A DNA stretch of 63,855 nucleotides, the filler included, from the NCBI GenBank assembly GCA_964501035.1. It is 4 parts of 4 records of this genome, joined end to end, with 100 filler letters (N's around TTAATTAATTAA, not from the genome) between each part and the next. Parts side by side here need not be neighbours in the genome. Positions count along the whole stretch, not along the records: positions 1 to 19,085 come from CAZCRK010000027.1; 3 more parts are not named here. One strand, 5' to 3'. Position numbers and translations under genes: made by a program. This document shows, piece by piece, positions 1-63,855 of this stretch. Position 1 is the stretch's first letter. Every line of letters starts with the position of its first letter. The notes beneath the pieces were generated by a model. That model saw only the letters and a program-made list of their open reading frames with translations, did not search any database and had not been told where the DNA came from.

Positions 1-245
1 CAAACATATCTTTTATTATTTTTAATGATATTGAAAATCATGAAAAATCTTTAGGCGATGTGGTTTATTCTGATAAAACGAATAGCTGGACAGGTTATGA
101 TATCACATTTAATTTATCAAGTGAAGCACAATTCTCCATCTTCTATGGTTCACAAAAGGGTGGGAGAGTATGTGCCAATGGGGTATGTGCAGACCAACCA
201 GGGTTTGAAGATGGATTTAAATTAACTTATAGAAGTATTTTTTAA
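1..245 (+). CDS. 3' end of a DUF6029-like outer-membrane beta-barrel protein (5' truncated by window edge)
   Basis: Frame is open from nt 3. C-terminus GSQKGGRVCANGVCADQPGFEDGFKLTYRSIF matches the GGxxCxxGVC...F ending I recall for DUF6029; terminal Phe is typical of barrels. Confidence 0.6.
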   Translation, partial: NISFIIFNDIENHEKSLGDVVYSDKTNSWTGYDITFNLSSEAQFSIFYGSQKGGRVCANGVCADQPGFEDGFKLTYRSIF

Positions 246-353
246 ATTGTTACAAATTGAAATAACTTAGTGAAGATGAAATGTTGTAAATTCGTTTTCG
301 AATTAGAAGACTTTACTTCACTATAATGCAAATAACTTAAAACGGAGCGAGGA

Positions 354-1865
354 ATGAAAACTATTTTAACAAGTATGATTATGATTACAATGATATGTGC
401 ATCCACATATAATGTGGGTGATACGATGTCAGAAAGTCATCAAAATTTAAGTTTTGATGTTTGTTATGGAAATTATGAAGGCGGTGATGAAGCATCATTT
501 GCAGATTTTAATGGAGAACTAAACGGTGGGAACTACAAAGTGACTTGGGTAGAATTATCTGCGAGTTGGTGTGAACCATGTTGGGATGCAATACCAATAA
601 TTGATAATATTACTGCACAGTGGGAAGATGATGAAAATGTGGCTATGGTAACAGTATTAGATGACATTGGTCAGCCATATTCGTGTACACAATGGGGTAA
701 TGCTGGCACAGTTGGCATTCCAATCATTCTTGATGATGGAAGTGGCTACACAATTTTTAATTGGTTTGAATCACAATCTGCGTTTCCTAGCAATGCATTT
801 ATTGACCATACGATGACTGTACATTATAAAACAAATAATATTGGTACTTACATAGCAAACCTAAAAATTCAAGAAATGATTGATGACTGTGACGAAGCAG
901 GTTTATGCAATAACGTAGATATGGATAGTGATGGAATTGAAAATGATGTTGATAATTGTCCCAATGATGCAAATACAGATCAAGCTGACCTTGATGAAGA
1001 TGGGTTAGGGGATGTTTGCGATGATTGTCATAATTTAAATGGTGACTTGAATGATGATACTATTCTAAATATTTTAGATATTGTAAGTGTAGTAAATATG
1101 ATTTTATCAGGTGGTGCAAATTCACCTGATTTTAATGATTGTCAAAAAGAAGATGCAGATATGGACAATAATAGTATTGTTAATATTTTAGATGTGATAC
1201 AAATTATTAACCAAATTGTTGGTATGTCACGTGTTGCAGAATTAACAGATTTAAATGCAGATGTTATATTCCACCAAGCAGGTGATGACCTAGTTGTTTC
1301 CATTGAATCAAACTCTAATATAGCAGGTATTGAATTTGCACTATTAGGTGATTATGCAAATACATTTGATTTAAAAGATAACTCACATATTACTGTTGAA
1401 TCTTCATCTATTAATGGTATTACTCACATGCTAGCATATTCTTTGTTTAATCAAGCATTTGATAGCCATACAGTTGAGTTTACAATAAAAGGCGCAGGAT
1501 ACTTAAATAGTGAAGATATAATGGTTACCGTGGGTTCACAAAATGGTGACGCATTTACACTTACACTTGCTGATGAAGATGGTATATATCAAAATGGACC
1601 TGATACATTTACACTATCAAGTGTGTATCCAAATCCATTTAATCCATCAACAGAGATAGAATTTACACTTCCATCTGATGGATATGTACGATTATCAGCA
1701 TATAATGTAATGGGACAAGAGATGTCTGTTATTTATGATGGTTTCCAATCCATTGGAACCCATTCATATACATGGAATGCATCTGAATTACCATCCGGAG
1801 TATATTATATTCGACTCTTATCTGGTAACCGAGTTGAAACTACTAAAGCTATTTTAATGAAATAA
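354..1865 (+). CDS. Secreted thioredoxin-fold (TlpA/AhpC-TSA-like, WCEPC) protein with TSP3-like repeats, dockerin, cohesin-like domain and C-terminal sorting domain
   Basis: Signal peptide; SASWCEPCW; AFP cis-Pro region; DxDxDG..NCP...DxDxDGLGDVCD repeats; GDLNDDTILNILDIV / ADMDNNSIVNILDVI dockerin pair; YPNPFNPSTEI...SGVYYIRL...KAILMK. Confidence 0.85.
   Translation: MKTILTSMIMITMICASTYNVGDTMSESHQNLSFDVCYGNYEGGDEASFADFNGELNGGNYKVTWVELSASWCEPCWDAIPIIDNITAQWEDDENVAMVTVLDDIGQPYSCTQWGNAGTVGIPIILDDGSGYTIFNWFESQSAFPSNAFIDHTMTVHYKTNNIGTYIANLKIQEMIDDCDEAGLCNNVDMDSDGIENDVDNCPNDANTDQADLDEDGLGDVCDDCHNLNGDLNDDTILNILDIVSVVNMILSGGANSPDFNDCQKEDADMDNNSIVNILDVIQIINQIVGMSRVAELTDLNADVIFHQAGDDLVVSIESNSNIAGIEFALLGDYANTFDLKDNSHITVESSSINGITHMLAYSLFNQAFDSHTVEFTIKGAGYLNSEDIMVTVGSQNGDAFTLTLADEDGIYQNGPDTFTLSSVYPNPFNPSTEIEFTLPSDGYVRLSAYNVMGQEMSVIYDGFQSIGTHSYTWNASELPSGVYYIRLLSGNRVETTKAILMK
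1179..1861 (+). repeat. 683-bp direct repeat, copy 1 (3' part of gene 354-1865)
   Basis: Appears identical by eye to 2764-3446 (offset 1585); the encoded peptides are identical. Confidence 0.9.
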
Positions 1866-1896
1866 AGGGTATTATCCCTTTAAAAAGGAGCACAAA

Positions 1897-3450
1897 ATGA
1901 ATAGACTATTTTTAATATTATTATTAGTTTGTGGGCTTTCAGCTCAAACCTATGATGTGGGCGAAATCATAAGTCAAAACCATCAAAATACTGAGTTTGA
2001 TGTTTGCTATGGTGAATATGAAAGTGATGTATTTCATTTAGCAGATTTAAATGGAGCAACAAATGGTGGTAATTACCATATCATATTTATTGATATGGCA
2101 GCTACATGGTGAGGCCCTTGCTATCAGGACATCAGTTCGATGGACTCACATGTAGAACACTGGCAAGATAATGAAAATGTACAATTTTTTGTAGCTCTAG
2201 CAGATATTGGTCAACCATATACTTGTCAACAATGGGGGGATGCAGGTCAAGTTGGTTCACCACTTATTTTAGATGATGATCCAGGTACGTTTTTTAACTG
2301 GGTACATGACTCTTGGAATGCATATCCAACTTATGCTGTAATTGACCACAATATGCGAGTGAGAGTTAAGCCTTGGACATATACAAGTAATTCAAATACC
2401 AATGAGTGCTATAATATTAATGGCTGCTCTGGTGGAAATACTGACAATTTCATTCAACAACTTGTTGATGAATGTGAAGCAGAAGGGCTCTGTGGAAATG
2501 TTGATAGTGACCAAGATGGTTTGAATGCTGATGAAGATAATTGTCCTCAGGATTATAATCCCGGTCAAGAAGATGATGATTTGGATGGTATTGGAGATGT
2601 ATGTGATGATTGCCACAACATGAATGGTGACTTAAATGATGATACTATTCTAAATATTTTAGATATTGTGAGTGTTGTTAATATGATTTTGACTGGCGGT
2701 TCAAATTCACCTGATTTTAATGATTGTGAAAAGGGTGATGCAGACTATGATGGAAATGGAATGGTTAATATTTTAGATGTGATACAAATTATTAACCAAA
2801 TTGTTGGTATGTCACGTGTTGCAGAATTAACAGATTTAAATGCAGATGTTATATTCCACCAAGCAGGTGATGACCTAGTTGTTTCCATTGAATCAAACTC
2901 TAATATAGCAGGTATTGAATTTGCACTATTAGGTGATTATGCAAATACATTTGATTTAAAAGATAACTCACATATTACTGTTGAATCTTCATCTATTAAT
3001 GGTATTACTCACATGCTAGCATATTCTTTGTTTAATCAAGCATTTGATAGCCATACAGTTGAGTTTACAATAAAAGGCGCAGGATACTTAAATAGTGAAG
3101 ATATAATGGTTACCGTGGGTTCACAAAATGGTGACGCATTTACACTTACACTTGCTGATGAAGATGGTATATATCAAAATGGACCTGATACATTTACACT
3201 ATCAAGTGTGTATCCAAATCCATTTAATCCATCAACAGAGATAGAATTTACACTTCCATCTGATGGATATGTACGATTATCAGCATATAATGTAATGGGA
3301 CAAGAGATGTCTGTTATTTATGATGGTTTCCAATCCATTGGAACCCATTCATATACATGGAATGCATCTGAATTACCATCCGGAGTATATTATATTCGAC
3401 TCTTATCTGGTAACCGAGTTGAAACTACTAAAGCTATTTTAATGAAGTAG
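1897..3450 (+). CDS. Predicted selenoprotein: paralog of 354-1865 with a WUGPC motif (TGA 2110-2112 read as Sec72), 517 aa
   Basis: ORFs 1897-2112 and 2140-3450 are in the same frame, separated only by the TGA. Readthrough gives MAATW-U-GPCYQDISSM, colinear with LSASW-C-EPCWDAIPII of the upstream paralog. SD AAGGAG and signal peptide at 1897. Confidence 0.85.
2113..2155 (+). promoter_or_regulatory. Candidate bacterial SECIS element
   Basis: Stem CATC(2130-2133)/GATG(2139-2142) with loop AGTTC (G at loop position 2), loop starting about 21 nt after the TGA; extended by AG/CT and CTAT/GTAG pairings. Confidence 0.5.
2764..3446 (+). repeat. 683-bp direct repeat, copy 2 (3' part of gene 1897-3450)
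   Basis: Appears identical to 1179-1861. Confidence 0.9.
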
Positions 3451-3471
3451 ATGTTTTATGTACTTGATAGT

Positions 3472-3501
3472 AAAAAAGGGAGATGACCATCTCCCTTTTT
3501 T
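3472..3501. terminator. Rho-independent terminator
   Basis: AAAAAAGGGAGATG-AC-CATCTCCCTTTTTT. Confidence 0.85.
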
Positions 3502-3571
3502 ATTATATCAATCTTTTGGAAACATAAAATAAGGTTTTTTGTTAGAGTATAATGAAGATTAAATTTCGAAT

Positions 3572-4408
3572 ATGATTCATCGGTTATTCATAGTATTCTT
3601 ATTAGTATTTTCATCTGTTTTATTTGCTCAATTTGAGAACGTATCTGTTCAATTAGATTTGAAGCAAATTCGAGAAAATGATAAGTATATTATTAATACA
3701 TTTGCTGATGAAGTACAGAACTACATTTTGACAAGTCCATTTGCACCAGGTGCAGAAGATTTAGGTATCAACATAAATATACATTTTGTTTTTGAATCCA
3801 TTGAAGATAATAGTAATAACCATATTGTAAATGCCCAAGTATTAATTACTAACAGTTTAGATTTAAATTATTTTACAAAAGGGGTTGAATTCCCATTTTC
3901 AAATGGGCAATCGATGTTTTATTCAATAACATTTGATCCCATAGCATCTTTTTTGGATTATTATGCTTATATATTCATTGCAAATGAATTAGATACATAT
4001 GATTATTTAGGTGGTGAACAGTACTTTTCATTAGCAGAAGAAATCGCTTCTGAAGGCAAAAGTTCTACATATTCACGAAGTTGGGATGACCGTTGGAAAA
4101 AAGTAAGAAAAATTCGCAGAAATCAACATCTACGAAGCGTTAAATATCATTACTTTACTGCTTTGGACAATTACACTTCTGAAAATATGAATATGGAAAA
4201 TTTTCAAGCATCAATCGATGAGTTTTACATCAGTTTACAAGATATTGATAACGATTATGGTCAAGATAGATTTACGATATATTTTTTAAAAGCATATACT
4301 TCAGAAGTTTGTGAGTTAGTTTCCTTTATAAACAGAAAAGAAATTTTTCATTTTTTAATTAATTTTGATGAAGAAAATAAATCTATTTATCAAAAGTATT
4401 TAAAATAG
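3572..4408 (+). CDS. DUF4835 family protein (PorD-like, T9SS-associated)
   Basis: Signal peptide; motif IASFLDYYAYIFIANELDTYDYLGGEQYF..A..I followed by W..RW, resembling DUF4835. Confidence 0.6.
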   Translation: MIHRLFIVFLLVFSSVLFAQFENVSVQLDLKQIRENDKYIINTFADEVQNYILTSPFAPGAEDLGININIHFVFESIEDNSNNHIVNAQVLITNSLDLNYFTKGVEFPFSNGQSMFYSITFDPIASFLDYYAYIFIANELDTYDYLGGEQYFSLAEEIASEGKSSTYSRSWDDRWKKVRKIRRNQHLRSVKYHYFTALDNYTSENMNMENFQASIDEFYISLQDIDNDYGQDRFTIYFLKAYTSEVCELVSFINRKEIFHFLINFDEENKSIYQKYLK

Positions 4409-4411
4409 GTT

Positions 4412-5614
4412 ATGACCCAAACAATTCGTTTTATACTTCTTTTATTTTTAGTATTTTCTTTTGTGAATTCACAAAAATCTTCCACTGAAATTCAAAAAGA
4501 TATCGACAAGCAAAACAAAGAGTTAAAACAAATTCGGAATGAAATAAACTCGATGGAAAAACAAATTATTTCCAAGACCAAAGAAGCAATTTCAGCAACT
4601 GAGATATTGATTGACATAGAGAATAAAATATCGTTAACCGAAAAGCTTATACGCTCTCTAAATCGCGAAGAAAGATACATATCTGAAAAAATATTCCATA
4701 CAGAAAATAACATAAATGAAAAAGAAAAGTATTTGGATGAACTAAGGAATCAACTCACTAAACGAATGACTCATATTTATAAAGCAGGAAGACCTTCGCC
4801 CTTGCAAACTGTTGTTCTATCTAAAAATTGGAATGAAGCCATTTATAAGGTTAAATATTTAGAAGTTCTTACAGACTATGAAACTAAAATTAGAAGTGAG
4901 ATTAGTAAAATTATAAATGAATTGCAGGATGAAAAACATCAATTAGAAAGTGAGTTAACTCGCAAAACTAATATAAAGAATGAAAAACAAATTGAAAGTT
5001 CTAATTTAGAAAATGACAAAACTACTCGAAAAAAATACATTAGTAAAATAAAAGACCAGAAAACTAAGCTTGAATCAGAAGTTAAACAGAAAAAAGAAAT
5101 GATGGCTCAAATAGAATCACTAATAAATAAGTTATTTTCTGATAAAGAAGCTTCTAAGAAAAGAGAGGAAGAATTAGCACGTATTAGAGCCATACAAAAT
5201 TTAGCAACATCAGGAAACTTTGCTAAAATGAAGGGCAAACTTCCATGGCCTGTTAGTGGAAAAATTATTTCAAAGTTTGGACTACAACGTAATCCTGAAT
5301 TAAAAACTGAAACTGAAAATTCAGGTATTGATATTGAATGTAACGCAGGTAAAAATGTAGTTTCAGTATTAGATGGGGTTGTAAGTACAATTACATTTAT
5401 ACGCGGTTATGGAAACATTATTATTGTTGATCATGGAGGAAGTTATAGTACTGTTTATGCTCACGTAGATGAAATAGTTGTACGTGAGAATGAATATGTG
5501 CAAGCTGGTAAAAATATAGCCCAAATTAGTGGATCAGGTGTATCGTATTTACATTTTGAAGTGTGGGGAAATCAGAAAAAATTAAATCCACAAGTTTGGT
5601 TAACTAGTAAATGA
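4412..5614 (+). CDS. envC: EnvC-like murein hydrolase activator (coiled coil + M23 domain)
   Basis: Long coiled coil, KGKLPWPVSG, GYGNIIIVDHG, LHFEV. Confidence 0.8.
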   Translation: MTQTIRFILLLFLVFSFVNSQKSSTEIQKDIDKQNKELKQIRNEINSMEKQIISKTKEAISATEILIDIENKISLTEKLIRSLNREERYISEKIFHTENNINEKEKYLDELRNQLTKRMTHIYKAGRPSPLQTVVLSKNWNEAIYKVKYLEVLTDYETKIRSEISKIINELQDEKHQLESELTRKTNIKNEKQIESSNLENDKTTRKKYISKIKDQKTKLESEVKQKKEMMAQIESLINKLFSDKEASKKREEELARIRAIQNLATSGNFAKMKGKLPWPVSGKIISKFGLQRNPELKTETENSGIDIECNAGKNVVSVLDGVVSTITFIRGYGNIIIVDHGGSYSTVYAHVDEIVVRENEYVQAGKNIAQISGSGVSYLHFEVWGNQKKLNPQVWLTSK

Positions 5615-6789
5615 TTTATTCTGATTTAATTCAATATAAAAATATTTGGGAAAGATTTTCACGAGCATTCTCGCAAGATAAAATGCCACATGCACTATTA
5701 TTGCATGGTCCAACCGGGGTTGGAAAAGAGGCAATCGCAATTGAACTTGCAGGATTATTAAATTGCTCGAATCTACAAAATGAATACGCATGTGGTTTGT
5801 GTAGTTCGTGCAAGAGGATTCGAACATTTCAACATGAAAATGTAAAACTTGTAGTTCCTCTTCCGAGAAATAAAAAATTAAGTAACAAAGATTCTTCACC
5901 ATTAAATGGCTTAACAACAAATTCACTTACAATGTTGCAAGAACAAATGAAATTAAAAGGTGAACAACCTTATTCAAGAATAAAATTACCACAATCCAAT
6001 ACGATACTTATAAACTCAATACGTGAGATTAGAAAAAATATTACAATGAGTATTGCCGATAAAGGATGGCAGGTTTTCTTGATTTTTGATGCAGAGTTTC
6101 TATGCATTCCGAATGATACTTCAGCAAATGCTTTGTTGAAAATATTGGAAGAACCCCCTGAAAAAACAATTTTTATTTTAGTTACAAGTGATGTTTCAAC
6201 AATGTTAGATACGATACGTTCTAGATGTCAACAAGTGTACTTTCCACCTTTGAAATCAAACCTTATTGCTTCATTTCTAGAAAGTAATGGTTATGAGAGT
6301 AAAATTTCAAGTATTGCATCCAGAATTTCCAACGGGGATGTTAGAATAGCTCAATCTATTGCAAAATCACCTGACGATTTAAATGAAAATTTAAAAGTGT
6401 TCATAAATGCTGTTTTTTCTACTGATGCTGTACATTGGCAAAAATTGTCAGATTATCTAGGAAACTTGAAACGGAAAAATATAGATGATTTTATTGCTTT
6501 TTTCAGAACATCAGAATATTTTATGAGAGATTTGCTTGTGTTCTCCTCATCAGAAGAAACATCAAATCTAGTTTATCTACATTATGTAACTCAAATTGAA
6601 AAAATTGCTTCAAATTATCCCAATGCTGATTGGCATTCTTGTATTCAGATACTTGAAAATTCGGTTGAACATGTAAAAAGAAATGGATATCTACCACTTA
6701 TGATATCCTCAATGTTAATTGAATTACAAACCAGTCTAAATGGTATACAGTCTAAAACATTTGATTTACACGAATGGCTGGCTTCTTAG
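5611..6789 (+). CDS. holB: DNA polymerase III subunit delta'
   Basis: HALLLHGPTGVGK, CGLCSSC, ANALLKILEEPP, TIRSRC. Confidence 0.9.
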   Translation: MIYSDLIQYKNIWERFSRAFSQDKMPHALLLHGPTGVGKEAIAIELAGLLNCSNLQNEYACGLCSSCKRIRTFQHENVKLVVPLPRNKKLSNKDSSPLNGLTTNSLTMLQEQMKLKGEQPYSRIKLPQSNTILINSIREIRKNITMSIADKGWQVFLIFDAEFLCIPNDTSANALLKILEEPPEKTIFILVTSDVSTMLDTIRSRCQQVYFPPLKSNLIASFLESNGYESKISSIASRISNGDVRIAQSIAKSPDDLNENLKVFINAVFSTDAVHWQKLSDYLGNLKRKNIDDFIAFFRTSEYFMRDLLVFSSSEETSNLVYLHYVTQIEKIASNYPNADWHSCIQILENSVEHVKRNGYLPLMISSMLIELQTSLNGIQSKTFDLHEWLAS

Positions 6790-6863
6790 TTATTGGCAAA
6801 TATATTACATTTAAATTCATGTTAAAATAGTTCTAAATTTGCAAACTCTATTCGAAGGGAAAT

Positions 6864-8381
6864 ATGACTAAATTCTATGTAACAACACCACTATATTATG
6901 TTAATGATGAACCACACATAGGGCATGCTTATACAACCATTTTAGCAGATGTGTTATCGCGATTTCATCGTTCAAAAGGTGATGATGTTCATTTTTTAAC
7001 AGGTACAGATGAACACGGTCAAAAGGTTCAAGAAGCATCAGAAAGAAGACATGTTACACCCCAAATTCATGTTGATGAATATGTTAAGCGATTCCAAGAA
7101 CTGTGGAAAAAGTTGCATATTCAAAATGATGACTTTATCCGTACAACAGAACCTAGGCACACCAATCGAGTGAAAGAACTTTTAATATCTCTATGGGAAA
7201 AAGGTGAAATTTATGCGGATGAATATGAAGGTTTATATTCAGTCTCAGAAGAAAGATTTGTAACTGAAAAGGAAGTAGAAGAAGGCAGTTTTAGAGGAAT
7301 AAAGAAATTAAAAGAGCGAAATTATTTCTTTAAAATGTCAAACTATCAAGATGCTCTAATTGAACATATCAATACAAATCCAGAATTCATAAAACCAACA
7401 ACACGTAAAAATGAGATATTAGGGTTTCTTAAAAAACCATTAAATGATTTATGTATATCACGCCCAAAATCACGACTAAACTGGGGAATCGAGATTCCAT
7501 TTGATAAAGACTATGTAACCTATGTTTGGTTCGATGCATTATTAAATTATATTACAGCTATTGGGTGGGGAAAAGATGATAAACAGTTTAGACATTATTG
7601 GCCCGCAAACTATCATTTGATTGGCAAGGATATTTTAACTACTCATGCAGTGTATTGGCCTACAATGCTGTTAGCATCTGGAGTTCCTTTACCTAAAACT
7701 ATTTTCGCTCATGGGTGGTGGCTTCAGGAAGACACTAAAATGTCCAAATCAATCGGGAATGTTGTTAAACCACTCGATTTAATTGATGAATTTGGAGTTG
7801 ACCCCTTACGTTATTTTTTAATGAGAGATATGGTATTGGGCATGGATGCTAATTTTTCCATGGATAGTTTTGTTAAAAGATATAATTCTGATTTAGCAAA
7901 TGACTTTGGAAATCTAGTAAATCGGGTAACAATGTTGATAAAAAAACATTTTTCTGGTGAAGTTCCAAAACCAGGTACTTATTCAGAATTAGATATTGAG
8001 TTAATCAATAAGGCTAAATCAACACCTGTATTAGTGCATAAAAATATTGAAGAGTTAAAGATTCATGATGCATTGGAAAATACAATTTCTATGATACGAT
8101 TAGTAAATGCTTATTTAGAAAATAGAGCACCGTGGAAGCTAGTGAAGGAAAGTACAGAACAAGAAAGTCTAGCTGCAACAACTTTATATGTAGCTCTTGA
8201 GGTACTTCGAATAGGTTCTCAATTATTGCAACCTGTTATGCCCGAGAGGATACGCACTATTTTAGTTATTATTGGCGCAACAGATGTATCATTAACAAAA
8301 TTAAATTTTGGAATATTAAAACCTGGAACCAAACTTGGGGAAGGAAAGTCACCATTTCCAAGAATTCAAACAAAAAAATGA
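6864..8381 (+). CDS. metG: Methionyl-tRNA synthetase (short form)
   Basis: FYVTTPLYYVND.PHIGH, YVWFDAL, KMSKS. Confidence 0.97.
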   Translation: MTKFYVTTPLYYVNDEPHIGHAYTTILADVLSRFHRSKGDDVHFLTGTDEHGQKVQEASERRHVTPQIHVDEYVKRFQELWKKLHIQNDDFIRTTEPRHTNRVKELLISLWEKGEIYADEYEGLYSVSEERFVTEKEVEEGSFRGIKKLKERNYFFKMSNYQDALIEHINTNPEFIKPTTRKNEILGFLKKPLNDLCISRPKSRLNWGIEIPFDKDYVTYVWFDALLNYITAIGWGKDDKQFRHYWPANYHLIGKDILTTHAVYWPTMLLASGVPLPKTIFAHGWWLQEDTKMSKSIGNVVKPLDLIDEFGVDPLRYFLMRDMVLGMDANFSMDSFVKRYNSDLANDFGNLVNRVTMLIKKHFSGEVPKPGTYSELDIELINKAKSTPVLVHKNIEELKIHDALENTISMIRLVNAYLENRAPWKLVKESTEQESLAATTLYVALEVLRIGSQLLQPVMPERIRTILVIIGATDVSLTKLNFGILKPGTKLGEGKSPFPRIQTKK

Positions 8382-9142
8382 AGTTGATTGATACACATTC
8401 ACATATTTACTATGATTCATTATCCGAAAATTTAGATGATGTAATTAACCGTGCATCTGATAATAATGTACATTCAATTATTTGTGTTGGAACTGATTTG
8501 ATTTCAAGCGAAACTTCTATCCAAATTGCAGAAAAATACCCCAATGTATATGCTACAGTTGGAATTCATCCACATGAAGCTAGCAAAGTATCCAAAAGTT
8601 ATTTGAATGAGTTAGAAAATTTTTTAGACCATCCCAAAGTTGTTGCAGTTGGTGAAATGGGATTAGATTATTATTACGAACATAGTGAAAGAAAAATCCA
8701 AAACAGAGTTTATCTTGAACAATTAGAATTTGCTAAATCATTTGATATGCCAGCTGTTGTACACTGTCGGGAATCCGACGAAGATATATTGAGCGGGATT
8801 GAATTTACTCACAGTTCGCATGGTGTCATTCATTGTTTTGCGAGTAATTTAGATTTTGCTCAAAAAATAATCAATACAGGGTTTTCCATTTCCTTTACTG
8901 GAATATTAACATTTGTTAAAGAATTGGAAGAAGTGGTCAGAGAAATTCCTTTAGAAAAATTATTAATTGAAACTGATGCACCTTATCTATCTCCCAAGCC
9001 ATTTAGAGGTAAAACAAACGAACCTGCTTACGTAAAGTACATAGCTGAAAAAATAGCAGAAATCAAAAATATACCCATAAATGACGTAGCAAAAGTTACT
9101 ACAGAAAACGCACTGTCTTTGTTTGCTAAAATCAATGCCTAG
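8378..9142 (+). CDS. tatD: TatD family DNase
   Basis: IDTHSH, GIHPH, GEMGLDY, ETDAPYL. Confidence 0.92.
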   Translation: MKLIDTHSHIYYDSLSENLDDVINRASDNNVHSIICVGTDLISSETSIQIAEKYPNVYATVGIHPHEASKVSKSYLNELENFLDHPKVVAVGEMGLDYYYEHSERKIQNRVYLEQLEFAKSFDMPAVVHCRESDEDILSGIEFTHSSHGVIHCFASNLDFAQKIINTGFSISFTGILTFVKELEEVVREIPLEKLLIETDAPYLSPKPFRGKTNEPAYVKYIAEKIAEIKNIPINDVAKVTTENALSLFAKINA

Positions 9143-9887
9143 TTCAAAACATCCATTTAGAAAACGATGGGGACAAAATTTTCTTCAAGATAAAAATGTT
9201 ATTGCAAAAATAGTTGCATTATTGGATATTCAACCTGATGATACAGTGTTGGAAATTGGACCAGGGCAAGGAGCATTAACATTTGAAATAGCAAAAATTG
9301 CAAAACATGTAATAGCTGTTGAAATTGATCCTTTGTTAGTGGATTTTTTAAACCAATCTAAAACCTATAATATGGAAATTATTCAAAGTGACATTTTAAA
9401 TATGGATTTAGATAATTTACCAAATTCTATGAAAATAATAGGGAACTTACCGTATAATATTACATCTCCTATATTGTTTAAGTTTTTAGATTGGGGTAAA
9501 TGGGAGAAGATGGTATTTATGACGCAGAAAGAGGTTGCTGAACGCATTGTATCTGCATCGGGGAATAAGAAATATGGGCGACTATCTGTTATGTCTCAGA
9601 TATTATCAAATGTAAGTTTAGATTTTCATGTTTCAAATACGGTATTTCACCCCAAGCCTGATGTGCAATCTTCGGTTTTATCGTTTCAGCCTTCAGCTAA
9701 AATCATTAAAAATATTGATGATTTGTCTAAAATTGTTAAACTTGCTTTTAGTCAACGAAGAAAAAAAATTAAAAACAATTTAAGACCGTTGTTTAATGAA
9801 GAAGAATTAGTGGGGTTGTCTGATATGAGGGCAGAAGATTTAAAAGTTTCAGATTACTTGGAGCTATATAAACAAAAATATTTGTAA
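9135..9887 (+). CDS. rsmA: 16S rRNA m6,2A dimethyltransferase KsgA
   Basis: GQNFL, LEIGPGQG, GNLPYNI; ATG 9135 preferred to TTG 9123. Confidence 0.93.
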   Translation: MPSSKHPFRKRWGQNFLQDKNVIAKIVALLDIQPDDTVLEIGPGQGALTFEIAKIAKHVIAVEIDPLLVDFLNQSKTYNMEIIQSDILNMDLDNLPNSMKIIGNLPYNITSPILFKFLDWGKWEKMVFMTQKEVAERIVSASGNKKYGRLSVMSQILSNVSLDFHVSNTVFHPKPDVQSSVLSFQPSAKIIKNIDDLSKIVKLAFSQRRKKIKNNLRPLFNEEELVGLSDMRAEDLKVSDYLELYKQKYL

Positions 9888-9945
9888 AAACATGAATTAA
9901 TTGTGTAAATTACTAAGCTATTCTAACCACCAATTATAGGAATTT

Positions 9946-10917
9946 ATGGCAAAAAAAGATACTGCAAAGAAAAAAACATCAACTAAAGTAGATGGAAAAG
10001 CTACAAAAAGCAATGCATCTGCTAAACCCAAAGTTCCTCCTAAGAAAAAACAAACCAAAATTGATAAAAAAATTCAAAAATTAGGAAGTGACGCAAATCG
10101 TTCACTTAGCAAATATTTACAAGAAATAAGCCGATATGAACCTCTTTCACCTGATAGGGAAGTAGAACTTGCTATCCGAGTAAAACAAGGGGACAGACGA
10201 GCATTAAAAGAATTAACAGAAGCAAATCTACGTTTTGTAGTTTCAGTTGCTAAAGATTACCAAGGTCAAGGACTTCCATTAACCGATTTAATTAATGAAG
10301 GTAACTTAGGTCTCATAAAAGCTGCTGAAAGATTTGATGAAACCCGTGGTTTTAAATTTATTTCGTATGCTGTGTGGTGGATTCGCCAATCTGTTTTACA
10401 AGCACTGGCTGAACATTCTAGAATTGTAAGGTTACCACTTAATCGAGTAGGTACAATTAGTAAAATTAATAAAGCATCTGAACGACTTGAGCAAGAGTTT
10501 GAAAGATCTCCTCGTGCTGATGAACTTTCAAAACAGTTGGGAATGAAAGTGAAAGAAGTAAATGATGCTCAACGAATTTCACGAAGACATCATTCGTTGG
10601 ATACTCCATTTTCAGATGAAGATAAAAATTGTTTGTTAGATGTTATTGCTGATGGCACAACTGAATCACCAGATAAAGAATTGCAAATGGATTCTCTTGA
10701 AGAAGAAGTATGTGCAGCATTGGATACATTAAAAGAACGTGAACGTGATGTTATTAAGATGTATTTCGGTATTCAACGCGGATATGCATTAACATTAAAT
10801 GAAATTGGCGAAGAATTTGGTTTGACTCGTGAACGTGTTCGACAGATTAAAGAAAAAGCAATCCGTCGGTTACGTCACAGGTCACGAAGTAAAACATTAA
10901 GAACATATTTAGGATAA
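9946..10917 (+). CDS. rpoD: Primary-type sigma70 factor, short form with a basic N-terminus in place of region 1.1
   Basis: [40 protein letters not shown]. Confidence 0.85.
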
Positions 10918-10936
10918 CCAGAAGGAGGTAATTAGT

Positions 10937-11113
10937 ATGGTTAGTGTTAAAGTTAGAGATGGTGAACCCTTTGAAAAAGCATTACGACGTTTTAAGAAAA
11001 AGTGGGAAAAAGCAGGAATCTTGCGTGAATGTAAATCTCGGCAACATTATTTGAAACCAAGTGCAGAGAAAAAACTCGCAAAATCTAAAAAGAAAAAACG
11101 ACCACTTTATTAA
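10937..11113 (+). CDS. rpsU: 30S ribosomal protein S21 (58 aa, absent from ORF track)
   Basis: [49 protein letters not shown]. Confidence 0.95.
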
Positions 11114-11138
11114 GTTGAGGTTATTTTGAATTTTTATT

Positions 11139-11170
11139 AAAAAGTCCAGACTATACGGTCTGGACTTTTT
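11139..11170. terminator. Rho-independent terminator
   Basis: AAAAAGTCCAGAC-TATACG-GTCTGGACTTTTT. Confidence 0.85.
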
Positions 11171-11182
11171 TAATTTATACCT

Positions 11183-12523
11183 ATGGAATTTATACGAGGA
11201 ATATCAGGAATACGTGGAATTGTAGGCAATGGACTAGATGTTCAATCAGTTTCTGTCCATGCTAAAGCATTTGCAAACATCCAAAAAGATGGAATAATAT
11301 TAGTTGCTAGAGATAGTCGTTCTCATGGTGCAGAATTGTTAGAGGCAATTAGCAATGCTTTATCAGAAATTGGGCGAACCGTTGTTAATTGTGATATTAT
11401 ACCAACACCCACTGCACAATTTATGATTGAAAAAAGGCAATACGCTGGTGGTATTGTTATAACTGCAAGTCATAATCCTATTCAATGGAATGGAATGAAA
11501 TTTATTGATTCAGATGGCTGTTTCTTAGATAGTGATAAAAATAATAGACTGTTTCAAATTGCAGATGAAAATAAATTTGGTTCATCTAAACTTTTAGGGA
11601 AAATTGAAAATGATGAAGATGGTTTGACAGAGCATATTGACCATACATCAACTTTGTCAGTAATAGATTTACCTTTGATAAAATCAAGACAATTTAAGGT
11701 TGTTGTTGATTCTGTGAATGGTGCTGCATCTGATGCACTTCCTAGAATGTTAGAAAAGTTAGGGTGTGATGTTGAAGAAATTTATTGTGAACCAAACGGA
11801 ATATTTTTGAGAGGAGCTGAACCACTTCCACATAATCTTGAAGATTTAGGAAATAAGGTTAAGCAAGTGAATGCTGATGTAGGGTTTGCAACTGATCCAG
11901 ATGGAGATAGGTTGGCAGTTGTGGATGAAAAAGGAAATCCACTCGGTGAAGAATATACCTTAACTATTTGTGCTGATGCTGTGTTAAGTAAATATGATAA
12001 TTCAACTCCACTAGTTACAAATCTTTCGACTACATTAGCTTTGGATAAGTTGGCAGAAAGGTATGAAAATTCAGTTATTCGATCAGCAGTAGGAGAAATC
12101 AATGTTGTTAATCTAATGAAAGAGAAAAAATCAGTGATTGGGGGTGAAGGAAATGGAGGAGTAATATTCCCAGAATCACATTATGGGAGAGATTCATTGG
12201 TAGGTGTAACTCTATTCTTGCAAAAAATGGCAACTACTCATCAAAGAGTAAGTGAGATATTTCATTCAATGCCTCAGTTTAAAATGGTAAAGGATAAAGT
12301 AGAATTAGGCGAAGTAGATCCTGATGAAGCAATTGCCAAAATACAAAAAGCATTTCTTGATATTGAACAAAACACATTAGATGGATTAAAATTAACTTGG
12401 TCTGACCGATGGGTACATATCCGAAAATCAAATACAGAACCAATCGTTCGAATTTATGCAGAAGCACCAACAAAAAATGATGCCAATAAGTTAGTTAAAA
12501 CAATAAAAAAATGTATATTGTAA
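11183..12523 (+). CDS. glmM: Phosphoglucosamine mutase / phosphohexomutase
   Basis: ITASHNP, DPDGDR, GGEGNGG, RKSNTEP. Confidence 0.8.
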   Translation: MEFIRGISGIRGIVGNGLDVQSVSVHAKAFANIQKDGIILVARDSRSHGAELLEAISNALSEIGRTVVNCDIIPTPTAQFMIEKRQYAGGIVITASHNPIQWNGMKFIDSDGCFLDSDKNNRLFQIADENKFGSSKLLGKIENDEDGLTEHIDHTSTLSVIDLPLIKSRQFKVVVDSVNGAASDALPRMLEKLGCDVEEIYCEPNGIFLRGAEPLPHNLEDLGNKVKQVNADVGFATDPDGDRLAVVDEKGNPLGEEYTLTICADAVLSKYDNSTPLVTNLSTTLALDKLAERYENSVIRSAVGEINVVNLMKEKKSVIGGEGNGGVIFPESHYGRDSLVGVTLFLQKMATTHQRVSEIFHSMPQFKMVKDKVELGEVDPDEAIAKIQKAFLDIEQNTLDGLKLTWSDRWVHIRKSNTEPIVRIYAEAPTKNDANKLVKTIKKCIL

Positions 12524-13429
12524 ATGAGTAACAAATTACTAAATTCAACCCAAATTATGTATATTGATGAAGTAGGTGTAAATGAACGTATTACTAGATT
12601 AAACTCTAGAAGTATTAAAAAAGAGAGTAAAAATTCTGCTCTTTTGTTAGCATTAAGCATGATTGATTTAACTACACTCGAAGGAATGGATACGCCAGGA
12701 AAAGTTAAACAATTGTGTAACAAGGCAATGCATCTTTCAAATGGAGTTAACAATGTTCCTCATGTTGCTGCAATATGTGTATATCCATCATTAGTAAGAA
12801 TTGCAAAAACTGCACTGGATGGAAGTGGAATTCATATTGCTTCGGTTGCAACAGGTTTTCCAAGCGGACAAACCAGTCTAGAATCAAGATTAGATGAAAT
12901 AAAATATGCTCTTGACGAAGGGGCGGATGAAGTTGATATGGTAATTTCAAGAGGAAAATTTCTTAGTGGAGATTTTGATTCTGTATTTGATGAAATTGTT
13001 AAATCAAAAGAAGTATGTAGAGATGCTCATCTCAAGGTGATTTTGGAAACATCTGAGTTAAGTACATTAGATAATGTTCGCCATGCTAGCAATATTGCTA
13101 TGGAAGCAGGGGCAGATTTTATTAAAACATCTACGGGTAAAGCAAAATGTGGAGCAACTCAACCCGTTACACTTGTAATGTTAGAAGCCATTCGGGATTT
13201 CTATAAAAAAACTGGTAAAAAAATTGGTATGAAACCTGCAGGTGGAATTAGTGATTCTAAAACAGCATTAAAATATTTAGTAATGGTTAAAGAAACATTA
13301 GGCACAGAATGGCTTACCTCTAAATTATTTAGATTTGGAGCGAGTTCTTTAGCTAATGATTTGTTAATGCAAATCATGAAGCAAAAAACCGGTGTATATC
13401 AATCAATTGATTATTTTTCAAAGGACTAG
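12524..13429 (+). CDS. deoC: Deoxyribose-phosphate aldolase
   Basis: IDLTTL, DEVDMV, KVILET, FIKTSTGK, RFGASSL. Confidence 0.95.
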   Translation: MSNKLLNSTQIMYIDEVGVNERITRLNSRSIKKESKNSALLLALSMIDLTTLEGMDTPGKVKQLCNKAMHLSNGVNNVPHVAAICVYPSLVRIAKTALDGSGIHIASVATGFPSGQTSLESRLDEIKYALDEGADEVDMVISRGKFLSGDFDSVFDEIVKSKEVCRDAHLKVILETSELSTLDNVRHASNIAMEAGADFIKTSTGKAKCGATQPVTLVMLEAIRDFYKKTGKKIGMKPAGGISDSKTALKYLVMVKETLGTEWLTSKLFRFGASSLANDLLMQIMKQKTGVYQSIDYFSKD

Positions 13430-13432
13430 AAT

Positions 13433-14887
13433 ATGAGTGAAACAACAAAATTTACCCTAGATTATTCTCCAGCTATTGAGTCAACTGATCATATTTCGAT
13501 AGATAAGCAATATGATTTATTTATTGATGGTGAATTTCAAGCCCCATCAAATGGAAAGTATTTTGATACAATTAATCCAGCAACAGGAGAGACAATTTCA
13601 AAAGTTGCTGAAGCCAATACTAATGATGTCGATAAAGCAGTTTTATCTGCGAAAAAATGTTATGAAAATGTTTGGTCAAAATTACCTGCAAAAGAGCGTG
13701 GAAAATATATATATAGAATAGCGAGAGTGCTTCAAGAAAGAAGCCGAGAATTTGCTGTTATTGAGACGATTGATGGCGGAAAACCAATTCGTGAAAGTAG
13801 GGATGTTGATTTACCACTAGCTGCTTCACATTTCTTTTACTATGCTGGATGGGCTGATAAATTAGATTATGCTTTTCCAGGAAGACAAACCCGAGCTTTA
13901 GGGGTTGCAGGGCAAATTATTCCTTGGAATTTCCCGTTATTAATGGCTGCTTGGAAAATAGCACCTGCACTTGCTTGTGGAAATACTGTCGTTTTAAAAC
14001 CTGCTGAAACAACACCACTTACTGCACTAAAATTAGCTGAACTATTTCAAGACATTGATTTACCACCTGGTGCAGTTAATATTATCACTGGAGCTGGTCA
14101 GACTGGTGCTGAAATTGTCAATCATACTGATGTTGATAAAATTGCATTTACAGGTTCGACAGATGTTGGAAAAATCATCCAAAAGGCATTAGCTAGAACT
14201 CAAAAAAGAGTAACACTCGAATTGGGTGGAAAAGCGGCACATATAATATGTAATGATGCAGCAATTAATCAAGCTGTTGAAGGAATTATTAATGGTATAT
14301 TTTTCAATCAAGGTCATGTTTGTTGTGCCGGAAGTCGATTATATTTACAAGAAGGAATTGCTGAAGAAGTATTAGCAAAACTTAAACACAGAATGGATTC
14401 CTTGATTGTGGGTAATCCACTTGATAAAAACACGGACATTGGTGCTATAAACTCTAAAATGCAACTCGATAAAATAAAAGCATTAGTTCAATCTGGAATT
14501 GATGAAGGTGGTGAATTATATCAACCTAATAATGATATTCCTAGCAAAGGATACTATTTCAAACCAACCTTAATTTCAAATGTTTCTCAATCTCACAGAG
14601 TGGTTCAAGAAGAAATATTTGGGCCTGTTTTGGCTATTCAAACGTTCCGAACAATTGAAGAAGTTATTGAAAAAGCAAATAACACTCCTTATGGTTTGTC
14701 TGGTGGGGTTTGGACGGATAAAGGTGCTAAAATATTCAAAATTACCAATGAAATTCGTGCGGGTGTAATGTGGGCAAATTCATTTAATAAGTTTGATCCA
14801 AGTTCTCCATTTGGTGGTTATAAGGAAAGTGGAATGGGCAGAGAAGGTGGAGTCCATGGTTTGCAATCTTATTTGGAGTTAGTATGA
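13433..14887 (+). CDS. Aldehyde dehydrogenase (catalytic subunit)
   Basis: IIPWNFP, FTGST, LELGGK, NQGHVCCAG, EEIFGP. Confidence 0.93.
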   Translation: MSETTKFTLDYSPAIESTDHISIDKQYDLFIDGEFQAPSNGKYFDTINPATGETISKVAEANTNDVDKAVLSAKKCYENVWSKLPAKERGKYIYRIARVLQERSREFAVIETIDGGKPIRESRDVDLPLAASHFFYYAGWADKLDYAFPGRQTRALGVAGQIIPWNFPLLMAAWKIAPALACGNTVVLKPAETTPLTALKLAELFQDIDLPPGAVNIITGAGQTGAEIVNHTDVDKIAFTGSTDVGKIIQKALARTQKRVTLELGGKAAHIICNDAAINQAVEGIINGIFFNQGHVCCAGSRLYLQEGIAEEVLAKLKHRMDSLIVGNPLDKNTDIGAINSKMQLDKIKALVQSGIDEGGELYQPNNDIPSKGYYFKPTLISNVSQSHRVVQEEIFGPVLAIQTFRTIEEVIEKANNTPYGLSGGVWTDKGAKIFKITNEIRAGVMWANSFNKFDPSSPFGGYKESGMGREGGVHGLQSYLELV

Positions 14888-15747
14888 GTGATAGATTAAA
14901 CGTTCAAAAAACATACAAGTTATATATAAATGGTCAATTTCCAAGAACAGAATCAGGGAGATATTATCCTGTTAAGGATTCAGACGGGAAATTTATTGCA
15001 AATGCATGTCTTGCAAGCCGTAAAGATTTTAGAAATGCGGTACAATCTGCGAGGTCTGCTGTAGGAAATTGGAATAGTAGAACCGCTTATAACAGAGGTC
15101 AAATTTTATATCGCATAGCTGAAACAATGGAGTATAGAAAAGATCAATTTATTCAAGAACTATTACAGTTTGGATTTTCACAACATGAAGCAGAAATAGA
15201 AATTAATACTTCAGTTGATAAAGTTGTGTATTATGCTGGGTGGTCTGATAAATTTCAGCAAATATTTAGTTCTGTAAATCCAGTTTCAAGTTCTCATTTT
15301 AACTTCTCTATTCTTGAAAATCAAGGAGTTATTGCAGTTATAGCACCTGAAACAAATCCATTATGTGGTATTCTCTCTGTTATAATCCCTGCAATTGTTA
15401 GTGGAAATACCGTCGTTTGTCTTGCTTCAGAAAACTATCCATTTTCAGCAATATCGCTAGCAGAAGTACTTCAAACCTCAGATGTACCGTCAGGGGTAGT
15501 AAACATACTAACTGGAAAAGTTTCTGAATTGCATGAACATTTTGCATCTCATATGGATGTGGATGGAATTATTTATTGCGGACAAGATAATACTACAATT
15601 CAACAAATCAAAGAAAGTGCTTCACTCAATATGAAACGTGTGAAAGTTTATAATAAAAATAATTGGTTAGAAGATAAAACACAATCACCATATTTTATTT
15701 TAGAAAACACTGAAGTAAAAACTACATGGCATCCAATTGGGAAATAA
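14884..15747 (+). CDS. Short ALDH-like protein (Rossmann part only, no catalytic domain)
   Basis: KTYKLYINGQFPRTESGR, PSGVVNILTG, KTTWHPIG; lacks ELGG and the catalytic Cys. Confidence 0.8.
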   Translation: MSDRLNVQKTYKLYINGQFPRTESGRYYPVKDSDGKFIANACLASRKDFRNAVQSARSAVGNWNSRTAYNRGQILYRIAETMEYRKDQFIQELLQFGFSQHEAEIEINTSVDKVVYYAGWSDKFQQIFSSVNPVSSSHFNFSILENQGVIAVIAPETNPLCGILSVIIPAIVSGNTVVCLASENYPFSAISLAEVLQTSDVPSGVVNILTGKVSELHEHFASHMDVDGIIYCGQDNTTIQQIKESASLNMKRVKVYNKNNWLEDKTQSPYFILENTEVKTTWHPIGK

Positions 15748-15827
15748 TGTGCAAATATTGACCTTGCAACTTTGTTTATATTTTATAAAAACATACTAAA
15801 ACGAAATACAAATTAGGAATTAAATAA

Positions 15828-17246
15828 ATGAATCAAGTAGCAAGAGAAGTTCCCAAAAAAGGTACAGATATAGAACTTAATATCGAGTCATTAGCCTTTG
15901 GTGGAATGGGTGTATCTCATGTTGGAGATATAGTAGTTTTTGTTAAAAATGCAATACCAGGAATGAAAGTGTTAGCTCGTATTACTAAAAAACGATCCAG
16001 ATTTTTAGAAGCCCGTACTTTGAGAGTAATTGAAAATTCACCTTTGGCAGTAGATGTTAAATGTAACCACTTTGCTGATTGTGGAGGTTGTACTTTCCAA
16101 AACTTAAACTATGATGAACAGTTATCAGCAAAGGAAGAACAAGTACGTGATGTTTTTAGGCGTATTGGTGGATTTAAAAATGTACACGTTGAACCCATTC
16201 AAGGGTGTAATGATATATTTCATTATAGAAATAAAATGGAATTTACCTTCGCAAATAGAAGGTGGGTGACTAACGATGAGCCTGAAGGAGTAAATACAGA
16301 TTTTGCATTGGGTCTGCATGTTCCAGGTAGGTATGATAAAATACTAAACATCGATAAATGCCATATTCAATCACATGATGCAAATAGAATTCTCATGATA
16401 GTGAAAACATTGGCAAAAGAACTTGGATTAACACCCTATGATATCAAAGAACATACTGGTTTTTTACGCCATTTAATGATTCGTCATGCTCAAAACACCA
16501 ATGAGATAATGGTGAATATTGTAACATCTACTGACGGAAGAACCGAGTTGCAGCCTATTGTGAAATCCTTAGTGGAAACATTTCCTAATATTAAAAGCAT
16601 TGTTAACAATGTAACAACTCGACGTGCAGGGGTTTCAACAGGTGAAAAGCAATTTGTGCTTTTTGGAAAGGACTCTATAACAGAAACATTAGGAACATAT
16701 TCATATACAATCTCAGCAGATTCGTTTTTCCAAACCAATTCCAAGCAAGCTGAAGTGTTGTACGACTTAATTAATGAAGAAGCATCTTTGACTGGCGATG
16801 AAGTAGTATATGATTTGTTTTGCGGTACGGGATCAATTTCGATTTTTGTGGCAGAAAAAGCTAAAATGGTTTATGGATTTGAATTAGTGATGCCAGCTGT
16901 TCAAGATGCAATGCAAAATGCAATCAAAAACGGTGTTAAAAATGCATGGTTTTTTAGTGGAGATTTAATGAATATTTTTCAGACTAATGAAGAAACAAAA
17001 CAATTACCAAATCCTGATGTAATGATTGTAGACCCTCCAAGAGCTGGATTACACCCCAAAACAATTCCAGATATTTTAGAGAAGTCTCCTCATAGAATAG
17101 TGTATGTTTCATGTAATCCTTCTACGCAAGCACGTGATGTGAAAGAATTGTGTGAAAATGGATATGAACTCCATAAATTAAGACCGGTTGATATGTTTCC
17201 ACATACACCGCATGTTGAAAACATTGCTACACTGATTAAAAAGTAA
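15828..17246 (+). CDS. rlmD: 23S rRNA m5U1939 methyltransferase
   Basis: TRAM domain, CNHFADCGGC, SFFQTN, DPPRAG, YVSCNP, DMFPHT. Confidence 0.9.
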   Translation: MNQVAREVPKKGTDIELNIESLAFGGMGVSHVGDIVVFVKNAIPGMKVLARITKKRSRFLEARTLRVIENSPLAVDVKCNHFADCGGCTFQNLNYDEQLSAKEEQVRDVFRRIGGFKNVHVEPIQGCNDIFHYRNKMEFTFANRRWVTNDEPEGVNTDFALGLHVPGRYDKILNIDKCHIQSHDANRILMIVKTLAKELGLTPYDIKEHTGFLRHLMIRHAQNTNEIMVNIVTSTDGRTELQPIVKSLVETFPNIKSIVNNVTTRRAGVSTGEKQFVLFGKDSITETLGTYSYTISADSFFQTNSKQAEVLYDLINEEASLTGDEVVYDLFCGTGSISIFVAEKAKMVYGFELVMPAVQDAMQNAIKNGVKNAWFFSGDLMNIFQTNEETKQLPNPDVMIVDPPRAGLHPKTIPDILEKSPHRIVYVSCNPSTQARDVKELCENGYELHKLRPVDMFPHTPHVENIATLIKK

Positions 17247-18175
17247 TGCCAAAACACAACAATTCAGCAATATCAATTCAAGCTCTTCGCAAAATTTATG
17301 AAGATAGCTTTGAAGCATTAAAAGGTATTGATTTAGAAATCCCTAAGGGTTCATTTTTTGGTTTACTTGGTCCAAATGGAGCAGGCAAAACAACCACAAT
17401 TGGCATATTAACAGGTCTGGTAAATCTAACTTCTGGGAGTGCATATATATTAGGACATGATGTTGTTTCTGATTTTAGAAATTCCAGACGATTAGTTGGA
17501 TTATCTCCACAGGAATTAAATTTTGATGTATTTTTTACCATTGATGAATTATTATTACTTCAAGCTGGATATTATAGTATTTCTCGGAAAATAGCTCGAT
17601 ATAGAGTGGATGAGATTTTACATCAATTTGGATTGTATGAAAAACGTCATAGCAAAGCTAGGCAGCTTTCAGGTGGTATGAAACGAAGAGTTCAAATTGC
17701 CAAAGCAATAGTGCATGATCCACCCATAATTATATTGGACGAACCTACAGCAGGTGTGGATATTGAGTTGAGACATATGTTGTGGGATTACTTAAATACA
17801 ATAAACAAAAATGGTAAGACAATCCTACTCACAACTCACTATATTGAAGAAGCAGAAAGTTTGTGCGACACAGTTGCAATCATAGATAATGGGAATATTA
17901 TCTCACAAGGCTCTCCAAAAGAGTTAATAAAATCAATTGGAAAATCCACGGTTGATATTCAAATAGCGCATCAAAATGGCAGCTTAAATTTATCTAATTG
18001 GGAACATACTTTGATTGAGAACCACCTTGTAATTTCAGTAAATGACTCAGAACAAGAACTCCCCAAAATTATTCAACAGTTAACTCAACAAAATATTTTA
18101 ATAGAAAATATTAAATTAAATAACAGCTCTTTAGAGGATGTTTTTTTATCACTTACAGGTAAGGTTATATCATAA
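17246..18175 (+). CDS. ABC exporter ATP-binding protein (YadG-like)
   Basis: GPNGAGKT, LSGGMKRR, LDEPTAGVD. Confidence 0.9.
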   Translation: MPKHNNSAISIQALRKIYEDSFEALKGIDLEIPKGSFFGLLGPNGAGKTTTIGILTGLVNLTSGSAYILGHDVVSDFRNSRRLVGLSPQELNFDVFFTIDELLLLQAGYYSISRKIARYRVDEILHQFGLYEKRHSKARQLSGGMKRRVQIAKAIVHDPPIIILDEPTAGVDIELRHMLWDYLNTINKNGKTILLTTHYIEEAESLCDTVAIIDNGNIISQGSPKELIKSIGKSTVDIQIAHQNGSLNLSNWEHTLIENHLVISVNDSEQELPKIIQQLTQQNILIENIKLNNSSLEDVFLSLTGKVIS

Positions 18176-18942
18176 TGAGAGTATTTAATATTGGGTTTTA
18201 TACCTTGATTCGAAGAGAAACGCTTCGGTTTTTGGCATTGTATCAACAAACTATTTTACCCAGTATAATCTCATCGGGGTTATATATTATTGTTTTTGGA
18301 GAATCTTTAGGTTCTCGCATTGGTGAAATCAAAAATACAGATTACATCCACTTTATTATTCCAGGTTTGGTTATGATGTCAGTTATTAATCATGCTTATC
18401 AAAATTCATCTTCAAGCATAATGCAAGCAAAATTTCTTAGATTTATTGAGGATATTCTAATTACTCCATTAAGCGGATTTGAAATTAGTATGGGTTATGT
18501 GATTGGTGCGACTATTAGAGGTGTTTTAAATGGTGTGCTGGTTATTATTATAGGATGGATATTATCCGGTTTTATCGTCCAAAATTGGTTATTAACTTTT
18601 GTTTATTTACTTTCAGTATCTTGGACATTTGCTTCAGTAGGAGTTATAGTTGGAGTCTCAGCAAGTACCTGGGATCATATTGGTGTATTTACTAACTTTA
18701 TATTTCTTCCACTTACATTTTTGGGTGGGGTGTTTTATTCGATAGATATGCTTCCTGAATTTTGGCGAGTTTTATCTCAATTTAATCCACTTTATTGGAT
18801 GATTAATGGTTTACGCTATTCTACTTTAGGTATCTCTGATACATCACATAATATTTCATTGCTGTTAAGTATTAGTTTTGCAATAATATTTTCAATTATT
18901 TCTACCTTATTGATTTCAAAAGGATATAAGATTAAGACATAA
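18175..18942 (+). CDS. ABC-2 permease (YadH-like)
   Basis: Six hydrophobic segments, FIIPGL, PLTFLGGVFYS, NPLYW. Confidence 0.88.
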   Translation: MRVFNIGFYTLIRRETLRFLALYQQTILPSIISSGLYIIVFGESLGSRIGEIKNTDYIHFIIPGLVMMSVINHAYQNSSSSIMQAKFLRFIEDILITPLSGFEISMGYVIGATIRGVLNGVLVIIIGWILSGFIVQNWLLTFVYLLSVSWTFASVGVIVGVSASTWDHIGVFTNFIFLPLTFLGGVFYSIDMLPEFWRVLSQFNPLYWMINGLRYSTLGISDTSHNISLLLSISFAIIFSIISTLLISKGYKIKT

Positions 18943-19014
18943 AATGACTAGAAACAATTTGTTAAATGTAGATGTGTAACATGTAAATTAGCAGTCTTGA
19001 CAAAGCATGTAATT

Positions 19015-19085
19015 GCACCCGTGGCTCAACTGGATAGAGCATCTGTCTACGGAACAGAAGGTTACAGGTTCGAATCCTGTCGGGT
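19015..19085 (+). tRNA. tRNA-Arg(ACG), 3' end cut by contig end
   Basis: GCACCCG acceptor, D loop with TGGATA, anticodon arm TCTGT-CTACGGA-ACAGA, T arm GGTTCGAATCC. Confidence 0.93.
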
Positions 19086-19185
19086 NNNNNNNNNNNNNNN
19101 NNNNNNNNNNNNNNNNNNNNNNNNNNNNNTTAATTAATTAANNNNNNNNNNNNNNNNNNNNNNNNNNNNNNNNNNNNNNNNNNNN
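19086..19185. other. Artificial contig spacer
   Basis: 100 nt of N with central TTAATTAATTAA (stops in all six frames). Confidence 0.95.
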
Positions 19186-19623
19186 AACCAGTTTAAAACA
19201 GTTATAAGAAATGTGTTGAAAATATCTATAGAAAACAAATGGTTAGATGTTCAACAATTTCAACCATATTCCATTATGATTCCGATACCTTTACATCACG
19301 TTAAACAAAGAGAACGGGGATTCAATCAAGCACTTGTTATTGCTCAAGAATTGTTTAGATTTATACCAATTCCCATTCATACTAAAAAAATCAAAAGAGT
19401 ACTCTGGACAAATAGCCAAACCAAATTGAATATCACAGAAAGAAGGGCGAATGTTCACAATGCATTTTACAGCGATTCAAAATTTATAGATGAAAATATT
19501 TTACTTATTGATGATGTATTAACAACTGGAGCTACATCTAGTGCATGTGCTTATACCTTAAAACAAAATGGGGTAAACAATATTGGAATATTTACTCTAG
19601 CAACGTCAAAACTAGACAGTTAA
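19186..19623 (+). CDS. comF: ComF family phosphoribosyltransferase-like protein (5' truncated)
   Basis: PIPLH..KQRERGFNQA, LLIDDVLTTGAT. Confidence 0.88.
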   Translation, partial: NQFKTVIRNVLKISIENKWLDVQQFQPYSIMIPIPLHHVKQRERGFNQALVIAQELFRFIPIPIHTKKIKRVLWTNSQTKLNITERRANVHNAFYSDSKFIDENILLIDDVLTTGATSSACAYTLKQNGVNNIGIFTLATSKLDS

Positions 19624-19704
19624 AATATTAATTTCCACTTAGAATAATTGGTTTATCCTATTTTAGATAAGTTGTAAATTACTTGGCTTAATGGAAACCC
19701 AATT

Positions 19705-20886
19705 ATGAAAAATTTGACAGATTTAGATTTACAAGGACAACGGGTACTTATTCGAGTGGATTACAATGTTCCATTAGAAGATGGAGAAGTTGTAAATGAT
19801 TTTCGAATTCAATCCAGTTTACCTACTATAAAATATTGCATTGAAAATGGTGCTTCAGTCGTGTTGATGTCTCATCTTGGCAGACCAAAGGGAAAAATTA
19901 TTGAAAGCATGTCATTAAGCCCAGTTGCATTTCATTTAGAAGAACTCCTCAAAACCGAAGTAATGTTTTCAGATGATTGCATATCTGATGAGGCAATTAG
20001 TTTATCTAAAAGTATGAAAAAGGGCGAAGTTCATCTGTTAGAGAACTTAAGATTTTATGAAGGTGAAACCAAGAATGTAGATATATTTGCAAAAAAATTA
20101 GCCCAACATGCTGATATTTTTATTAATGATGCTTTCGGTACAGCACATAGAGCACATGCGTCTAATGTTGGTGTTGTTTCATTTATGAAAGAGACTGCAA
20201 TTGGATTTTTAATGCAAAAAGAATGGAAGTATTTATCAGAATCATTAAAAACTCCAAATAAACCCTATGCTGTAATTATGGGAGGTGCGAAAATTTCTGG
20301 CAAAATTGAGTTAATAGAACAATTTATTGATTCAGCTGATTTTATCCTGATAGGTGGAGCAATGGCATTTACATTTTTAAAGGCCCAAGGGAAAAATGTT
20401 GGAGGATCATTGGTTGATGATGAAAATATCAAGATTGCTACTTCATTACTTGAAGAAGCTAAGTCAAAAAATGTTCAAATAATATTGCCATGTGATGTAG
20501 TAGCTTCTCCGGAACTGGATGAAGCTTCTCCTTGGAGAGTTGCCACCATAGATGAGTTAGATGATGACGAAATGGGTTTCGATATTGGACCCGAAACGTG
20601 CATGAATTATTCAATGATTTTAGATACAGCGCAGACAGTAGTATGGAATGGTCCAATGGGAGTGTTTGAAATTCCAGCTTTTGCAACAGGCACGCAAGAA
20701 ATTGCATCAACATTGCAATTTATGAATGAAGATGGTCATATTACCATCATTGGTGGTGGTGATACTGCTACGGCATTAGAAAGTTGTGGAATGAATGAAG
20801 GATTTTCACATATTTCTACGGGTGGAGGGGCATCTCTTGAGTTATTAAGCGGGAAACAACTTCCTGCATTTGAGGTATTGAAATGA
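19705..20886 (+). CDS. pgk: Phosphoglycerate kinase
   Basis: RVDYNVP, SHLGRP, NDAFGTAHR, STGGGASL. Confidence 0.97.
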   Translation: MKNLTDLDLQGQRVLIRVDYNVPLEDGEVVNDFRIQSSLPTIKYCIENGASVVLMSHLGRPKGKIIESMSLSPVAFHLEELLKTEVMFSDDCISDEAISLSKSMKKGEVHLLENLRFYEGETKNVDIFAKKLAQHADIFINDAFGTAHRAHASNVGVVSFMKETAIGFLMQKEWKYLSESLKTPNKPYAVIMGGAKISGKIELIEQFIDSADFILIGGAMAFTFLKAQGKNVGGSLVDDENIKIATSLLEEAKSKNVQIILPCDVVASPELDEASPWRVATIDELDDDEMGFDIGPETCMNYSMILDTAQTVVWNGPMGVFEIPAFATGTQEIASTLQFMNEDGHITIIGGGDTATALESCGMNEGFSHISTGGGASLELLSGKQLPAFEVLK

Positions 20887-21635
20887 GTAAAGATAGAATA
20901 CAATATTGTATTGCAAACTGGAAGATGTGTGTAAATAATTCTGACGGAATTTCATTTGTAAATCAGTTTAAACAAATTAACCATACAAGTCATGCTAAAG
21001 TTATCATTTGTCCATCATATACATTGCTAGATTCTGTAAGTAAAAACTTTCAAAACACACGTTTTAGTTGTGGAGCTCAGGATGTTTACTTTGAGGAAAC
21101 TGGTGCCTTCACTGGAAAAATTTCTGTTAGCATGTTAACAGATATTGGCGTTGAATATTGTATATTAGGGCATTCTGAAAGACGGCATGTCTTTGGTGAA
21201 ACTAATCAAGTAATACATCAAAAAATTAATGCTATTATGAATTCATCAATTATTCCTATTTTATGCATTGGTGAAACTCAAGAAGAACGAGAATCTGAGA
21301 ACACCAAAAAAGTGCTGGAAGAACAATTAGTTTCAGCATTTTTAAATTTAGATTTACCACAAGAACAAAAGATTATTATTGCTTATGAACCTGTTTGGGC
21401 AATTGGTACTGGAAAGGTAGCAACCCCCGAAATGGTTTCTGAGACCCATCTTTTAGTTCGAAACATAATTAATGATATTGGGTTTAATGCAAATAAGATT
21501 TCTATTTTATATGGTGGCAGTGTTAAGCCAGAAAATGCTAGTCAATTAGCTGACATTGAAAATGTCGATGGGTTTTTAATTGGAGGAGCATCATTGAATG
21601 TGGATAGTTTTAGTAAAATATTAGATAAGTTATAA
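20883..21635 (+). CDS. tpiA: Triosephosphate isomerase
   Basis: ANWKM, GHSERR, AYEPVWAIGTG, LIGGASL. Confidence 0.97.
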   Translation: MSKDRIQYCIANWKMCVNNSDGISFVNQFKQINHTSHAKVIICPSYTLLDSVSKNFQNTRFSCGAQDVYFEETGAFTGKISVSMLTDIGVEYCILGHSERRHVFGETNQVIHQKINAIMNSSIIPILCIGETQEERESENTKKVLEEQLVSAFLNLDLPQEQKIIIAYEPVWAIGTGKVATPEMVSETHLLVRNIINDIGFNANKISILYGGSVKPENASQLADIENVDGFLIGGASLNVDSFSKILDKL

Positions 21636-21647
21636 GGAGTTAGAATC

Positions 21648-22019
21648 GTGTTATACGGAGTTGCAATATTTATTTTTGTTTTAGTGTGTTTGATGTTAGT
21701 TGGTATAATCTTACTACAATCAAGCCAAACAGGTGGAATGGGAACAGCTATGGGTGGAAACGCAATGCATGCTGCTTTTGGTGGGCAAGGTGCTGATAAA
21801 TTGCTGTTAAGAATCACATCAGGTTTAGCTGTTGCATTTATGTTTTTAGCTATTTCTATAAATATGTTGGATAATCCAGCTTCTACTTACAAGTATTCGA
21901 ATGAATCAACTTTGAGTAGAAATAAAGGAAATACTGAATTAGTAGTACCTACAGATGTTTTGCCAGCAGCGGAAGACGTAGCTGCACCTGTTGAAGAAAC
22001 TAAAACAGATACAGAATAA
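21648..22019 (+). CDS. secG: Preprotein translocase SecG
   Basis: Two TM segments, ILLQ..GG; tpiA-secG-tRNA-Leu synteny. Confidence 0.9.
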   Translation: MLYGVAIFIFVLVCLMLVGIILLQSSQTGGMGTAMGGNAMHAAFGGQGADKLLLRITSGLAVAFMFLAISINMLDNPASTYKYSNESTLSRNKGNTELVVPTDVLPAAEDVAAPVEETKTDTE

Positions 22020-22037
22020 TAATTAAACATCACTTCT

Positions 22038-22121
22038 GCTGAAGTGGTGGAATTGGTAGACACGCTGTCTTGAGGGGGCAGTGAGAGCAATCTCGTGCGG
22101 GTTCAAGTCCCGCCTTCAGCA
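22038..22121 (+). tRNA. tRNA-Leu(GAG)
   Basis: GCTGAAG/CTTCAGC acceptor, CTGTC-TTGAGGG-GGCAG anticodon arm, long variable arm, GGTTCAAGTCC; CCA not encoded. Confidence 0.95.
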
Positions 22122-22137
22122 CTCAAAAAGGGATTAT

Positions 22138-23418
22138 ATGAATAAGATAAAATTAATATTACTAATTGTTACCTTCAGTTTAGGCTTTTCATCAGACATC
22201 AGTAAAATTGAAGAATTTCTGAATACAGGCGAATTTTTACAAGGTTTCAATTTTGTAGAAAGTATAATAGCTCAGGAAACTGAAGATGCAAATGTGTATA
22301 TTTTCGGAGCAAAACTAGCGTTGCATTTAGATAATTTAGATAAAGCAAATGAGTTTTATAATACAGCGATTGAACTTGATCCGAAAAATGAAGAATATAG
22401 AAGTTTATGGAATACATTAAACGAGTATAAAACTGCACTCAAAAATGCTAAAAAAACCTATGATAGCGGATACGTTGATGAAAGCATTAGTGAATATGAA
22501 AAAATTATTTTAGACTATCCATCATATGCTTTGGCTTACTATACTCTTGGTTTAGTGTATAAACAATTAGAAAACTATGACCTAGCAGTTGAAAACTATA
22601 AAAAAGCACGAGATATCAACAAGTTTGAAGAAAAGTATTCTAATGCTGTCAAGGCTATTTCTCAAACAATGATTCAAAATGGAGATACGGAGTACAGAAG
22701 AAAAGAATATTATATTGCAATCGAGTTTTATCAACGTGCGATTTCATATTTACCAAACTATACGGATGCTATTTTTAGGTTAGCAAAAACTCTATATCGA
22801 ATTGGTGATTATGAGAATTCTAAAATACAACTCGAAAAAAATATCGAATTAGATAGCTCTCATTTCCAAGCTTTGAAAATGATGGGTGATGTGTTTAAGA
22901 AGCAAGGAAATAGAGATGGTTCTATCGAATGGTATAAAAAGGCGATTGAAGCTAATTCTAATTACGATAGGGCGCATTACTCATTAGGTTCAGCACTACT
23001 GTCCAAGGGTGATTTAGAAGGTGCACTAAATTCTCTGCAACAAGCTGTTTTATCTAATCCTGAATATTTTAAGGCGTATGAGACCCTTGGTGTTGTTTAC
23101 ATTCAATTGAACAATAATGATTTAGCAGTTGAAAATTTTATTCAAGCAACCACATTGGATAAAAGAGCTTATAGTGCTTTTTATAGGTTATCTAATGTGT
23201 ATAATCTTTTAGGGAAATATGATGAAGCAAAAGCTGCTGCAAAATCATGTATTAAGATTAAAAGTAACTATGCTGCTGCCTATTTTGAATTAGGTATTGC
23301 TGAAAAAGCACTCGGTAATAAAGTGGCTGCTTTAGCTTCATTTGAAAAGGCAACAAAAGACAAAAATTGGAGAAAATCTGCAAAGTTTGAAATTGATATG
23401 ATTAATCGAGGACTTTAA
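22138..23418 (+). CDS. Exported tetratricopeptide-repeat protein
   Basis: ATG 22138 then signal peptide; many TPRs (AYYTLG..Y..L..YD.A...Y). Confidence 0.85.
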   Translation: MNKIKLILLIVTFSLGFSSDISKIEEFLNTGEFLQGFNFVESIIAQETEDANVYIFGAKLALHLDNLDKANEFYNTAIELDPKNEEYRSLWNTLNEYKTALKNAKKTYDSGYVDESISEYEKIILDYPSYALAYYTLGLVYKQLENYDLAVENYKKARDINKFEEKYSNAVKAISQTMIQNGDTEYRRKEYYIAIEFYQRAISYLPNYTDAIFRLAKTLYRIGDYENSKIQLEKNIELDSSHFQALKMMGDVFKKQGNRDGSIEWYKKAIEANSNYDRAHYSLGSALLSKGDLEGALNSLQQAVLSNPEYFKAYETLGVVYIQLNNNDLAVENFIQATTLDKRAYSAFYRLSNVYNLLGKYDEAKAAAKSCIKIKSNYAAAYFELGIAEKALGNKVAALASFEKATKDKNWRKSAKFEIDMINRGL

Positions 23419-23435
23419 ACCAAATAATTTTAAAC

Positions 23436-23467
23436 AAAAAAAAGGGCAAAGTGATTTGCCCTTTTTT
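23436..23467. terminator. Rho-independent terminator
   Basis: AAAAAAGGGCAAA-GTGA-TTTGCCCTTTTTT. Confidence 0.85.
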
Positions 23468-23481
23468 ATTTATTTTATGAT

Positions 23482-24162
23482 ATGATAAAAGCTGTTATAT
23501 TTGACTTAGATAATACTCTTATGGATTTTATGAAAATGAAATCCATGGCAGTTGATGCCGCTATATATGGAATGATTGAAGCCGGTTTAGATATTGATCC
23601 CATCGCTTCCAGACAAGAAATTTACTCTATTTATGATGACAAAGGCTACGAACATCAAGAAGTTTTAAATGAGTTTATTCTTGATAAAATGGGATACATA
23701 AATTATAAAATTCTAGCATCTGGAATTGTTGCCTATAAAAAAGCAAAAGAGGCATCTTTGATTTTGTATCCGAATGTTGCTAGTACATTAATTGTTTTAT
23801 CCAAAATGGGGCTCAAACTTGCTGTAGTTTCTGATGCACCAAGTAGAGAAGCGTGGATTAGAATTTGCTCTGTAAACTTGCATCATCAATTTGATGCTGT
23901 CGTAACATTTGATGATACTGGATTTCATAAACCTTCACCAGAACCTTTCAAAAAAATAATTGAATTGTTAGATATTAAACCTATGGATGCACTTATGGTT
24001 GGTGATTGGCCAGAACGTGATGTGATAGGGGCAAAAGAAATGGGTATGCAAACAGCTTTTGCAAAATATGGTGATACGTTTGGAACCCAAAATTCAGGTG
24101 CAGATTTTGATTTACTTGATATAAAAGAGCTAGTTGGAATTATTCAAAATGCGAATAAGTAA
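23482..24162 (+). CDS. HAD-superfamily hydrolase
   Basis: FDLDNTL, KPSPEPF, MVGD..ERD..GA. Confidence 0.88.
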   Translation: MIKAVIFDLDNTLMDFMKMKSMAVDAAIYGMIEAGLDIDPIASRQEIYSIYDDKGYEHQEVLNEFILDKMGYINYKILASGIVAYKKAKEASLILYPNVASTLIVLSKMGLKLAVVSDAPSREAWIRICSVNLHHQFDAVVTFDDTGFHKPSPEPFKKIIELLDIKPMDALMVGDWPERDVIGAKEMGMQTAFAKYGDTFGTQNSGADFDLLDIKELVGIIQNANK

Positions 24163-24527
24163 TGATATATCTTGGAACTGATATTGTTGAAGTAAATCGT
24201 ATTGAAAAACTAATTACTTCTAAAGGTGACGCTTTTTTAAAGCATGTATATACGTATAATGAAATAGAATATTGTTCTCAAAAACAACATCCTTTTATTC
24301 ACTATGCTGGAAAGTTTGCTGGAAAAGAAGCTGTAAAGAAAGCCATATTGTCGTCCAAGATTATTGACACAATACCCTTAAAACAAATTTCAATTTTAAA
24401 CAATAATATTGGTGCCCCGTTTGTGAAATTTGAAAATAATACATTAAGTAAATTTAGAATTGAAATTTCAGTGTCACATACCGAACAATATGCTACAGCA
24501 ACTGCAATCATTGAGTTAAATGCATGA
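24162..24527 (+). CDS. acpS: Holo-ACP synthase
   Basis: GTDIVE, FAGKEAVKKA, SVSH. Confidence 0.92.
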   Translation: MIYLGTDIVEVNRIEKLITSKGDAFLKHVYTYNEIEYCSQKQHPFIHYAGKFAGKEAVKKAILSSKIIDTIPLKQISILNNNIGAPFVKFENNTLSKFRIEISVSHTEQYATATAIIELNA

Positions 24528-26029
24528 TCCCTATTTTATCTAAATCTGCTGCACAAAAGTTAGATACAAAATGTATTGAAACAAATTATATTTCTGAAAA
24601 ACAACTGATGGAAAATGCAGGACAAAGCATTGCTGAATTTGTTTTAGAGTATGTGTCACATCCATTTGATAAAAAAATATTAATTGTAGCAGGAAAGGGG
24701 AATAATGGTGGTGATGGAGTTATTGCACATAATTATCTTTTAAAATATGGTGTTGACTCTACATTATTGTTAGCCAATGGCAATATTGAAACACTTAAAA
24801 AAATTGATCAATATCAAATACATCCCTCAACAGTAATAATAGACTCATCACATTTAGATTTTACTCAGTACTCAATTGCAATTGATGGTCTCTTTGGTAT
24901 TGGATTATCACGTGAAGTATCTGGTAATAATAAGGAGTTGATTCAATCTATTAATCAAGTTGACTTTATTGTTTCCATTGATATTCCATCTGGGATTAAT
25001 TGTGATACTGGACAAGAATGTGGAGTTTCTGTTGAAGCTGATGTTACATTAACAATGGGGTACCCTAATTTAGGTCATGTATTAAACATTGGTAAAAACA
25101 ATACTGGTGAGTTGTTTGTTTTAGATATTGGATTTAATAAAGAATTTGTGGATGACTCACATACTTTAATCACGGATTCTTACATTGAGAATACATTAAA
25201 TACAGTACGTTTTGATGATCATAAATACTCAAGAGGTAAACTATCATTAGTTTGTGGTTCAGTTGGCTTAACAGGAGCTTCAATTTTGGCAAGTAATGCA
25301 AGCTTGAGAACTGGTACAGGAATTTCAAAATTAATTATTCCAACTAGCATAAACTCAATAATAGAAACTTCATTAATTGAGACTATAACCATTCCAATTG
25401 AAAGCGAATTTGGATTCTTAGATAAAGCAGATAATTCATTAATCTCCGATGCTTTAAAATGGGGCGACTGTTTACTATTGGGTCCAGGGCTTTCTACTCA
25501 ACCAGATGCAGTAAATTGCACAAAAGATATATTAGAAAACTTTGATGGAAATTTGGTCCTAGACGCATCAGGTTTCCAACCCTTGATTGAAAATCAAATG
25601 ACAATATCAGATTTACCTGAAAAAACCATTTTAACACCTCATGTAGGTGAGTTTTGTAAAATATTTGACTTAAACAAAAATGATGTATTGAAAAATACTA
25701 TTAAACATGTGAAAAGTTTAATCAAACAGTTAAATGGACGGGTGCTAGTTTTAAAAGGTAACTCAACTATTATTGTTTCCTCTAAGGGGTCTATCCATAT
25801 TGTTTCAAATGGAAATTCACTGCTTGCAACTGCAGGGACTGGTGATGTTTTATCTGGTATGATTGCAAGCTTTGTATCGCAAGGATACTCATTGAATCAA
25901 TCTGCTATTTTAGGACCATATCTACATGCTGAAATTTCAAATATTTATGCTGAAAATGTATCAAATCATGGCCTATTAGCAAGCGATATGATAGATTTTA
26001 TTCCAACTATTTTAGGAAAATATAATTGA
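24524..26029 (+). CDS. nnr: Bifunctional NAD(P)HX epimerase/dehydratase
   Basis: LMENAG, GKGNNGGDG, DIPSG, LTPH.GE, TAGTGDVLSG. Confidence 0.92.
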   Translation: MIPILSKSAAQKLDTKCIETNYISEKQLMENAGQSIAEFVLEYVSHPFDKKILIVAGKGNNGGDGVIAHNYLLKYGVDSTLLLANGNIETLKKIDQYQIHPSTVIIDSSHLDFTQYSIAIDGLFGIGLSREVSGNNKELIQSINQVDFIVSIDIPSGINCDTGQECGVSVEADVTLTMGYPNLGHVLNIGKNNTGELFVLDIGFNKEFVDDSHTLITDSYIENTLNTVRFDDHKYSRGKLSLVCGSVGLTGASILASNASLRTGTGISKLIIPTSINSIIETSLIETITIPIESEFGFLDKADNSLISDALKWGDCLLLGPGLSTQPDAVNCTKDILENFDGNLVLDASGFQPLIENQMTISDLPEKTILTPHVGEFCKIFDLNKNDVLKNTIKHVKSLIKQLNGRVLVLKGNSTIIVSSKGSIHIVSNGNSLLATAGTGDVLSGMIASFVSQGYSLNQSAILGPYLHAEISNIYAENVSNHGLLASDMIDFIPTILGKYN

Positions 26030-26376
26030 AACTCAATTCATATAAAACATGGTTGTTCATTCTATATGTTTTGCTTATAATATTGATTTCTAGCATTCCA
26101 GGTAATAAGTTGAATTTTATTAATTCACTTTGGAGATATGATAAATTAATCCACTTTGTAGAATACTTTTTTTTAGGTTTTCTCATGATAAATGCAATTA
26201 AAATAGACACTATTTCAAAACGTGAATGGACGTATTCATTAATATTTTTGTTTTTTTTCCCTATTGTAGATGAAATATTTCAACACTTCACTCCTCAAAG
26301 AATCCCAAGTATTTATGATGCATTTGCTGATGTTTCTGGTGGATTGATTGGAGCATTTTTACGGAGTAAAATTTAA
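26026..26376 (+). CDS. VanZ family membrane protein
   Basis: DKLIHFVEY, DEIFQHFTPQR, D.FAD..G. Confidence 0.8.
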   Translation: MKLNSYKTWLFILYVLLIILISSIPGNKLNFINSLWRYDKLIHFVEYFFLGFLMINAIKIDTISKREWTYSLIFLFFFPIVDEIFQHFTPQRIPSIYDAFADVSGGLIGAFLRSKI

Positions 26377-27998
26377 TGCTTCAAAAGTTAACTGTTAATA
26401 ATATTGCAATTATTCAAAATATTTCCATAGAATTTCAAAAAGGGTTAAATATTATAACGGGTGAAACAGGTGCTGGAAAAACAGTTTTAATCAATGCAAT
26501 TAAATATTTACTGGGTGCTCGATTTAACAAAGATTCCATTAGAACCGGTGAGTCTAGAGCATTTGTTGAAGGGGTTTTTGTTAAAGATGAACAAACGTAT
26601 TTTGTAAGAAGAGTATTTGATAAGAATGCTTCATCTCGGTCTTTTATAAATGATTCACCAGTTTCACTATCTGAAATGAACCACGTTATTGGATCATTTG
26701 TAGATATGCATGGGCAACACGATCAACAGTTTCTATTAGATTCAAATAATCATTTACAGTACCTAGATTCATTCAGTGACAATGAGCAGTTACGACAAAA
26801 TTTTCAAAAATCTTTTACCCACGTTAAGTCACTCAAAAACAACTTAGATTCTATTAGATTAGATGCTAGCGAATTGAAAGAAAAAGAGGAATTGTTTCGT
26901 TTTCAACTACAAGAGCTAGAATTGATTGATTTACATGAAAATATTGATGTTACTTTAACACAAGAATATGAACAGCAAGTTAATGCTACGGAAATTCTTC
27001 ATATGTTATCAAGTATTGAGAATGATTTTTTAAATAATGAAAATTCTATAATTTCTCAAATTGCAAGCAATCAAAGATCTCTTGATAAGTTTGCGTCTAC
27101 TCAACCAAATCTTCATTCTATATCTGAAAGATTACATTCTGTTCAGATAGAAATAGAAGATATAGTAAATGATGCTTCATCTTTAAAAGGTTCAGTTCAA
27201 TTTAACTCTGAAAAACTTGATGAAATAAGTGAAAAACTATCTCATATTGAAATGCTTAAACGGAAGTATGGTGGCTCAATGAAAACAGTGATAGAAAGGA
27301 AGAACTATATAGCTAATTCATTGTCAAAAATGGGGTCGTGTAATGAAGATTTATCTCGTCTTGAAAAACAATATGAGATTGCCAAAATACAAATGACAAA
27401 TGATGCGAAATTACTTTCTAAACATCGAAAAAAAATAGCTAAAAATTTAGAAAATACAGTAGAATCATATTTAAAAGAAGTAGATATGTTACAATCAAAC
27501 TTCAAAATTGAATTTTCTAAAAACACTGCAGAAATAATTACTGAAACTGGATTAGATGAATGCGAGTTTTATATTTCTACCAATATGGGAGAAAGTTTAA
27601 AACCACTTGTGAAGATTGCGTCGGGTGGGGAAGTGTCTAGATTTATGCTAGCGATCAAAATGGCTATGCAAGAAAAAGATACGATTGATACATTGGTATT
27701 TGATGAAATTGACACAGGCATTTCTGGTGTTACTGCTGAAAAAGTAGGTAAGGTCATTTTAAATCTTGGAAATAGTCATCAAATAATTTGTATTTCACAT
27801 TTACCACAAATTGCTTCAAAGGGGTTGCACCATGTAAAAGTGTACAAATCTGAACAAAATGGAAGAACTTCAGCATATGTAAAAAAATTACTCAATGATG
27901 AAAGATTGGAAGAACTTGCCTCTTTAATTAGTGGTGAGGAAATAACTAAAACTAGCTTACAACAAGCTAAATTTATGATTAAAGGAAACAATGGATAA
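26376..27998 (+). CDS. recN: DNA repair protein RecN
   Basis: TGETGAGKT, HGQHD, ASGGEVSR, FDEIDTG, SHLPQ. Confidence 0.95.
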   Translation: MLQKLTVNNIAIIQNISIEFQKGLNIITGETGAGKTVLINAIKYLLGARFNKDSIRTGESRAFVEGVFVKDEQTYFVRRVFDKNASSRSFINDSPVSLSEMNHVIGSFVDMHGQHDQQFLLDSNNHLQYLDSFSDNEQLRQNFQKSFTHVKSLKNNLDSIRLDASELKEKEELFRFQLQELELIDLHENIDVTLTQEYEQQVNATEILHMLSSIENDFLNNENSIISQIASNQRSLDKFASTQPNLHSISERLHSVQIEIEDIVNDASSLKGSVQFNSEKLDEISEKLSHIEMLKRKYGGSMKTVIERKNYIANSLSKMGSCNEDLSRLEKQYEIAKIQMTNDAKLLSKHRKKIAKNLENTVESYLKEVDMLQSNFKIEFSKNTAEIITETGLDECEFYISTNMGESLKPLVKIASGGEVSRFMLAIKMAMQEKDTIDTLVFDEIDTGISGVTAEKVGKVILNLGNSHQIICISHLPQIASKGLHHVKVYKSEQNGRTSAYVKKLLNDERLEELASLISGEEITKTSLQQAKFMIKGNNG

Positions 27999-29244
27999 AA
28001 TCATTATAAATGGTGGAAAACCTTTGCAGGGTGATGTGTATATCAGTGGTGCTAAAAATGCAGTACTTCCAATAATAACTGCATGTATAATTGCACCTGG
28101 TAAATATACATTAAATAATGTGCCAAATTTACGTGATACTCGAACAATGTGTAAATTGATGGAAATGGTCGGAGCAACTATACATTTTGATAACAATACT
28201 CTACAAATAGATACAACACATTGTGATACACCTGAAGCTCCTTATGAATTGGTTAAAACAATGAGAGCTTCATTTTATGTGTTAGGACCATTTATGAGTA
28301 GATTCAATTATGCAAAAGTATCTTTACCTGGTGGGTGTGCATGGGGACCAAGACCTGTTGATTTTCATTTAAAAGCATTGGAATCTTTAGGTGCAACCGT
28401 TGAACTAAATCATGGAAATATAATCACACAGGGAAAGCTTACAGGAGGTGATATAATTTTTAATAAGAAAAGTGTAGGTGCAACGGGAAATTCATTAATG
28501 GCAGCTGTTGGCGCTGAAGGGACTACTCATATAGTCAATGCTGCATGTGAACCAGATATTGCTTCTTTAACGGAATTTCTTATTACAATGGGCGCTTCTA
28601 TAGATGGAGTAGGTGAAACTGATATTACAATTCACGGAAACAAACCTCTAAGCGCAGGTTTCGAGTTTGATATTATTCCAGATAGGATTGAAGCTGGTAC
28701 GTTTATGATTGCAACCGCTTTGACAAGAGGTGAAGTTACACTCCATAATGTTAATCCCAATCATTTAAAATTTGTAACGAATTGTTTGAGAGAAACGGGA
28801 TCAACTATCATTACAGAGAAAGATACCATTTATGTTAAAGGGAGTGGAGAAATTAAACCGTTTAACATCACTACAGAAGAATATCCTGGATTTCCAACGG
28901 ATTTACAAGCTCAGTGGATTGCATTGATGACTTTAGCAAATGGAAATTCAAAAATAATTGATAATATTTATACAGATAGATTTACACATGTACCAGAACT
29001 AAATAGATTTGGAGCAAATATTAACTTAAATCAAAATATTGCATCTGTTATGGGTGTACCCAAGCTAAATGCTGCTCCGGTAATGTCAACTGACATCCGA
29101 GCAAGTGCTTCACTAATACTAGGTGCATTAGCTGCAGATGGAGAAAGTCAAATTTCTAGAATTTATCATATAGATAGAGGGTATGAAAACATTGAAAAAA
29201 AGTTTAGTAATTTGGGCGCAGATATAAAAAGAGTGTCAGAATAA
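27991..29244 (+). CDS. murA: UDP-GlcNAc 1-carboxyvinyltransferase
   Basis: SGAKNA, LPGGCAWGPRP, PDRIEAGT, PGFPTDLQ. Confidence 0.96.
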   Translation: MDKIIINGGKPLQGDVYISGAKNAVLPIITACIIAPGKYTLNNVPNLRDTRTMCKLMEMVGATIHFDNNTLQIDTTHCDTPEAPYELVKTMRASFYVLGPFMSRFNYAKVSLPGGCAWGPRPVDFHLKALESLGATVELNHGNIITQGKLTGGDIIFNKKSVGATGNSLMAAVGAEGTTHIVNAACEPDIASLTEFLITMGASIDGVGETDITIHGNKPLSAGFEFDIIPDRIEAGTFMIATALTRGEVTLHNVNPNHLKFVTNCLRETGSTIITEKDTIYVKGSGEIKPFNITTEEYPGFPTDLQAQWIALMTLANGNSKIIDNIYTDRFTHVPELNRFGANINLNQNIASVMGVPKLNAAPVMSTDIRASASLILGALAADGESQISRIYHIDRGYENIEKKFSNLGADIKRVSE

Positions 29245-29373
29245 GCAATATTTAGGAACATAAACTGTAATATATTGTTACAAATATATTGTGGAATTTT
29301 GTTTGTATTAATGAAAAATACATTTTAAGTTATCACAGGAAAAGTAACCTAATAAATCAAAGGAGTGGTAGAA

Positions 29374-30120
29374 ATGAAAAGAACAACCTTAATAGTATTA
29401 ACAATAGTAGCTTTATCTTTCACTTTTGGTGGACAAGCTAATTTATCTTTAAATACGGCAAATTTGTCAGCAACTGGTTCTGATGTTGTAAGTTTAGCAA
29501 TTGACTCAGATTCTGACGTATTTGGTATTCAGTTTGATGTGAAATACGATGCAAATGCACTTCAACTTACAGAAAATGCAATTTCTTCTACAGTTACCGG
29601 TGTAAATGTATATAGTAAAATTAAAGAAGACGGTCATGCTCGAGTTGTAATGTTTAGTCTTCAAGGCGATAAAATTATTGATATTAATTCTGGAAATATA
29701 GCTAACATCGTAGAGTTTCAGTTTGAATCAGTTGATAATTTTATTGGCACAAGTTCGGTTGAATTAAAAGATATTACTGTAGCTGGAGAACATGGTGAAG
29801 AATTGACTGTTTTATCTTCTTCTTTTGATGTAGATATGTCAGGTGCTTCAACACCAGTTAAAACTGAATTAAAAGGTAACTTTCCAAACCCTTTTAACCC
29901 TACAACACAAATTAACTTCAATTTAAGTCAAAGTGGCGAAGTTTCATTAGTTATTTATGATATAATGGGAAGAGAAGTAGAAACTCTTGTAAATGGTTTC
30001 ATGGATGCTAAATCATATGATATTACTTGGGATGCTTCAAATGTAGCAAGTGGACGATATCTTGCCAAATTAACTGCTCCAGGTTATTCTGATACAATTA
30101 CTATGACATTGCTTAAATAG
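29374..30120 (+). CDS. Secreted cohesin-like domain protein with C-terminal sorting domain
   Basis: Signal peptide; beta-rich domain with VFGIQFDVKYD; NFPNPFNPTTQI...ASGRYLAKL...MTLLK. Confidence 0.7.
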   Translation: MKRTTLIVLTIVALSFTFGGQANLSLNTANLSATGSDVVSLAIDSDSDVFGIQFDVKYDANALQLTENAISSTVTGVNVYSKIKEDGHARVVMFSLQGDKIIDINSGNIANIVEFQFESVDNFIGTSSVELKDITVAGEHGEELTVLSSSFDVDMSGASTPVKTELKGNFPNPFNPTTQINFNLSQSGEVSLVIYDIMGREVETLVNGFMDAKSYDITWDASNVASGRYLAKLTAPGYSDTITMTLLK

Positions 30121-30141
30121 TTTTTTTTAATAGGTTGTTTT

Positions 30142-30172
30142 AAAGCCCTTGATTATTCAAGGGCTTTTTTTT
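30142..30172 (+). terminator. Rho-independent terminator
   Basis: AAAGCCCTTGA-TTAT-TCAAGGGCTTTTTTTT. Confidence 0.85.
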
Positions 30173-30253
30173 ACACAAAATGTATTTGAATTCAATCATA
30201 ATGACCTGTAATATTGATAATTATCTCATAGATATTTTAGGAAGTTTAAAATA

Positions 30254-31606
30254 ATGTCACTTAAAATAGTAATTATAGGTGTTGGAGAAGTCGGTTTTAA
30301 TCTTGCAAAGTCACTTAGTAAAGAAGATTATGATATAACTGTCATTGATGTTAGCCCTAAAAAATGTGATAGAATTCGAAGTAGTATTGATGCTCGAATA
30401 ATCGAAGGAGATGGAGCATCTCAAAGAGTTTTACAAAAAATTGAAAATATGCCTGAGATTGATTACCTTTTGGCATTAACTCGCATAGATGAAGTAAACT
30501 TGGTAGCATCTCAAATTGCGCGAGATCTAGGTGCTAAAAAAGTAATTTGCCGTCTTCGTAACACAGAATATACGCATAAGCATGCTGTTGTAAAACCATC
30601 TCAATTTGGAATTGATTTTGTGACTTATCCTGAAAAAGCAGCTCAAAAAGAGATTGAGAAGTTGATTCGACAATCTGCAGCAGTAGAGGTTCAAGAATTT
30701 TCAGATGGAAACATTAAACTCGTTGGGATCCAATTAGAAACTTCATCTCCATTAATTACTCGTTCAGTTAAAAATGTAGAAATCTCAAATCCATATATAC
30801 CACATAAACTTGCTGTTATTTTAAGAGGTGAAGAAAGTTTTATCCCACATCAAGATACTATTTATCATAAAAACGATTTTGTTTATTTTGTAGGAAAAAG
30901 TGAAGACATCCCAAAGATTCAACAAATGGCAGGTAAACCAGCATTTAAAGTGAAAAATGTAGTTATCTTAGGTGCAGGGAAAATAGGAAGATTGCTTGCA
31001 AAGTCACTTCGCGCTGATTATAACGTGCGAGTAATTGAAAAAGATAAAGCAAAAATTCAAAAATACAGTCCAGGAATGCCAGATGTCTTATTTTTATATG
31101 GTGATGGCATGGATATAGAATATCTAGAAGCAGAAAATATTTCTGAAGTGGATTGTTTTATCGCTGCAACTGCCGAAGAACAGAAAAATATTCTTGCGAG
31201 TTTAATAGTCAAACATTTTGGAGTAAAACAAGTTATATTGCATATAACGACATCTAATTATTTAAAATCAGTGAGAAGAATTGGAATTGATGCCGTTGTA
31301 AGTAAAAATATTTCAGCTGTTAATGAAGTATTAAAAGTAATTCATAGTGACCAACAAGAACTCCCTGTATCTAGGTTTGAAGATATATTGATAGATGCTA
31401 TAGAAATAACAATTAAACAAGATTGTAAATATCTACGTAAAAAATATACTCTTGACAAAATTCCGGAAAATGTTTGTTTGAGTGCCATTATTCGTGATTC
31501 AAAAGTAAAAATTCCTAATATACATACAGAGTTAAAAATCGGTGACAAATTATTAATTTTCACTAAACCAGATTGTGTAGAAAAAGCAGAGTCATTATTC
31601 AACTAA
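30254..31606 (+). CDS. trkA: Trk potassium uptake NAD-binding subunit
   Basis: Two RCK_N (GxGxxG) plus RCK_C domains. Confidence 0.92.
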   Translation: MSLKIVIIGVGEVGFNLAKSLSKEDYDITVIDVSPKKCDRIRSSIDARIIEGDGASQRVLQKIENMPEIDYLLALTRIDEVNLVASQIARDLGAKKVICRLRNTEYTHKHAVVKPSQFGIDFVTYPEKAAQKEIEKLIRQSAAVEVQEFSDGNIKLVGIQLETSSPLITRSVKNVEISNPYIPHKLAVILRGEESFIPHQDTIYHKNDFVYFVGKSEDIPKIQQMAGKPAFKVKNVVILGAGKIGRLLAKSLRADYNVRVIEKDKAKIQKYSPGMPDVLFLYGDGMDIEYLEAENISEVDCFIAATAEEQKNILASLIVKHFGVKQVILHITTSNYLKSVRRIGIDAVVSKNISAVNEVLKVIHSDQQELPVSRFEDILIDAIEITIKQDCKYLRKKYTLDKIPENVCLSAIIRDSKVKIPNIHTELKIGDKLLIFTKPDCVEKAESLFN

Positions 31607-31610
31607 AGTT

Positions 31611-33083
31611 ATGATCCGCAAACAAGTATTTAGTTTAATTGGATATATTTTAATATTTTTAGGGGCATCTATGCTACTTAGTGTAGCGTGGAGCGTATAT
31701 TATAGTGAACCTGATTATTTTGCAATTTTAAAATCTGCTTGCATTACAATTCTAGCTGGTGGAGTCATAAGGTTAGTTTCATTTTCAAAAAAGAAAAGGG
31801 AATTTTCATCACGAGATGGATTTGCAATTGTAACTCTAGGTTGGGTATCAATGGCATTTTTCAGTGCATTACCTTTCTATTTTTCTGAACTCACTCCATT
31901 ATCATTCACAAATGCATTTTTTGAAGCAATGTCTGGTTTAACAACAACTGGTGCCAGTGTGCTTGGACATTCATCAACATATATGATAGAAGATTTATCA
32001 CATGGCCTTTTGTTTTGGAGAAGTTTTACCCATTTTATTGGGGGTATGGGAATCATTGTATTTAGTATTGCTATTTTACCTTTACTAGGTATTGGTGGAG
32101 TTCAGTTGTTTAGAGCTGAAGTAGCAGGGCCAGTCGCAGATAAAATGACCCCACGTGTGAAGCAAACTGCCAAATTGTTATGGGGCATATATGTTGGTTT
32201 GATTTTAGTTGAAACCCTAATTCTGAAGTTAGAAGGTCTTACATTTTTTGACAGTTTATGTCATGCATTTGGGACAATGGCTACAGGCGGATTTTCTACT
32301 AAAAATGCAAGTATTGGTGCTTATGGTTCTTTAGTTCAATGGACAATTATATTTTTTATGTTTTTAGCTGCAACAAACTTTTCACTTCATTATTTTGCAT
32401 TAGTTAAAAGAAAATTTGAGTATTTTAAAGATAAAGAATTCCGTGTTTATTTATCAATAATTGGTATATTTTCAATATTGTTTTTTATAAATATTGCATC
32501 TTCACACATGTATAACTGGGATTTAGATTCATTTAGACATTCCGTTTTTACATCGATTGCTTTGATTACGACTACGGGTTTTGGTACAGAAAATTTTAAT
32601 GAATGGCCTACACTGTCAAAAACCATTACATTTTTCTTATTATTTGTAGGTGGGTCTGCAGGTTCGACCACAGGTGGAATGAAAATTATTCGTTCAATTG
32701 TTGTTGTTAAGTATTTAATAACAGAAGTTAAAAAGTTATTACACCCAACTGGATATTACACAATTCAAGTTAAGACAGATGATAAGCCAGTGTCTGATGA
32801 AGTTGTAAAAAATACACTAGGTTTTTATTTGTTCTACATTTTGATTTTTGCGGCTTCGGCATTGGTGTTTTCAATGTTTGGATTAGATATGATAACATCT
32901 TTAACAGCATCAGCATCAGCAATTGGGAACATTGGTCCAGGATTAGGTTCAATTGGTCCCTGGGATAACTGGGGCCATTTCCCTGATTTAGCTAAATGGA
33001 TGTCTAGTTTTTTAATGTTACTAGGTAGATTAGAAATTTTTACAGTAATAGTACTTTTTAGTAGGAGTTTTTGGAAAAAATGA
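31611..33083 (+). CDS. trkH: Trk potassium uptake membrane subunit
   Basis: SGLTTTG, TGGFS, TTTGF, GSTTGG, GNIGPG, GRLE. Confidence 0.93.
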   Translation: MIRKQVFSLIGYILIFLGASMLLSVAWSVYYSEPDYFAILKSACITILAGGVIRLVSFSKKKREFSSRDGFAIVTLGWVSMAFFSALPFYFSELTPLSFTNAFFEAMSGLTTTGASVLGHSSTYMIEDLSHGLLFWRSFTHFIGGMGIIVFSIAILPLLGIGGVQLFRAEVAGPVADKMTPRVKQTAKLLWGIYVGLILVETLILKLEGLTFFDSLCHAFGTMATGGFSTKNASIGAYGSLVQWTIIFFMFLAATNFSLHYFALVKRKFEYFKDKEFRVYLSIIGIFSILFFINIASSHMYNWDLDSFRHSVFTSIALITTTGFGTENFNEWPTLSKTITFFLLFVGGSAGSTTGGMKIIRSIVVVKYLITEVKKLLHPTGYYTIQVKTDDKPVSDEVVKNTLGFYLFYILIFAASALVFSMFGLDMITSLTASASAIGNIGPGLGSIGPWDNWGHFPDLAKWMSSFLMLLGRLEIFTVIVLFSRSFWKK

Positions 33084-33856
33084 GCACAGTATTAACATCT
33101 ATAGAAGATAATATTGCAATACTTACAATAAATAAAGAGAGTAGCTTAAATGCATTGAGCGAAGCAGTTCTTGATGATTTACATATTGCCTTTGCTAACC
33201 TTGAAAATGACAATAATATTCATATTATAATTTTGACGGGTGCAGGAGTGAAAGCATTTATTGCCGGTGCGGATATTAAGGAAATGTCAAACCTTAAACC
33301 TAATGAAGCATTTGAGTATGCACGAAAGGGTCAATTATTAACCGAATATATTGAAAACTTTCCTAAACCTGTTATTGGTGCAATAAATGGTTTTGCATTG
33401 GGAGGTGGGTGTGAGTTTGCAATGGCATGTCATATTCGATATGCATCTGAAAATGCAATGTTTGGGCAACCAGAAGTAGGATTAGGATTAATTGCAGGAT
33501 TTGGAGGAACTCAACGGCTACCAAGACTTGTCGGCAAAGGAAATGCTTTAGAATTATTATTAAGTGGTAAAATGATAAATGCCTCTGTTGCTAAAGAAAT
33601 TGGATTAATTAATAAAATACTTCCTCAAAATGAATTATTGCCTGAATGTATAAAACTTGCGAAAAAAATTGCAAAAAATGCACCAATTGCTTTAACAAAC
33701 ACAATTAAAGCAGTCAATCAAGGTATTGATATTGAGTTATCAGATGCTTTAAATATAGAAGCAGAACAGTTTAAAGAAATATTTGAAACATCTGATAAAA
33801 CAGAAGGTCTATCTGCTTTTGTTGAAAAGAGAAAGCCAAACTTTATTGGCAAATAA
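33080..33856 (+). CDS. Enoyl-CoA hydratase (crotonase family)
   Basis: AFIAGADI, GGGCE, GQPEV..G..GFGGTQRL. Confidence 0.9.
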   Translation: MSTVLTSIEDNIAILTINKESSLNALSEAVLDDLHIAFANLENDNNIHIIILTGAGVKAFIAGADIKEMSNLKPNEAFEYARKGQLLTEYIENFPKPVIGAINGFALGGGCEFAMACHIRYASENAMFGQPEVGLGLIAGFGGTQRLPRLVGKGNALELLLSGKMINASVAKEIGLINKILPQNELLPECIKLAKKIAKNAPIALTNTIKAVNQGIDIELSDALNIEAEQFKEIFETSDKTEGLSAFVEKRKPNFIGK

Positions 33857-33873
33857 ATTCGAAATATTTTACA

Positions 33874-34425
33874 TTAAATTGAGACATATTCCTGCCAAAA
33901 CTTTACTGATTCAGCCCATTGTTCACTAGTATAATTTGCTTTTGTACCTCCCGGTAATTGGCATTGATTTCGCATCATAGTTACTGGACCCATAGGCATA
34001 TAAGTTACTCCCTTTGGGATTGCGTGAAATGAAATGAGCTCCCACTCCTTACTTGTATCATTTTCATTGGTTTCAGCTAATACATCATGCCGATATAAAA
34101 CTAAATCAACATTACCAGTTTTTAGTGGTCTGCCGTTTACAGCTCTAGTCTGAATATAGGGTTCTTCATTTTCTCTGCGCTGTACAATTTTGGAAGTAAG
34201 TTTTGTATCTTTGTTTATCTTAGTAAATGGGCAAACAAAATGTTTTAATAATATTTTGTCAACTGGGATTAAGATAACTCCATCACGATAACCTTGTTTA
34301 TAAATACCCTTTGATAATTGATCACTTGCATGTTGTGCAATTTCTTGAAAACTAAGTGTTGGAGAGTATGTTTTTCCTGATCCTGAAATTTGTCGTTTTA
34401 CAAAATTATTTACTGCTACATTCAT
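33874..34425 (-). CDS. DUF3228-like protein of unknown function
   Basis: GYRDG, RRENEEP, DLVLY, PMGPVTMMRN, GGT, SVKFW. Confidence 0.6.
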   Translation of the reverse strand: MNVAVNNFVKRQISGSGKTYSPTLSFQEIAQHASDQLSKGIYKQGYRDGVILIPVDKILLKHFVCPFTKINKDTKLTSKIVQRRENEEPYIQTRAVNGRPLKTGNVDLVLYRHDVLAETNENDTSKEWELISFHAIPKGVTYMPMGPVTMMRNQCQLPGGTKANYTSEQWAESVKFWQEYVSI

Positions 34426-34467
34426 ACTTATTTTTGTCCTAAATTACATGATTGAAAATATATAAAA

Positions 34468-37400
34468 TTGGTCATCAACTTTACGAGAGATAATTTAAAT
34501 AGTTTAACATGCAAATTGGAAGAAAAAACAGTATATAATTCACAACAACTTTTAGCAGTTGAGCATCCACCCAAACCCTTATTAATTATTGCTGGAGCAG
34601 GGACAGGCAAAACTACAACAATTGTAGGAAGAATGGCATATTTGATTGATACCCTTCAGATACCGCCAAATGAAATTTTAGCTCTCACTTTTACAGTTAA
34701 AGCAGCTGAACATTTAAAACAAAAATTGATAAATGAAGTTGGGAACCTTGGTGAGAAAATACATGCATCAAATTTTCATTCATTCGCTCAACAAATTACA
34801 TTAGAGTTCAAGGAATATTTAGGCTACACCAAAACACCCAACTTGATGAATGATAACGATATTTACTTTATGCTAAGGGAGAAATTCGACAGTTTAGATA
34901 CCTTGTTAAGCACATCATTTAAACGAGAACCAATCAAGGCAATAGAATCATTTAAATCATGCTTTGATAGATTTAGAGATGACTTATTAACTGCAGAAGA
35001 CCTAAGAGAAATCAAAGTTAAATCATTAAAACATGCAGAATCAGCACAGGATGTTAAAAAAGCAGAACCATATTTGCAACTAGTCGATGCAATTCATGTA
35101 TTTCCAAAATTTCAAGAATGGAAACAATCGTCGAACCGTATTGATTTTGGTGACATGATTCAAAATTGTTGGAAACTCATACAAAACAACCCAGAAGTTT
35201 TATCCATTTTACAAAAACGATTTCAACATATTATTATTGATGAGTTTCAGGATAATAACTTTGCATTAAGTCAAATTATGTTCGAAATTGCAAAACCAAA
35301 TAATAGTATTACTGTGGTTGGAGATGATGATCAAAGTATATATTCTTTTCGTGGTGCAAATATTCAAAATGTGCATGAGTTTGTACATAGATATTCGAAT
35401 GATGAAGGATATGCAAAAGTTCAGCTTACACAAAATTATAGATCCGTACAACCCATTTTGGATGTTGCAAACATAACTATTCAACAAAATCCAGATAGGA
35501 TGGAAAAAGACTTTCTGCATTCGGGATGGAGTTCAGATGTTTTGCCAACAATTGCAATAGGTACGAAAACAGGACAAGTTGAATATATAGCAAATTCAAT
35601 CAAAAAATTGATTCAAAATGGTTGTCAGCCAAATGAGATTGCAATTTTAACTCGAACCCACAAACAATGTACAGATGTTAATGAAATTCTTAAGAATTAT
35701 CATATTTTAACAAATTACACATCTGGAAAATTGTTTGATAGACATGTTGTTATAGAAATTTTATGTTTGTTAAATATTATCAATAACCAATCTATCAATG
35801 AGTTATTAATTATTTACTTGATTGAAAGAAAATTTGGGAAGAATATTTCCCGTTTTATTACACAATCAAAATGGAAACAAAGTAAAAATGGTGATTTAAT
35901 AGAGTTTTGCATTTCTATTAGTAAAAGCATTCCAAAAACAGTTTTAACTTATTGTAAACAACTCAAAGAATTAACAGTAAAATCGAAAAACAAACCGATT
36001 CAAAATATTTTGTGGGATTGTTTGATATTTAGTGGTTCATATTTGACTTTAAATTCTTCAAAATTAAGTACCAAAAGTACATTAGATATTCAATGTCTTA
36101 ATGAATTTCAAAAAATTGTACGAGATTATTGTTTGCAATATAACTCGCAAGAATTAGAACCATTTTGCAGATATTTAAATGTGATATATGATGTTAATAA
36201 AATTGATTTACCAAGTGAGAATCAAAATACGTCAAATAATTCAGTTCAACTTATGTCCGTACATGCTGCAAAGGGTAAAGAGTTTAAACATGTGTTTATT
36301 CCATTTGTGTATTCTGCAGGTTTTCCATTGAACAATAAAACAAGAGCATTTATTGATAATGTTATGCCAGAGTGGAAGCGATGGAATGTATCTGATAAAT
36401 CCAAAAAAGAATTACATTCAGAGGAAGAAAGAAGAACTTTTTATGTTGCGGTTACTCGTGCTCAAGAATCATTAACACTTTGTACGACACCAAAACGACA
36501 GTCAATTTATATCCAAGAATTGAATGATGAATTAACAAGAAAGGTTGAAATTATGGACAGCCCTACAAATAGTAATGTATATAGTATGTTGAAAAATGAA
36601 TATCAGGTTAAATTGCTTGCTGAAACAAATGCAGGCAATATAGAAACTGCACTTGATATTGTAAGAGCTATCAAATGTATAGATGATTTATCTTTGGGTA
36701 AAACGGCTAAATGGGAAAATAATCCGTTTCAGCATCAAATTTTAATTGCAATAAATGAAAGTGAAGACACCCCAATATCTAATTTAACAAATTTACAACT
36801 TTCTGCATCGCAAATTGATACGTATCATAAATGTTCAATGCAATATAAGTTTAAATATATTGATAACATACCAGGAAAGGGTGAAAAACCATATTTAAAT
36901 CTCGGAAATGTTGTACATAGTGTATTACAAGATTTTCACGAAAAAAAATATACTACTTTAGAAGATTTAGAACTGTTATTAAAAGAAAAATGGACATCGG
37001 CTGGATATGAGTTTAATCAAGAAGAATCCCAACATTATGATGATGCATTGCAAATGTTAAAAAATTATTTCAATTATTTAAAGGGTGAGAGCCCACCTGT
37101 ATTTTCTATTGAGGAGTTTTTTACTTTTCCAACAATGAATTGTAAAGTAACTGGAAAGTGTGATAGAATCGATGTTGATGAAGATGGTAATATTCAAATT
37201 TTTGATTATAAAACATCGAAAAGTCCCAAAAGTGCAAAAGATCTTCAAAAGGATACCCAATTAGGAATATACGCTTTGTATTCATTTGGAGCAGAAAAAG
37301 TATTGGAAGATGGCAGGAAACTTGGAAAACTACCAAGCAAGTTATCTCTACTTTATCTAAGAGAAAAAGAACCTGAAGTATCCATAACTTTTACAGAAGA

Positions 37401-37539
37401 TGAACTATCAGAATTTAGTAAATTAATTGAAGAAACTGCAGATAAAATACGGGGTAAAGAATTTAGCTGTAAAGATGGATTTCATTGTAATTATTGTGAC
37501 TACAAAAAGTTGTTATGTCCATTGTTTGCACCAAAGTAA
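34468..37539 (+). CDS. UvrD/PcrA-type helicase fused to a PD-(D/E)xK nuclease with a 4-Cys Fe-S staple (start uncertain, possibly TTG 34516)
   Basis: AGAGTGKT, DEFQD, VGDDDQSIYSFRGA, HAAKGKEF, EERRTFYVAVTRA; then LSASQI.TY.KC, GKCDRID, DYKTS, CNYC...CP. Confidence 0.88.
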   Translation: MVINFTRDNLNSLTCKLEEKTVYNSQQLLAVEHPPKPLLIIAGAGTGKTTTIVGRMAYLIDTLQIPPNEILALTFTVKAAEHLKQKLINEVGNLGEKIHASNFHSFAQQITLEFKEYLGYTKTPNLMNDNDIYFMLREKFDSLDTLLSTSFKREPIKAIESFKSCFDRFRDDLLTAEDLREIKVKSLKHAESAQDVKKAEPYLQLVDAIHVFPKFQEWKQSSNRIDFGDMIQNCWKLIQNNPEVLSILQKRFQHIIIDEFQDNNFALSQIMFEIAKPNNSITVVGDDDQSIYSFRGANIQNVHEFVHRYSNDEGYAKVQLTQNYRSVQPILDVANITIQQNPDRMEKDFLHSGWSSDVLPTIAIGTKTGQVEYIANSIKKLIQNGCQPNEIAILTRTHKQCTDVNEILKNYHILTNYTSGKLFDRHVVIEILCLLNIINNQSINELLIIYLIERKFGKNISRFITQSKWKQSKNGDLIEFCISISKSIPKTVLTYCKQLKELTVKSKNKPIQNILWDCLIFSGSYLTLNSSKLSTKSTLDIQCLNEFQKIVRDYCLQYNSQELEPFCRYLNVIYDVNKIDLPSENQNTSNNSVQLMSVHAAKGKEFKHVFIPFVYSAGFPLNNKTRAFIDNVMPEWKRWNVSDKSKKELHSEEERRTFYVAVTRAQESLTLCTTPKRQSIYIQELNDELTRKVEIMDSPTNSNVYSMLKNEYQVKLLAETNAGNIETALDIVRAIKCIDDLSLGKTAKWENNPFQHQILIAINESEDTPISNLTNLQLSASQIDTYHKCSMQYKFKYIDNIPGKGEKPYLNLGNVVHSVLQDFHEKKYTTLEDLELLLKEKWTSAGYEFNQEESQHYDDALQMLKNYFNYLKGESPPVFSIEEFFTFPTMNCKVTGKCDRIDVDEDGNIQIFDYKTSKSPKSAKDLQKDTQLGIYALYSFGAEKVLEDGRKLGKLPSKLSLLYLREKEPEVSITFTEDELSEFSKLIEETADKIRGKEFSCKDGFHCNYCDYKKLLCPLFAPK

Positions 37540-37547
37540 AGGGGATA

Positions 37548-37695
37548 TTGTTGAAAACAAATTTATTTAAACAAAGCATTGCTGAAGCAATAGGTACATT
37601 TGCTTTGGTTTTTATGGGATGTGGAGTAGTTATTGTTAGCCAATTATTTGAAGGATCAATTCCAAGTATCGGAATACCAATTGTATTTGGTGGGG
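37548..37695 (+). CDS. Aquaporin/MIP channel, 5' fragment (cut by contig end)
   Basis: AEAIGTFALVFMGCG...IVFG. Confidence 0.75.
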
Positions 37696-37795
37696 NNNNN
37701 NNNNNNNNNNNNNNNNNNNNNNNNNNNNNNNNNNNNNNNTTAATTAATTAANNNNNNNNNNNNNNNNNNNNNNNNNNNNNNNNNNNNNNNNNNNN
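37696..37795. other. Artificial contig spacer
   Basis: N run with TTAATTAATTAA. Confidence 0.95.
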
Positions 37796-38692
37796 AATTG
37801 GACAGATAAGTGGTCGTTCAAATCGGAAGTAGAATTAGAACATAATATGGTTGGTGGTGAAGAAGATGATTTTGATGAAACAGGTACTACGATTGGATAT
37901 GCTGGTGAACTTGAACTTGAGCAAGCCTATGTTAATTACCATGCTGGAAACTGGGGCTTCCAAGGTGGGGTAATTCTACCTTCAGCAGGTCTCATTAATG
38001 AGTATCATGAACCACCATTATTCCTCTCAGTAGAAAGGCCAACATATAGTAAATATATTATTCCAACTACATGGTTTAGTAATGGTTTTGCATTCTATGG
38101 AAAAATCAACAACTTCAACTGGAGGGTTGCGCTTATTGAGGATTTAGAGGGTGAAGGAATTATTTCTGATGGACATATTAGGGGTGGACGTGGTAAAGGA
38201 TATAAAACTACTGCCTATGATTGGACGAAAAACATTAGTGCATCCTATACTGGCATTTCTGGATTGCGTATTGGTGGTTCATTTACCATGAATAATGCAC
38301 CAATAGATAACGACCCAGAGTCAACACTTGGTGTAACAATGTTTGAAACTCATGCTAAATATGATGCTAACAATGTTTTTGCAGTGTTTGAATTTGGTCA
38401 AAACTCATTTGATGCAAGTAAAATTGAAGGTGCTGAGGACTGGACATCAAGCGGGTATTACCTTGATTTAGGATACAATATTGGTGGCATGGTAAATTGC
38501 GAAAAATTAATACCATGGTTCAGAACCTCATATGTAGCCACTAACACTGATAACGATGCTAAGGCTATTACACGCTTAGGATTAACTTGGTGGCCAATTA
38601 ATAATATTGTCTTTAAAGCAGACTACGGTACTGTAAAAGAAGGTGATGATACACATACCGAGTTTAATATGGGCGTTGGATATCAATTCTAA
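37796..38692 (+). CDS. Outer-membrane porin-like beta-barrel (5' truncated)
   Basis: SEVELEH, LEQAY, GLINEYHEPPLFLSVERP, C-terminal GVGYQF. Confidence 0.75.
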   Translation, partial: NWTDKWSFKSEVELEHNMVGGEEDDFDETGTTIGYAGELELEQAYVNYHAGNWGFQGGVILPSAGLINEYHEPPLFLSVERPTYSKYIIPTTWFSNGFAFYGKINNFNWRVALIEDLEGEGIISDGHIRGGRGKGYKTTAYDWTKNISASYTGISGLRIGGSFTMNNAPIDNDPESTLGVTMFETHAKYDANNVFAVFEFGQNSFDASKIEGAEDWTSSGYYLDLGYNIGGMVNCEKLIPWFRTSYVATNTDNDAKAITRLGLTWWPINNIVFKADYGTVKEGDDTHTEFNMGVGYQF

Positions 38693-38721
38693 TAATTAAT
38701 GTTGAGCATTAAAATTTTCCA

Positions 38722-38754
38722 ATTTGAAACCCAGAATTTTCTGGGTTTCAAATT
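38722..38754. terminator. Stem-loop / terminator
   Basis: TTTGAAACCCAGAA...TTCTGGGTTTCAAA. Confidence 0.7.
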
Positions 38755-38778
38755 TAACAAATTCATGTAAATTTCGTG

Positions 38779-39315
38779 ATGAGTACTTTATCAAAATTAA
38801 TCTTTTTTGGTTTTATTTTATTTTCAATTCTTATGTGCAGTATAAAGGAAGACACGGAAAATATCATTAAAGACTACTTTGCTCAAAATGTTACCTTAGA
38901 GTTTCAAAAATTTACAATACCAAGTCCTATTAAAAATGAAGTAGAAAAAAAAGTTAAGCAATCTTTTTTTAATGAAAATGTGTATTGTTGGTATATAACT
39001 AAAAACGATTCACTCGTTTCCATTGCCATGCTCGATAATGCAATAGGTAAAGTAATGCCAATTACATTCTTAGTTATCTTTGATATGGCTGGAATGATAG
39101 AACATACTGAAATTATTAAATATCGTGAATCTTATGGTGGTGAAATTCAATCTAAAAAATGGAATTCACAATTTATTGGAATGCGTAAGTCATCAACCTT
39201 TGATAATGTTGATGGAATAAGTGGAGCAACAATATCAGTAAACTCAGTTTCAAAGGGTATACATAAGCTAGTACTTCTCTTTCCTGAAATTTTAAAACTG
39301 TTTAAGGCAAAATAA
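38779..39315 (+). CDS. FMN-binding (flavinylation substrate, RnfG/NqrC-like) protein
   Basis: N-terminal anchor; GKVMPITF, YRESYGGEI, DGISGAT flavinylation motif. Confidence 0.8.
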   Translation: MSTLSKLIFFGFILFSILMCSIKEDTENIIKDYFAQNVTLEFQKFTIPSPIKNEVEKKVKQSFFNENVYCWYITKNDSLVSIAMLDNAIGKVMPITFLVIFDMAGMIEHTEIIKYRESYGGEIQSKKWNSQFIGMRKSSTFDNVDGISGATISVNSVSKGIHKLVLLFPEILKLFKAK

Positions 39316-39316
39316 C

Positions 39317-39811
39317 GTGACCTTAGCAAATCAATCTAGAGAAACTCTATTTTTACTTGTTTGTTTCCTTCTCATTTTAACTATTGGCGTATCCATTGGA
39401 CTAGGATTAGTAATTGAATCAACACATCTTACATCAACAGGAACAATTGAGCAATATAATGGTTCTGCACCAAAAGATGAATTTGATATTTTAGAGCATT
39501 ACCCAAAACCAATTCAAGAAATGTTAATGACTACGCATTCTCATGTTATCTCATTTTCTTTTATTTTCCTAACTATTGGATATATTTTTTCTCTTAATAC
39601 TATCATAAAAGGAAAGCTTAAAATATTTTTCATAATAGAACCATTTATTGCCATATTAACCACTTTTGGAGGTATTTGGTTAATGCGATTCGTTCACCAA
39701 AATTTTGTTTATCTAATAATTCCATCTGGGATTTTAATGTATGCATCGTTTTATATAATTATTGTGATTAATCTCATCGAACTATTAACTCATTTAAAGG
39801 ACTCAAAATGA
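39317..39811 (+). CDS. Four-TM membrane protein, hypothetical
   Basis: Hydrophobic segments and TTHSH motif; coupled to neighbours. Confidence 0.65.
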   Translation: MTLANQSRETLFLLVCFLLILTIGVSIGLGLVIESTHLTSTGTIEQYNGSAPKDEFDILEHYPKPIQEMLMTTHSHVISFSFIFLTIGYIFSLNTIIKGKLKIFFIIEPFIAILTTFGGIWLMRFVHQNFVYLIIPSGILMYASFYIIIVINLIELLTHLKDSK

Positions 39812-40755
39812 AACATCAAATTCAACTTATTAGCATTTTAATACTGTTACTTTTTAGTGTATGTTGCCAATCAAAAAATAATCATTCTTCTAAAATCCAA
39901 ACTTATCAAACCCAAAATGTGTGGGAGCATGATATGCAATATTTTAGTTTTTCCAAAAATGAGGGCTATACACAAAAACCTCTCAATTGGGATTTAGGCT
40001 TTAAATTGAATTGTATCAGTTTGGAACTTGCTGAAGGAACCTGTATTTATGCAGATATGTGTGTTGACCCTATTGCTATTGGACATAAAAGTACATCTAT
40101 TGCAATGATAGAAAATACAACGCTTGATAAAGTTAATGAAATCCCATACCAATTTGAAAAAGATGAAAAAGCACATGCTGTAATTGGAGGTGAATGGATT
40201 GATGATAGTCATAAGATTAAACCACATACGTATACATTAAAATCATGTAAAGGAGATATGTATGCATTTGAAATTATAGATTATGAATACAGTTTTTTAA
40301 ACCATCAATTAAGTAATATTTCTATAAAATCAAAAAACTTAACAACAAACTCATCCGTTCAAACTACTATTTTTGATGAAGCATATTCAAATCCTATCTA
40401 TTTTTCTTTTGATAATGGACTCGTTGCAAGTTCAGATATATGGGAATTAAAATTGGATGAATATAATTTTTGGCTCGGTGGTGGTGTATCTGCGTATATA
40501 CAAGAAAATACTCCTATTCATTCAGCCCAACTTGTGGATGACATAAAGTTTAATTTATCTGATAGTCCAGCTAAGTTTATCACTCAAAATTGGTACACCT
40601 ATGATCATGTATCCAAAGAATATGCATACAATAACAATGTGTACGTAGTTAAAACACGTGATGGAAAATACCCTGCTTTTCAGTTTATTGATTACTATGA
40701 TGGCGAAGGGAATAAAGGATACATTACAATAAACTGGAAGTATCTCAAACCATAA
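39808..40755 (+). CDS. HmuY-like lipoprotein (two HmuY-type units)
   Basis: Lipobox-like SVCC; YFSF..WDLGF and YFSF...WEL; YVVKTRDGKY..FQFIDYY...GYITINW. Confidence 0.65.
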   Translation: MKHQIQLISILILLLFSVCCQSKNNHSSKIQTYQTQNVWEHDMQYFSFSKNEGYTQKPLNWDLGFKLNCISLELAEGTCIYADMCVDPIAIGHKSTSIAMIENTTLDKVNEIPYQFEKDEKAHAVIGGEWIDDSHKIKPHTYTLKSCKGDMYAFEIIDYEYSFLNHQLSNISIKSKNLTTNSSVQTTIFDEAYSNPIYFSFDNGLVASSDIWELKLDEYNFWLGGGVSAYIQENTPIHSAQLVDDIKFNLSDSPAKFITQNWYTYDHVSKEYAYNNNVYVVKTRDGKYPAFQFIDYYDGEGNKGYITINWKYLKP

Positions 40756-40850
40756 TTTTTTAGATCATCTTTAAGGGCACTCCAGGTAAATGGATGAAAT
40801 TTATTTGTAACTCCAATGTTAAAATTCCATCTATCAATAAAGGAGAATTT

Positions 40851-41543
40851 ATGAATCGCATTATTACATTATTTTTTATCACATCTTTGGCTTTTACCAC
40901 TAGCTGCAGTATTACCGGATGTTCAACACCACATGTCAAAAATACTGCTAGTGTTGTTTCGGGTGAATTGATTAATGGGTTTCGAGTGTTAAACTTCGAA
41001 AAGGAAAATCATGAATTTATCGTATATCGTGGTGATTATATTAAGTTTAAATTCCCAAGTAATGATTCTGAATTTCAAGTGGCTTTTCCTAGCCTTCAAA
41101 TTTTAGAATCTACAACAGGAAATCCAGAATTAGATCCATATATTAAAATGAAAAAAGTTGGTTCATACAATTTTATTATTGATGATATTAATGGGAAAAT
41201 ACATGTTAAAGAATATGAAAGTAGCAGTTACAAAGCTGTTTATGCAAATGAAGCAAATAATATTATTAATAATATTCATCCAATAATACTTGACGTTAGA
41301 ACATCAAGAGAATATCACAGCGGTCATTTACAAGATGCTATTTTGATTCCCGTACACGAACTCCAAGCACGAATATATGAGTTAAATAAATACAAAGATA
41401 ATGATATTTTGATTTATTGTCGCTCTGGTAACAGAAGCACAGTTGCTTCCAAGATGTTGATTGATAATGGGTTTAAACGTATTTATAATATGCGTGATGG
41501 TATAAAAGGTTGGAATAAACACAAGTTTCAAATACATAGTTAG
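40851..41543 (+). CDS. Exported rhodanese-domain protein with an extra N-terminal domain
   Basis: SD AAGGAG; signal/lipobox; LDVRT..EY..GH, YCRSGNRS, GIKGW. Confidence 0.8.
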   Translation: MNRIITLFFITSLAFTTSCSITGCSTPHVKNTASVVSGELINGFRVLNFEKENHEFIVYRGDYIKFKFPSNDSEFQVAFPSLQILESTTGNPELDPYIKMKKVGSYNFIIDDINGKIHVKEYESSSYKAVYANEANNIINNIHPIILDVRTSREYHSGHLQDAILIPVHELQARIYELNKYKDNDILIYCRSGNRSTVASKMLIDNGFKRIYNMRDGIKGWNKHKFQIHS

Positions 41544-41693
41544 TCTCCAATAACATTATACGTATAAACTACTAGAAATAATTTCATTTTCTCTCTAATT
41601 TATATTAGTAACTATTACTAGTTTACTTTGGTTATTATTTGGATTCTTTATAATTTTTTTCTGACCATTAAAAAACTGTAAATTTCCGCCCTT

Positions 41694-43196
41694 ATGATTC
41701 GCAAAATCTTAATTGCAAACCGGGGTGAAATTGCAGTACGTGTAATTCGAACATGTAAAGAACTTGGAATTTCGACCGTTGCTATATACTCAGAAGCAGA
41801 CCGAACATCTCCACATGTGTTAAAAGCAGATGAAGCGTATTGTGTGGGTCCTGCACCCTCTTCGGAATCATATTTAAATACTCCAAAAATTATTGAAATT
41901 ATCAAACAAACAGGTACGGATGCAGTACACCCCGGTTATGGCTTCTTATCTGAAAATGCAAAATTTGCAAATGAAATTACTCAATTAGGTGTAAAATGGA
42001 TTGGGCCATCAACCGATGCAATTACTACAATGGGCGACAAAATGGCTGCTCGAAATTTAGCCATAAACGTAAATGCACCTATAATTCCGGGGACAACCGA
42101 ACCCCTTGAATACGCAACAGATGCCATTGAAATCGCACAATCTATTGGATACCCTGTTCTTGTAAAAGCCGCTGGTGGTGGTGGTGGTAAAGGGATGCGA
42201 ATCGTATACTCATCAGATGAAATTCAAGATGCAGTTGAGCGCGCTTCTTCTGAAGCATCAAAAGCATTTTCGGATGACCGTGTGTATGTTGAAAAATATC
42301 TCGAAGAACCACATCATATTGAAATACAAATATTAGCAGATGATCATGGAAATGTAGTTTGTTTAGGCGAACGTGAATGTTCAGTGCAACGCAGATATCA
42401 GAAAATAATTGAAGAAACACCATCCCCTTTTATACATCAAGAATTAAGAGATAGTCTGTTCAAAACTTCGGTGGAAATCACTAAAGCATGTCAATATTCT
42501 GGTGCTGGAACAATTGAGTTTTTAGTTGATAAACACAAGAACTACTACTTTTTAGAAATGAACACACGCCTACAAGTGGAGCATCCTATTACTGAGATGA
42601 CAACTGGACTTGATTTAGTAAAAGAACAAATCAATATTGCGAATGGGTTGCCTATTTCATTTTCACAAAATGATATAAACCCTCAAGGGCATGCCATGGA
42701 ATGTCGAATTTACGCAGAAGATGGGTTTAATAATTTTGCTCCTTCTATAGGTAAAATTCAGGAACTCAGTTTCCCGCAAGGACTTGGTGTTCGAATGGAT
42801 GATGGTGTAAGACAGGGTCAAGATATTTCACCCTACTATGATCCATTACTCGGTAAACTTGTTACATGGGGAGATGATAGGCAATCTGCTCTAAATCGAA
42901 TGAAACGAGCATTAAGTGAATTCCATGTTGCAGGTATTGAAACATCCATTCCTTTTTGTTTAATGTTTATTCAACATAAATCATTTAATTCAGGATTGTA
43001 TTCCACACAAACCCTTGATGAAATTAAAGATGAACTTCACCATAATCTTTCTATACATAAATCGAATAGGTTGATTGCAGCAAGTATGGGTGCTATTCAT
43101 AAAACTTTAAAAAGAGATATCAAAACAACTTCTAAAATTATTAACAATGAAACATCTCCTTGGTCACTTGCTGGTAAGAAAGAAAATTTGAGATGA
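41694..43196 (+). CDS. Acetyl/propionyl-CoA carboxylase biotin carboxylase subunit
   Basis: ANRGEIA, HPGYGFLSEN, GGGGKGMR, EMNTRLQVEH. Confidence 0.93.
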   Translation: MIRKILIANRGEIAVRVIRTCKELGISTVAIYSEADRTSPHVLKADEAYCVGPAPSSESYLNTPKIIEIIKQTGTDAVHPGYGFLSENAKFANEITQLGVKWIGPSTDAITTMGDKMAARNLAINVNAPIIPGTTEPLEYATDAIEIAQSIGYPVLVKAAGGGGGKGMRIVYSSDEIQDAVERASSEASKAFSDDRVYVEKYLEEPHHIEIQILADDHGNVVCLGERECSVQRRYQKIIEETPSPFIHQELRDSLFKTSVEITKACQYSGAGTIEFLVDKHKNYYFLEMNTRLQVEHPITEMTTGLDLVKEQINIANGLPISFSQNDINPQGHAMECRIYAEDGFNNFAPSIGKIQELSFPQGLGVRMDDGVRQGQDISPYYDPLLGKLVTWGDDRQSALNRMKRALSEFHVAGIETSIPFCLMFIQHKSFNSGLYSTQTLDEIKDELHHNLSIHKSNRLIAASMGAIHKTLKRDIKTTSKIINNETSPWSLAGKKENLR

Positions 43197-43699
43197 AATT
43201 TCAAATTCAAATTGATGAACACATTTTAGATTTTTCAGCCAAAATTGTAAATGAAAATCCAGTTATTTCATTAAATGGATCTCCTGTAAATGCTGACTGT
43301 GTACAACTTTCACCCAATTCATATTCACTCATATTAGATGGGCAAACACATTATTTAACAATCCAAGATAGTGGTAATATGTTTGAAGTGACTGTGGATC
43401 AACATACAAACTTTGTTCGTGTAAAGGATGAAAACGCACTGTTAATGGAAAAATTTGGCTTTTCAAATTCTCAGGGTGATGATGCTGGTGAAATTCATGT
43501 TCAAATACCTGGATTGGTCAGTAAAATCTATGTAAACGTTGGTGATGAAATTGAAATTGGTCAAAAACTTTTTATTCTTGAAGCAATGAAAATGGAAAAT
43601 GAGATTGATTCTATTGTACAAGGAACTGTAAAACATATTTATGTAGATGTTGGGCAAACCGTTGAAAAAGGGGATTTAGTGATGGAGTTAGACGTATAA
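43193..43699 (+). CDS. Biotin carboxyl carrier protein
   Basis: EAMKMEN. Confidence 0.9.
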
Positions 43700-44427
43700 T
43701 GGCAGGTTGGTCAAAATGGCTTTGGGGAGGTCTAGGGTGGACTATGTTTGGTCCAATAGGTGGAATTATGGGCTATGCACTTGGATCAATGTCTGAAAAT
43801 AATCAAGGATTTTCACAATCACGTGGATATTCTCAAAGACCACAAACACGAAGTGGAGATTTTGGGTCGGTTATTTTAATTTTATTTGCAGCCGTTATGA
43901 AATCGGATCATGAGTTAAAAAAATCTGAACTTGAATTTGTAAAACAGTTTTTAATTCAACAATTTGGTGTTCAATATGCGAAAGAACGAATACAATTGTT
44001 TAAAGAAATTCTAAAGCAAGATGTGTCGTTGAGAGAGGTATGCCTCCAAATTAAACAGTATATGGACCATGCATCTCGGTTGCAATTAGTTCATGTTTTA
44101 TTTGGTTTATCCCAAGCAGACGGACTTGTGCATCCAGAAGAGGTTAAGGTGATTCACACAATTTCGAATTACATGGGAATTAGCCGAAAAGATTATGAAT
44201 CTATTTTGGCAATGTTTTATAAAAACACAACCTCTTCATACAAAATATTAGAGATTTCACCGGAAGCGACACATGATGAAGTAAAGAAAGCATACCGAAA
44301 AATGGCTCGTAAATTTCACCCAGATAAGGTGCATCATTTGGGAGAAGATTTTCAAAAAATGGCTGAAGATAAGTTCAAAATGGTCAATGAAGCGTATGAA
44401 AATATTAAACAAGAAAGAGGAATCTAG
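43699..44427 (+). CDS. DjlA-like co-chaperone (TerB + J domain)
   Basis: Gly-rich N-terminal TM, TerB-like region, HPD motif. Confidence 0.85.
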
Positions 44428-45968
44428 TGGACAAAAAAACCAATTCCAATATTCCTCTAGATGCTTTTTATGGTTCTAAAAATGATGAAAACCCGGGTGA
44501 GTTTCCATTTACACATGGTGTGTATCCAAACATGTATCGTGGACGACATTGGACAATGCGCCAATATGCTGGTTTTGCCTCGGCTGAGGAAAGCAATAAA
44601 CGATATAAATATTTGTTAAATCAAGGAGTAATGGGTTTATCTGTAGCTTTTGATTTACCCACACAAACAGGATATGACTCGGATAATCCCATTGCTGATG
44701 GAGAAGTGGGTAAAGTTGGTGTTCCAATTTCTTCACTTGCAGATTTAGAAGTTTTATTGGACGACATACCCCTTGATCGAGTATCTATCTCTATGACCAT
44801 TAACTCAACTGCTCCTATTTTATTAGCATTTTTGATTGCTTTAGCAGAAAAACGCAACATAGATGTTTCTAAACTGCGTGGAACTATTCAAAATGATATA
44901 TTAAAAGAGTATATTGCACGTGGAACTTACATTTTTCCACCCAAACCAAGTATGCGACTCATTACCAATGTTTTTGAGTATTGCAGTAACCACCTTCCAA
45001 ATTGGAATACCATTTCAATTTCCGGATATCATATTCGTGAGGCAGGTTCAACTGCTGTTCAAGAACTTGCATTCACATTGGCTAACGGAATTGCATATGT
45101 TCAATCTGCATTGGATGCTGGATTAGACGGAAACACATTTGGGAAAAGACTTAGTTTTTTCTTCAATAGTCACAATCACTTTTTTGAAGAAATAGCCAAA
45201 TTTAGAGCTGGTCGCCGAATGTGGGCATCTATAATGAAAAATCGATTTGGAGTCACTGAACCAAAAGCTCAAATGTGCCGATTTCATACTCAAACAGCTG
45301 GCTCAACTTTGCAAGCACAACAGATTGACAACAATGTCGTTCGCACAACCCTGCAAGCTACTGCAGCAGTTTTGGGTGGCACTCAATCACTGCATACTAA
45401 TGCACGAGATGAAGCGCTTGCACTTCCAACTGAAGAATCAGCAAAACTTGCATTACGTACCCAACAAATCATAGCATTTGAATCGGGTATTACTGATGTA
45501 GTTGACCCCCTTTCAGGTTCCTATTATGTTGAATCCTTAACCGATGAAATTCAATCTCAAGCAGAAACATTAATTGAAAAGATTGACGAACTCGGTGGTG
45601 CAGTTTCAGCAATTGAGCAGCAATTTCAACAAAATGAAATAGCAAAATCTGCCTATGATTATCAAATAAATATTGATAAAAAAGAAAATATTATTGTAGG
45701 TCTTAATAAGTTTGAAGAAACAAACACAGAAGACTTTGATATTCAAGAAATTTCAACAGAAGCAGTTCAAAACCAGTTAAACCGATTACACAATACAAAA
45801 CAAAATCGAAATCAAACTAAAGTAACAGAAGCGCTTGAGTTACTTAAAAAGGCATCACAAACTACTGATAATTTGATTCCCCATATCGTAGAAGCTGTGC
45901 GAGCATATGCTACCTTGGGTGAAATTGCAGACACCCTTCGCTCTACTTTTGGCGAATTCTCTGGTTAA
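44427..45968 (+). CDS. Methylmalonyl-CoA mutase, substrate-binding (N-terminal) subunit
   Basis: [28 protein letters not shown]; Tyr/Arg specificity residues are MCM-type; no B12-binding domain. Confidence 0.9.
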
Positions 45969-45972
45969 TTTT

Positions 45973-46728
45973 ATGTTTGCAACAGACACTTATTTTTCAA
46001 CTTTAGAAACAACATACATTGGTAGAGATTTTCATTATTTTGATACACTTTCATCTACCAATAATCATATTTGGAAATTGAATTGTGCAAACCCAAATCA
46101 CGGGCTTTGTGTATTAACAGAGTCTCAAACAAAAGGTCGTGGACGAAGGGATAATGTTTGGGATTCCGTTCCAAATAAAAGTTTAACATTTTCATTTAGT
46201 ATTAATCCAGAATTTCGTCCAGAACAATTTGGATTAGTTTCATTATTGGCTGGAATCAGTATTGTAAAATCGCTACAGGAATGCATTCATGTACATGCAG
46301 AGTTAAAATGGCCTAATGATGTGCTTATCCATGGCAAAAAATTGGGTGGAATTTTAACGGAAAGTAGAAGGATTGAAGGAAAATATAAAATAGTCATCGG
46401 AGTTGGATTAAATGTTAATGAAAAAGAAATGTCAAAATCCATCAAAAAGACTGCTACCTCTTTAAAACAAATAACAAACAATCATATTAGCCGAGAAGCG
46501 CTATTAGCTACCATCTTTAACCATTTTGAATCTGATTTAACACTTAGCCCTGAAGATGTTTGCCATGAATGGATTTCTTTTTGTGCACATCAAAAACAAA
46601 CTGTTTCCTTTCATGTTGAAGATAAAATTATACAGGGTACGTTTGAAGGGATTACGAATAATGGCTTTGCCCTAATAAATGAAAGGGGCAACACTAACAC
46701 ATATTCTGCAGGAGTTATTGAACTGTAA
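45973..46728 (+). CDS. birA: Biotin-protein ligase
   Basis: STN, QTKGRGR, KWPND, KLGGIL. Confidence 0.92.
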   Translation: MFATDTYFSTLETTYIGRDFHYFDTLSSTNNHIWKLNCANPNHGLCVLTESQTKGRGRRDNVWDSVPNKSLTFSFSINPEFRPEQFGLVSLLAGISIVKSLQECIHVHAELKWPNDVLIHGKKLGGILTESRRIEGKYKIVIGVGLNVNEKEMSKSIKKTATSLKQITNNHISREALLATIFNHFESDLTLSPEDVCHEWISFCAHQKQTVSFHVEDKIIQGTFEGITNNGFALINERGNTNTYSAGVIEL

Positions 46729-47462
46729 TGTTGTTGGCAATTGATATTGGAAATACAAATGTTGTTTGTGCTGTGTTCAAACAAAATAAGGTTATTGATT
46801 CTGCCCGAATGGAATCCGATATGAATTTTTTTAACAGTTTAATTAAATTTAAAAAATACAATATCACACAAATAATTATCAGTTCTGTTGTGCCAAAATT
46901 AGACACTCCTTATTTGGAATCTTGTAAAAATATTTTTCATATTAAACCCAACTTTGTTCGTCATGATAATTGCAGTATTGAGTTAGATGTAGAGGACCCA
47001 TCCGAAGTGGGTGCAGATAGAATTTGTAATGTTACCTCTTTAAAACATCATTATTCTGTTCCTGGCATCATTGTAGATTTTGGTTCTGCAACAACCTATG
47101 ATATAATTGATGAACAGAGTGCATTTATTGGAGGTGCTATTGCACCTGGAATTGATGTATCTGCAAGATATCTGTTTGAAAAAGCTGCATTATTACGAGA
47201 TACGGCGTTTACATTTCCAGATTCCGTGATTGGTAAAAACACTGAAACCAATTTGCAATCTGGTATAATGTTCAGTGCTATTGATGAAGTGGACGGTATG
47301 ATTAATCGTATAAAAAATGAAACAAAATGGGACTCCCCAACCGTTGTTTTAACAGGAGGATTTAGTTCTCTTCTTTCCCCAAAGTTAAAAACAAAACACA
47401 TTCTTGCACCCAATCTCACTTTGGATGGATTGCGAATCATTAATGAAACATTACATAGTTGA
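46728..47462 (+). CDS. coaX: Type III pantothenate kinase
   Basis: IDIGNT, SSVVP, GADR, DFGSATT, TGG. Confidence 0.93.
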   Translation: MLLAIDIGNTNVVCAVFKQNKVIDSARMESDMNFFNSLIKFKKYNITQIIISSVVPKLDTPYLESCKNIFHIKPNFVRHDNCSIELDVEDPSEVGADRICNVTSLKHHYSVPGIIVDFGSATTYDIIDEQSAFIGGAIAPGIDVSARYLFEKAALLRDTAFTFPDSVIGKNTETNLQSGIMFSAIDEVDGMINRIKNETKWDSPTVVLTGGFSSLLSPKLKTKHILAPNLTLDGLRIINETLHS

Positions 47463-48394
47463 ACTTAATTGATATTCCATATATTGGTGAGTTTTTTTCT
47501 CTCTTATGCGCTGGCTTTTGGGGTTTTGCTGTAATTCTTCTTAAAAAAGCAGGTGAAAAAATTCCTGCAATTGCACTTAATCCATTTAAAAATTTACTCG
47601 CACTAATTTTGTTTACAATAACATTGTACATTATGGGGATTCCGCTTGTCCAACCCCTCATTGAAGATGGTGGGTTCATGACAATGAATGATTATGTTCG
47701 GCTAACTATTAGCGGAATTATTGGTATAGGTATTGCTGATATTATATTTCTTCACTCATTAAATATAATAGGTGCAAGTATTTCTGCAATTGTGGACACA
47801 ATTTATAGCCCTGCTGTTATATTTTTTGCTTTTTTTCTACTTGGAGAAAGACTCACATTCATCCAAATTTTTGGAGCAACATTAGTTGTAGGTGCAGTGT
47901 TATATGCATCCTTAAAAATTCAACATATCCCTGCTTCTAGAAAACGAATGAATTTGGGAATTATCATGAGTGCATTTTCCATAATTTTGATGGCTCTAGG
48001 TATCATTTTAACCAAGCCAGTTTTAGAAAAAGTTGCTCATAATGTTGGACAACAGTTTTGGGTTGCAAGTTATAGAATAGTCCCAGGATTAATCGTTTCT
48101 AGTTTTATTTTAAGGGTTCGAGGTCGAAATAAAAATATTCTTTCAAAATTCAAAGACCGTTCTGTTTGGCCATCACTTGTGGGCGGATCAATTTTAGCAA
48201 CATATATTGGACTTGCATTTTGGACTATCGGAATGGCATTTACTTCCGCTTCAATTGCTAGTGTGTTAAATCAAACTTCAACAATATTTATTTTTATTTT
48301 TGCGTGGTTATTTCTGGGTGAGCCCATGACAAAACGAAGAATTGTTTCTGTTATTATTGCTTTGATAGGTGTGTTTATAATTTTACTAAACTAA
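47459..48394 (+). CDS. DMT/EamA family transporter
   Basis: Ten TM segments, two LLGE/FLGE repeats. Confidence 0.85.
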   Translation: MNLIDIPYIGEFFSLLCAGFWGFAVILLKKAGEKIPAIALNPFKNLLALILFTITLYIMGIPLVQPLIEDGGFMTMNDYVRLTISGIIGIGIADIIFLHSLNIIGASISAIVDTIYSPAVIFFAFFLLGERLTFIQIFGATLVVGAVLYASLKIQHIPASRKRMNLGIIMSAFSIILMALGIILTKPVLEKVAHNVGQQFWVASYRIVPGLIVSSFILRVRGRNKNILSKFKDRSVWPSLVGGSILATYIGLAFWTIGMAFTSASIASVLNQTSTIFIFIFAWLFLGEPMTKRRIVSVIIALIGVFIILLN

Positions 48395-48868
48395 CTTTTC
48401 CCATTTTGTATATGTTGCATCAGGGGAAAGTGATGAGGTTGAAACTTTGACAAACTGTTGTTGAATCACATCCATTTTGATTGGAAAATATGTATCTATA
48501 TCCGTTTCATATAAATGAACTGAAGTAATATGGAGTACATCTGCAAATTCAAAAAATGCATCATAAATCATAGACCCACCAATTACAAAAACTTTCTCAA
48601 CTGCATCATCGTTTAAGGTTTGAATGCATGATTTAGGTGTTTGAAATGATTCAATATTTTCAAATTGTTGGGTTGTAATTACTATGTTTCTACGTTTTGG
48701 TAAAGGTTTAAAAGGAAGAGATTCCCAAGTCTTTCTTCCCATGATTATCGGACAATTTAGAGTAAGTTTTTTAAAATTTTGTAAATCTTCCGAAATATGC
48801 CATGGTAAAGAATTATTCTTCCCAATTCCACCCTTTTCATCTTGAGCCCAAATTAGGTGGATTTGCAT
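48386..48868 (-). CDS. folA: Dihydrofolate reductase
   Basis: IGKNNSLPW, MGRKTWES, PLPKRRN, IGG. Confidence 0.95.
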   Translation of the reverse strand: MQIHLIWAQDEKGGIGKNNSLPWHISEDLQNFKKLTLNCPIIMGRKTWESLPFKPLPKRRNIVITTQQFENIESFQTPKSCIQTLNDDAVEKVFVIGGSMIYDAFFEFADVLHITSVHLYETDIDTYFPIKMDVIQQQFVKVSTSSLSPDATYTKWEKLV

Positions 48869-49687
48869 TTACACAGCTACCGGAAATTTTATAACTGGAT
48901 GGTGTTCATAGTTTTGCAATGTAAAATCTTCAAACTTTAAATCCCAAAATGGTTTTTTCGCTATATCTAATGTTGGTAATGAAAGTGGTTTTCTATCTAA
49001 CTGTTCTTTCAACCCATCAATATGATCTACATAAATATGGGCATCGTTAATATAATGTGAAAATTCTCCTAACTCTAAGTCTGTTTCTTGAGCGACCATC
49101 TGTGTTAATGTTGCATAACATGCTAAATTAAATGGAATTCCTAAAGCAATATCCCCACTTCTCTGAGTTAAATGACAGTTTAGTTTTCCATTTGTAACAT
49201 TAAAAATAAAAAAGGCATGACAACTTGGTAGGGCAATTTCATCTAGCACACTGGGGTTCCATGCAGATACAACCATTCTTCGTGAATTGGGATTTGTTTT
49301 AATCAAATCTAAAACATTTTGAATTTGATTAATATGAGTTTGTTCTATTGTATTAGATTTAGGATTATGTGAATATTTATCCCAGTTGACCCATTGGTAA
49401 CCATACATTTTACCAATTTCCCAATTCTTGTCTTCTGATGTCCATGCGTCCCAAATCTTTGTGTGTTTTCTGAGATTTCGAATATGGGTTTCACCAGACA
49501 AATACCAAAGTAATTCTCTAATAACAGAGTTAAAAAAAACTTTCTTTGTTGTTAAAAGTGGAAAACCATCTTGGAGGTTTACTTTATAATGGTAGCCAAA
49601 TGACATAAGTGTATCGGTGCCAGTGCGATTTTCTCTTCGTACACCATTTTCCAATACATGATTTACTAGGTCAAGATATGCTTTCAT
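48869..49687 (-). CDS. thyA: Thymidylate synthase
   Basis: RTGT, FPLLTTKK, LPSCH, QRSGD..LG.PFN. Confidence 0.96.
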   Translation of the reverse strand: MKAYLDLVNHVLENGVRRENRTGTDTLMSFGYHYKVNLQDGFPLLTTKKVFFNSVIRELLWYLSGETHIRNLRKHTKIWDAWTSEDKNWEIGKMYGYQWVNWDKYSHNPKSNTIEQTHINQIQNVLDLIKTNPNSRRMVVSAWNPSVLDEIALPSCHAFFIFNVTNGKLNCHLTQRSGDIALGIPFNLACYATLTQMVAQETDLELGEFSHYINDAHIYVDHIDGLKEQLDRKPLSLPTLDIAKKPFWDLKFEDFTLQNYEHHPVIKFPVAV

Positions 49688-50955
49688 TATTTTTTGTAAT
49701 CTCTAACAGATGCACCTGTATATATTTGGCGGGGTCTATTGATTCGAGATGCAGGATTTAGTATCATTTCTCTCCAATGTGCAAGCCAGCCAGGTAATCT
49801 ACCTAAAGCAAACATCACTGTAAACATATTTGTTGGAATTCCCATAGCACGGTATATAATTCCAGAATAAAAATCTACATTTGGGTACAATCGTTTTGAA
49901 ACAAAATAGTCATCTTCCAATGCAATACGTTCTAGGTTTCGAGCAATATCAAGTAAAGGATCATCGATATTTAATGCATCCAATACTTTGGCAGCTGCTT
50001 CCTTAATTACTGATGCTCTAGGGTCATAATTTTTATAAACTCTATGTCCAAATCCCATTAATTTGAAACTTGAATTTTTATCTTTAGCTAATCGAATATA
50101 CTTTTTATAGTCACCACCATCATTTTTGATTTGTTCTAACATTTCTATCACTGCTTGATTTGCACCACCATGTAGTGGACCCCAAAGTGCAGCAATTCCT
50201 GCAGAAATTGTTGCAAACAAGTTTGCACGACTACTGCCAACCATTCGAACGGTAGATGTTGAACAATTTTGCTCGTGGTCTGCATGTAAAATGAGAAGTA
50301 GATTCATGGTATCAGCGAACACAGGATCTTGATGGTAATCTTCTTGAGAATCAGAAAACATCATATGCAAAAAATTATCAACATACTTTAAATTGGATTC
50401 GGGATAAATAAACGGTAATCCTTGATATTTTCTATGGGAGTATGCAGCAATGGTTTTTACTTTTGAAAGAATACGAAGAATTATATCATCTAATACATCG
50501 GGATCATTGCTATTTGCATCTGGATGAAATGCTGATAAAGCTGTTACCATCGAAGAAAGTGTTGCCATAGGATGAGAACTGAGAGGAAACCCATCAAAAA
50601 ATCGTTTCATATCCTCATGGATATTTGCATGTTTACGTAGGCTTTTACTATACTCTGTTTTTTCTTCTGGAGTTGGAAACTTACCCCAAATGAGCAAATG
50701 AGCAACGTCAGTAAATGATGCTTTACCCGCTAATTGTTCAATAGGGTACCCCCGATATCGTAAAATTCCTTTTTCGCCATCAATAAACGTAATATCACTT
50801 TGACATGACCCTGTATTTCCATATCCTGGGTCTAGGGTTATAAAACCAGTTTGACTTCGTAGTTTGGTAATATCAATTGCTTTTTCATTTTCTGGGCCTT
50901 CTATAATTGGTAACTCAATTTTTTGATTGTTTAAATTTAGCTCTGCAGAGCTCAT
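49687..50955 (-). CDS. gltA: Citrate synthase
   Basis: HADHEQNCST, GPLHGGAN, GFGHRVYK, PNVDFYSG. Confidence 0.96.
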   Translation of the reverse strand: MSSAELNLNNQKIELPIIEGPENEKAIDITKLRSQTGFITLDPGYGNTGSCQSDITFIDGEKGILRYRGYPIEQLAGKASFTDVAHLLIWGKFPTPEEKTEYSKSLRKHANIHEDMKRFFDGFPLSSHPMATLSSMVTALSAFHPDANSNDPDVLDDIILRILSKVKTIAAYSHRKYQGLPFIYPESNLKYVDNFLHMMFSDSQEDYHQDPVFADTMNLLLILHADHEQNCSTSTVRMVGSSRANLFATISAGIAALWGPLHGGANQAVIEMLEQIKNDGGDYKKYIRLAKDKNSSFKLMGFGHRVYKNYDPRASVIKEAAAKVLDALNIDDPLLDIARNLERIALEDDYFVSKRLYPNVDFYSGIIYRAMGIPTNMFTVMFALGRLPGWLAHWREMILNPASRINRPRQIYTGASVRDYKK

Positions 50956-51161
50956 CGTAATACTCCTTTTCTTTCAAATTTTAAGGTCTGGAATTTAACC
51001 ATTAATTACCTTATTATCCTAGATTGGTCTAGAGAATTTTGGTATTCTACCATGGGATTTGTAAAATTATTTTTTCCGTGTATGTGTTTGTTTTTTCAAC
51101 TTCTTACACGATTTCATTCAATTTAATTGTAACAAAATGTAATAAAGTATTTTGTGTAATC

Positions 51162-51207
51162 ACACAAGATACGGTATATTTTTCCATGTGATAGGCATAT
51201 CTTGTAT
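51162..51207. promoter_or_regulatory. Candidate tandem NrdR-like boxes upstream of nrdJ
   Basis: ACACAAGATACGGTAT and TAGGCATATCTTGTAT, 30 nt apart, imperfect matches to acaCwAtATaTwGtgt. Confidence 0.35.
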
Positions 51208-51424
51208 TGCTTTAGTTTTCTTATCCGACGAGAAACACATCACAAATTGATATAAATCCAGACACCTAAAATCTGGATGTTCTAAATGATTTATTTCATT
51301 TGGCAAATCATCAAAAATAATTGCTGTTTGTATAAAACAGAAGCTGATGTATTGTAAAACTGAAATGTTTTACATCTTTGAAACCGTTACAATTTAACCT
51401 TATTCTAGGGAATTTGAAAAATTT

Positions 51425-53941
51425 ATGAATGAACAATTCAAAAAAATGTTTGACCATGAAGGTAAAACAATAAACATTGTTGGAAAACGAAATATAAAAT
51501 TATACAAAGAAGTCTATGAACACTTAAACGATTTACAAACCAAAAAAGCGCTTCCAACTCATGAAAACTACTTAGGTGACAACGAATTAGCTCAAAATAT
51601 TTATGCCAAAAAATACTATCTTAAAAATATGGATAATGAACCAATTGAGGATTGTCCTGAAGATGTATTTAAACGATTGTCAGCATTTGTTGCAACCGTA
51701 GAAGGTGCCAAGTCTAAACAAAAAAAATGGGCTGAAAAATTTTATACTGAACTTTACAACGGACGTTTTATTTCAGGTGGACGAGTATTAGCTGGATCAG
51801 GTGATTTATATCGCTTGAAAACCCTTGCAAATTGCTTTGTGTCAAAAATTCAACAAGATGATATAGATTCCATATATAAGGCTGCATTTGAATGTGCCCG
51901 TACATATTCGTATGGCGGAGGAATAGGTGTAGATATTTCATGCTTGCGACCCAAAGATTCAATCGTACACAATGCTGCTGATAGCTCAACTGGTGCGGTT
52001 TCATTTATGGAACTATATTCTCTGACAACGGGACTAATTGGACAAAGTGGACGCCGTGGTGCATTAATGCTGACTATTGATGTTAAACACCCAGATGTAC
52101 TACACTTTTTGAAAGTGAAGAAAGTACCTAATTGGGTTACAAATCAAATTGTTGAACAATGTAAATGGTCTGGCATGTTCGATGAAAATGAATTAGATAC
52201 CATTAAAAAACAGGTGATGGAAAACACACAAGTCAGGTTTGCAAATATTTCTATCAAAGCAAGTGATGAATTTATGCACGCTGTAGAAGAACAAAAAAAG
52301 TATGGTGATTCTGAGTTTGTGGTGTACAAAAAGAAAAATAAAACTATATTAAACAAAGCCCTTCAGGGCGATAATGACGTGCATTATTCTTCTGGAATTC
52401 CTGCAAAAAATCCTGATGACTATGAGGTAGAACGTACATTTAAAACGTTTGCGTCTCTAAAAGCATGGTTAAAAAAAGAACAGAAATATGACCTTGCAAA
52501 AGCTGATTTTAATGATATCTTTAAACGAGATGTCTTTTGCGATTATATCGTTCCGTTGAAAGATAAAGATTTTGATTTAGCAGTCCGACAATCTGGTGAT
52601 TTTCTGCTCTATTTTGGTAGTGTACAAACCGATGAAGTTCGTGAAAAAGTAAAGGCACGAGATATTTGGGATCAATTTATTGAAGGTAATTATACCACTG
52701 CAGAACCCGGATTGATTTTTTGGACAACTATGAGTAAATATTCTCCATCAAATTATGTGGGTCGCCCAATTATTTGTACCAATCCATGCGCAGAAGTACC
52801 TCTTGAGGATGGAGGAGCGTGCAACTTAGGGTCTATAAATTTATCTCGATTTGTTACGGATGGATTTACTCCATCAGCACGAATCAATTGGGACCAACTT
52901 GCAGAAAGTACAAATATTTTAACACGCTTTCTTGACAATGTGGTTACATGGAATGAAGACCTAAATGCGCTTGAAAAACAACGCTTAGCTGCAAGTGAAA
53001 CACGTCGTCTTGGGCTCGGTGTTATGGGAATTGCCGACATGCTAAACCAACTGGGAGTTGCCTATGATTCAAACGAAGGAATCGATACCACTGGTAAAGT
53101 TATGGAGTTTATAACGAATGCTGCATATCAAGCATCTGCCCTGCTTGCAGGTGAAAAAGGTGTTTCTCCAATATTTAATGAAGACAAATATTTAGAATGT
53201 CCATTTGTAGATGAAGCATTGAGTGCAGAAACAAAATCAGTTATACAAGAAAATGGGCTGCGAAATATTGCAATTATGTCCATTGCTCCCACAGGGTCGA
53301 TTTCCAATATTATATTGAGTTATGATTTAGACGGTCAACATTATATTGGTGTTTCTGGAGGTGTTGAACCCATTTTTGCAACCCATTATACCCGACGCTC
53401 AGAGTCATTTGAGAAAACATTTAAAGTTTTTCATTCAACTATTCAAGCTTATATTGATATGAATAATTTGCAAGATAAAATTGATTCGGCAAATAAGGTA
53501 GAAGATGTATTGCCTGAACATATGAACAGTACTGCCCATAATATTAATCCAGTTAAACGGGTGAACAGCCAAGGGTTAATCCAAAAATTTGTTGACCACA
53601 GCATTTCATCGACAATAAACCTTCCCGAGGATGTAAATCCTGAAACTATATCGGATATTTACCTTCAAGCATGGAAGAAAAAGTTGAAAGGAGTAACCAT
53701 TTATAGGGATGGTAGTCGATTCCCTATTTTAAGTAAAGAAGGTGATTTAACCGAGTTTCAAAAAGCAAAAGAAAAAAATTATAAAATAATGCAGGATGAT
53801 CAAGAAATCATTGTTAATGGTGAAAATATCATCAAGATGCCCGACGGTAGTTTAACAACGGTGTATCATTATCTAAAAAATAGTGATTTAGAAATTGAAG
53901 AAGTATTGTCCAATACAAAATTTGAGGAAATTGAAGTATGA
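51425..53941 (+). CDS. nrdJ: Adenosylcobalamin-dependent (class II) ribonucleotide reductase
   Basis: ANCFV, GGGIG, RRGA, TNPCAE, CNLGSINL, IAPTG, SISSTIN, KGVTIYRDGSR. Confidence 0.9.
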   Translation: MNEQFKKMFDHEGKTINIVGKRNIKLYKEVYEHLNDLQTKKALPTHENYLGDNELAQNIYAKKYYLKNMDNEPIEDCPEDVFKRLSAFVATVEGAKSKQKKWAEKFYTELYNGRFISGGRVLAGSGDLYRLKTLANCFVSKIQQDDIDSIYKAAFECARTYSYGGGIGVDISCLRPKDSIVHNAADSSTGAVSFMELYSLTTGLIGQSGRRGALMLTIDVKHPDVLHFLKVKKVPNWVTNQIVEQCKWSGMFDENELDTIKKQVMENTQVRFANISIKASDEFMHAVEEQKKYGDSEFVVYKKKNKTILNKALQGDNDVHYSSGIPAKNPDDYEVERTFKTFASLKAWLKKEQKYDLAKADFNDIFKRDVFCDYIVPLKDKDFDLAVRQSGDFLLYFGSVQTDEVREKVKARDIWDQFIEGNYTTAEPGLIFWTTMSKYSPSNYVGRPIICTNPCAEVPLEDGGACNLGSINLSRFVTDGFTPSARINWDQLAESTNILTRFLDNVVTWNEDLNALEKQRLAASETRRLGLGVMGIADMLNQLGVAYDSNEGIDTTGKVMEFITNAAYQASALLAGEKGVSPIFNEDKYLECPFVDEALSAETKSVIQENGLRNIAIMSIAPTGSISNIILSYDLDGQHYIGVSGGVEPIFATHYTRRSESFEKTFKVFHSTIQAYIDMNNLQDKIDSANKVEDVLPEHMNSTAHNINPVKRVNSQGLIQKFVDHSISSTINLPEDVNPETISDIYLQAWKKKLKGVTIYRDGSRFPILSKEGDLTEFQKAKEKNYKIMQDDQEIIVNGENIIKMPDGSLTTVYHYLKNSDLEIEEVLSNTKFEEIEV

Positions 53942-54582
53942 TAAAATTATCAAAAGATACAAAATTTGTTGAAGTTGCCGAAGAAATTGCTAAGCAACCA
54001 ACAACCAAAAAACCACCGGCTCAACCGCATAATGGTTCAGCGATCCGCCCAGATGTTGTCGATGCAAAAGTATATAAATTAAAAAGCGCATTTGTGAAAA
54101 ACTCGGTGTTTATTACATTGAGTTATATCAATTACAACGGACAAATCCGACCAATTGAAATTTTTATTAATTCAAAAGATTTAACCCGTGCACCTGAATA
54201 TGTGGTTTTAACCCGATTAATTTCAGCCATTTTTAGAAGGGCAACAGACCCCATGTTTATTTTGGAAGAATTACAGGGTATTTTTGATCCCAATGGTGGG
54301 TCATTTAAAGAAGGAAAATATTACCATTCATTTTATGCTGAAATTGCAGATGTTATTGAACGCTTCTTTTACGATGTAAAAATTGTTGCTCGACCCGATG
54401 AAATGCCGGTTCAAGATAATGGTGAAGGACCATCTGAAATTAGTCAAAGTAACGATGGTGATGTTGAAGAAAACTCTGTGTTTAGAATTTGCCCCGAATG
54501 TAATGAACGCACACTAAAAACTGAAAATGGATGCGATTCATGTGTGGCGGCAAAATGCGGATATAGCAAATGTGATAAATGA
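53938..54582 (+). CDS. NrdJ-associated subunit (TSCPD-like domain + C-terminal zinc ribbon)
   Basis: PIEIFINSK, TRLISAIFR, CPEC...GCDSC..KCGYSKC; ATGA-coupled to nrdJ. Confidence 0.8.
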   Translation: MIKLSKDTKFVEVAEEIAKQPTTKKPPAQPHNGSAIRPDVVDAKVYKLKSAFVKNSVFITLSYINYNGQIRPIEIFINSKDLTRAPEYVVLTRLISAIFRRATDPMFILEELQGIFDPNGGSFKEGKYYHSFYAEIADVIERFFYDVKIVARPDEMPVQDNGEGPSEISQSNDGDVEENSVFRICPECNERTLKTENGCDSCVAAKCGYSKCDK

Positions 54583-54608
54583 GATTTGTTAAATCTCAAG
54601 TGATGTCT

Positions 54609-54636
54609 AAAAAAGCCCCGTTAACGGGGCTTTTTT
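54609..54636. terminator. Bidirectional terminator
   Basis: AAAAAAGCCCCG-TTAA-CGGGGCTTTTTT between convergent genes. Confidence 0.88.
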
Positions 54637-55583
54637 TATAGCTTAGAAAATGAATCTGTATATTCTATCAGCTTGGAAGCAATACCTTCTTCGGTCATTG
54701 AATGACCCGCATCCTGAATAATATGAAAATCTGATTCGGGGAATTTTTGATGTAAATCCCATGCCGAAGTCATGGGACATACTACATCATATCGCCCCTG
54801 AACAATGACGCTTGGAATATGTCGAATTGCATCAATATTTTCTAGTAACCATTCATCGGTTTCAAAAAAACCGCGATTGATAAAATAATGGCATTCAATA
54901 CGGGCAAATGCTTCTGCTACATCCGTATCTTCAAAATGGTGCAAGTAATTATTGCTCTGATACAATTTGCTCGTTGAAGCTTCCCAAATTGACCATGCTT
55001 TGGCGGCCTTAATCCTAGTTTGTTTATCCGAAGCAGTTAATCGTTTATAGTATGATGCAACTAAACTATGTTGCTCTTCTTTTGGTATAGGTGCTAAATA
55101 ATGTTCCCAGGCATCGGGATAAATAAACGACGCACCTTCTTGATAAAACCAGTGAATTTCTTTTTGCCGTAACATGAAAATTCCACGTAGAATGAGCCCC
55201 TTACAACGGTCAGGGTGAGTGATAGCATAACTAAGCGACAACGTTGAACCCCAACTTCCGCCAAATACTACCCATGTTTCAATATTAAGATATTCCCTAA
55301 TTTTTTCAATATCAGATACCAAATCCCATGTGGTGTTTTCACGTAATTCAGCATGGGGTGTACTTTGCCCACAACCCCGTTGGTCAAATATAATAATTCG
55401 CCATTTTTCCGGATCAAAATACTGGCGATACACCGGCTCAATCCCACCACCCGGACCACCATGTAAAAATATTACGGGTTTACCTTCTGGGTTTCCCGAT
55501 TCTTCCACATGGATAGTGTGTAAGTTCGAAACCTGCAATTTGAATTGATTAAATGGTTTAATCTCTGGATATAATGATTTCAA
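54636..55583 (-). CDS. pip: Proline iminopeptidase
   Basis: LHGGPG, DQRGCG, GGSWG, QGRYD, AGHS. Confidence 0.93.
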   Translation of the reverse strand: MKSLYPEIKPFNQFKLQVSNLHTIHVEESGNPEGKPVIFLHGGPGGGIEPVYRQYFDPEKWRIIIFDQRGCGQSTPHAELRENTTWDLVSDIEKIREYLNIETWVVFGGSWGSTLSLSYAITHPDRCKGLILRGIFMLRQKEIHWFYQEGASFIYPDAWEHYLAPIPKEEQHSLVASYYKRLTASDKQTRIKAAKAWSIWEASTSKLYQSNNYLHHFEDTDVAEAFARIECHYFINRGFFETDEWLLENIDAIRHIPSVIVQGRYDVVCPMTSAWDLHQKFPESDFHIIQDAGHSMTEEGIASKLIEYTDSFSKL

Positions 55584-55597
55584 CTTTCTGTACCTCT

Positions 55598-56245
55598 TTA
55601 TAAAATATAATGTTTTAATTTATTAAATAATTCATGGGTGGCAACTACATCACGCATAACATATGCTTCAACTGCATCAATATTGCCTGCATCAAACGCT
55701 TTTGCAACGGTATCACCCTTCACTTCACCCTCTTTGGGAGATGCAATTCCAAATGACCTGCACGCAATATCCATACTCACGGAATTATAGCTATTCCAAT
55801 TGCATAAATACATCATCACATCAATATGACTTTTATACGAAAATCGCCGTAAATCACTAAACACTTTATTGGTAATATCAATACCATAATGGCCTCCACG
55901 CACCAATAAAAATGGAATATCAAACCCCATGCCATTATAGTGAACAAATCGTGTGTTACGTGACAGTTTATTTACAATATCAAAGAAACTCTGCAATGTA
56001 TCTTCTTCTGTTTGTTCACACACCACCTTATCTTTTGTTTGACCATCATCTGTTAAGAAACGAAGCCCAATACACAATACTTGTCCAAAAAAAGGTGATG
56101 TTGACCGAATTAAGGACTCTGCATTTTCGGGGTCATCTCCGGTTCGCTCTATTCGAGCCTGTGTTTTTTGTGAAATGACTGCCTCCACCTCATCGTCAAT
56201 GGGCGGTCGTGGGATAGTTTCAATATCCAAAATAAGATATGCCAT
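55598..56245 (-). CDS. Stand-alone PolB-like 3'-5' exonuclease (DEDD)
   Basis: LDIET, YNG.GFDIPFL, HID, Y..RDV. Confidence 0.8.
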   Translation of the reverse strand: MAYLILDIETIPRPPIDDEVEAVISQKTQARIERTGDDPENAESLIRSTSPFFGQVLCIGLRFLTDDGQTKDKVVCEQTEEDTLQSFFDIVNKLSRNTRFVHYNGMGFDIPFLLVRGGHYGIDITNKVFSDLRRFSYKSHIDVMMYLCNWNSYNSVSMDIACRSFGIASPKEGEVKGDTVAKAFDAGNIDAVEAYVMRDVVATHELFNKLKHYIL

Positions 56246-56276
56246 GTATTCTCCTTAAAATTGTATTGTTATGAAT

Positions 56277-56376
56277 NNNNNNNNNNNNNNNNNNNNNNNN
56301 NNNNNNNNNNNNNNNNNNNNTTAATTAATTAANNNNNNNNNNNNNNNNNNNNNNNNNNNNNNNNNNNNNNNNNNNN
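56277..56376. other. Artificial contig spacer
   Basis: N run with TTAATTAATTAA. Confidence 0.95.
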
Positions 56377-56533
56377 AATATTCTTAAAAATATTGACATA
56401 AACTTACTTGAAGTTCTTTCAATTATCAAAACATTCTATTTTAAATAATTCAGAGTATTATTTTGTTTATAATTAGTCTTATGATTAAATTTTGGGTCTT
56501 AATTATTTGATAAATAAAGGAAATTTATATTTT

Positions 56534-56782
56534 ATGGGTGCAAAAGGGTCAGTGTTAAAGAGGGTTCGCCAATCTGTTAAAGCGAATATCCGAAACAAAC
56601 ATTATAAAACAATGATGAAAACTGCTATAAAAAAAGTAGAAAGTTCTAATAAGAAAGATGCTTCAGAAAATTTAAAAAATGCTATATCGGTGATTGATAA
56701 AGTTGCATCTAAAAGGGTTATTCATAAAAATAAAGCGAATAACAAAAAATCTCAATTAGCGAAGCATGTAAATAGTTTATAG
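56534..56782 (+). CDS. rpsT: 30S ribosomal protein S20
   Basis: KRVRQS...RN...KT.MKTAIKK, IDKVASKRVIHKNKA. Confidence 0.93.
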   Translation: MGAKGSVLKRVRQSVKANIRNKHYKTMMKTAIKKVESSNKKDASENLKNAISVIDKVASKRVIHKNKANNKKSQLAKHVNSL

Positions 56783-56804
56783 TAGAAAATTTGAATGTAA
56801 AATT

Positions 56805-56831
56805 AAAAGGGGCTATTTGGCCCCTTTTTTT
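56805..56831. terminator. Bidirectional terminator
   Basis: AAAAGGGGCTA-TT-TGGCCCCTTTTTTT. Confidence 0.8.
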
Positions 56832-56848
56832 ATTCTATGAATTTTTTG

Positions 56849-58309
56849 TTATTTCAAGGGTTTTCTGTAATTTGGAGACTCTTTGGTAATATTAATATCA
56901 TGTGGATGACTTTCAACTACACCAGAACCAGTAATTTTAACAAATCGAACCACATCCTTTAAATTGGTTACTTGTTTTGCTCCACAATATCCAAGCGAAG
57001 AACGAATGCCTCCCACAATTTGATGAATCGTTGATTTCACAGGTCCTTTGTATGGTACCATTCCTTCAATTCCTTCAGGGACAAGTTTGGTAGCTTCTGT
57101 ACCGTGTTGAAAATATCTATCCTTACTACCCTCTCGCATTGCAGCAATTGATCCCATTCCACGATATGATTTAAAACTTCTGCCTTCCCAAAGAATAACT
57201 TCACCTGGGCTTTCATCGGTACCCGCAAAAATACTCCCAAGCATTGCAGTGTTTGCGCCAGCAGCAAAAGATTTTGAAATATCACCTGAATACCGCATAC
57301 CGCCATCAGATATTATTGGAATATTATGTTTGTTTGCAACTTCATATGCGTCCATAACTGCAGTTAACTGAGGAACCCCTACACCTGCAATGATTCGAGT
57401 AGTACAACTTGAGCCTGCACCAATCCCTACTTTAACAGTATCAACTCCAGCATCAATAAGGGCTTTAGTCCCATCCGAAGTTGCAACATTTCCTGCAATT
57501 ACATCTAACGAAGAATATCGTTTTTTAATTTGAGAGACAGTATCAAGTACACCTTGTGAATGACCATGCGCTGTATCAACAACAATAACATCTACATTTG
57601 CATCGACTAATCCACTCACCCTATCTAATGAATCTTCTCCAACACCAACTGCGGCTGCAACCAATAAACGACCATGTTTATCAGTGGCTGCATTGGGAAA
57701 ATTTTCCTTCTTCAAAATATCTTTAACTGTGATAAGTCCACATAAGGCACCTTTTTCATTTACAACAAGTAACTTTTCTATTCTGTGTTCTTGCAATACT
57801 ATTTTGGCTTCTTCTAATGTAGTTCCTCTTCGAACAGTTATCAAATTTTTGCTTGTCATTCGAGATGAAACTGGTAAATCCAAATTGGTTTCAAAACGAA
57901 TATCACGATTGGTTAAAATTCCGATTAATATTCCATCATCAACGACGGGTACTCCAGAAATTTTAAAATTTGCCATTATCTCTAAAGCGGATTGAATAGA
58001 TTTATCTGAAGAAATTGTAATAGGGTCTAAAATCATTCCACTTTCTGAACGCTTAACCTTATCCACTTCTTTTGATTGATTCTCAATAGATAAATTTTTA
58101 TGAATAACCCCTATTCCACCTTCACGAGCCATAGAAATTGCCATTTGACTTTCTGTAACGGTATCCATTGCGGCACTTATCAGTGGAATATTTAAATTAA
58201 TATTGTTCGTTAACTTTGAAATTAAATTTACTTCTCTTGGTAATATTGATGAATGATTAGGCATCATCAACACATCATCAAATGTTAACCCATCTTTAAA
58301 ATTAGTCAT
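56849..58309 (-). CDS. guaB: IMP dehydrogenase
   Basis: [17 protein letters not shown] pair, [17 protein letters not shown]. Confidence 0.96.
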
Positions 58310-59834
58310 AATTTATTCCTATTAATTTATGGTTAATTAAACCTGTAATTTTTCCTTCTTCAATCAATTTTACAACTAAATTTATATCTTCTTGCATAAG
58401 TCTATCAGTAGATAAATATTCAACATTTTCCCGAATTTTGTCATAAACAGGTTGCAATAGCTTTGCAGGTTTAAGACCATTTCTGAAGTCAATAGCCTGA
58501 CAGGATGATAACATTTCAATTGCAAATATTTTTTGAATATTTTGAACAATCATCCAAAGTTTTCGTCCAGCCCAAGGTGCCATGCTTACATGATCCTCCT
58601 GTCCAGCTCCTGTTGGAATACTATCTACTGTAGATGGCATGGATAGTGTTTTGTTTTCAGATGCAATTGATGCTGAGGTTACTTGTAAAATCATAAAACC
58701 AGAATTTACACCCGGATTTTCTACCAAAAATGGTGGAAGGTCAAATTCTCCATTTACTAAAGTATAAATCCTACGTTCACTAATTGTGCCTAGCTCGGTT
58801 AGAGCAATTGCTGCAATATCCATAGCTTGACCTACGGCTTCTGCATGAAATTGTCCTGCAGATACAACATCATTTTCTTCAACAAAAACCAATGGATTAT
58901 CACTAACTGAGTTTACTTCCGTTTCAATAATTTGTCTAAATGTTTTTAAAACTTCTCTCGAAGCTCCATGCACCTGAGGCATACATCTCAAGCTGTACAT
59001 ATCTTGCACTCGTGAGCAATTTTTATGTGAATTGTTAATTTCACTATTTTGCAATAAAGTTATCAAATTTTCAGCACACTCTATCTGACCCAAATGAGGT
59101 TTTATTTTATGGATTTTTTGCTCAAATGGTTTAGAGGAACCTTTGAGACCTTCCAAAGACATTGCACCGCAAATATCAGCAATTGTAACTAGACTATCAA
59201 TATGATACGCGTTTAGAACTCCATAAGCTGTTGAAAATTGTGTTCCATTTATTAATGCAAGACCTTCTTTGTAGCTTAACTCAATTGGGGAAAGGCTAAC
59301 TTTTTGTAAAGCGTCCTTTGCTTTAATAATTTTACCATTATGTTTTACATTTCCTAGTCCTAATAATGGCAATGTCATATGTGCTAATGGTGCTAAATCA
59401 CCGCTAGCGCCAACAGATCCTTGGCTCGGTACGATGGGAAGTATATCATTATTTATCAAATTTATCAAACCTTCTACAACAAGAGGACGTACACCACTAT
59501 TCCCCTTAGAGAATGAAATGATTTTGAGAATCATCATTAATTTAACAATATTATCTTGAACAGGTTTGCCAACCCCTACAGCATGTGATAAAATCAAATT
59601 CTCCTGTAACTGTACTATTTCATCTTGTTCAATTTTAACTTGACTGAGTTTGCCAAAACCAGTATTTACTCCATAAATAGTTTTACCTTGAGATACTAAA
59701 TTCTCAAGAACATCTCGTGATTTATTTAAATTTGAAATTACTGTATCTGACAGGGATAATTGAGATCTATCCTGTAAAATTTGATACACCTCTGACAAGT
59801 GGTAATGTTTGTCATCAATAATAAAATGTTTCAA
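58302..59834 (-). CDS. hutH: Histidine ammonia-lyase
   Basis: YGVNTGFG, GASGDLAPL (MIO), QDMYSLRC.PQVHG, QEDHVSM. Confidence 0.93.
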   Translation of the reverse strand: MKHFIIDDKHYHLSEVYQILQDRSQLSLSDTVISNLNKSRDVLENLVSQGKTIYGVNTGFGKLSQVKIEQDEIVQLQENLILSHAVGVGKPVQDNIVKLMMILKIISFSKGNSGVRPLVVEGLINLINNDILPIVPSQGSVGASGDLAPLAHMTLPLLGLGNVKHNGKIIKAKDALQKVSLSPIELSYKEGLALINGTQFSTAYGVLNAYHIDSLVTIADICGAMSLEGLKGSSKPFEQKIHKIKPHLGQIECAENLITLLQNSEINNSHKNCSRVQDMYSLRCMPQVHGASREVLKTFRQIIETEVNSVSDNPLVFVEENDVVSAGQFHAEAVGQAMDIAAIALTELGTISERRIYTLVNGEFDLPPFLVENPGVNSGFMILQVTSASIASENKTLSMPSTVDSIPTGAGQEDHVSMAPWAGRKLWMIVQNIQKIFAIEMLSSCQAIDFRNGLKPAKLLQPVYDKIRENVEYLSTDRLMQEDINLVVKLIEEGKITGLINHKLIGINYD

Positions 59835-60086
59835 TCAACTTCCTTGCACTTTTGATAAATTATTGGATTAGACAAATATGAACCTAATTTATTTTGCAAA
59901 TCATTGATTTTTTACATTTACAAACTATCTTCTTTGCATAAACTGTTACTTAACATCTGGTACAACTTTTGGGGGGAAGGTCATAACCACACATTATCTA
60001 ATTTGTCCAACACTATAAAAAGCACCCATTTCTGAATGTTCTTTACTGATACATTTATTATTTAAAATCTTCATATTATATAAATA

Positions 60087-60118
60087 AACAAACGGTCCCG
60101 AAATCGAGACCGTTTGTT
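60087..60118 (-). terminator. Terminator after the lamin-tail-domain gene
   Basis: AACAAACGGTC..GACCGTTTGTT inverted repeat. Confidence 0.75.
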
Positions 60119-60144
60119 CTTTACAGGAGGAGTAACTAATATAA

Positions 60145-61717
60145 TTATTTTAACAACATCACTCTTTGAGATTTTATAACATTTTCAACTTGAGTTGAAA
60201 TAAAATAAACCCCACTGGATACATTACTTGCATCCCAATTAAAATGATATACATTAGCACTCATATTGCCTTCGGCAATGATTGAAACTAATTCACCCAT
60301 TACATTATATACTTTGATTGATACATCTGAAGCATTATCTAATGTTAACGAAATAGTTGTTGTTGGATTAAATGGATTTGGATACGCAGGTTTAATACTA
60401 AATCCATCTACATGTGTAACATCTAACACTGATGCAGAACCATCTACAGCAATAATTTCATCAGTATTATCAAACGTAAATGATGAAGTTTCAAGTAAAC
60501 CATTCATATTATACACAATGGTCAATCCATCTTTAGAAGCGACAATGTCATTACCAATTACTGATGAAATCAGATTGCCATTAACTTGTAAACCACCAAC
60601 ATTTTGTACATGTAAAGTGTTATTTTCAATTTCACAAGTACCTTCTGCTCGTGCTACATTTCCAAGTATTTCATTCACAATGCTAATAATGTCAACAACA
60701 TTAACAATTGTATCATTATTATAATCTGCTGCAGATAAATTACATTCATCTGTAATTGGATTATTGCCAAGAATATGATTTACTATAGATACTATATCTT
60801 GTACATTTAGAATAGTATCACAATTCACGTCACCTGGTTCGCATTCACAAAGTCCAGTAATCACATTTTCAGCTCCTGGAGTTGGTGTTGTTGAAGCTAC
60901 ATAATCACCATCAACTAAGTTAGCTGTAACATCATCATAATCAAATGAATCATCATATTCATAAGAAATAACAACATTACCATCTGCATCGATAACTGTT
61001 ATGCCATCACCGCCTCCACCTAGTTTTTGATCAACTTGTGGCCAACCATCAGGTTCACCTGTATACCAAGCTACCAAATATCCACCTGCTGGGATAACTG
61101 TACCATCAGCTGCAAATGTGAAATCTCCTGCATCTGTATGATCATCTGAAAATCCCCAACCTGAAATATCTAAATCTTCTGATTCAGGATTGTACAGCTC
61201 GATAAAGTCAACACCTTCGCCATATAGGTCTGCACCACAGCAAAGTTCACTACTTGCTAAAAACTCATTTAAAACTACAGTGTAAACTACTGGGTATTCA
61301 CAAGTACCATCATCCACATTTGCTGTTTCATCATAGTTTGTTGCATCAGGATCCATGCAACCAAATACAAGTCCAGTAATCACATTTTCTTCACCTGGAG
61401 TTGGAGTTGCTGAAGCTACATAACCACCTTCAACTAAGTTAGCTGTAACATCATCATAATCAAATGAATCATCATATTCATAAGNNNNNNNNNNNNNNNN
61501 NNNNNNNNNNNNNNNNNNNNNNNNNNNNNNNNNNNNNNNNNNNNNNNNNNNNNNNNNNNNNNNNNNNNNNNNNNNNNNNNNNNNCTTCACCATAAAGATC
61601 AGAACCACAGCAAAGTTCACTACTTGCTAAAAATTCATTAACTAATAATGTTGGAGTTTGACTGAAAGCAAGTGTTGCAAACAGACAAAATACGAATAAT
61701 CCCATTATTTTTTTCAT
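60145..61717 (-). CDS. Secreted protein: signal peptide, at least two lamin-tail-like domains, GCMDxxAxNY linker, dockerin, C-terminal sorting domain (spans the N gap)
   Basis: ORF 61478-61717 gives the signal and start of repeat 1 (NEFLASSELCCG). ORF 60145-61620 gives the rest: DFIELYNP...DISGW.FSD...TPTPG.EN, GDVNCDTILNVQDIV / ADYNNDTIVNVVDII, YPNPFNP...SGVYF...MLLK. Confidence 0.8.
60852..61640 (-). repeat. Intragenic tandem repeat, 519-nt period
   Basis: 60852-60965 matches 61371-61484, and 61215-61270 matches 61585-61640. Confidence 0.85.
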
Positions 61718-62013
61718 TATAGTCTCCTTTTTTACTATTTTACCTTATTATCTTATTTTATGTAATAAAAACCATCCACTTCAGAAAGACATTTCAATAT
61801 AAACCATATTTTGTTTCCTTAAACAGTTTTGTACATTAAATTTTATTCATCTTCTTCATCTACTCCTAGTAATTGATCAAACTCAGAATCAACATCTACA
61901 TTTGTTATACTTCCGTATTTTAGATAGGTTTTATCCATTATATTTGTTCTTCTGTAAGTTTATCCTATATTTCGTTTGAAATCTATATATTATAGTTTTT
62001 ATTATGATATTCA

Positions 62014-62190
62014 TCAATCCTCTCCCCATAATCCAAACCAATCACCAAGCATCCAACCAATCCCAAGTGATACAATCAAATCAAGTAAATCTGCATCACA
62101 ATTGGGACAAGAAGGTCTTTCTCCTTCGTAATACACAAAGTCTTGATTGCAGGATGAACAGGTTACTAATTGTGTGTTTTTACTACTCAT
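62014..62190 (-). CDS. Small zinc-ribbon protein with hydrophobic C-terminal tail (58 aa, absent from ORF track)
   Basis: MSSKNTQLVTCSSCNQDFVYYEGERPSCPNCDADLLDLIVSLGIGWMLGDWFGLWGED. Confidence 0.65.
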   Translation of the reverse strand: MSSKNTQLVTCSSCNQDFVYYEGERPSCPNCDADLLDLIVSLGIGWMLGDWFGLWGED

Positions 62191-62369
62191 TCAAAATAGA
62201 TTTCTGCAATTGCATTGCAAGTTTATCCGAAAAATTATCAACCCATTTTGTCTCATATCATCTGACTGGTTTCACTGACTATAATTATATGCATTATTTT
62301 GTTTCCTTAATGTTTTTGTTCTTCAAATTTAAAACCATTTTCAATATACTAATATAGAATTGTAATTAA

Positions 62370-63521
62370 TTATAATTTTATCAAATCTTGCCAGTTTAGA
62401 ACATTGTTAAACTCCTGTTCTCCAGCATAAATTACTTGTGAGGATAAGGTAGATATACTTTTTGCAACATATTGCATATGTTTAAAATAATCTGGTCTAA
62501 TCGTTTGAGAATATTTTATTTCAAACAACTCATACGTTGTAGCATGCTCTAAAAGCAGATCAACCTCTCTACCACTACTATCTCTGAAAAATAGTAAATT
62601 ATAATCCAACTGGTTATTGTATTTATGTTTATAATATTCGGAGATAACAAAATTTTCAAATACAGCCCCTCGTAAGGGATGTGTTAGCAAATCATTACTT
62701 GATCTTATTCCAAGAAAATAACATAAAAGTCCTGTGTCAGAAAAATATAATTTTGGTGTTTTAACTAGTCTTTTATTTAAGTTTTTATGTATTGGTTGCA
62801 AAGTAAAGATTAATTGACTAGCCAGTAAAATAGATAACCATTGTTTTGCAGTAGGTTGTGAAATTCCGGCTTCTATGCTAATATTATTCATATTTAGCAA
62901 TTGACCTGTCCGACCAGCTACTAAACGAATAAATATCAAAAACTTATCTAAATTATTTATATTAATTAACTGCCTAATATCTCGCTCAATATATGTTTCT
63001 ATATATGATGGATACCACTCATTGTGTTTTATTCCCCTGTCGAAAATAGCTGGATATGAACCTTTTAACATGGTTTCTTCAAGGGATTTAACTGAATATT
63101 TTGTTTTTATCTCAGCTAAAGAAAGGGGTAATAATTTTAATATTCCAGTTCTACCTGCAAGTGATTGTGATATTTTTTCATTAATTTCAAATTGTTGAGA
63201 TCCGGTTAAATAGATTTGTCCCATTGTATATACTGAATCTGCATACTCCTGTAAATAGGAAGTTAAATCTGGATATCTTTGAAACTCATCAATAATCAAT
63301 GGTTTATCTTTGTATTGATTTAAAAAACCTCTTGGATCATTTTGAACCATTAATCGGTTATCTGGAGATTCCAATGTAACATACGTATAATCTGGGTACA
63401 TTTGTTTTAACAGAGTTGTCTTACCAGATTGTCTAGGTCCAAGAATTGTAATTATGGGATATTTTGATGATAAACGTTTTACACTTTTTTCAATTTCCCG
63501 ATTTATGTATGATTTTACCAT
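62370..63521 (-). CDS. AAA+ ATPase (AAA_14 + DUF4143)
   Basis: GPRQSGKT, IIDEFQ, TGS, ERDI, KLYFSDTGL, FENFV, EVD..EIK. Confidence 0.88.
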   Translation of the reverse strand: MVKSYINREIEKSVKRLSSKYPIITILGPRQSGKTTLLKQMYPDYTYVTLESPDNRLMVQNDPRGFLNQYKDKPLIIDEFQRYPDLTSYLQEYADSVYTMGQIYLTGSQQFEINEKISQSLAGRTGILKLLPLSLAEIKTKYSVKSLEETMLKGSYPAIFDRGIKHNEWYPSYIETYIERDIRQLININNLDKFLIFIRLVAGRTGQLLNMNNISIEAGISQPTAKQWLSILLASQLIFTLQPIHKNLNKRLVKTPKLYFSDTGLLCYFLGIRSSNDLLTHPLRGAVFENFVISEYYKHKYNNQLDYNLLFFRDSSGREVDLLLEHATTYELFEIKYSQTIRPDYFKHMQYVAKSISTLSSQVIYAGEQEFNNVLNWQDLIKL

Positions 63522-63691
63522 ACTTAAAACTACAGGAATTAAATGTATATTTCAAAGTTATACTTTTATATTTACTTGTTTTGACTCACTTTAAATTGAC
63601 TATTCCTTATTATACTATTATTTGTTTTCGTATAATTAACAATCTGTTTATTATACTCAAAGCAAAATTTAGATCTTCGTCCAACAACCGT

Positions 63692-63760
63692 AGTATTAAG
63701 ACTACTGAGATATATGCTAACTGGGTTAGGAAAGAAGAATTGGAAAAGTGGGTTATTTAA
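63692..63760 (+). pseudogene. Possible remnant of a tyrosine recombinase C-terminus
   Basis: SIKTTEIYANWVRKEEL resembles (LGH)xSIxTTxIY; upstream LGH and the rest of the gene are absent. Confidence 0.35.
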
Positions 63761-63855
63761 CTAACATTAATTTTTGAGTTTGCAGAAAGCTTTCACTAGC
63801 TGAATTAACTGAACTGGCATACATCTTCACAAAATAAACTCCACTTGCTTGTTGT
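63753..63855 (-). CDS. 3' end of another protein with a C-terminal sorting domain (begins beyond window)
   Basis: Translates to QQASGVYFVKMYASSVNSASESFLQTQKLMLVK-stop. Confidence 0.75.
   Translation of the reverse strand, partial: QQASGVYFVKMYASSVNSASESFLQTQKLMLVK

Follow-up and report, generated by a model that had tools for sequence, protein, structure and literature searches.

The window analyzed here, a 63,855-nt stretch of DNA, consists of four contigs joined by N spacers and carries two tandem genes near its start. The first of these (gene 1; 354..1865; ORF list, Pfam and NCBIfam) lies with all of its features on the + strand and encodes the Cys form of a secreted thioredoxin-fold protein of 503 aa, in which a signal peptide is followed by a thioredoxin-like domain, a TSP3 repeat, a dockerin, a cohesin-like domain and the C-terminal sorting domain (CTD) of a type IX secretion system (T9SS). 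The putative signal peptide (aa 1-17, MKTILTSMIMITMICAS; 354..404) was assigned by eye from the translation, and the homologues of gene 1 have an equally hydrophobic start ahead of a conserved YNVG motif. The sorting domain is the sole Pfam match above cut-off in this protein; the TSP_3, Dockerin_1 and Thioredoxin matches are all under theirs.

The thioredoxin-fold domain (405..902) was delimited with Pfam, NCBIfam, a homologue alignment and a profile search of solved structures. Its W-C-E-P-C motif is found at aa 72-76 (nt 567-581), and W-C/U-x-x-C and P128 were invariant across the 14 head sequences aligned, as were further Cys residues in the motifs FDVCYG and QPYSC; the invariant Pro is a candidate for the cis-Pro. 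The Pfam Thioredoxin model matched aa 51-101 at 15.7 bits (cut-off 23.5), the AhpC-TSA model matched the head of the twin gene at 28 bits (cut-off 26), and NCBIfam gave weak matches to DsbE, ResA and TlpA, all far under the family cut-offs. A profile of the N-terminal region matched solved thioredoxins, TlpA-like proteins and putative thiol-disulfide oxidoreductases (from 1.9e-5), which agrees with the redox domain proposed in the initial annotation of this DNA. The CxxC motif, the fold and the conserved Pro thus suggest that the head is an oxidoreductase of the thioredoxin superfamily.

Downstream of the head are one putative TSP3 Ca-binding repeat with a Cys-rich linker (903..1028; Pfam TSP_3 and family profile), which show the pattern DxDxDG..NCP..N..Q.D.D.DG.GD.CDDC, and a dockerin with two F-hand Ca loops (1041..1217; Pfam, six-frame search, family profile and translation). 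TSP_3 (PF02412) matched aa 184-210 (nt 903-983) at 18.8 bits (cut-off 25; E 0.0013), in the region of the Ca repeats annotated at about 918-1028, a range slightly wider than the Pfam match. Dockerin_1 (PF00404) matched aa 230-288 at 17.6 bits in the protein scan (cut-off 22.9), and the six-frame scan gave 22.9 bits for gene 1, equal to the cut-off, and 23.5 bits for its twin. A profile built from 24 family members matched solved structures of COMP/thrombospondin-2 (1.3e-5 to 5.2e-5) and solved dockerins (2.6e-4 to 3e-3). Moreover, two 12-residue Ca loops, DLNDDTILNILD and DMDNNSIVNILD, are legible in the translation, with D or N at positions 1, 3, 5, 9 and 12 being invariant across the family; the invariant residues of the dockerin are D10, D21, N27, L30, N56, D59, I61 and N65. 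The HMM match and the duplicated F-hand Ca loop and helix identify this segment as a predicted dockerin, where a paired dockerin motif had been annotated (about 1041-1220).

The protein ends in a T9SS type A sorting domain (aa 424-500; 1623..1853), which was matched by both Por_Secre_tail (PF18962; 36.6 bits, cut-off 27, E 5.7e-9) and TIGR04183 (39 bits, cut-off 23) and corresponds to the YPNPFNP C-terminal domain of the initial annotation. T9SS CTD matches numbered 38 in the genome, which also encodes SprA (TIGR04189; 361.7 bits, above cut-off, model positions 9-2317 in four pieces) and a PorU-like protein whose match of 308.8 bits is under the NCBIfam cut-off of 420. With a sorting domain at its extreme C-terminus and SprA in the genome, the product of gene 1 is predicted to be a type A cargo of this system.

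The second gene (gene 2; 1897..3450, + strand) has the same architecture and is the predicted selenocysteine form, in which a TGA at 2110-2112, read in frame, yields W-U-G-P-C. Homologue comparison placed a SECIS-like small hairpin with a GU-containing loop at 2130..2142 (+ strand), 21-33 nt past the UGA; in a single-sequence fold against shuffles this hairpin does not stand out (z 0.32). Of the 18 members examined, 6 are Cys forms and 12 bear a TGA, in every case at the position of the first Cys in W-C-x-x-C. Each of these 12 carries, 5-39 nt past the UGA (17-39 nt in 11 of them), a hairpin of 4 bp or more whose loop contains GU, and five of the six Cys forms have 2 bp or fewer. Since the UGA lies at a Cys site and is accompanied by a hairpin, and since the genome contains SelB (375.2 bits, above cut-off) and tRNA-Sec as Sec machinery, gene 2 is a predicted bacterial selenoprotein gene. 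Public gene calls end the selenocysteine members early, at the UGA. The sole terminator listed by the scan is a minus-strand hairpin at 1863-1882; a GC-rich hairpin with a T-run, absent from that list, was seen by eye 3' of gene 2.

Comparison of the twins revealed a tract in gene 1 (1179..1861) that is identical to 2764-3446 of gene 2 and runs from near the end of the dockerin through the cohesin-like domain and the CTD. The tails of the twins are held identical by gene conversion while the catalytic heads diverge, and conversion of this cassette between twins has occurred independently in two species.

The segment between the dockerin and the CTD of gene 1 (aa ~301-414; 1254..1595) was characterized by profile, fold and language-model-feature comparisons as a shortened cohesin-homologous beta-sandwich, with the family motifs LKDNSHI and AYS..N..FDS. 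A related-locus search with the single protein returned nothing beyond the sister genome and one match confined to the CTD, and a word-based homologue search with the beta segment retrieved only 4 proteins; an exhaustive search of 1.84 billion representatives with the segment found only 29 relatives at E<=0.001. Dockerin_1 was present in 13 and Por_Secre_tail in 16 of the 26 relatives scanned at E<=0.1, and a rescan of the 24 aligned family members at E<=10 found a dockerin in 14 and Por_Secre_tail in 15. The beta domain adjoins a dockerin in every family member having upstream sequence.

Pfam Cohesin (PF00963) matched neither twin at E<=1 and none of the 24 family members even at E<=10; the positive control, a gene at 29365 of the window, was matched at 31.8 bits (cut-off 24.1). 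In a sequence search of solved structures with the family profile, the TSP3 and dockerin parts were matched and the beta segment was not. Profile-profile comparison with hhalign aligned the segment family (24 sequences) to 28 cohesins of the lineage with a probability of 94.9% (P 4.6e-8, 97 columns), against 1.0% and 4.4% for negative controls aligned to the CTD. The resemblance that the initial annotation had drawn between a roughly 120-aa beta segment and the cohesin-like domain of gene 29374 (the gene at 29365) is thus more than chance. The AF2 model of the segment (pLDDT 86.7, 10 strands) matched cohesins as well, in support of a cohesin-like fold. Cohesins made up 18 of the 21 best VIA-align rows (Z 7.0-8.7, rmsd 2.8-3.4, 103-110 residues aligned), where a Z of about 8 is only middling by the program's own guidance and rank 1 was a BBSome domain (Z 9.1). 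Foldseek returned cohesin modules as 6 of 7 matches at E<=0.001, with TM values of just 0.38-0.48, and the three best clusters of a language-model feature search (Atlas), to be taken as a lead only, carry Cohesin (0.86-0.87). The domain has about 115 aa, against about 140 for cohesins. Taken together, the profile alignment and the modeled fold indicate that the beta domain is related to cohesins but divergent, shortened and missed by Pfam, and its model belongs to the cohesin fold, a nine-stranded jelly-roll beta-sandwich.

The positive control gene (29365..30120, + strand, contig C29) encodes a small protein with a Pfam cohesin and Por_Secre_tail. It lies on a different contig from gene 1 because the window consists of four joined contigs. 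Cohesin frames of equal size occur in relatives, and its product is a candidate surface socket for dockerins. A further gene (60145..61620, - strand, contig C68) encodes, according to Pfam and fold searches, an LTD domain, a dockerin, a short beta domain and a CTD; the dockerin-X-CTD layout is that of gene 1 and the X domain is different. The initial annotation counted this X domain, too, as cohesin-like. Pilin- and adhesin-type domains were its best structural matches, reaching Z 6.1; cohesins came to Z 4.3-4.4, and Foldseek placed cohesins on top only at E 3.7e-3 or worse. The short dockerin-CTD spacer family had an hhalign probability of 1% or less against the beta segment or cohesins. Three dockerin-CTD spacers of medium length reached 4-21%.

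The host is a marine bacterium with a streamlined genome of 1.87 Mb and may belong to a SAR406/Marinisomatota-like lineage. A six-frame search of the genome found 67 dockerin matches in about 65 reading frames, and an HMM of lineage cohesins found about 17 cohesin-bearing frames, two of which, at 2192 and 2540 aa, are giants that contain four to six cohesins and both run past the ends of their contigs (C9 and C55). The census of dockerins, cohesins and CTDs that had been called for thus supports a non-cellulosomal cohesin-dockerin system, and Pfam Cohesin is also present in 39 of 41 related genomes. The dockerin is located 11 aa or less from the protein end in 45 of 57 full dockerins and is followed by X + CTD in eight of the 57; roughly 45 proteins end in a dockerin and lack a CTD. 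All 10 frames with both a dockerin and a CTD have the layout dockerin-[83-135 aa]-CTD. Among 59 dockerin frames scanned, 16 encode peptidases (C25 x6, S8 x4, M14 x2, M1, M6, C10 and Trypsin_2), and other cargo includes nucleases, phosphatases and sulfotransferases. No glycoside hydrolase catalytic family was found in these 59 frames at E<=1e-6. The proposal of an assembly of redox enzymes instead of glycosidases was not upheld, as only one further redox frame was found among the 59 and redox proteins are therefore a minor accessory. Taking into consideration the roughly 65 dockerin frames, mainly of peptidases and with no glycosidase family, and the roughly 17 cohesin frames, we read the product of gene 1 as an anchored accessory with a redox function in a surface network of cohesins and dockerins that is rich in peptidases, and not as part of a dedicated redox complex.

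Assemblies built from cohesins and dockerins are textbook knowledge in cellulose-degrading Firmicutes and are poorly understood elsewhere. Like gene 1, the scaffoldins CipA, ScaA and ScaB of Clostridia and Ruminococcus combine a cohesin jelly-roll and a dockerin with two F-hands in one chain, and cellulosomal genomes share with the present one many enzymes with C-terminal dockerins and multi-cohesin giants. The present host differs in being diderm and in using a T9SS sorting domain as the anchor instead of SLH or sortase, and gene 1 differs from scaffoldins in having one shortened cohesin relative that Pfam does not recognize together with an enzyme head. Unlike that of cellulosomes, the cargo is rich in peptidases, with no glycosidase family found.

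Closer parallels are the Cloacimonadota 'Ca. Stygibacter', with dockerin-bearing peptidases and a chitinase and a CTD-bearing scaffoldin-like protein of 3,755 aa (PMC8542988), and ANME archaea, with a non-cellulosomal cohesin-dockerin system (PMC9012536). As in the present genome, dockerins are found on peptidases and other non-cellulolytic proteins and large multi-cohesin proteins are present (PMC8542988, PMC9012536), and Stygibacter uses a T9SS-type CTD for attachment to the cell, as would gene 1 (PMC8542988). By comparison, the available text of these two descriptions mentions neither cargo of the thioredoxin-fold or selenoprotein kind nor a cassette under concerted evolution, nor a dockerin that has a cohesin-like domain and a CTD directly after it (PMC8542988, PMC9012536).

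Comparisons can also be made for the individual parts. Extracytoplasmic thiol-disulfide oxidoreductases of the TlpA/ResA/DsbE type and their U-x-x-C selenoprotein forms carry W-C/U-x-P-C on a thioredoxin fold after a signal peptide, as found here; the gene 1 head differs in its extra invariant Cys pair (FDVCYG, QPYSC), and the protein differs in being fused to a dockerin cassette and, by prediction, exported past the periplasm. The TSP3-dockerin region of genes 1 and 2 matched positions 272-376 of the 377 of NF045500, 'Omp28-related selenoprotein' (E 8.6e-14 and 6.4e-15; 51.7 and 55.4 bits, cut-off 200), these being the only two matches in the genome; only this tail is held in common, and the selenoprotein head of NF045500 is a different domain. 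In the gingipain RgpB, an Ig-like beta-sandwich lies directly upstream of a type A CTD; the sandwich of gene 1, unlike that domain, is cohesin-related and always preceded by a dockerin. In the open-access literature searched, no relevant paper was found that pairs a selenoprotein with a dockerin, describes Marinimicrobia dockerins, or joins a dockerin, a thioredoxin-like domain and a cohesin.

In our preferred reading, which we give about an even chance of being correct, gene 1 encodes a T9SS-exported thiol oxidoreductase of the cell surface that is wired into the cohesin-dockerin network of the host. The observed part of this explanation comprises the order of the domains, the descent of the beta domain from a cohesin, the T9SS translocon and the many dockerin and cohesin genes of the genome. 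The Sec signal would bring the protein to the periplasm, the sorting domain would direct its passage via the SprA translocon, and a PorU-type enzyme would tether it to the outer membrane. The cohesin-derived sandwich beside the anchor could then serve as a membrane-proximal stalk, and possibly still as a socket, with the TSP3 repeat acting as a Ca-stiffened linker. In the presence of Ca, the dockerin would plug into canonical cohesins of the large scaffolds or of the small cohesin-CTD protein, and the CxxC head (UxxC in the twin) would thereby come to lie near some 60 dockerin-bearing hydrolases, mainly cysteine, serine and metallo-peptidases. The most likely task of the head would be surface thiol management; it may maintain the catalytic cysteines of gingipain-like and C10 peptidases in the reduced state, break disulfides in protein substrates or remove peroxide. 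The Sec twin may represent a more reactive, oxidation-tolerant version. Counting against this reading are the weak signal from complex prediction (see below), which falls on the adjacent beta domain and not on a canonical cohesin, the PorU-like match under its cut-off, and the dockerin, TSP3 and thioredoxin matches of gene 1 under theirs.

Somewhat unlikely, in our judgment, is that the beta domain has lost its socket function and is a structural partner in cis, which packs on the dockerin or simply supports it and keeps it at a distance from the membrane, in the manner of the X module in X-dockerin pairs of type II/III or the pre-CTD Ig-like domain of T9SS cargo. The presence of a beta-rich spacer of 83-135 aa at the same place in all 10 dockerin + CTD frames is consistent with such a role, particularly as five of the 10 spacers belong to the different, shorter family that has a profile match to cohesins of at most 1% probability and whose fold search puts pilin- and adhesin-type sandwiches first (Z 6.1 or less). 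Cis packing would also be expected to give a predicted contact between the neighboring domains, as was obtained here (see below). However, the best-kept motifs of the beta domain, LKDNSH and N..FDS, consist of polar loop residues that a passive spacer need not retain. Moreover, Foldseek ranks cohesins first for the short X family as well, if weakly, and the whole spacer class may therefore descend from sockets.

We consider it improbable that the dockerin of one molecule grips the cohesin-like domain on a second copy, or on the Sec twin, and so forms Ca-dependent chains or a lattice on the surface, a possibility raised by the initial annotation as self-polymerization. The homology of the beta domain to cohesins (VIA-align, hhalign), its position next to a dockerin wherever upstream sequence exists and the identity of the cassette in both twins through gene conversion, independently in two species, are in keeping with such pairing. 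Complex prediction of the cohesin-like domain with 2 Ca and its own dockerin pointed weakly in the same direction, with a score of 0.42 against 0.11 for the best of 3 controls (contact agreement at least 100%, partner pLDDT at least 74). Of 157 solved complexes, 116 pass the mark used, as do 2 of 215 mismatched pairs, yet passes at 0.60 or under comprise 18 of the 157 solved complexes and both of the passing mismatches. By the program's own rating, a pass at this score is more often wrong than right unless the pairing is likely beforehand, and it may reflect memory of solved cohesin-dockerin complexes. The prediction comes without a contact list, and binding in trans is therefore indistinguishable from packing of neighboring domains. 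Against this pairing also speak the size of the domain (about 115 aa versus about 140 for a cohesin), the failure of all 24 members to reach Pfam Cohesin at E<=10 and the abundance of canonical cohesins in the genome. In addition, classical scaffoldins that carry both modules do not, to our knowledge, bind themselves, the specificity of their dockerin being different from that of their own cohesins. Similarly improbable is the larger picture in which the dockerin, cohesin-like domain and CTD form a self-linking block by which T9SS cargo would zip into a Ca-dependent outer-membrane lattice, with paired Cys and Sec heads among the peptidases of a surface "redox-proteolysome" and with gene conversion keeping plug and socket of the twins compatible.

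That the TSP3 repeat and the dockerin are merely Ca-binding spacers of a T9SS-anchored oxidoreductase without a partner would fit their Pfam scores below cut-off and the fact that gene 1 has its own anchor, such that the dockerin is unnecessary for staying on the cell, but is improbable, as the two Ca loops of the dockerin and its two helices have stayed intact and are conserved throughout the family, and as some 65 reading frames of the genome carry dockerins and some 17 carry cohesins.

Wiring of gene 1 into the cohesin-dockerin network of the host, the reading that we prefer, bears on an organism that is found in seawater metagenomes from several studies and that combines a small genome with about 65 dockerin frames and a T9SS. 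This host is a tractable case for the function of cohesin-dockerin networks beyond cellulolysis. New features of this system are a cohesin-derived family that is missed by current Pfam models and fixed between a dockerin and a T9SS anchor, and gene conversion that holds the anchoring cassette of two paralogues identical despite their diverging catalytic heads. Also new are thioredoxin-fold enzymes, including selenocysteine forms, as candidate parts of such a network, which would place selenoproteins on the cell surface.

The 503-aa product of the reading frame at 354-1865 (+), gene 1 on contig C27, begins with a thioredoxin-type region whose W-C-E-P-C motif lies at aa 72-76; a single TSP3 repeat spans aa 184-210 and a dockerin aa 230-288. 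Next comes a stretch without a Pfam or NCBIfam match (aa ~293-423; here, the beta segment), and a T9SS type A sorting domain (CTD) occupies aa 424-500, scoring 36.6 bits where the cut-off is 27. The first three domains scored below the Pfam cut-off in the protein scan, and the dockerin was at the cut-off in a six-frame search. Solved COMP/thrombospondin-2 structures were matched at 1.3e-5 to 5.2e-5 by a profile of 24 family members, which also matched solved dockerins (best 2.6e-4). An N-terminal profile matched oxidoreductases of the TlpA-like type and solved thioredoxins (best 1.9e-5), and both dockerin Ca loops are readable in the sequence and invariant across the family. Since the sub-cut-off scores are backed in these ways, the domain list and coordinates of the initial annotation are right.

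The beta segment belongs to a rare family. An exhaustive HMMER search of 1.84 billion representatives returned 29 matches at E<=0.001; of these, 12 remained at a threshold of 1e-10, and at 1e-30 there were none. Dockerin_1 was found in 13 and Por_Secre_tail in 16 of the 26 matches scanned with Pfam at E<=0.1, with Cohesin in none; a rescan of 24 aligned members at E<=10 gave Dockerin_1 in 14, Por_Secre_tail in 15 and, even at that threshold, Cohesin in none. In the alignment, a dockerin precedes the segment wherever upstream sequence is present, except in a DUF1800 protein (P0019) and a short fragment (P0008), and a CTD comes after it in every complete protein. Family motifs include LKDNSHI and AYS..N..FDS.

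The AlphaFold2 model of the segment is a confident 10-strand sandwich (pLDDT 86.7). Cohesin modules made up six of the seven Foldseek matches in the PDB at E<=0.001, the seventh being a CBM, with TM-scores of only 0.38-0.48. In VIA-align (48,161 chains), cohesins of all types took 18 of the top 21 rows, aligning over 103-110 residues at rmsd 2.8-3.4 with Z 7.0-8.7, with an unrelated BBSome domain ranked first (Z 9.1) and a Z of about 8 being middling by the tool's own warning. An Atlas feature search, usable as a lead only, found Cohesin carried by its three best clusters (scores 0.86-0.87). The decisive test was an hhalign comparison of the beta-segment family with a profile of lineage cohesins, built from 27 Pfam-recognised cohesins of related genomes and the window's own cohesin, which gave a 94.9% probability (P 4.6e-8, 97 columns); control comparisons with the CTD gave 1.0% for the segment and 4.4% for cohesin. 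We conclude from profile and fold that the beta segment is a shortened, divergent cohesin homologue (~115 aa vs ~140 aa in cohesins), bearing out the likeness first noticed by eye. Current Pfam misses this cohesin-derived segment.

The initial annotation had further proposed that a protein carrying both partners could polymerise or dock on shared scaffolds. Complex prediction, run on the dockerin and the beta domain together with two Ca and with a family alignment for each partner, scored 0.42 against 0.11 for the best of three controls, which the procedure grades as weak support; runs agreed in at least 100% of contacts, with partner pLDDT of at least 74. Of 157 solved complexes, 116 attain the pass mark, as do 2 of 215 mismatches; passes at 0.60 or under comprise only 18 of the 157 and both of the passing mismatches. 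By the tool's own rating, a pass at such a score is more often wrong than right unless binding was likely beforehand, and it may reflect memory of solved cohesin-dockerin complexes. Moreover, no contacts are given and the domains adjoin each other within a single chain; binding in trans is therefore indistinguishable from packing in cis. A purely structural role of the beta domain in cis, with which the predicted contact is equally compatible, has perhaps one chance in four. Self-polymerisation through gene 1's own dockerin as plug and cohesin-like domain as socket is possible, though improbable.

Gene 1 has a tandem twin, gene 2 (1897-3450, +), with which it shares 73% identity. At the site of the first Cys of the CxxC of gene 1, it (gene 2) carries a TGA (2110-2112; W-U-G-P-C), which was covered without difference by contigs of all four seawater runs. 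Among the 32 full-length matches listed from 41 related genomes, 24 have one in-frame TGA and 8 have none, and all 8 of these Cys forms adjoin a TGA form; within the order, 8 genomes hold adjacent Cys and Sec twins. In all 12 TGA forms examined, the TGA aligned with the first Cys of W-C-x-x-C and was followed 5-39 nt downstream (17-39 nt in 11) by a hairpin that has 4 bp or more and a loop containing GU, whereas the hairpin had at most 2 bp in 5 of 6 Cys forms; the region encodes I-G-S-M-D in Sec forms and I-P-x-x-D in Cys forms. The genome encodes SelB (375 bits) and tRNA-Sec. These data support a predicted selenocysteine at 2110-2112. Public gene calls begin Sec forms just after the UGA (e.g., P0002, 436 aa). 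A locus on contig C73 (L121; G000:C73:364-888, upstream to ~C73:1300) is of the AhpC-TSA type, with an in-frame TGA in SPL-U-PVC and a terminal dockerin without a CTD, and is probably a second dockerin-bearing selenoprotein.

Over their last 687 nt the twins are the same except at two positions, which lie right at the end, and upstream of this stretch they diverge abruptly; the identical tracts are 1179-1861 in gene 1 and 2764-3446 in gene 2. Independently, the twins of a sister genome are 100% identical across their last 851 nt, and tract identity between the two genomes is only 80%. In one seawater run, a 683-nt contig spanned exactly 1179-1861 at a depth of 16.1 (flanks 7.8 and 12.6), which fits a true two-copy repeat and not an assembly artefact. 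This is concerted evolution: gene conversion holds the two copies of the dockerin-cohesin-like-CTD cassette alike, and the redox heads of the twins drift apart. The twins lie 31 nt apart, and the gap (1866-1896) holds an AGGAG site as well as a small hairpin. After gene 2 (~3478-3500), a GC-rich hairpin and its T-run, read from the sequence, suggest that the two genes form one transcription unit; a terminator scan listed solely a minus-strand hairpin at 1863-1882, the hairpin after gene 2 being absent from its listing. The window consists of contigs C27, C29, C30 and C68 of one genome; the N spacers that join them (19086-19185, 37696-37795 and 56277-56376) flank a 12-base linker, and a masked stretch of 100 N (61485-61584) lies inside gene 60145-61620 (-).

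The genome (G000; 1.87-Mb draft, 95.7% complete) has 67 dockerin matches in ~65 reading frames and 38 CTD matches, with both domains in 10 frames, all in the order dockerin-[83-135 aa]-CTD with a variable spacer. Of the 57 full dockerins, eight have a spacer plus CTD of 172-215 aa behind them, and 45 lie no more than 11 aa from the protein C-terminus, the classical enzyme layout. The latter are terminal dockerins that lack a CTD, in a T9SS-bearing diderm; the translocon protein SprA is encoded, as is a PorU-like protein below its cut-off. A shorter spacer family (VGGIQF...SFTFD, ~90 aa) occurs in five proteins (window 60379-60657 (-) of gene 60145-61620, L096, L104, L109 and L142) and, with this query, in 14 of the 41 related genomes. 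The family's profile did not match cohesins; its model (pLDDT 86.9) best matched pilin- and adhesin-type sandwiches (Z <=6.1; cohesins 4.3-4.4), and cohesins headed a weak Foldseek list (E 3.7e-3 or worse).

Pfam recognised only four cohesin matches in three reading frames of the genome (and Cohesin in 39 of 41 related genomes), and an HMM from the lineage's cohesins found ~17 cohesin-bearing frames. These include the small cohesin-CTD protein at 29365-30120 (+) of the window and two giants in open frames that run off their contigs, L174 (G000:C9:2-6577, 2192 aa, up to six cohesins) and L175 (G000:C55:3304-10923, 2540 aa, four cohesins), Pfam seeing cohesins in one only. Canonical cohesins are carried by L138 and L148, a tandem, adaptor-like cohesin + dockerin pair (G000:C52:1115-2305 and 3091-4722), and by L139, a cohesin-dockerin-X-CTD protein (G000:C1:66779-70564). 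That the TSP3 repeat and dockerin of gene 1 are Ca-binding spacers without partners is the least probable reading beside so many cohesins.

There are 62 other dockerin frames, and cargo was scanned in 59 of them, with gene 60145 scanned separately and two frames left out. Peptidases accounted for 16 of the 59 (six C25, four S8, two M14, and one each of M1, M6, C10 and Trypsin_2); further cargo included nucleases, phosphatases, arylsulfotransferases, peptidyl-arginine deiminase, CotH and a PETase-like hydrolase. In these frames, no catalytic family of glycoside hydrolases was found at E<=1e-6, and a single frame was redox-related (AhpC-TSA + dockerin). The initial observation is real and its interpretation partly right: with 16 peptidases and one further redox frame, the system is not an assembly of redox enzymes. 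It is a network rich in peptidases, to which a few redox proteins are accessory.

The gene 1 protein resembles a cellulosome-like, CTD-anchored system that was proposed for Cloacimonadota (PMC8542988) and the non-cellulosomal cohesin-dockerin systems in ANME archaea (PMC9012536), and differs from both, as described there, by its fixed dockerin-cohesin-like-CTD cassette, its redox and selenoprotein cargo and its concerted evolution. Open-access papers searched by term yielded none joining dockerins with selenoproteins or thioredoxin-like proteins. In function, the protein would be comparable to a small scaffoldin of the anchoring or adaptor kind that carries a fused enzyme. We favour, at about an even chance, a T9SS-anchored surface thiol oxidoreductase whose dockerin would link it into the cohesin network and whose cohesin-derived domain would form a membrane-proximal stalk, perhaps also a socket. 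Its redox head would likely serve thiol or peroxide management beside cysteine peptidases or on disulfide-bonded substrates.

Follow-up and report, generated by a model that had tools for sequence, protein, structure and literature searches.

Selenoproteins with a thioredoxin fold and a UxxC motif (U, selenocysteine, Sec) have been catalogued since 2004–2005, according to entries in PMC13188914 and PMC1088965. Table 2 of the 2008 GOS study by Zhang & Gladyshev (PMC2398784) lists one such group as 'Prx-like 3', with a pfam08534 match at e>0.001, the motif UxxC, 68 selenoproteins and 2,608 Cys homologues, and a table of the 2026 review PMC13188914 carries the same group as 'Redoxin family protein' (PF08534, UxxC). 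The main text of PMC2398784 describes a fusion of Prx-like 3 with a Cys-rich domain termed 'Unknown_3'; the expression 'signal peptide' has no occurrence in this main text. The structurally related enzymes TlpA, ResA, DsbE, DsbF and Etrx are Cys proteins, which are membrane-anchored or lipoproteins and receive their electrons from DsbD or CcdA. Judged from sequence comparison, the gene analysed here is a genuine selenoprotein gene which public records split by mistake, and it appears to be a member of the family predicted in 2008.

The host of this gene is an ocean Marinimicrobia (SAR406) bacterium, whose genome of 1.87 Mb exists as a metagenome assembly fragmented into 167 contigs (95.7% complete, 1.33% contamination, 33.8% G+C). 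Bases 1–19,085 of the window, by which we mean the whole stretch of DNA analysed (63,855 nucleotides, filler included), correspond to contig C27. The ORF listing places a 71-residue ORF (1897–2112) and a 436-residue ORF (2140–3450) in one common frame, and direct reading of 2107–2121 gives TGG TGA GGC CCT TGC, i.e. W-U-G-P-C, with the TGA at 2110–2112 as the sole break. Translation of 1897–3450 through this codon yields 517 residues with a single in-frame TGA (U72); no further stop follows in frame from 2113, and position 2140 is merely the first internal ATG. The features at the level of the gene are:

354–1865, + strand: tandem Cys paralog with WCEPC and equal architecture (ORF, domain and alignment data)
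1886–1890, + strand: Shine-Dalgarno-like AGGAG, 6 nt 5′ of the ATG (read directly, function presumed)
1897–3450, + strand: entire predicted selenoprotein gene, 517 codons plus TAG stop (match 1–517 in its own genome, marked '1 TGA')
2107–2121, + strand: redox motif W-U-G-P-C (W, U/C and C invariant in the alignments A2 and A3)
2110–2112, + strand: TGA, very probably decoded as selenocysteine U72 (conservation, alignment to Cys, contigs of several runs)

The selenoprotein and its upstream Cys paralog share 73% identity over 522 columns in an alignment that spans the TGA, and a script comparison found the 3′ parts of both genes almost identical over 687 nt. An earlier note on this DNA had put forward the common frame with its single interruption, the WCEPC of the paralog at the same position with homology on both sides, and a splitting of the gene by standard gene callers. 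All of this agrees with the data, including the last point, as the public protein collections searched hold the gene only as a 436-residue fragment annotated as 'T9SS type A sorting domain-containing protein'.

The genome contains the complete machinery for Sec insertion. The tRNA-Sec scores 65.8 bits, above the cut-off, and is classified by ARAGORN as SeC with the anticodon tca; selB (375 bits) adjoins selA (523 bits), both above their curated cut-offs, and selD (379 bits, likewise above the curated cut-off) carries an in-frame TGA of its own. The search for homologues of the N-terminal 190 residues covered 42 genomes from the host's bacterial family; 41 of them gave altogether 150 matches, marked '1 TGA' in 132 cases, 'none' in 17 and '2 TGA' in one (manual table count). 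After removal of duplicates 148 distinct genes were left, of which 131 have a TGA at this exact position and the other 17 a Cys codon (TGT/TGC). The motif accordingly reads W-U-x-x-C in 126 genes, W-U-x-x-T in two, W-C-x-x-C in 17 and is irregular with U in three (one U-x-x-U). The Prx-like 3 domain gene occurs in 1–7 copies per genome, and the conservation of the TGA spans 13 genera plus other families of the order. In a sample of the phylum 114 of 401 genomes gave a match, with TGA and Cys forms side by side; within the host family and three sister families of its order almost every genome is positive. A maximum-likelihood tree was calculated for 147 domains with the trait residue masked and one row left out (domain <110 aa); along it the state changed at least seven times between Sec and Cys. 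The earlier note had named a conserved TGA aligned to Cys in relatives and the presence of Sec machinery as checks on its reading, and both checks turned out in its favour. Comparison shows that UGA 2110–2112 is conserved as a SECIS-associated Sec codon, and that the genome possesses the full Sec machinery; the apparent stop almost certainly specifies the active-site selenocysteine of an exported redox enzyme.

Bacterial SECIS elements follow the rule of a stem-loop shortly 3′ of the UGA whose apical loop contains a G. Two candidate structures are found around the codon:

2130–2142, + strand: SECIS-like hairpin CAUC / loop AGUUC / GAUG, starting 20 nt past the U of the UGA
2102–2155, + strand: possible extended lower helix, 2102–2113 with 2145–2155, which pairs the UGA (MFE fold, tentative)

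The hairpin of the window is weak on its own (4 bp, −1.4 kcal/mol), and the 91-nt segment 2100–2190 folds no better than its shuffles (z-score −0.47). Therefore, the extended lower helix is considered tentative, and only the short hairpin itself and the comparison across the family carry weight. Most Sec genes of the family carry a short hairpin that begins 16–28 nt past the U of the UGA; its apical loop is of the G-first type (GUU, GUA, GGA, GGC, AGUUx), and 68 distinct 5′ stems occur. A hairpin with a stem of at least 4 bp and a loop of 3–6 nt, in which the first or second loop base is a G that precedes U or G and lies 20–37 nt from the UGA, occurs in 115 of the 121 Sec genes versus 5 of 17 Cys genes, an enrichment which is partly post hoc and not blind because the criteria were set after the first sequences and on bSECIS rules. 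The same hairpin was detected in 24 of 123 control windows located 150 nt deeper in the same genes and in 24% of shuffles on average (maximum 33%), the shuffle control overstating the significance because related genes are not independent. With a stem of at least 5 bp the numbers are 84 of 121 Sec genes, 3 of 17 Cys genes, 7 of 123 control windows and 11.5% of shuffles. Covariation was analysed with one fixed structure on the ungapped alignment A1, made from 118 distinct sequences with plain MAFFT. Paired cells amount to 59.8% versus 49.9% after shuffling, and the covariation score of 0.368 compares with 0.211 for shuffled alignments (0 of 500 shuffles reach 0.368) and 0.11–0.21 for slid partners. 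In the upper helix 72.7% of the cells are paired, and all five pairs show double-sided changes. Some sequences of A1 carry the hairpin in another register, which dilutes the values for pairing and covariation.

The translated protein can be divided into the following segments:

1897–1947, + strand: predicted signal peptide MNRLFLILLLVCGLSAQ (hydrophobic N-terminus, model helix 2–13; cleavage site placed by eye)
1948–2406, + strand: TlpA/ResA/DsbE-like thioredoxin-fold domain (PF00578, N-domain model, Foldseek)
2485–2616, + strand: Asp-rich thrombospondin-type-3-like calcium-binding repeats with CxxC-type cysteines (TSP_3 subthreshold in the paralog; NF045500 tail)
2626–2802, + strand: dockerin-like EF-hand repeat pair (PF00404 subthreshold; three helices at 254–303 in the model)
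2833–3204, + strand: beta-sandwich domain without a named family (model strands 315–428)
3208–3438, + strand: type IX secretion C-terminal sorting domain (PF18962, TIGR04183)

A signal-peptide-like start is shared by all 26 full-length relatives listed. The thioredoxin-fold domain matches the Pfam family PF00578 (AhpC-TSA) over residues 58–157 with 28 bits (cut-off 26), and NCBIfam holds no model for this Sec-bearing domain, only weak ResA/DsbE/TlpA matches being obtained. An alignment of 34 full-length relatives (A2) shows no variation at W71, U/C72, C75, Q106, P107, C110, W113, P144 and H151 and hardly any at C37. The cysteines C37 and C110 may be linked by a structural disulfide, and P144 is the candidate for the cis-proline expected opposite the active site of such a fold. 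The N-terminal domain was modelled separately because the PDB comparison of the full-length model was dominated by generic Ig-like matches. The AF2 model of the domain (pLDDT 92.2, pTM 0.85) contains a strand at 45–52 and a helix at 56–60/62–71, and U72, which corresponds to domain residue 55, opens the helix after the strand. Its top Foldseek matches are DsbE (3gl3), ResA (1su9), DsbF (3ios), CcmG and the surface-exposed Etrx1/2 of pneumococci with TM scores of 0.54–0.69. On the basis of fold and motif, the N-terminal domain is most likely a selenol/thiol-disulfide oxidoreductase of the TlpA/ResA/DsbE type acting outside the cytoplasm.

In the full-length model (pLDDT 78.5) the dockerin-like part contains helices, and two beta-sandwiches make up the C-terminus. 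The last of the segments scores 36.5 bits with Por_Secre_tail PF18962 (cut-off 27) and 39.5 bits with TIGR04183 (cut-off 23). A gene for the SprA translocon (480 bits combined, above cut-off) and a PorU-like match (309 bits, under the cut-off of 420) are present in the genome. From this domain content we infer an export route of the product into the periplasm and then to the cell surface. The signal peptide lies before and the PF18962 domain after the TGA, as the earlier note had stated. Its description of a 517-residue exported, surface-sorted selenoenzyme with dockerin holds as regards the predicted selenoprotein and the sorting domain and with a reservation as regards the dockerin: with PF00404 (Dockerin_1) the window protein reaches 19.6 bits and stays under the cut-off of 22.9, and its module is therefore termed dockerin-like only. 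Precomputed PF00404 matches are recorded for relatives of the window protein. Profiles of our own for the individual domains detected the dockerin-like module in 101 and the sorting tail in 46 of the 148 family members, 22 of which are truncated at the end of a contig or locus. The middle beta-sandwich domain has no Pfam match at E≤0.1 and only a weak Foldseek likeness to 2w1n (a cohesin+FN3 structure), and its identification as a cohesin was rejected. An overlap with a cohesin-positive ORF on contig C29 is not supported, tblastn with residues 305–438 against the genome returning the two paralogs alone. A complex prediction between the dockerin-like part and the middle domain gave a median of 0.31 compared with a mark of 0.32, a value which speaks neither for nor against a contact.

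Other explanations of the TGA have to be weighed against its decoding as Sec. Standard ORF calling delivers two ORFs and the 436-residue piece is recorded as a protein in public collections, as would be expected for a nonsense pseudogene or for two genes encoding a 71-residue secreted peptide and a 436-residue protein starting at the ATG at 2140. However, neither version accounts for the identical placement of the TGA in 131 of the 148 homologous genes from 13 genera, for its presence in other families of the order or for the protein-level conservation kept on both sides of it, and the second piece would have to do without a signal peptide and without half of its thioredoxin fold; we consider both barely credible. 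A sequencing or assembly error at 2110–2112 might be suspected in a fragmented metagenome assembly, where the almost identical 3′ part of the paralog could favour mis-assembly, but the TGA is unchanged in contigs (not raw reads) from four runs of four studies on seawater and brine metagenomes, two of which deviate from the window solely at positions 1950 and 2061. Moreover, the same codon is present in the separate assembly of a second species of the genus (G002), whose protein is 95% identical, and the probability of an error is practically negligible. The public runs listed for this sequence include no RNA datasets. It is also conceivable that the UGA is read through as a residue other than Sec, either by a variant code or by a near-cognate Trp or Cys tRNA without SelB, given that the inserted residue is deduced from the DNA. 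This is highly improbable, since genome-wide 229 of 1129 standard ORFs of at least 200 aa terminate at TGA, the internal TGAs align specifically with the redox-motif Cys, the SECIS-like hairpin found 3′ of them is mostly absent from the Cys paralogs, and the genes for tRNA-Sec, SelA, SelB and SelD are all present. The earlier note had also taken TGA for an ordinary stop, pointing to ATGA overlaps at 5611 and 8378, which proved to be real junctions, and at 14884, where the string is present (the string alone was checked).

The best explanation, which we regard as very probable, is a single SAR406 gene with a SECIS-associated Sec codon, encoding an exported TlpA-type UxxC oxidoreductase of the 'Prx-like 3' family. 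The following scenario is proposed for its product. SelB with Sec-tRNA(Sec) would be recruited by the hairpin 2130–2142 within the coding sequence, 20 nt downstream and with a G in its apical loop. The 517-residue product would be exported via the Sec system by means of its signal peptide and fold in the periplasm, and the C-terminal sorting domain might then direct it to the type IX secretion system and to the cell surface with removal of the tail. The selenocysteine would attack a disulfide of the substrate or an oxidised sulfur species, and the selenenylsulfide formed might be resolved by C75, three residues on. A thioredoxin-fold protein beyond the outer membrane is not known to have an electron donor, which leaves a gap in any catalytic cycle proposed for the cell surface. 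Concerning the site alone, the selenoprotein could instead act in the periplasm, driven by DsbD like TlpA, ResA and CcmG, with the sorting tail and the dockerin-like module being secondary. The closest structural relatives are without exception extracytoplasmic reductases that obtain their electrons from DsbD or CcdA, and no more than 46 of the 148 family members bear the sorting tail, compared with 101 for the dockerin-like module. The genome contains a DsbD-like gene (G000:C53), and periplasmic action stays a live alternative because this gene can serve the periplasm only. On the other side, the sorting domain of the window gene scores above threshold and the SprA translocon is encoded in the genome, so that we rate an action confined to the periplasm as unlikely.

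The gene is not the only candidate of its kind in the genome. A screen for in-frame TGAs produced 675 raw candidates, 233 of which passed a poorly separating codon-usage score; 20 were chosen by eye and 19 scanned, and the resulting list is a lower bound and not systematic because of this selection by eye. Three of the scanned candidates are neighbouring genes in one frame (adk/coaE, sigma/anti-sigma, and a gene upstream of DsbD) and eight had no family match and are probably noise. The further candidates comprise a TxxU peroxiredoxin, SelD, a PrdB-like protein, a UshA-like protein with P-C-G-U and a thioredoxin-TPR lipoprotein (T-D-T-U-P-W-C). Three candidates with a signal peptide and a conserved TGA pass the dockerin cut-off of PF00404 with 24.3, 27.1 and 36.2 bits. 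One is a redoxin with TUGYCR (NF053656, 135 bits), a motif which matches by eye reads of the '#Prx-like 2' block in Dataset S1 of PMC2398784; another is an LVIVD-Ig-AhpC/TSA protein, in which one TGA is kept in 25 of 25 matches from 25 of the 42 genomes. The third, a right-handed beta-helix protein with C-P-N-U, keeps one TGA in 36 of 40 matches, a count approximate to one because the table has three rows marked 'none' apart from fragments; two matches without TGA are contig-edge fragments ending before the site and another one is a distant 724-aa ORF of 36% identity which spans it. For the body of this protein NCBIfam offers no model, and it may represent an uncatalogued selenoprotein family. 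One might speculate, albeit with considerable doubt, that the lineage maintains a whole group of dockerin-tagged selenoenzymes, exported to its outer membrane or further out, with the Prx-like 3 domain as the main module. If true, such a set could serve for breaking disulfide-crosslinked marine proteins, for polysulfide or peroxide handling, or for metal capture.

SAR406 bacteria are abundant in the ocean interior. Table 1 of a survey from 2016 (PMC5029168) lists three SAR406 single-cell genomes with an orphan SelD. In the 95.7%-complete genome analysed here the Sec machinery is complete and a minimum of nine genes are selenoprotein candidates, and the selenium demand of SAR406 has therefore probably been underestimated. 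Because the public protein collections searched contain only the 436-residue fragment, the catalytic half and the selenocysteine are invisible to genome mining. The known kinds of selenoprotein are unchanged by the finding.

Compared with the known systems, the window protein resembles 'Prx-like 3' as presented in PMC2398784 by its UxxC motif, its distant Prx/redoxin-type thioredoxin fold and its occurrence in marine metagenomes. The window family and the '#Prx-like 3' reads printed there have the sequence blocks Y-x-V-G-D, V-C-Y-G, N-G-G-x-Y, W-U-x-x-C and Q-P-Y-S/T-C-x-Q-W-G in common, and several reads of Dataset S1 continue into Asp-rich and dockerin-like tails as in the window family. By eye, the '#Prx-like 3' read JCVI_READ_1091138274397 is nearly identical to the homologue L033 of genome G041, which shares 57% identity with the window domain, and JCVI_READ_1093011906937 is nearly identical to the homologue L055 (PMC2398784). 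Precomputed PF08534 matches exist for the relatives P0009 and P0011. The window gene thus appears to belong to the marine 'Prx-like 3' UxxC family, a membership judged by eye. The novelty implied in the earlier note is not supported, because Dataset S1 of 2008 (PMC2398784) already contains members of the family, tails included, under the name 'Prx-like 3', which makes the family known as a predicted selenoprotein. The passages on 'Prx-like 3' in that paper give neither a host nor a full-length architecture, in contrast to the Marinimicrobia host, the complete gene and the type IX tail described here. New are the host, the full export architecture, the variable copy number per genome, the turnover between Sec and Cys, the SECIS statistics and the recognition that public protein records carry a truncated fragment alone. 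In the open-access literature no paper was found that links selenoproteins with Marinimicrobia/SAR406/Marinisomatota, dockerin or type IX secretion in this architecture.

The profile NF045500 (GOS_C, 'Omp28-related selenoprotein') matches with its positions 272–376 the residues 201–303 of the window protein, i.e. the Asp-rich, dockerin-like tail. Membership in this family was rejected, as the match concerns the tail only (55–57 bits versus a cut-off of 200) and the Sec-bearing body is without match. With TlpA, ResA, DsbE (CcmG), DsbF and the pneumococcal Etrx proteins the N-terminal domain shares the fold and the predicted location outside the cytoplasm, and the sequence context A-T-W-C-G-P-C of 4k9z and 2lja, Bacteroides thiol-disulfide oxidoreductases and by sequence the nearest solved structures, matches that of the window protein. 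Unlike this group, it has a predicted Sec, the two extra conserved cysteines C37 and C110, and a type IX sorting tail. In the catalogued TlpA- and Prx-like UxxC selenoproteins, compared by their table entries, Sec occupies the first position of the CxxC-type motif, as it does here.

The final 687 nt of the two tandem paralogs in the window, positions 1179-1865 of the Cys paralog and 2764-3450 of the Sec paralog, differ at only two positions, one in the stop codon and one at the wobble base of the final Lys codon. The N-terminal domains of the same two proteins share only about 50% identity, a pattern that points to recent gene conversion or to an assembly collapse. The pair was absent from the output of the repeat search. 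Contig C27 of the genome covers window positions 1-19085 only; because positions 19086-63855 consist of N or of other contigs, the window is a composite.

Tandem arrays of three to four paralogs, with Sec and Cys forms mixed, are a frequent arrangement among members of the family to which the Sec paralog belongs, as in the following contigs of related genomes:

G004:C44 (locus L083)
G006:C13 (L068)
G011:C80 (L061)
G025:C35 (L081)
G007:C37 (L075)

Five variant loci of this family (L116, L120, L145, L142 and L134) depart from the UxxC active site and comprise a UxxU form (S-U-S-G-U), UxxT forms (W-U-P-P-T and W-U-P-T-T), a site longer by one residue (W-U-P-T-E-C) and a degenerate one (W-U-I-L-Y-G). 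The SECIS hairpin has no fixed position in the alignment of sequences downstream of the UGA (118 loci): its distance from the UGA varies between 16 and 28 nt with the paralog subfamily, as do the codons it occupies and its loop (GUU, GUA, GGA, GGC or AGUUG).

As judged from domain content, the source organism seems to have a display system based on cohesin and dockerin. Its genome (G000) encodes cohesin domains (PF00963), all scoring above the cut-off with 29-34 bits, two of them within one 2192-aa ORF, and dozens of ORFs with dockerin-like modules.

Cohesin domains above cut-off:
G000:C9:623-1375, minus strand
G000:C29:10273-10602, plus strand
G000:C52:3232-3525, plus strand

Further genes with an in-frame TGA, which resemble known selenoprotein kinds, raise the predicted number of candidate selenoproteins in this genome to at least nine:

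G000:C1:52085-52537, minus strand, Bcp/PrxQ-type peroxiredoxin, T-P-G-U
G000:C18:4468-5508, minus strand, thioredoxin-TPR lipoprotein, T-D-T-U-P-W-C
G000:C41:12211-12963, plus strand, PrdB-like protein, U-P-M-C
G000:C59:8390-9538, plus strand, UshA-like protein, P-C-G-U
G000:C13:7032-8072, plus strand, SelD

Table 1 of PMC5029168 gives three SAR406 single-cell genomes an "orphan SelD" status, which may reflect genome incompleteness, as the Sec-decoding set is complete in the SAR406 genome G000.

Three other TGA genes of the genome, each with a signal peptide, bear a dockerin:

G000:C10:3577-4479, plus strand, right-handed beta helix protein (L152), 301 aa, in-frame TGA, C-P-N-U
G000:C73:364-2265, minus strand, LVIVD/Ig-like/AhpC-TSA protein (L164), 634 aa, S-P-L-U-P-V-C
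G000:C8:36669-37907, plus strand, choice-of-anchor R protein with TUGYCR-motif redoxin (L150), G-U-S-T-C

L152 combines PF13229 (right-handed beta helix, 46 bits) with Dockerin_1 (24.3 bits), its body matches no NCBIfam model, and one TGA is kept in about 36 of its 40 matches across the 42 genomes of the bacterial family; it possibly represents an uncatalogued selenoprotein family. L164 contains LVIVD repeats, an Ig-like domain, an AhpC-TSA domain (64.8 bits) harbouring S-P-L-U-P-V-C and Dockerin_1 (36.2 bits), with one TGA kept in all 25 matches (from 25 of the 42 genomes). In L150 the redoxin with the TUGYCR motif is C-terminal, contains G-U-S-T-C and scores 135 bits against NF053656, above cut-off; a choice-of-anchor R domain and Dockerin_1 (27.1 bits) are also present. 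In the GOS dataset (Dataset S1 of Zhang & Gladyshev 2008, PMC2398784), L164 resembles JCVI_READ_1309069, a read ending in a T9SS-type tail, and L150 matches, as judged by eye, reads listed under "#Prx-like 2".
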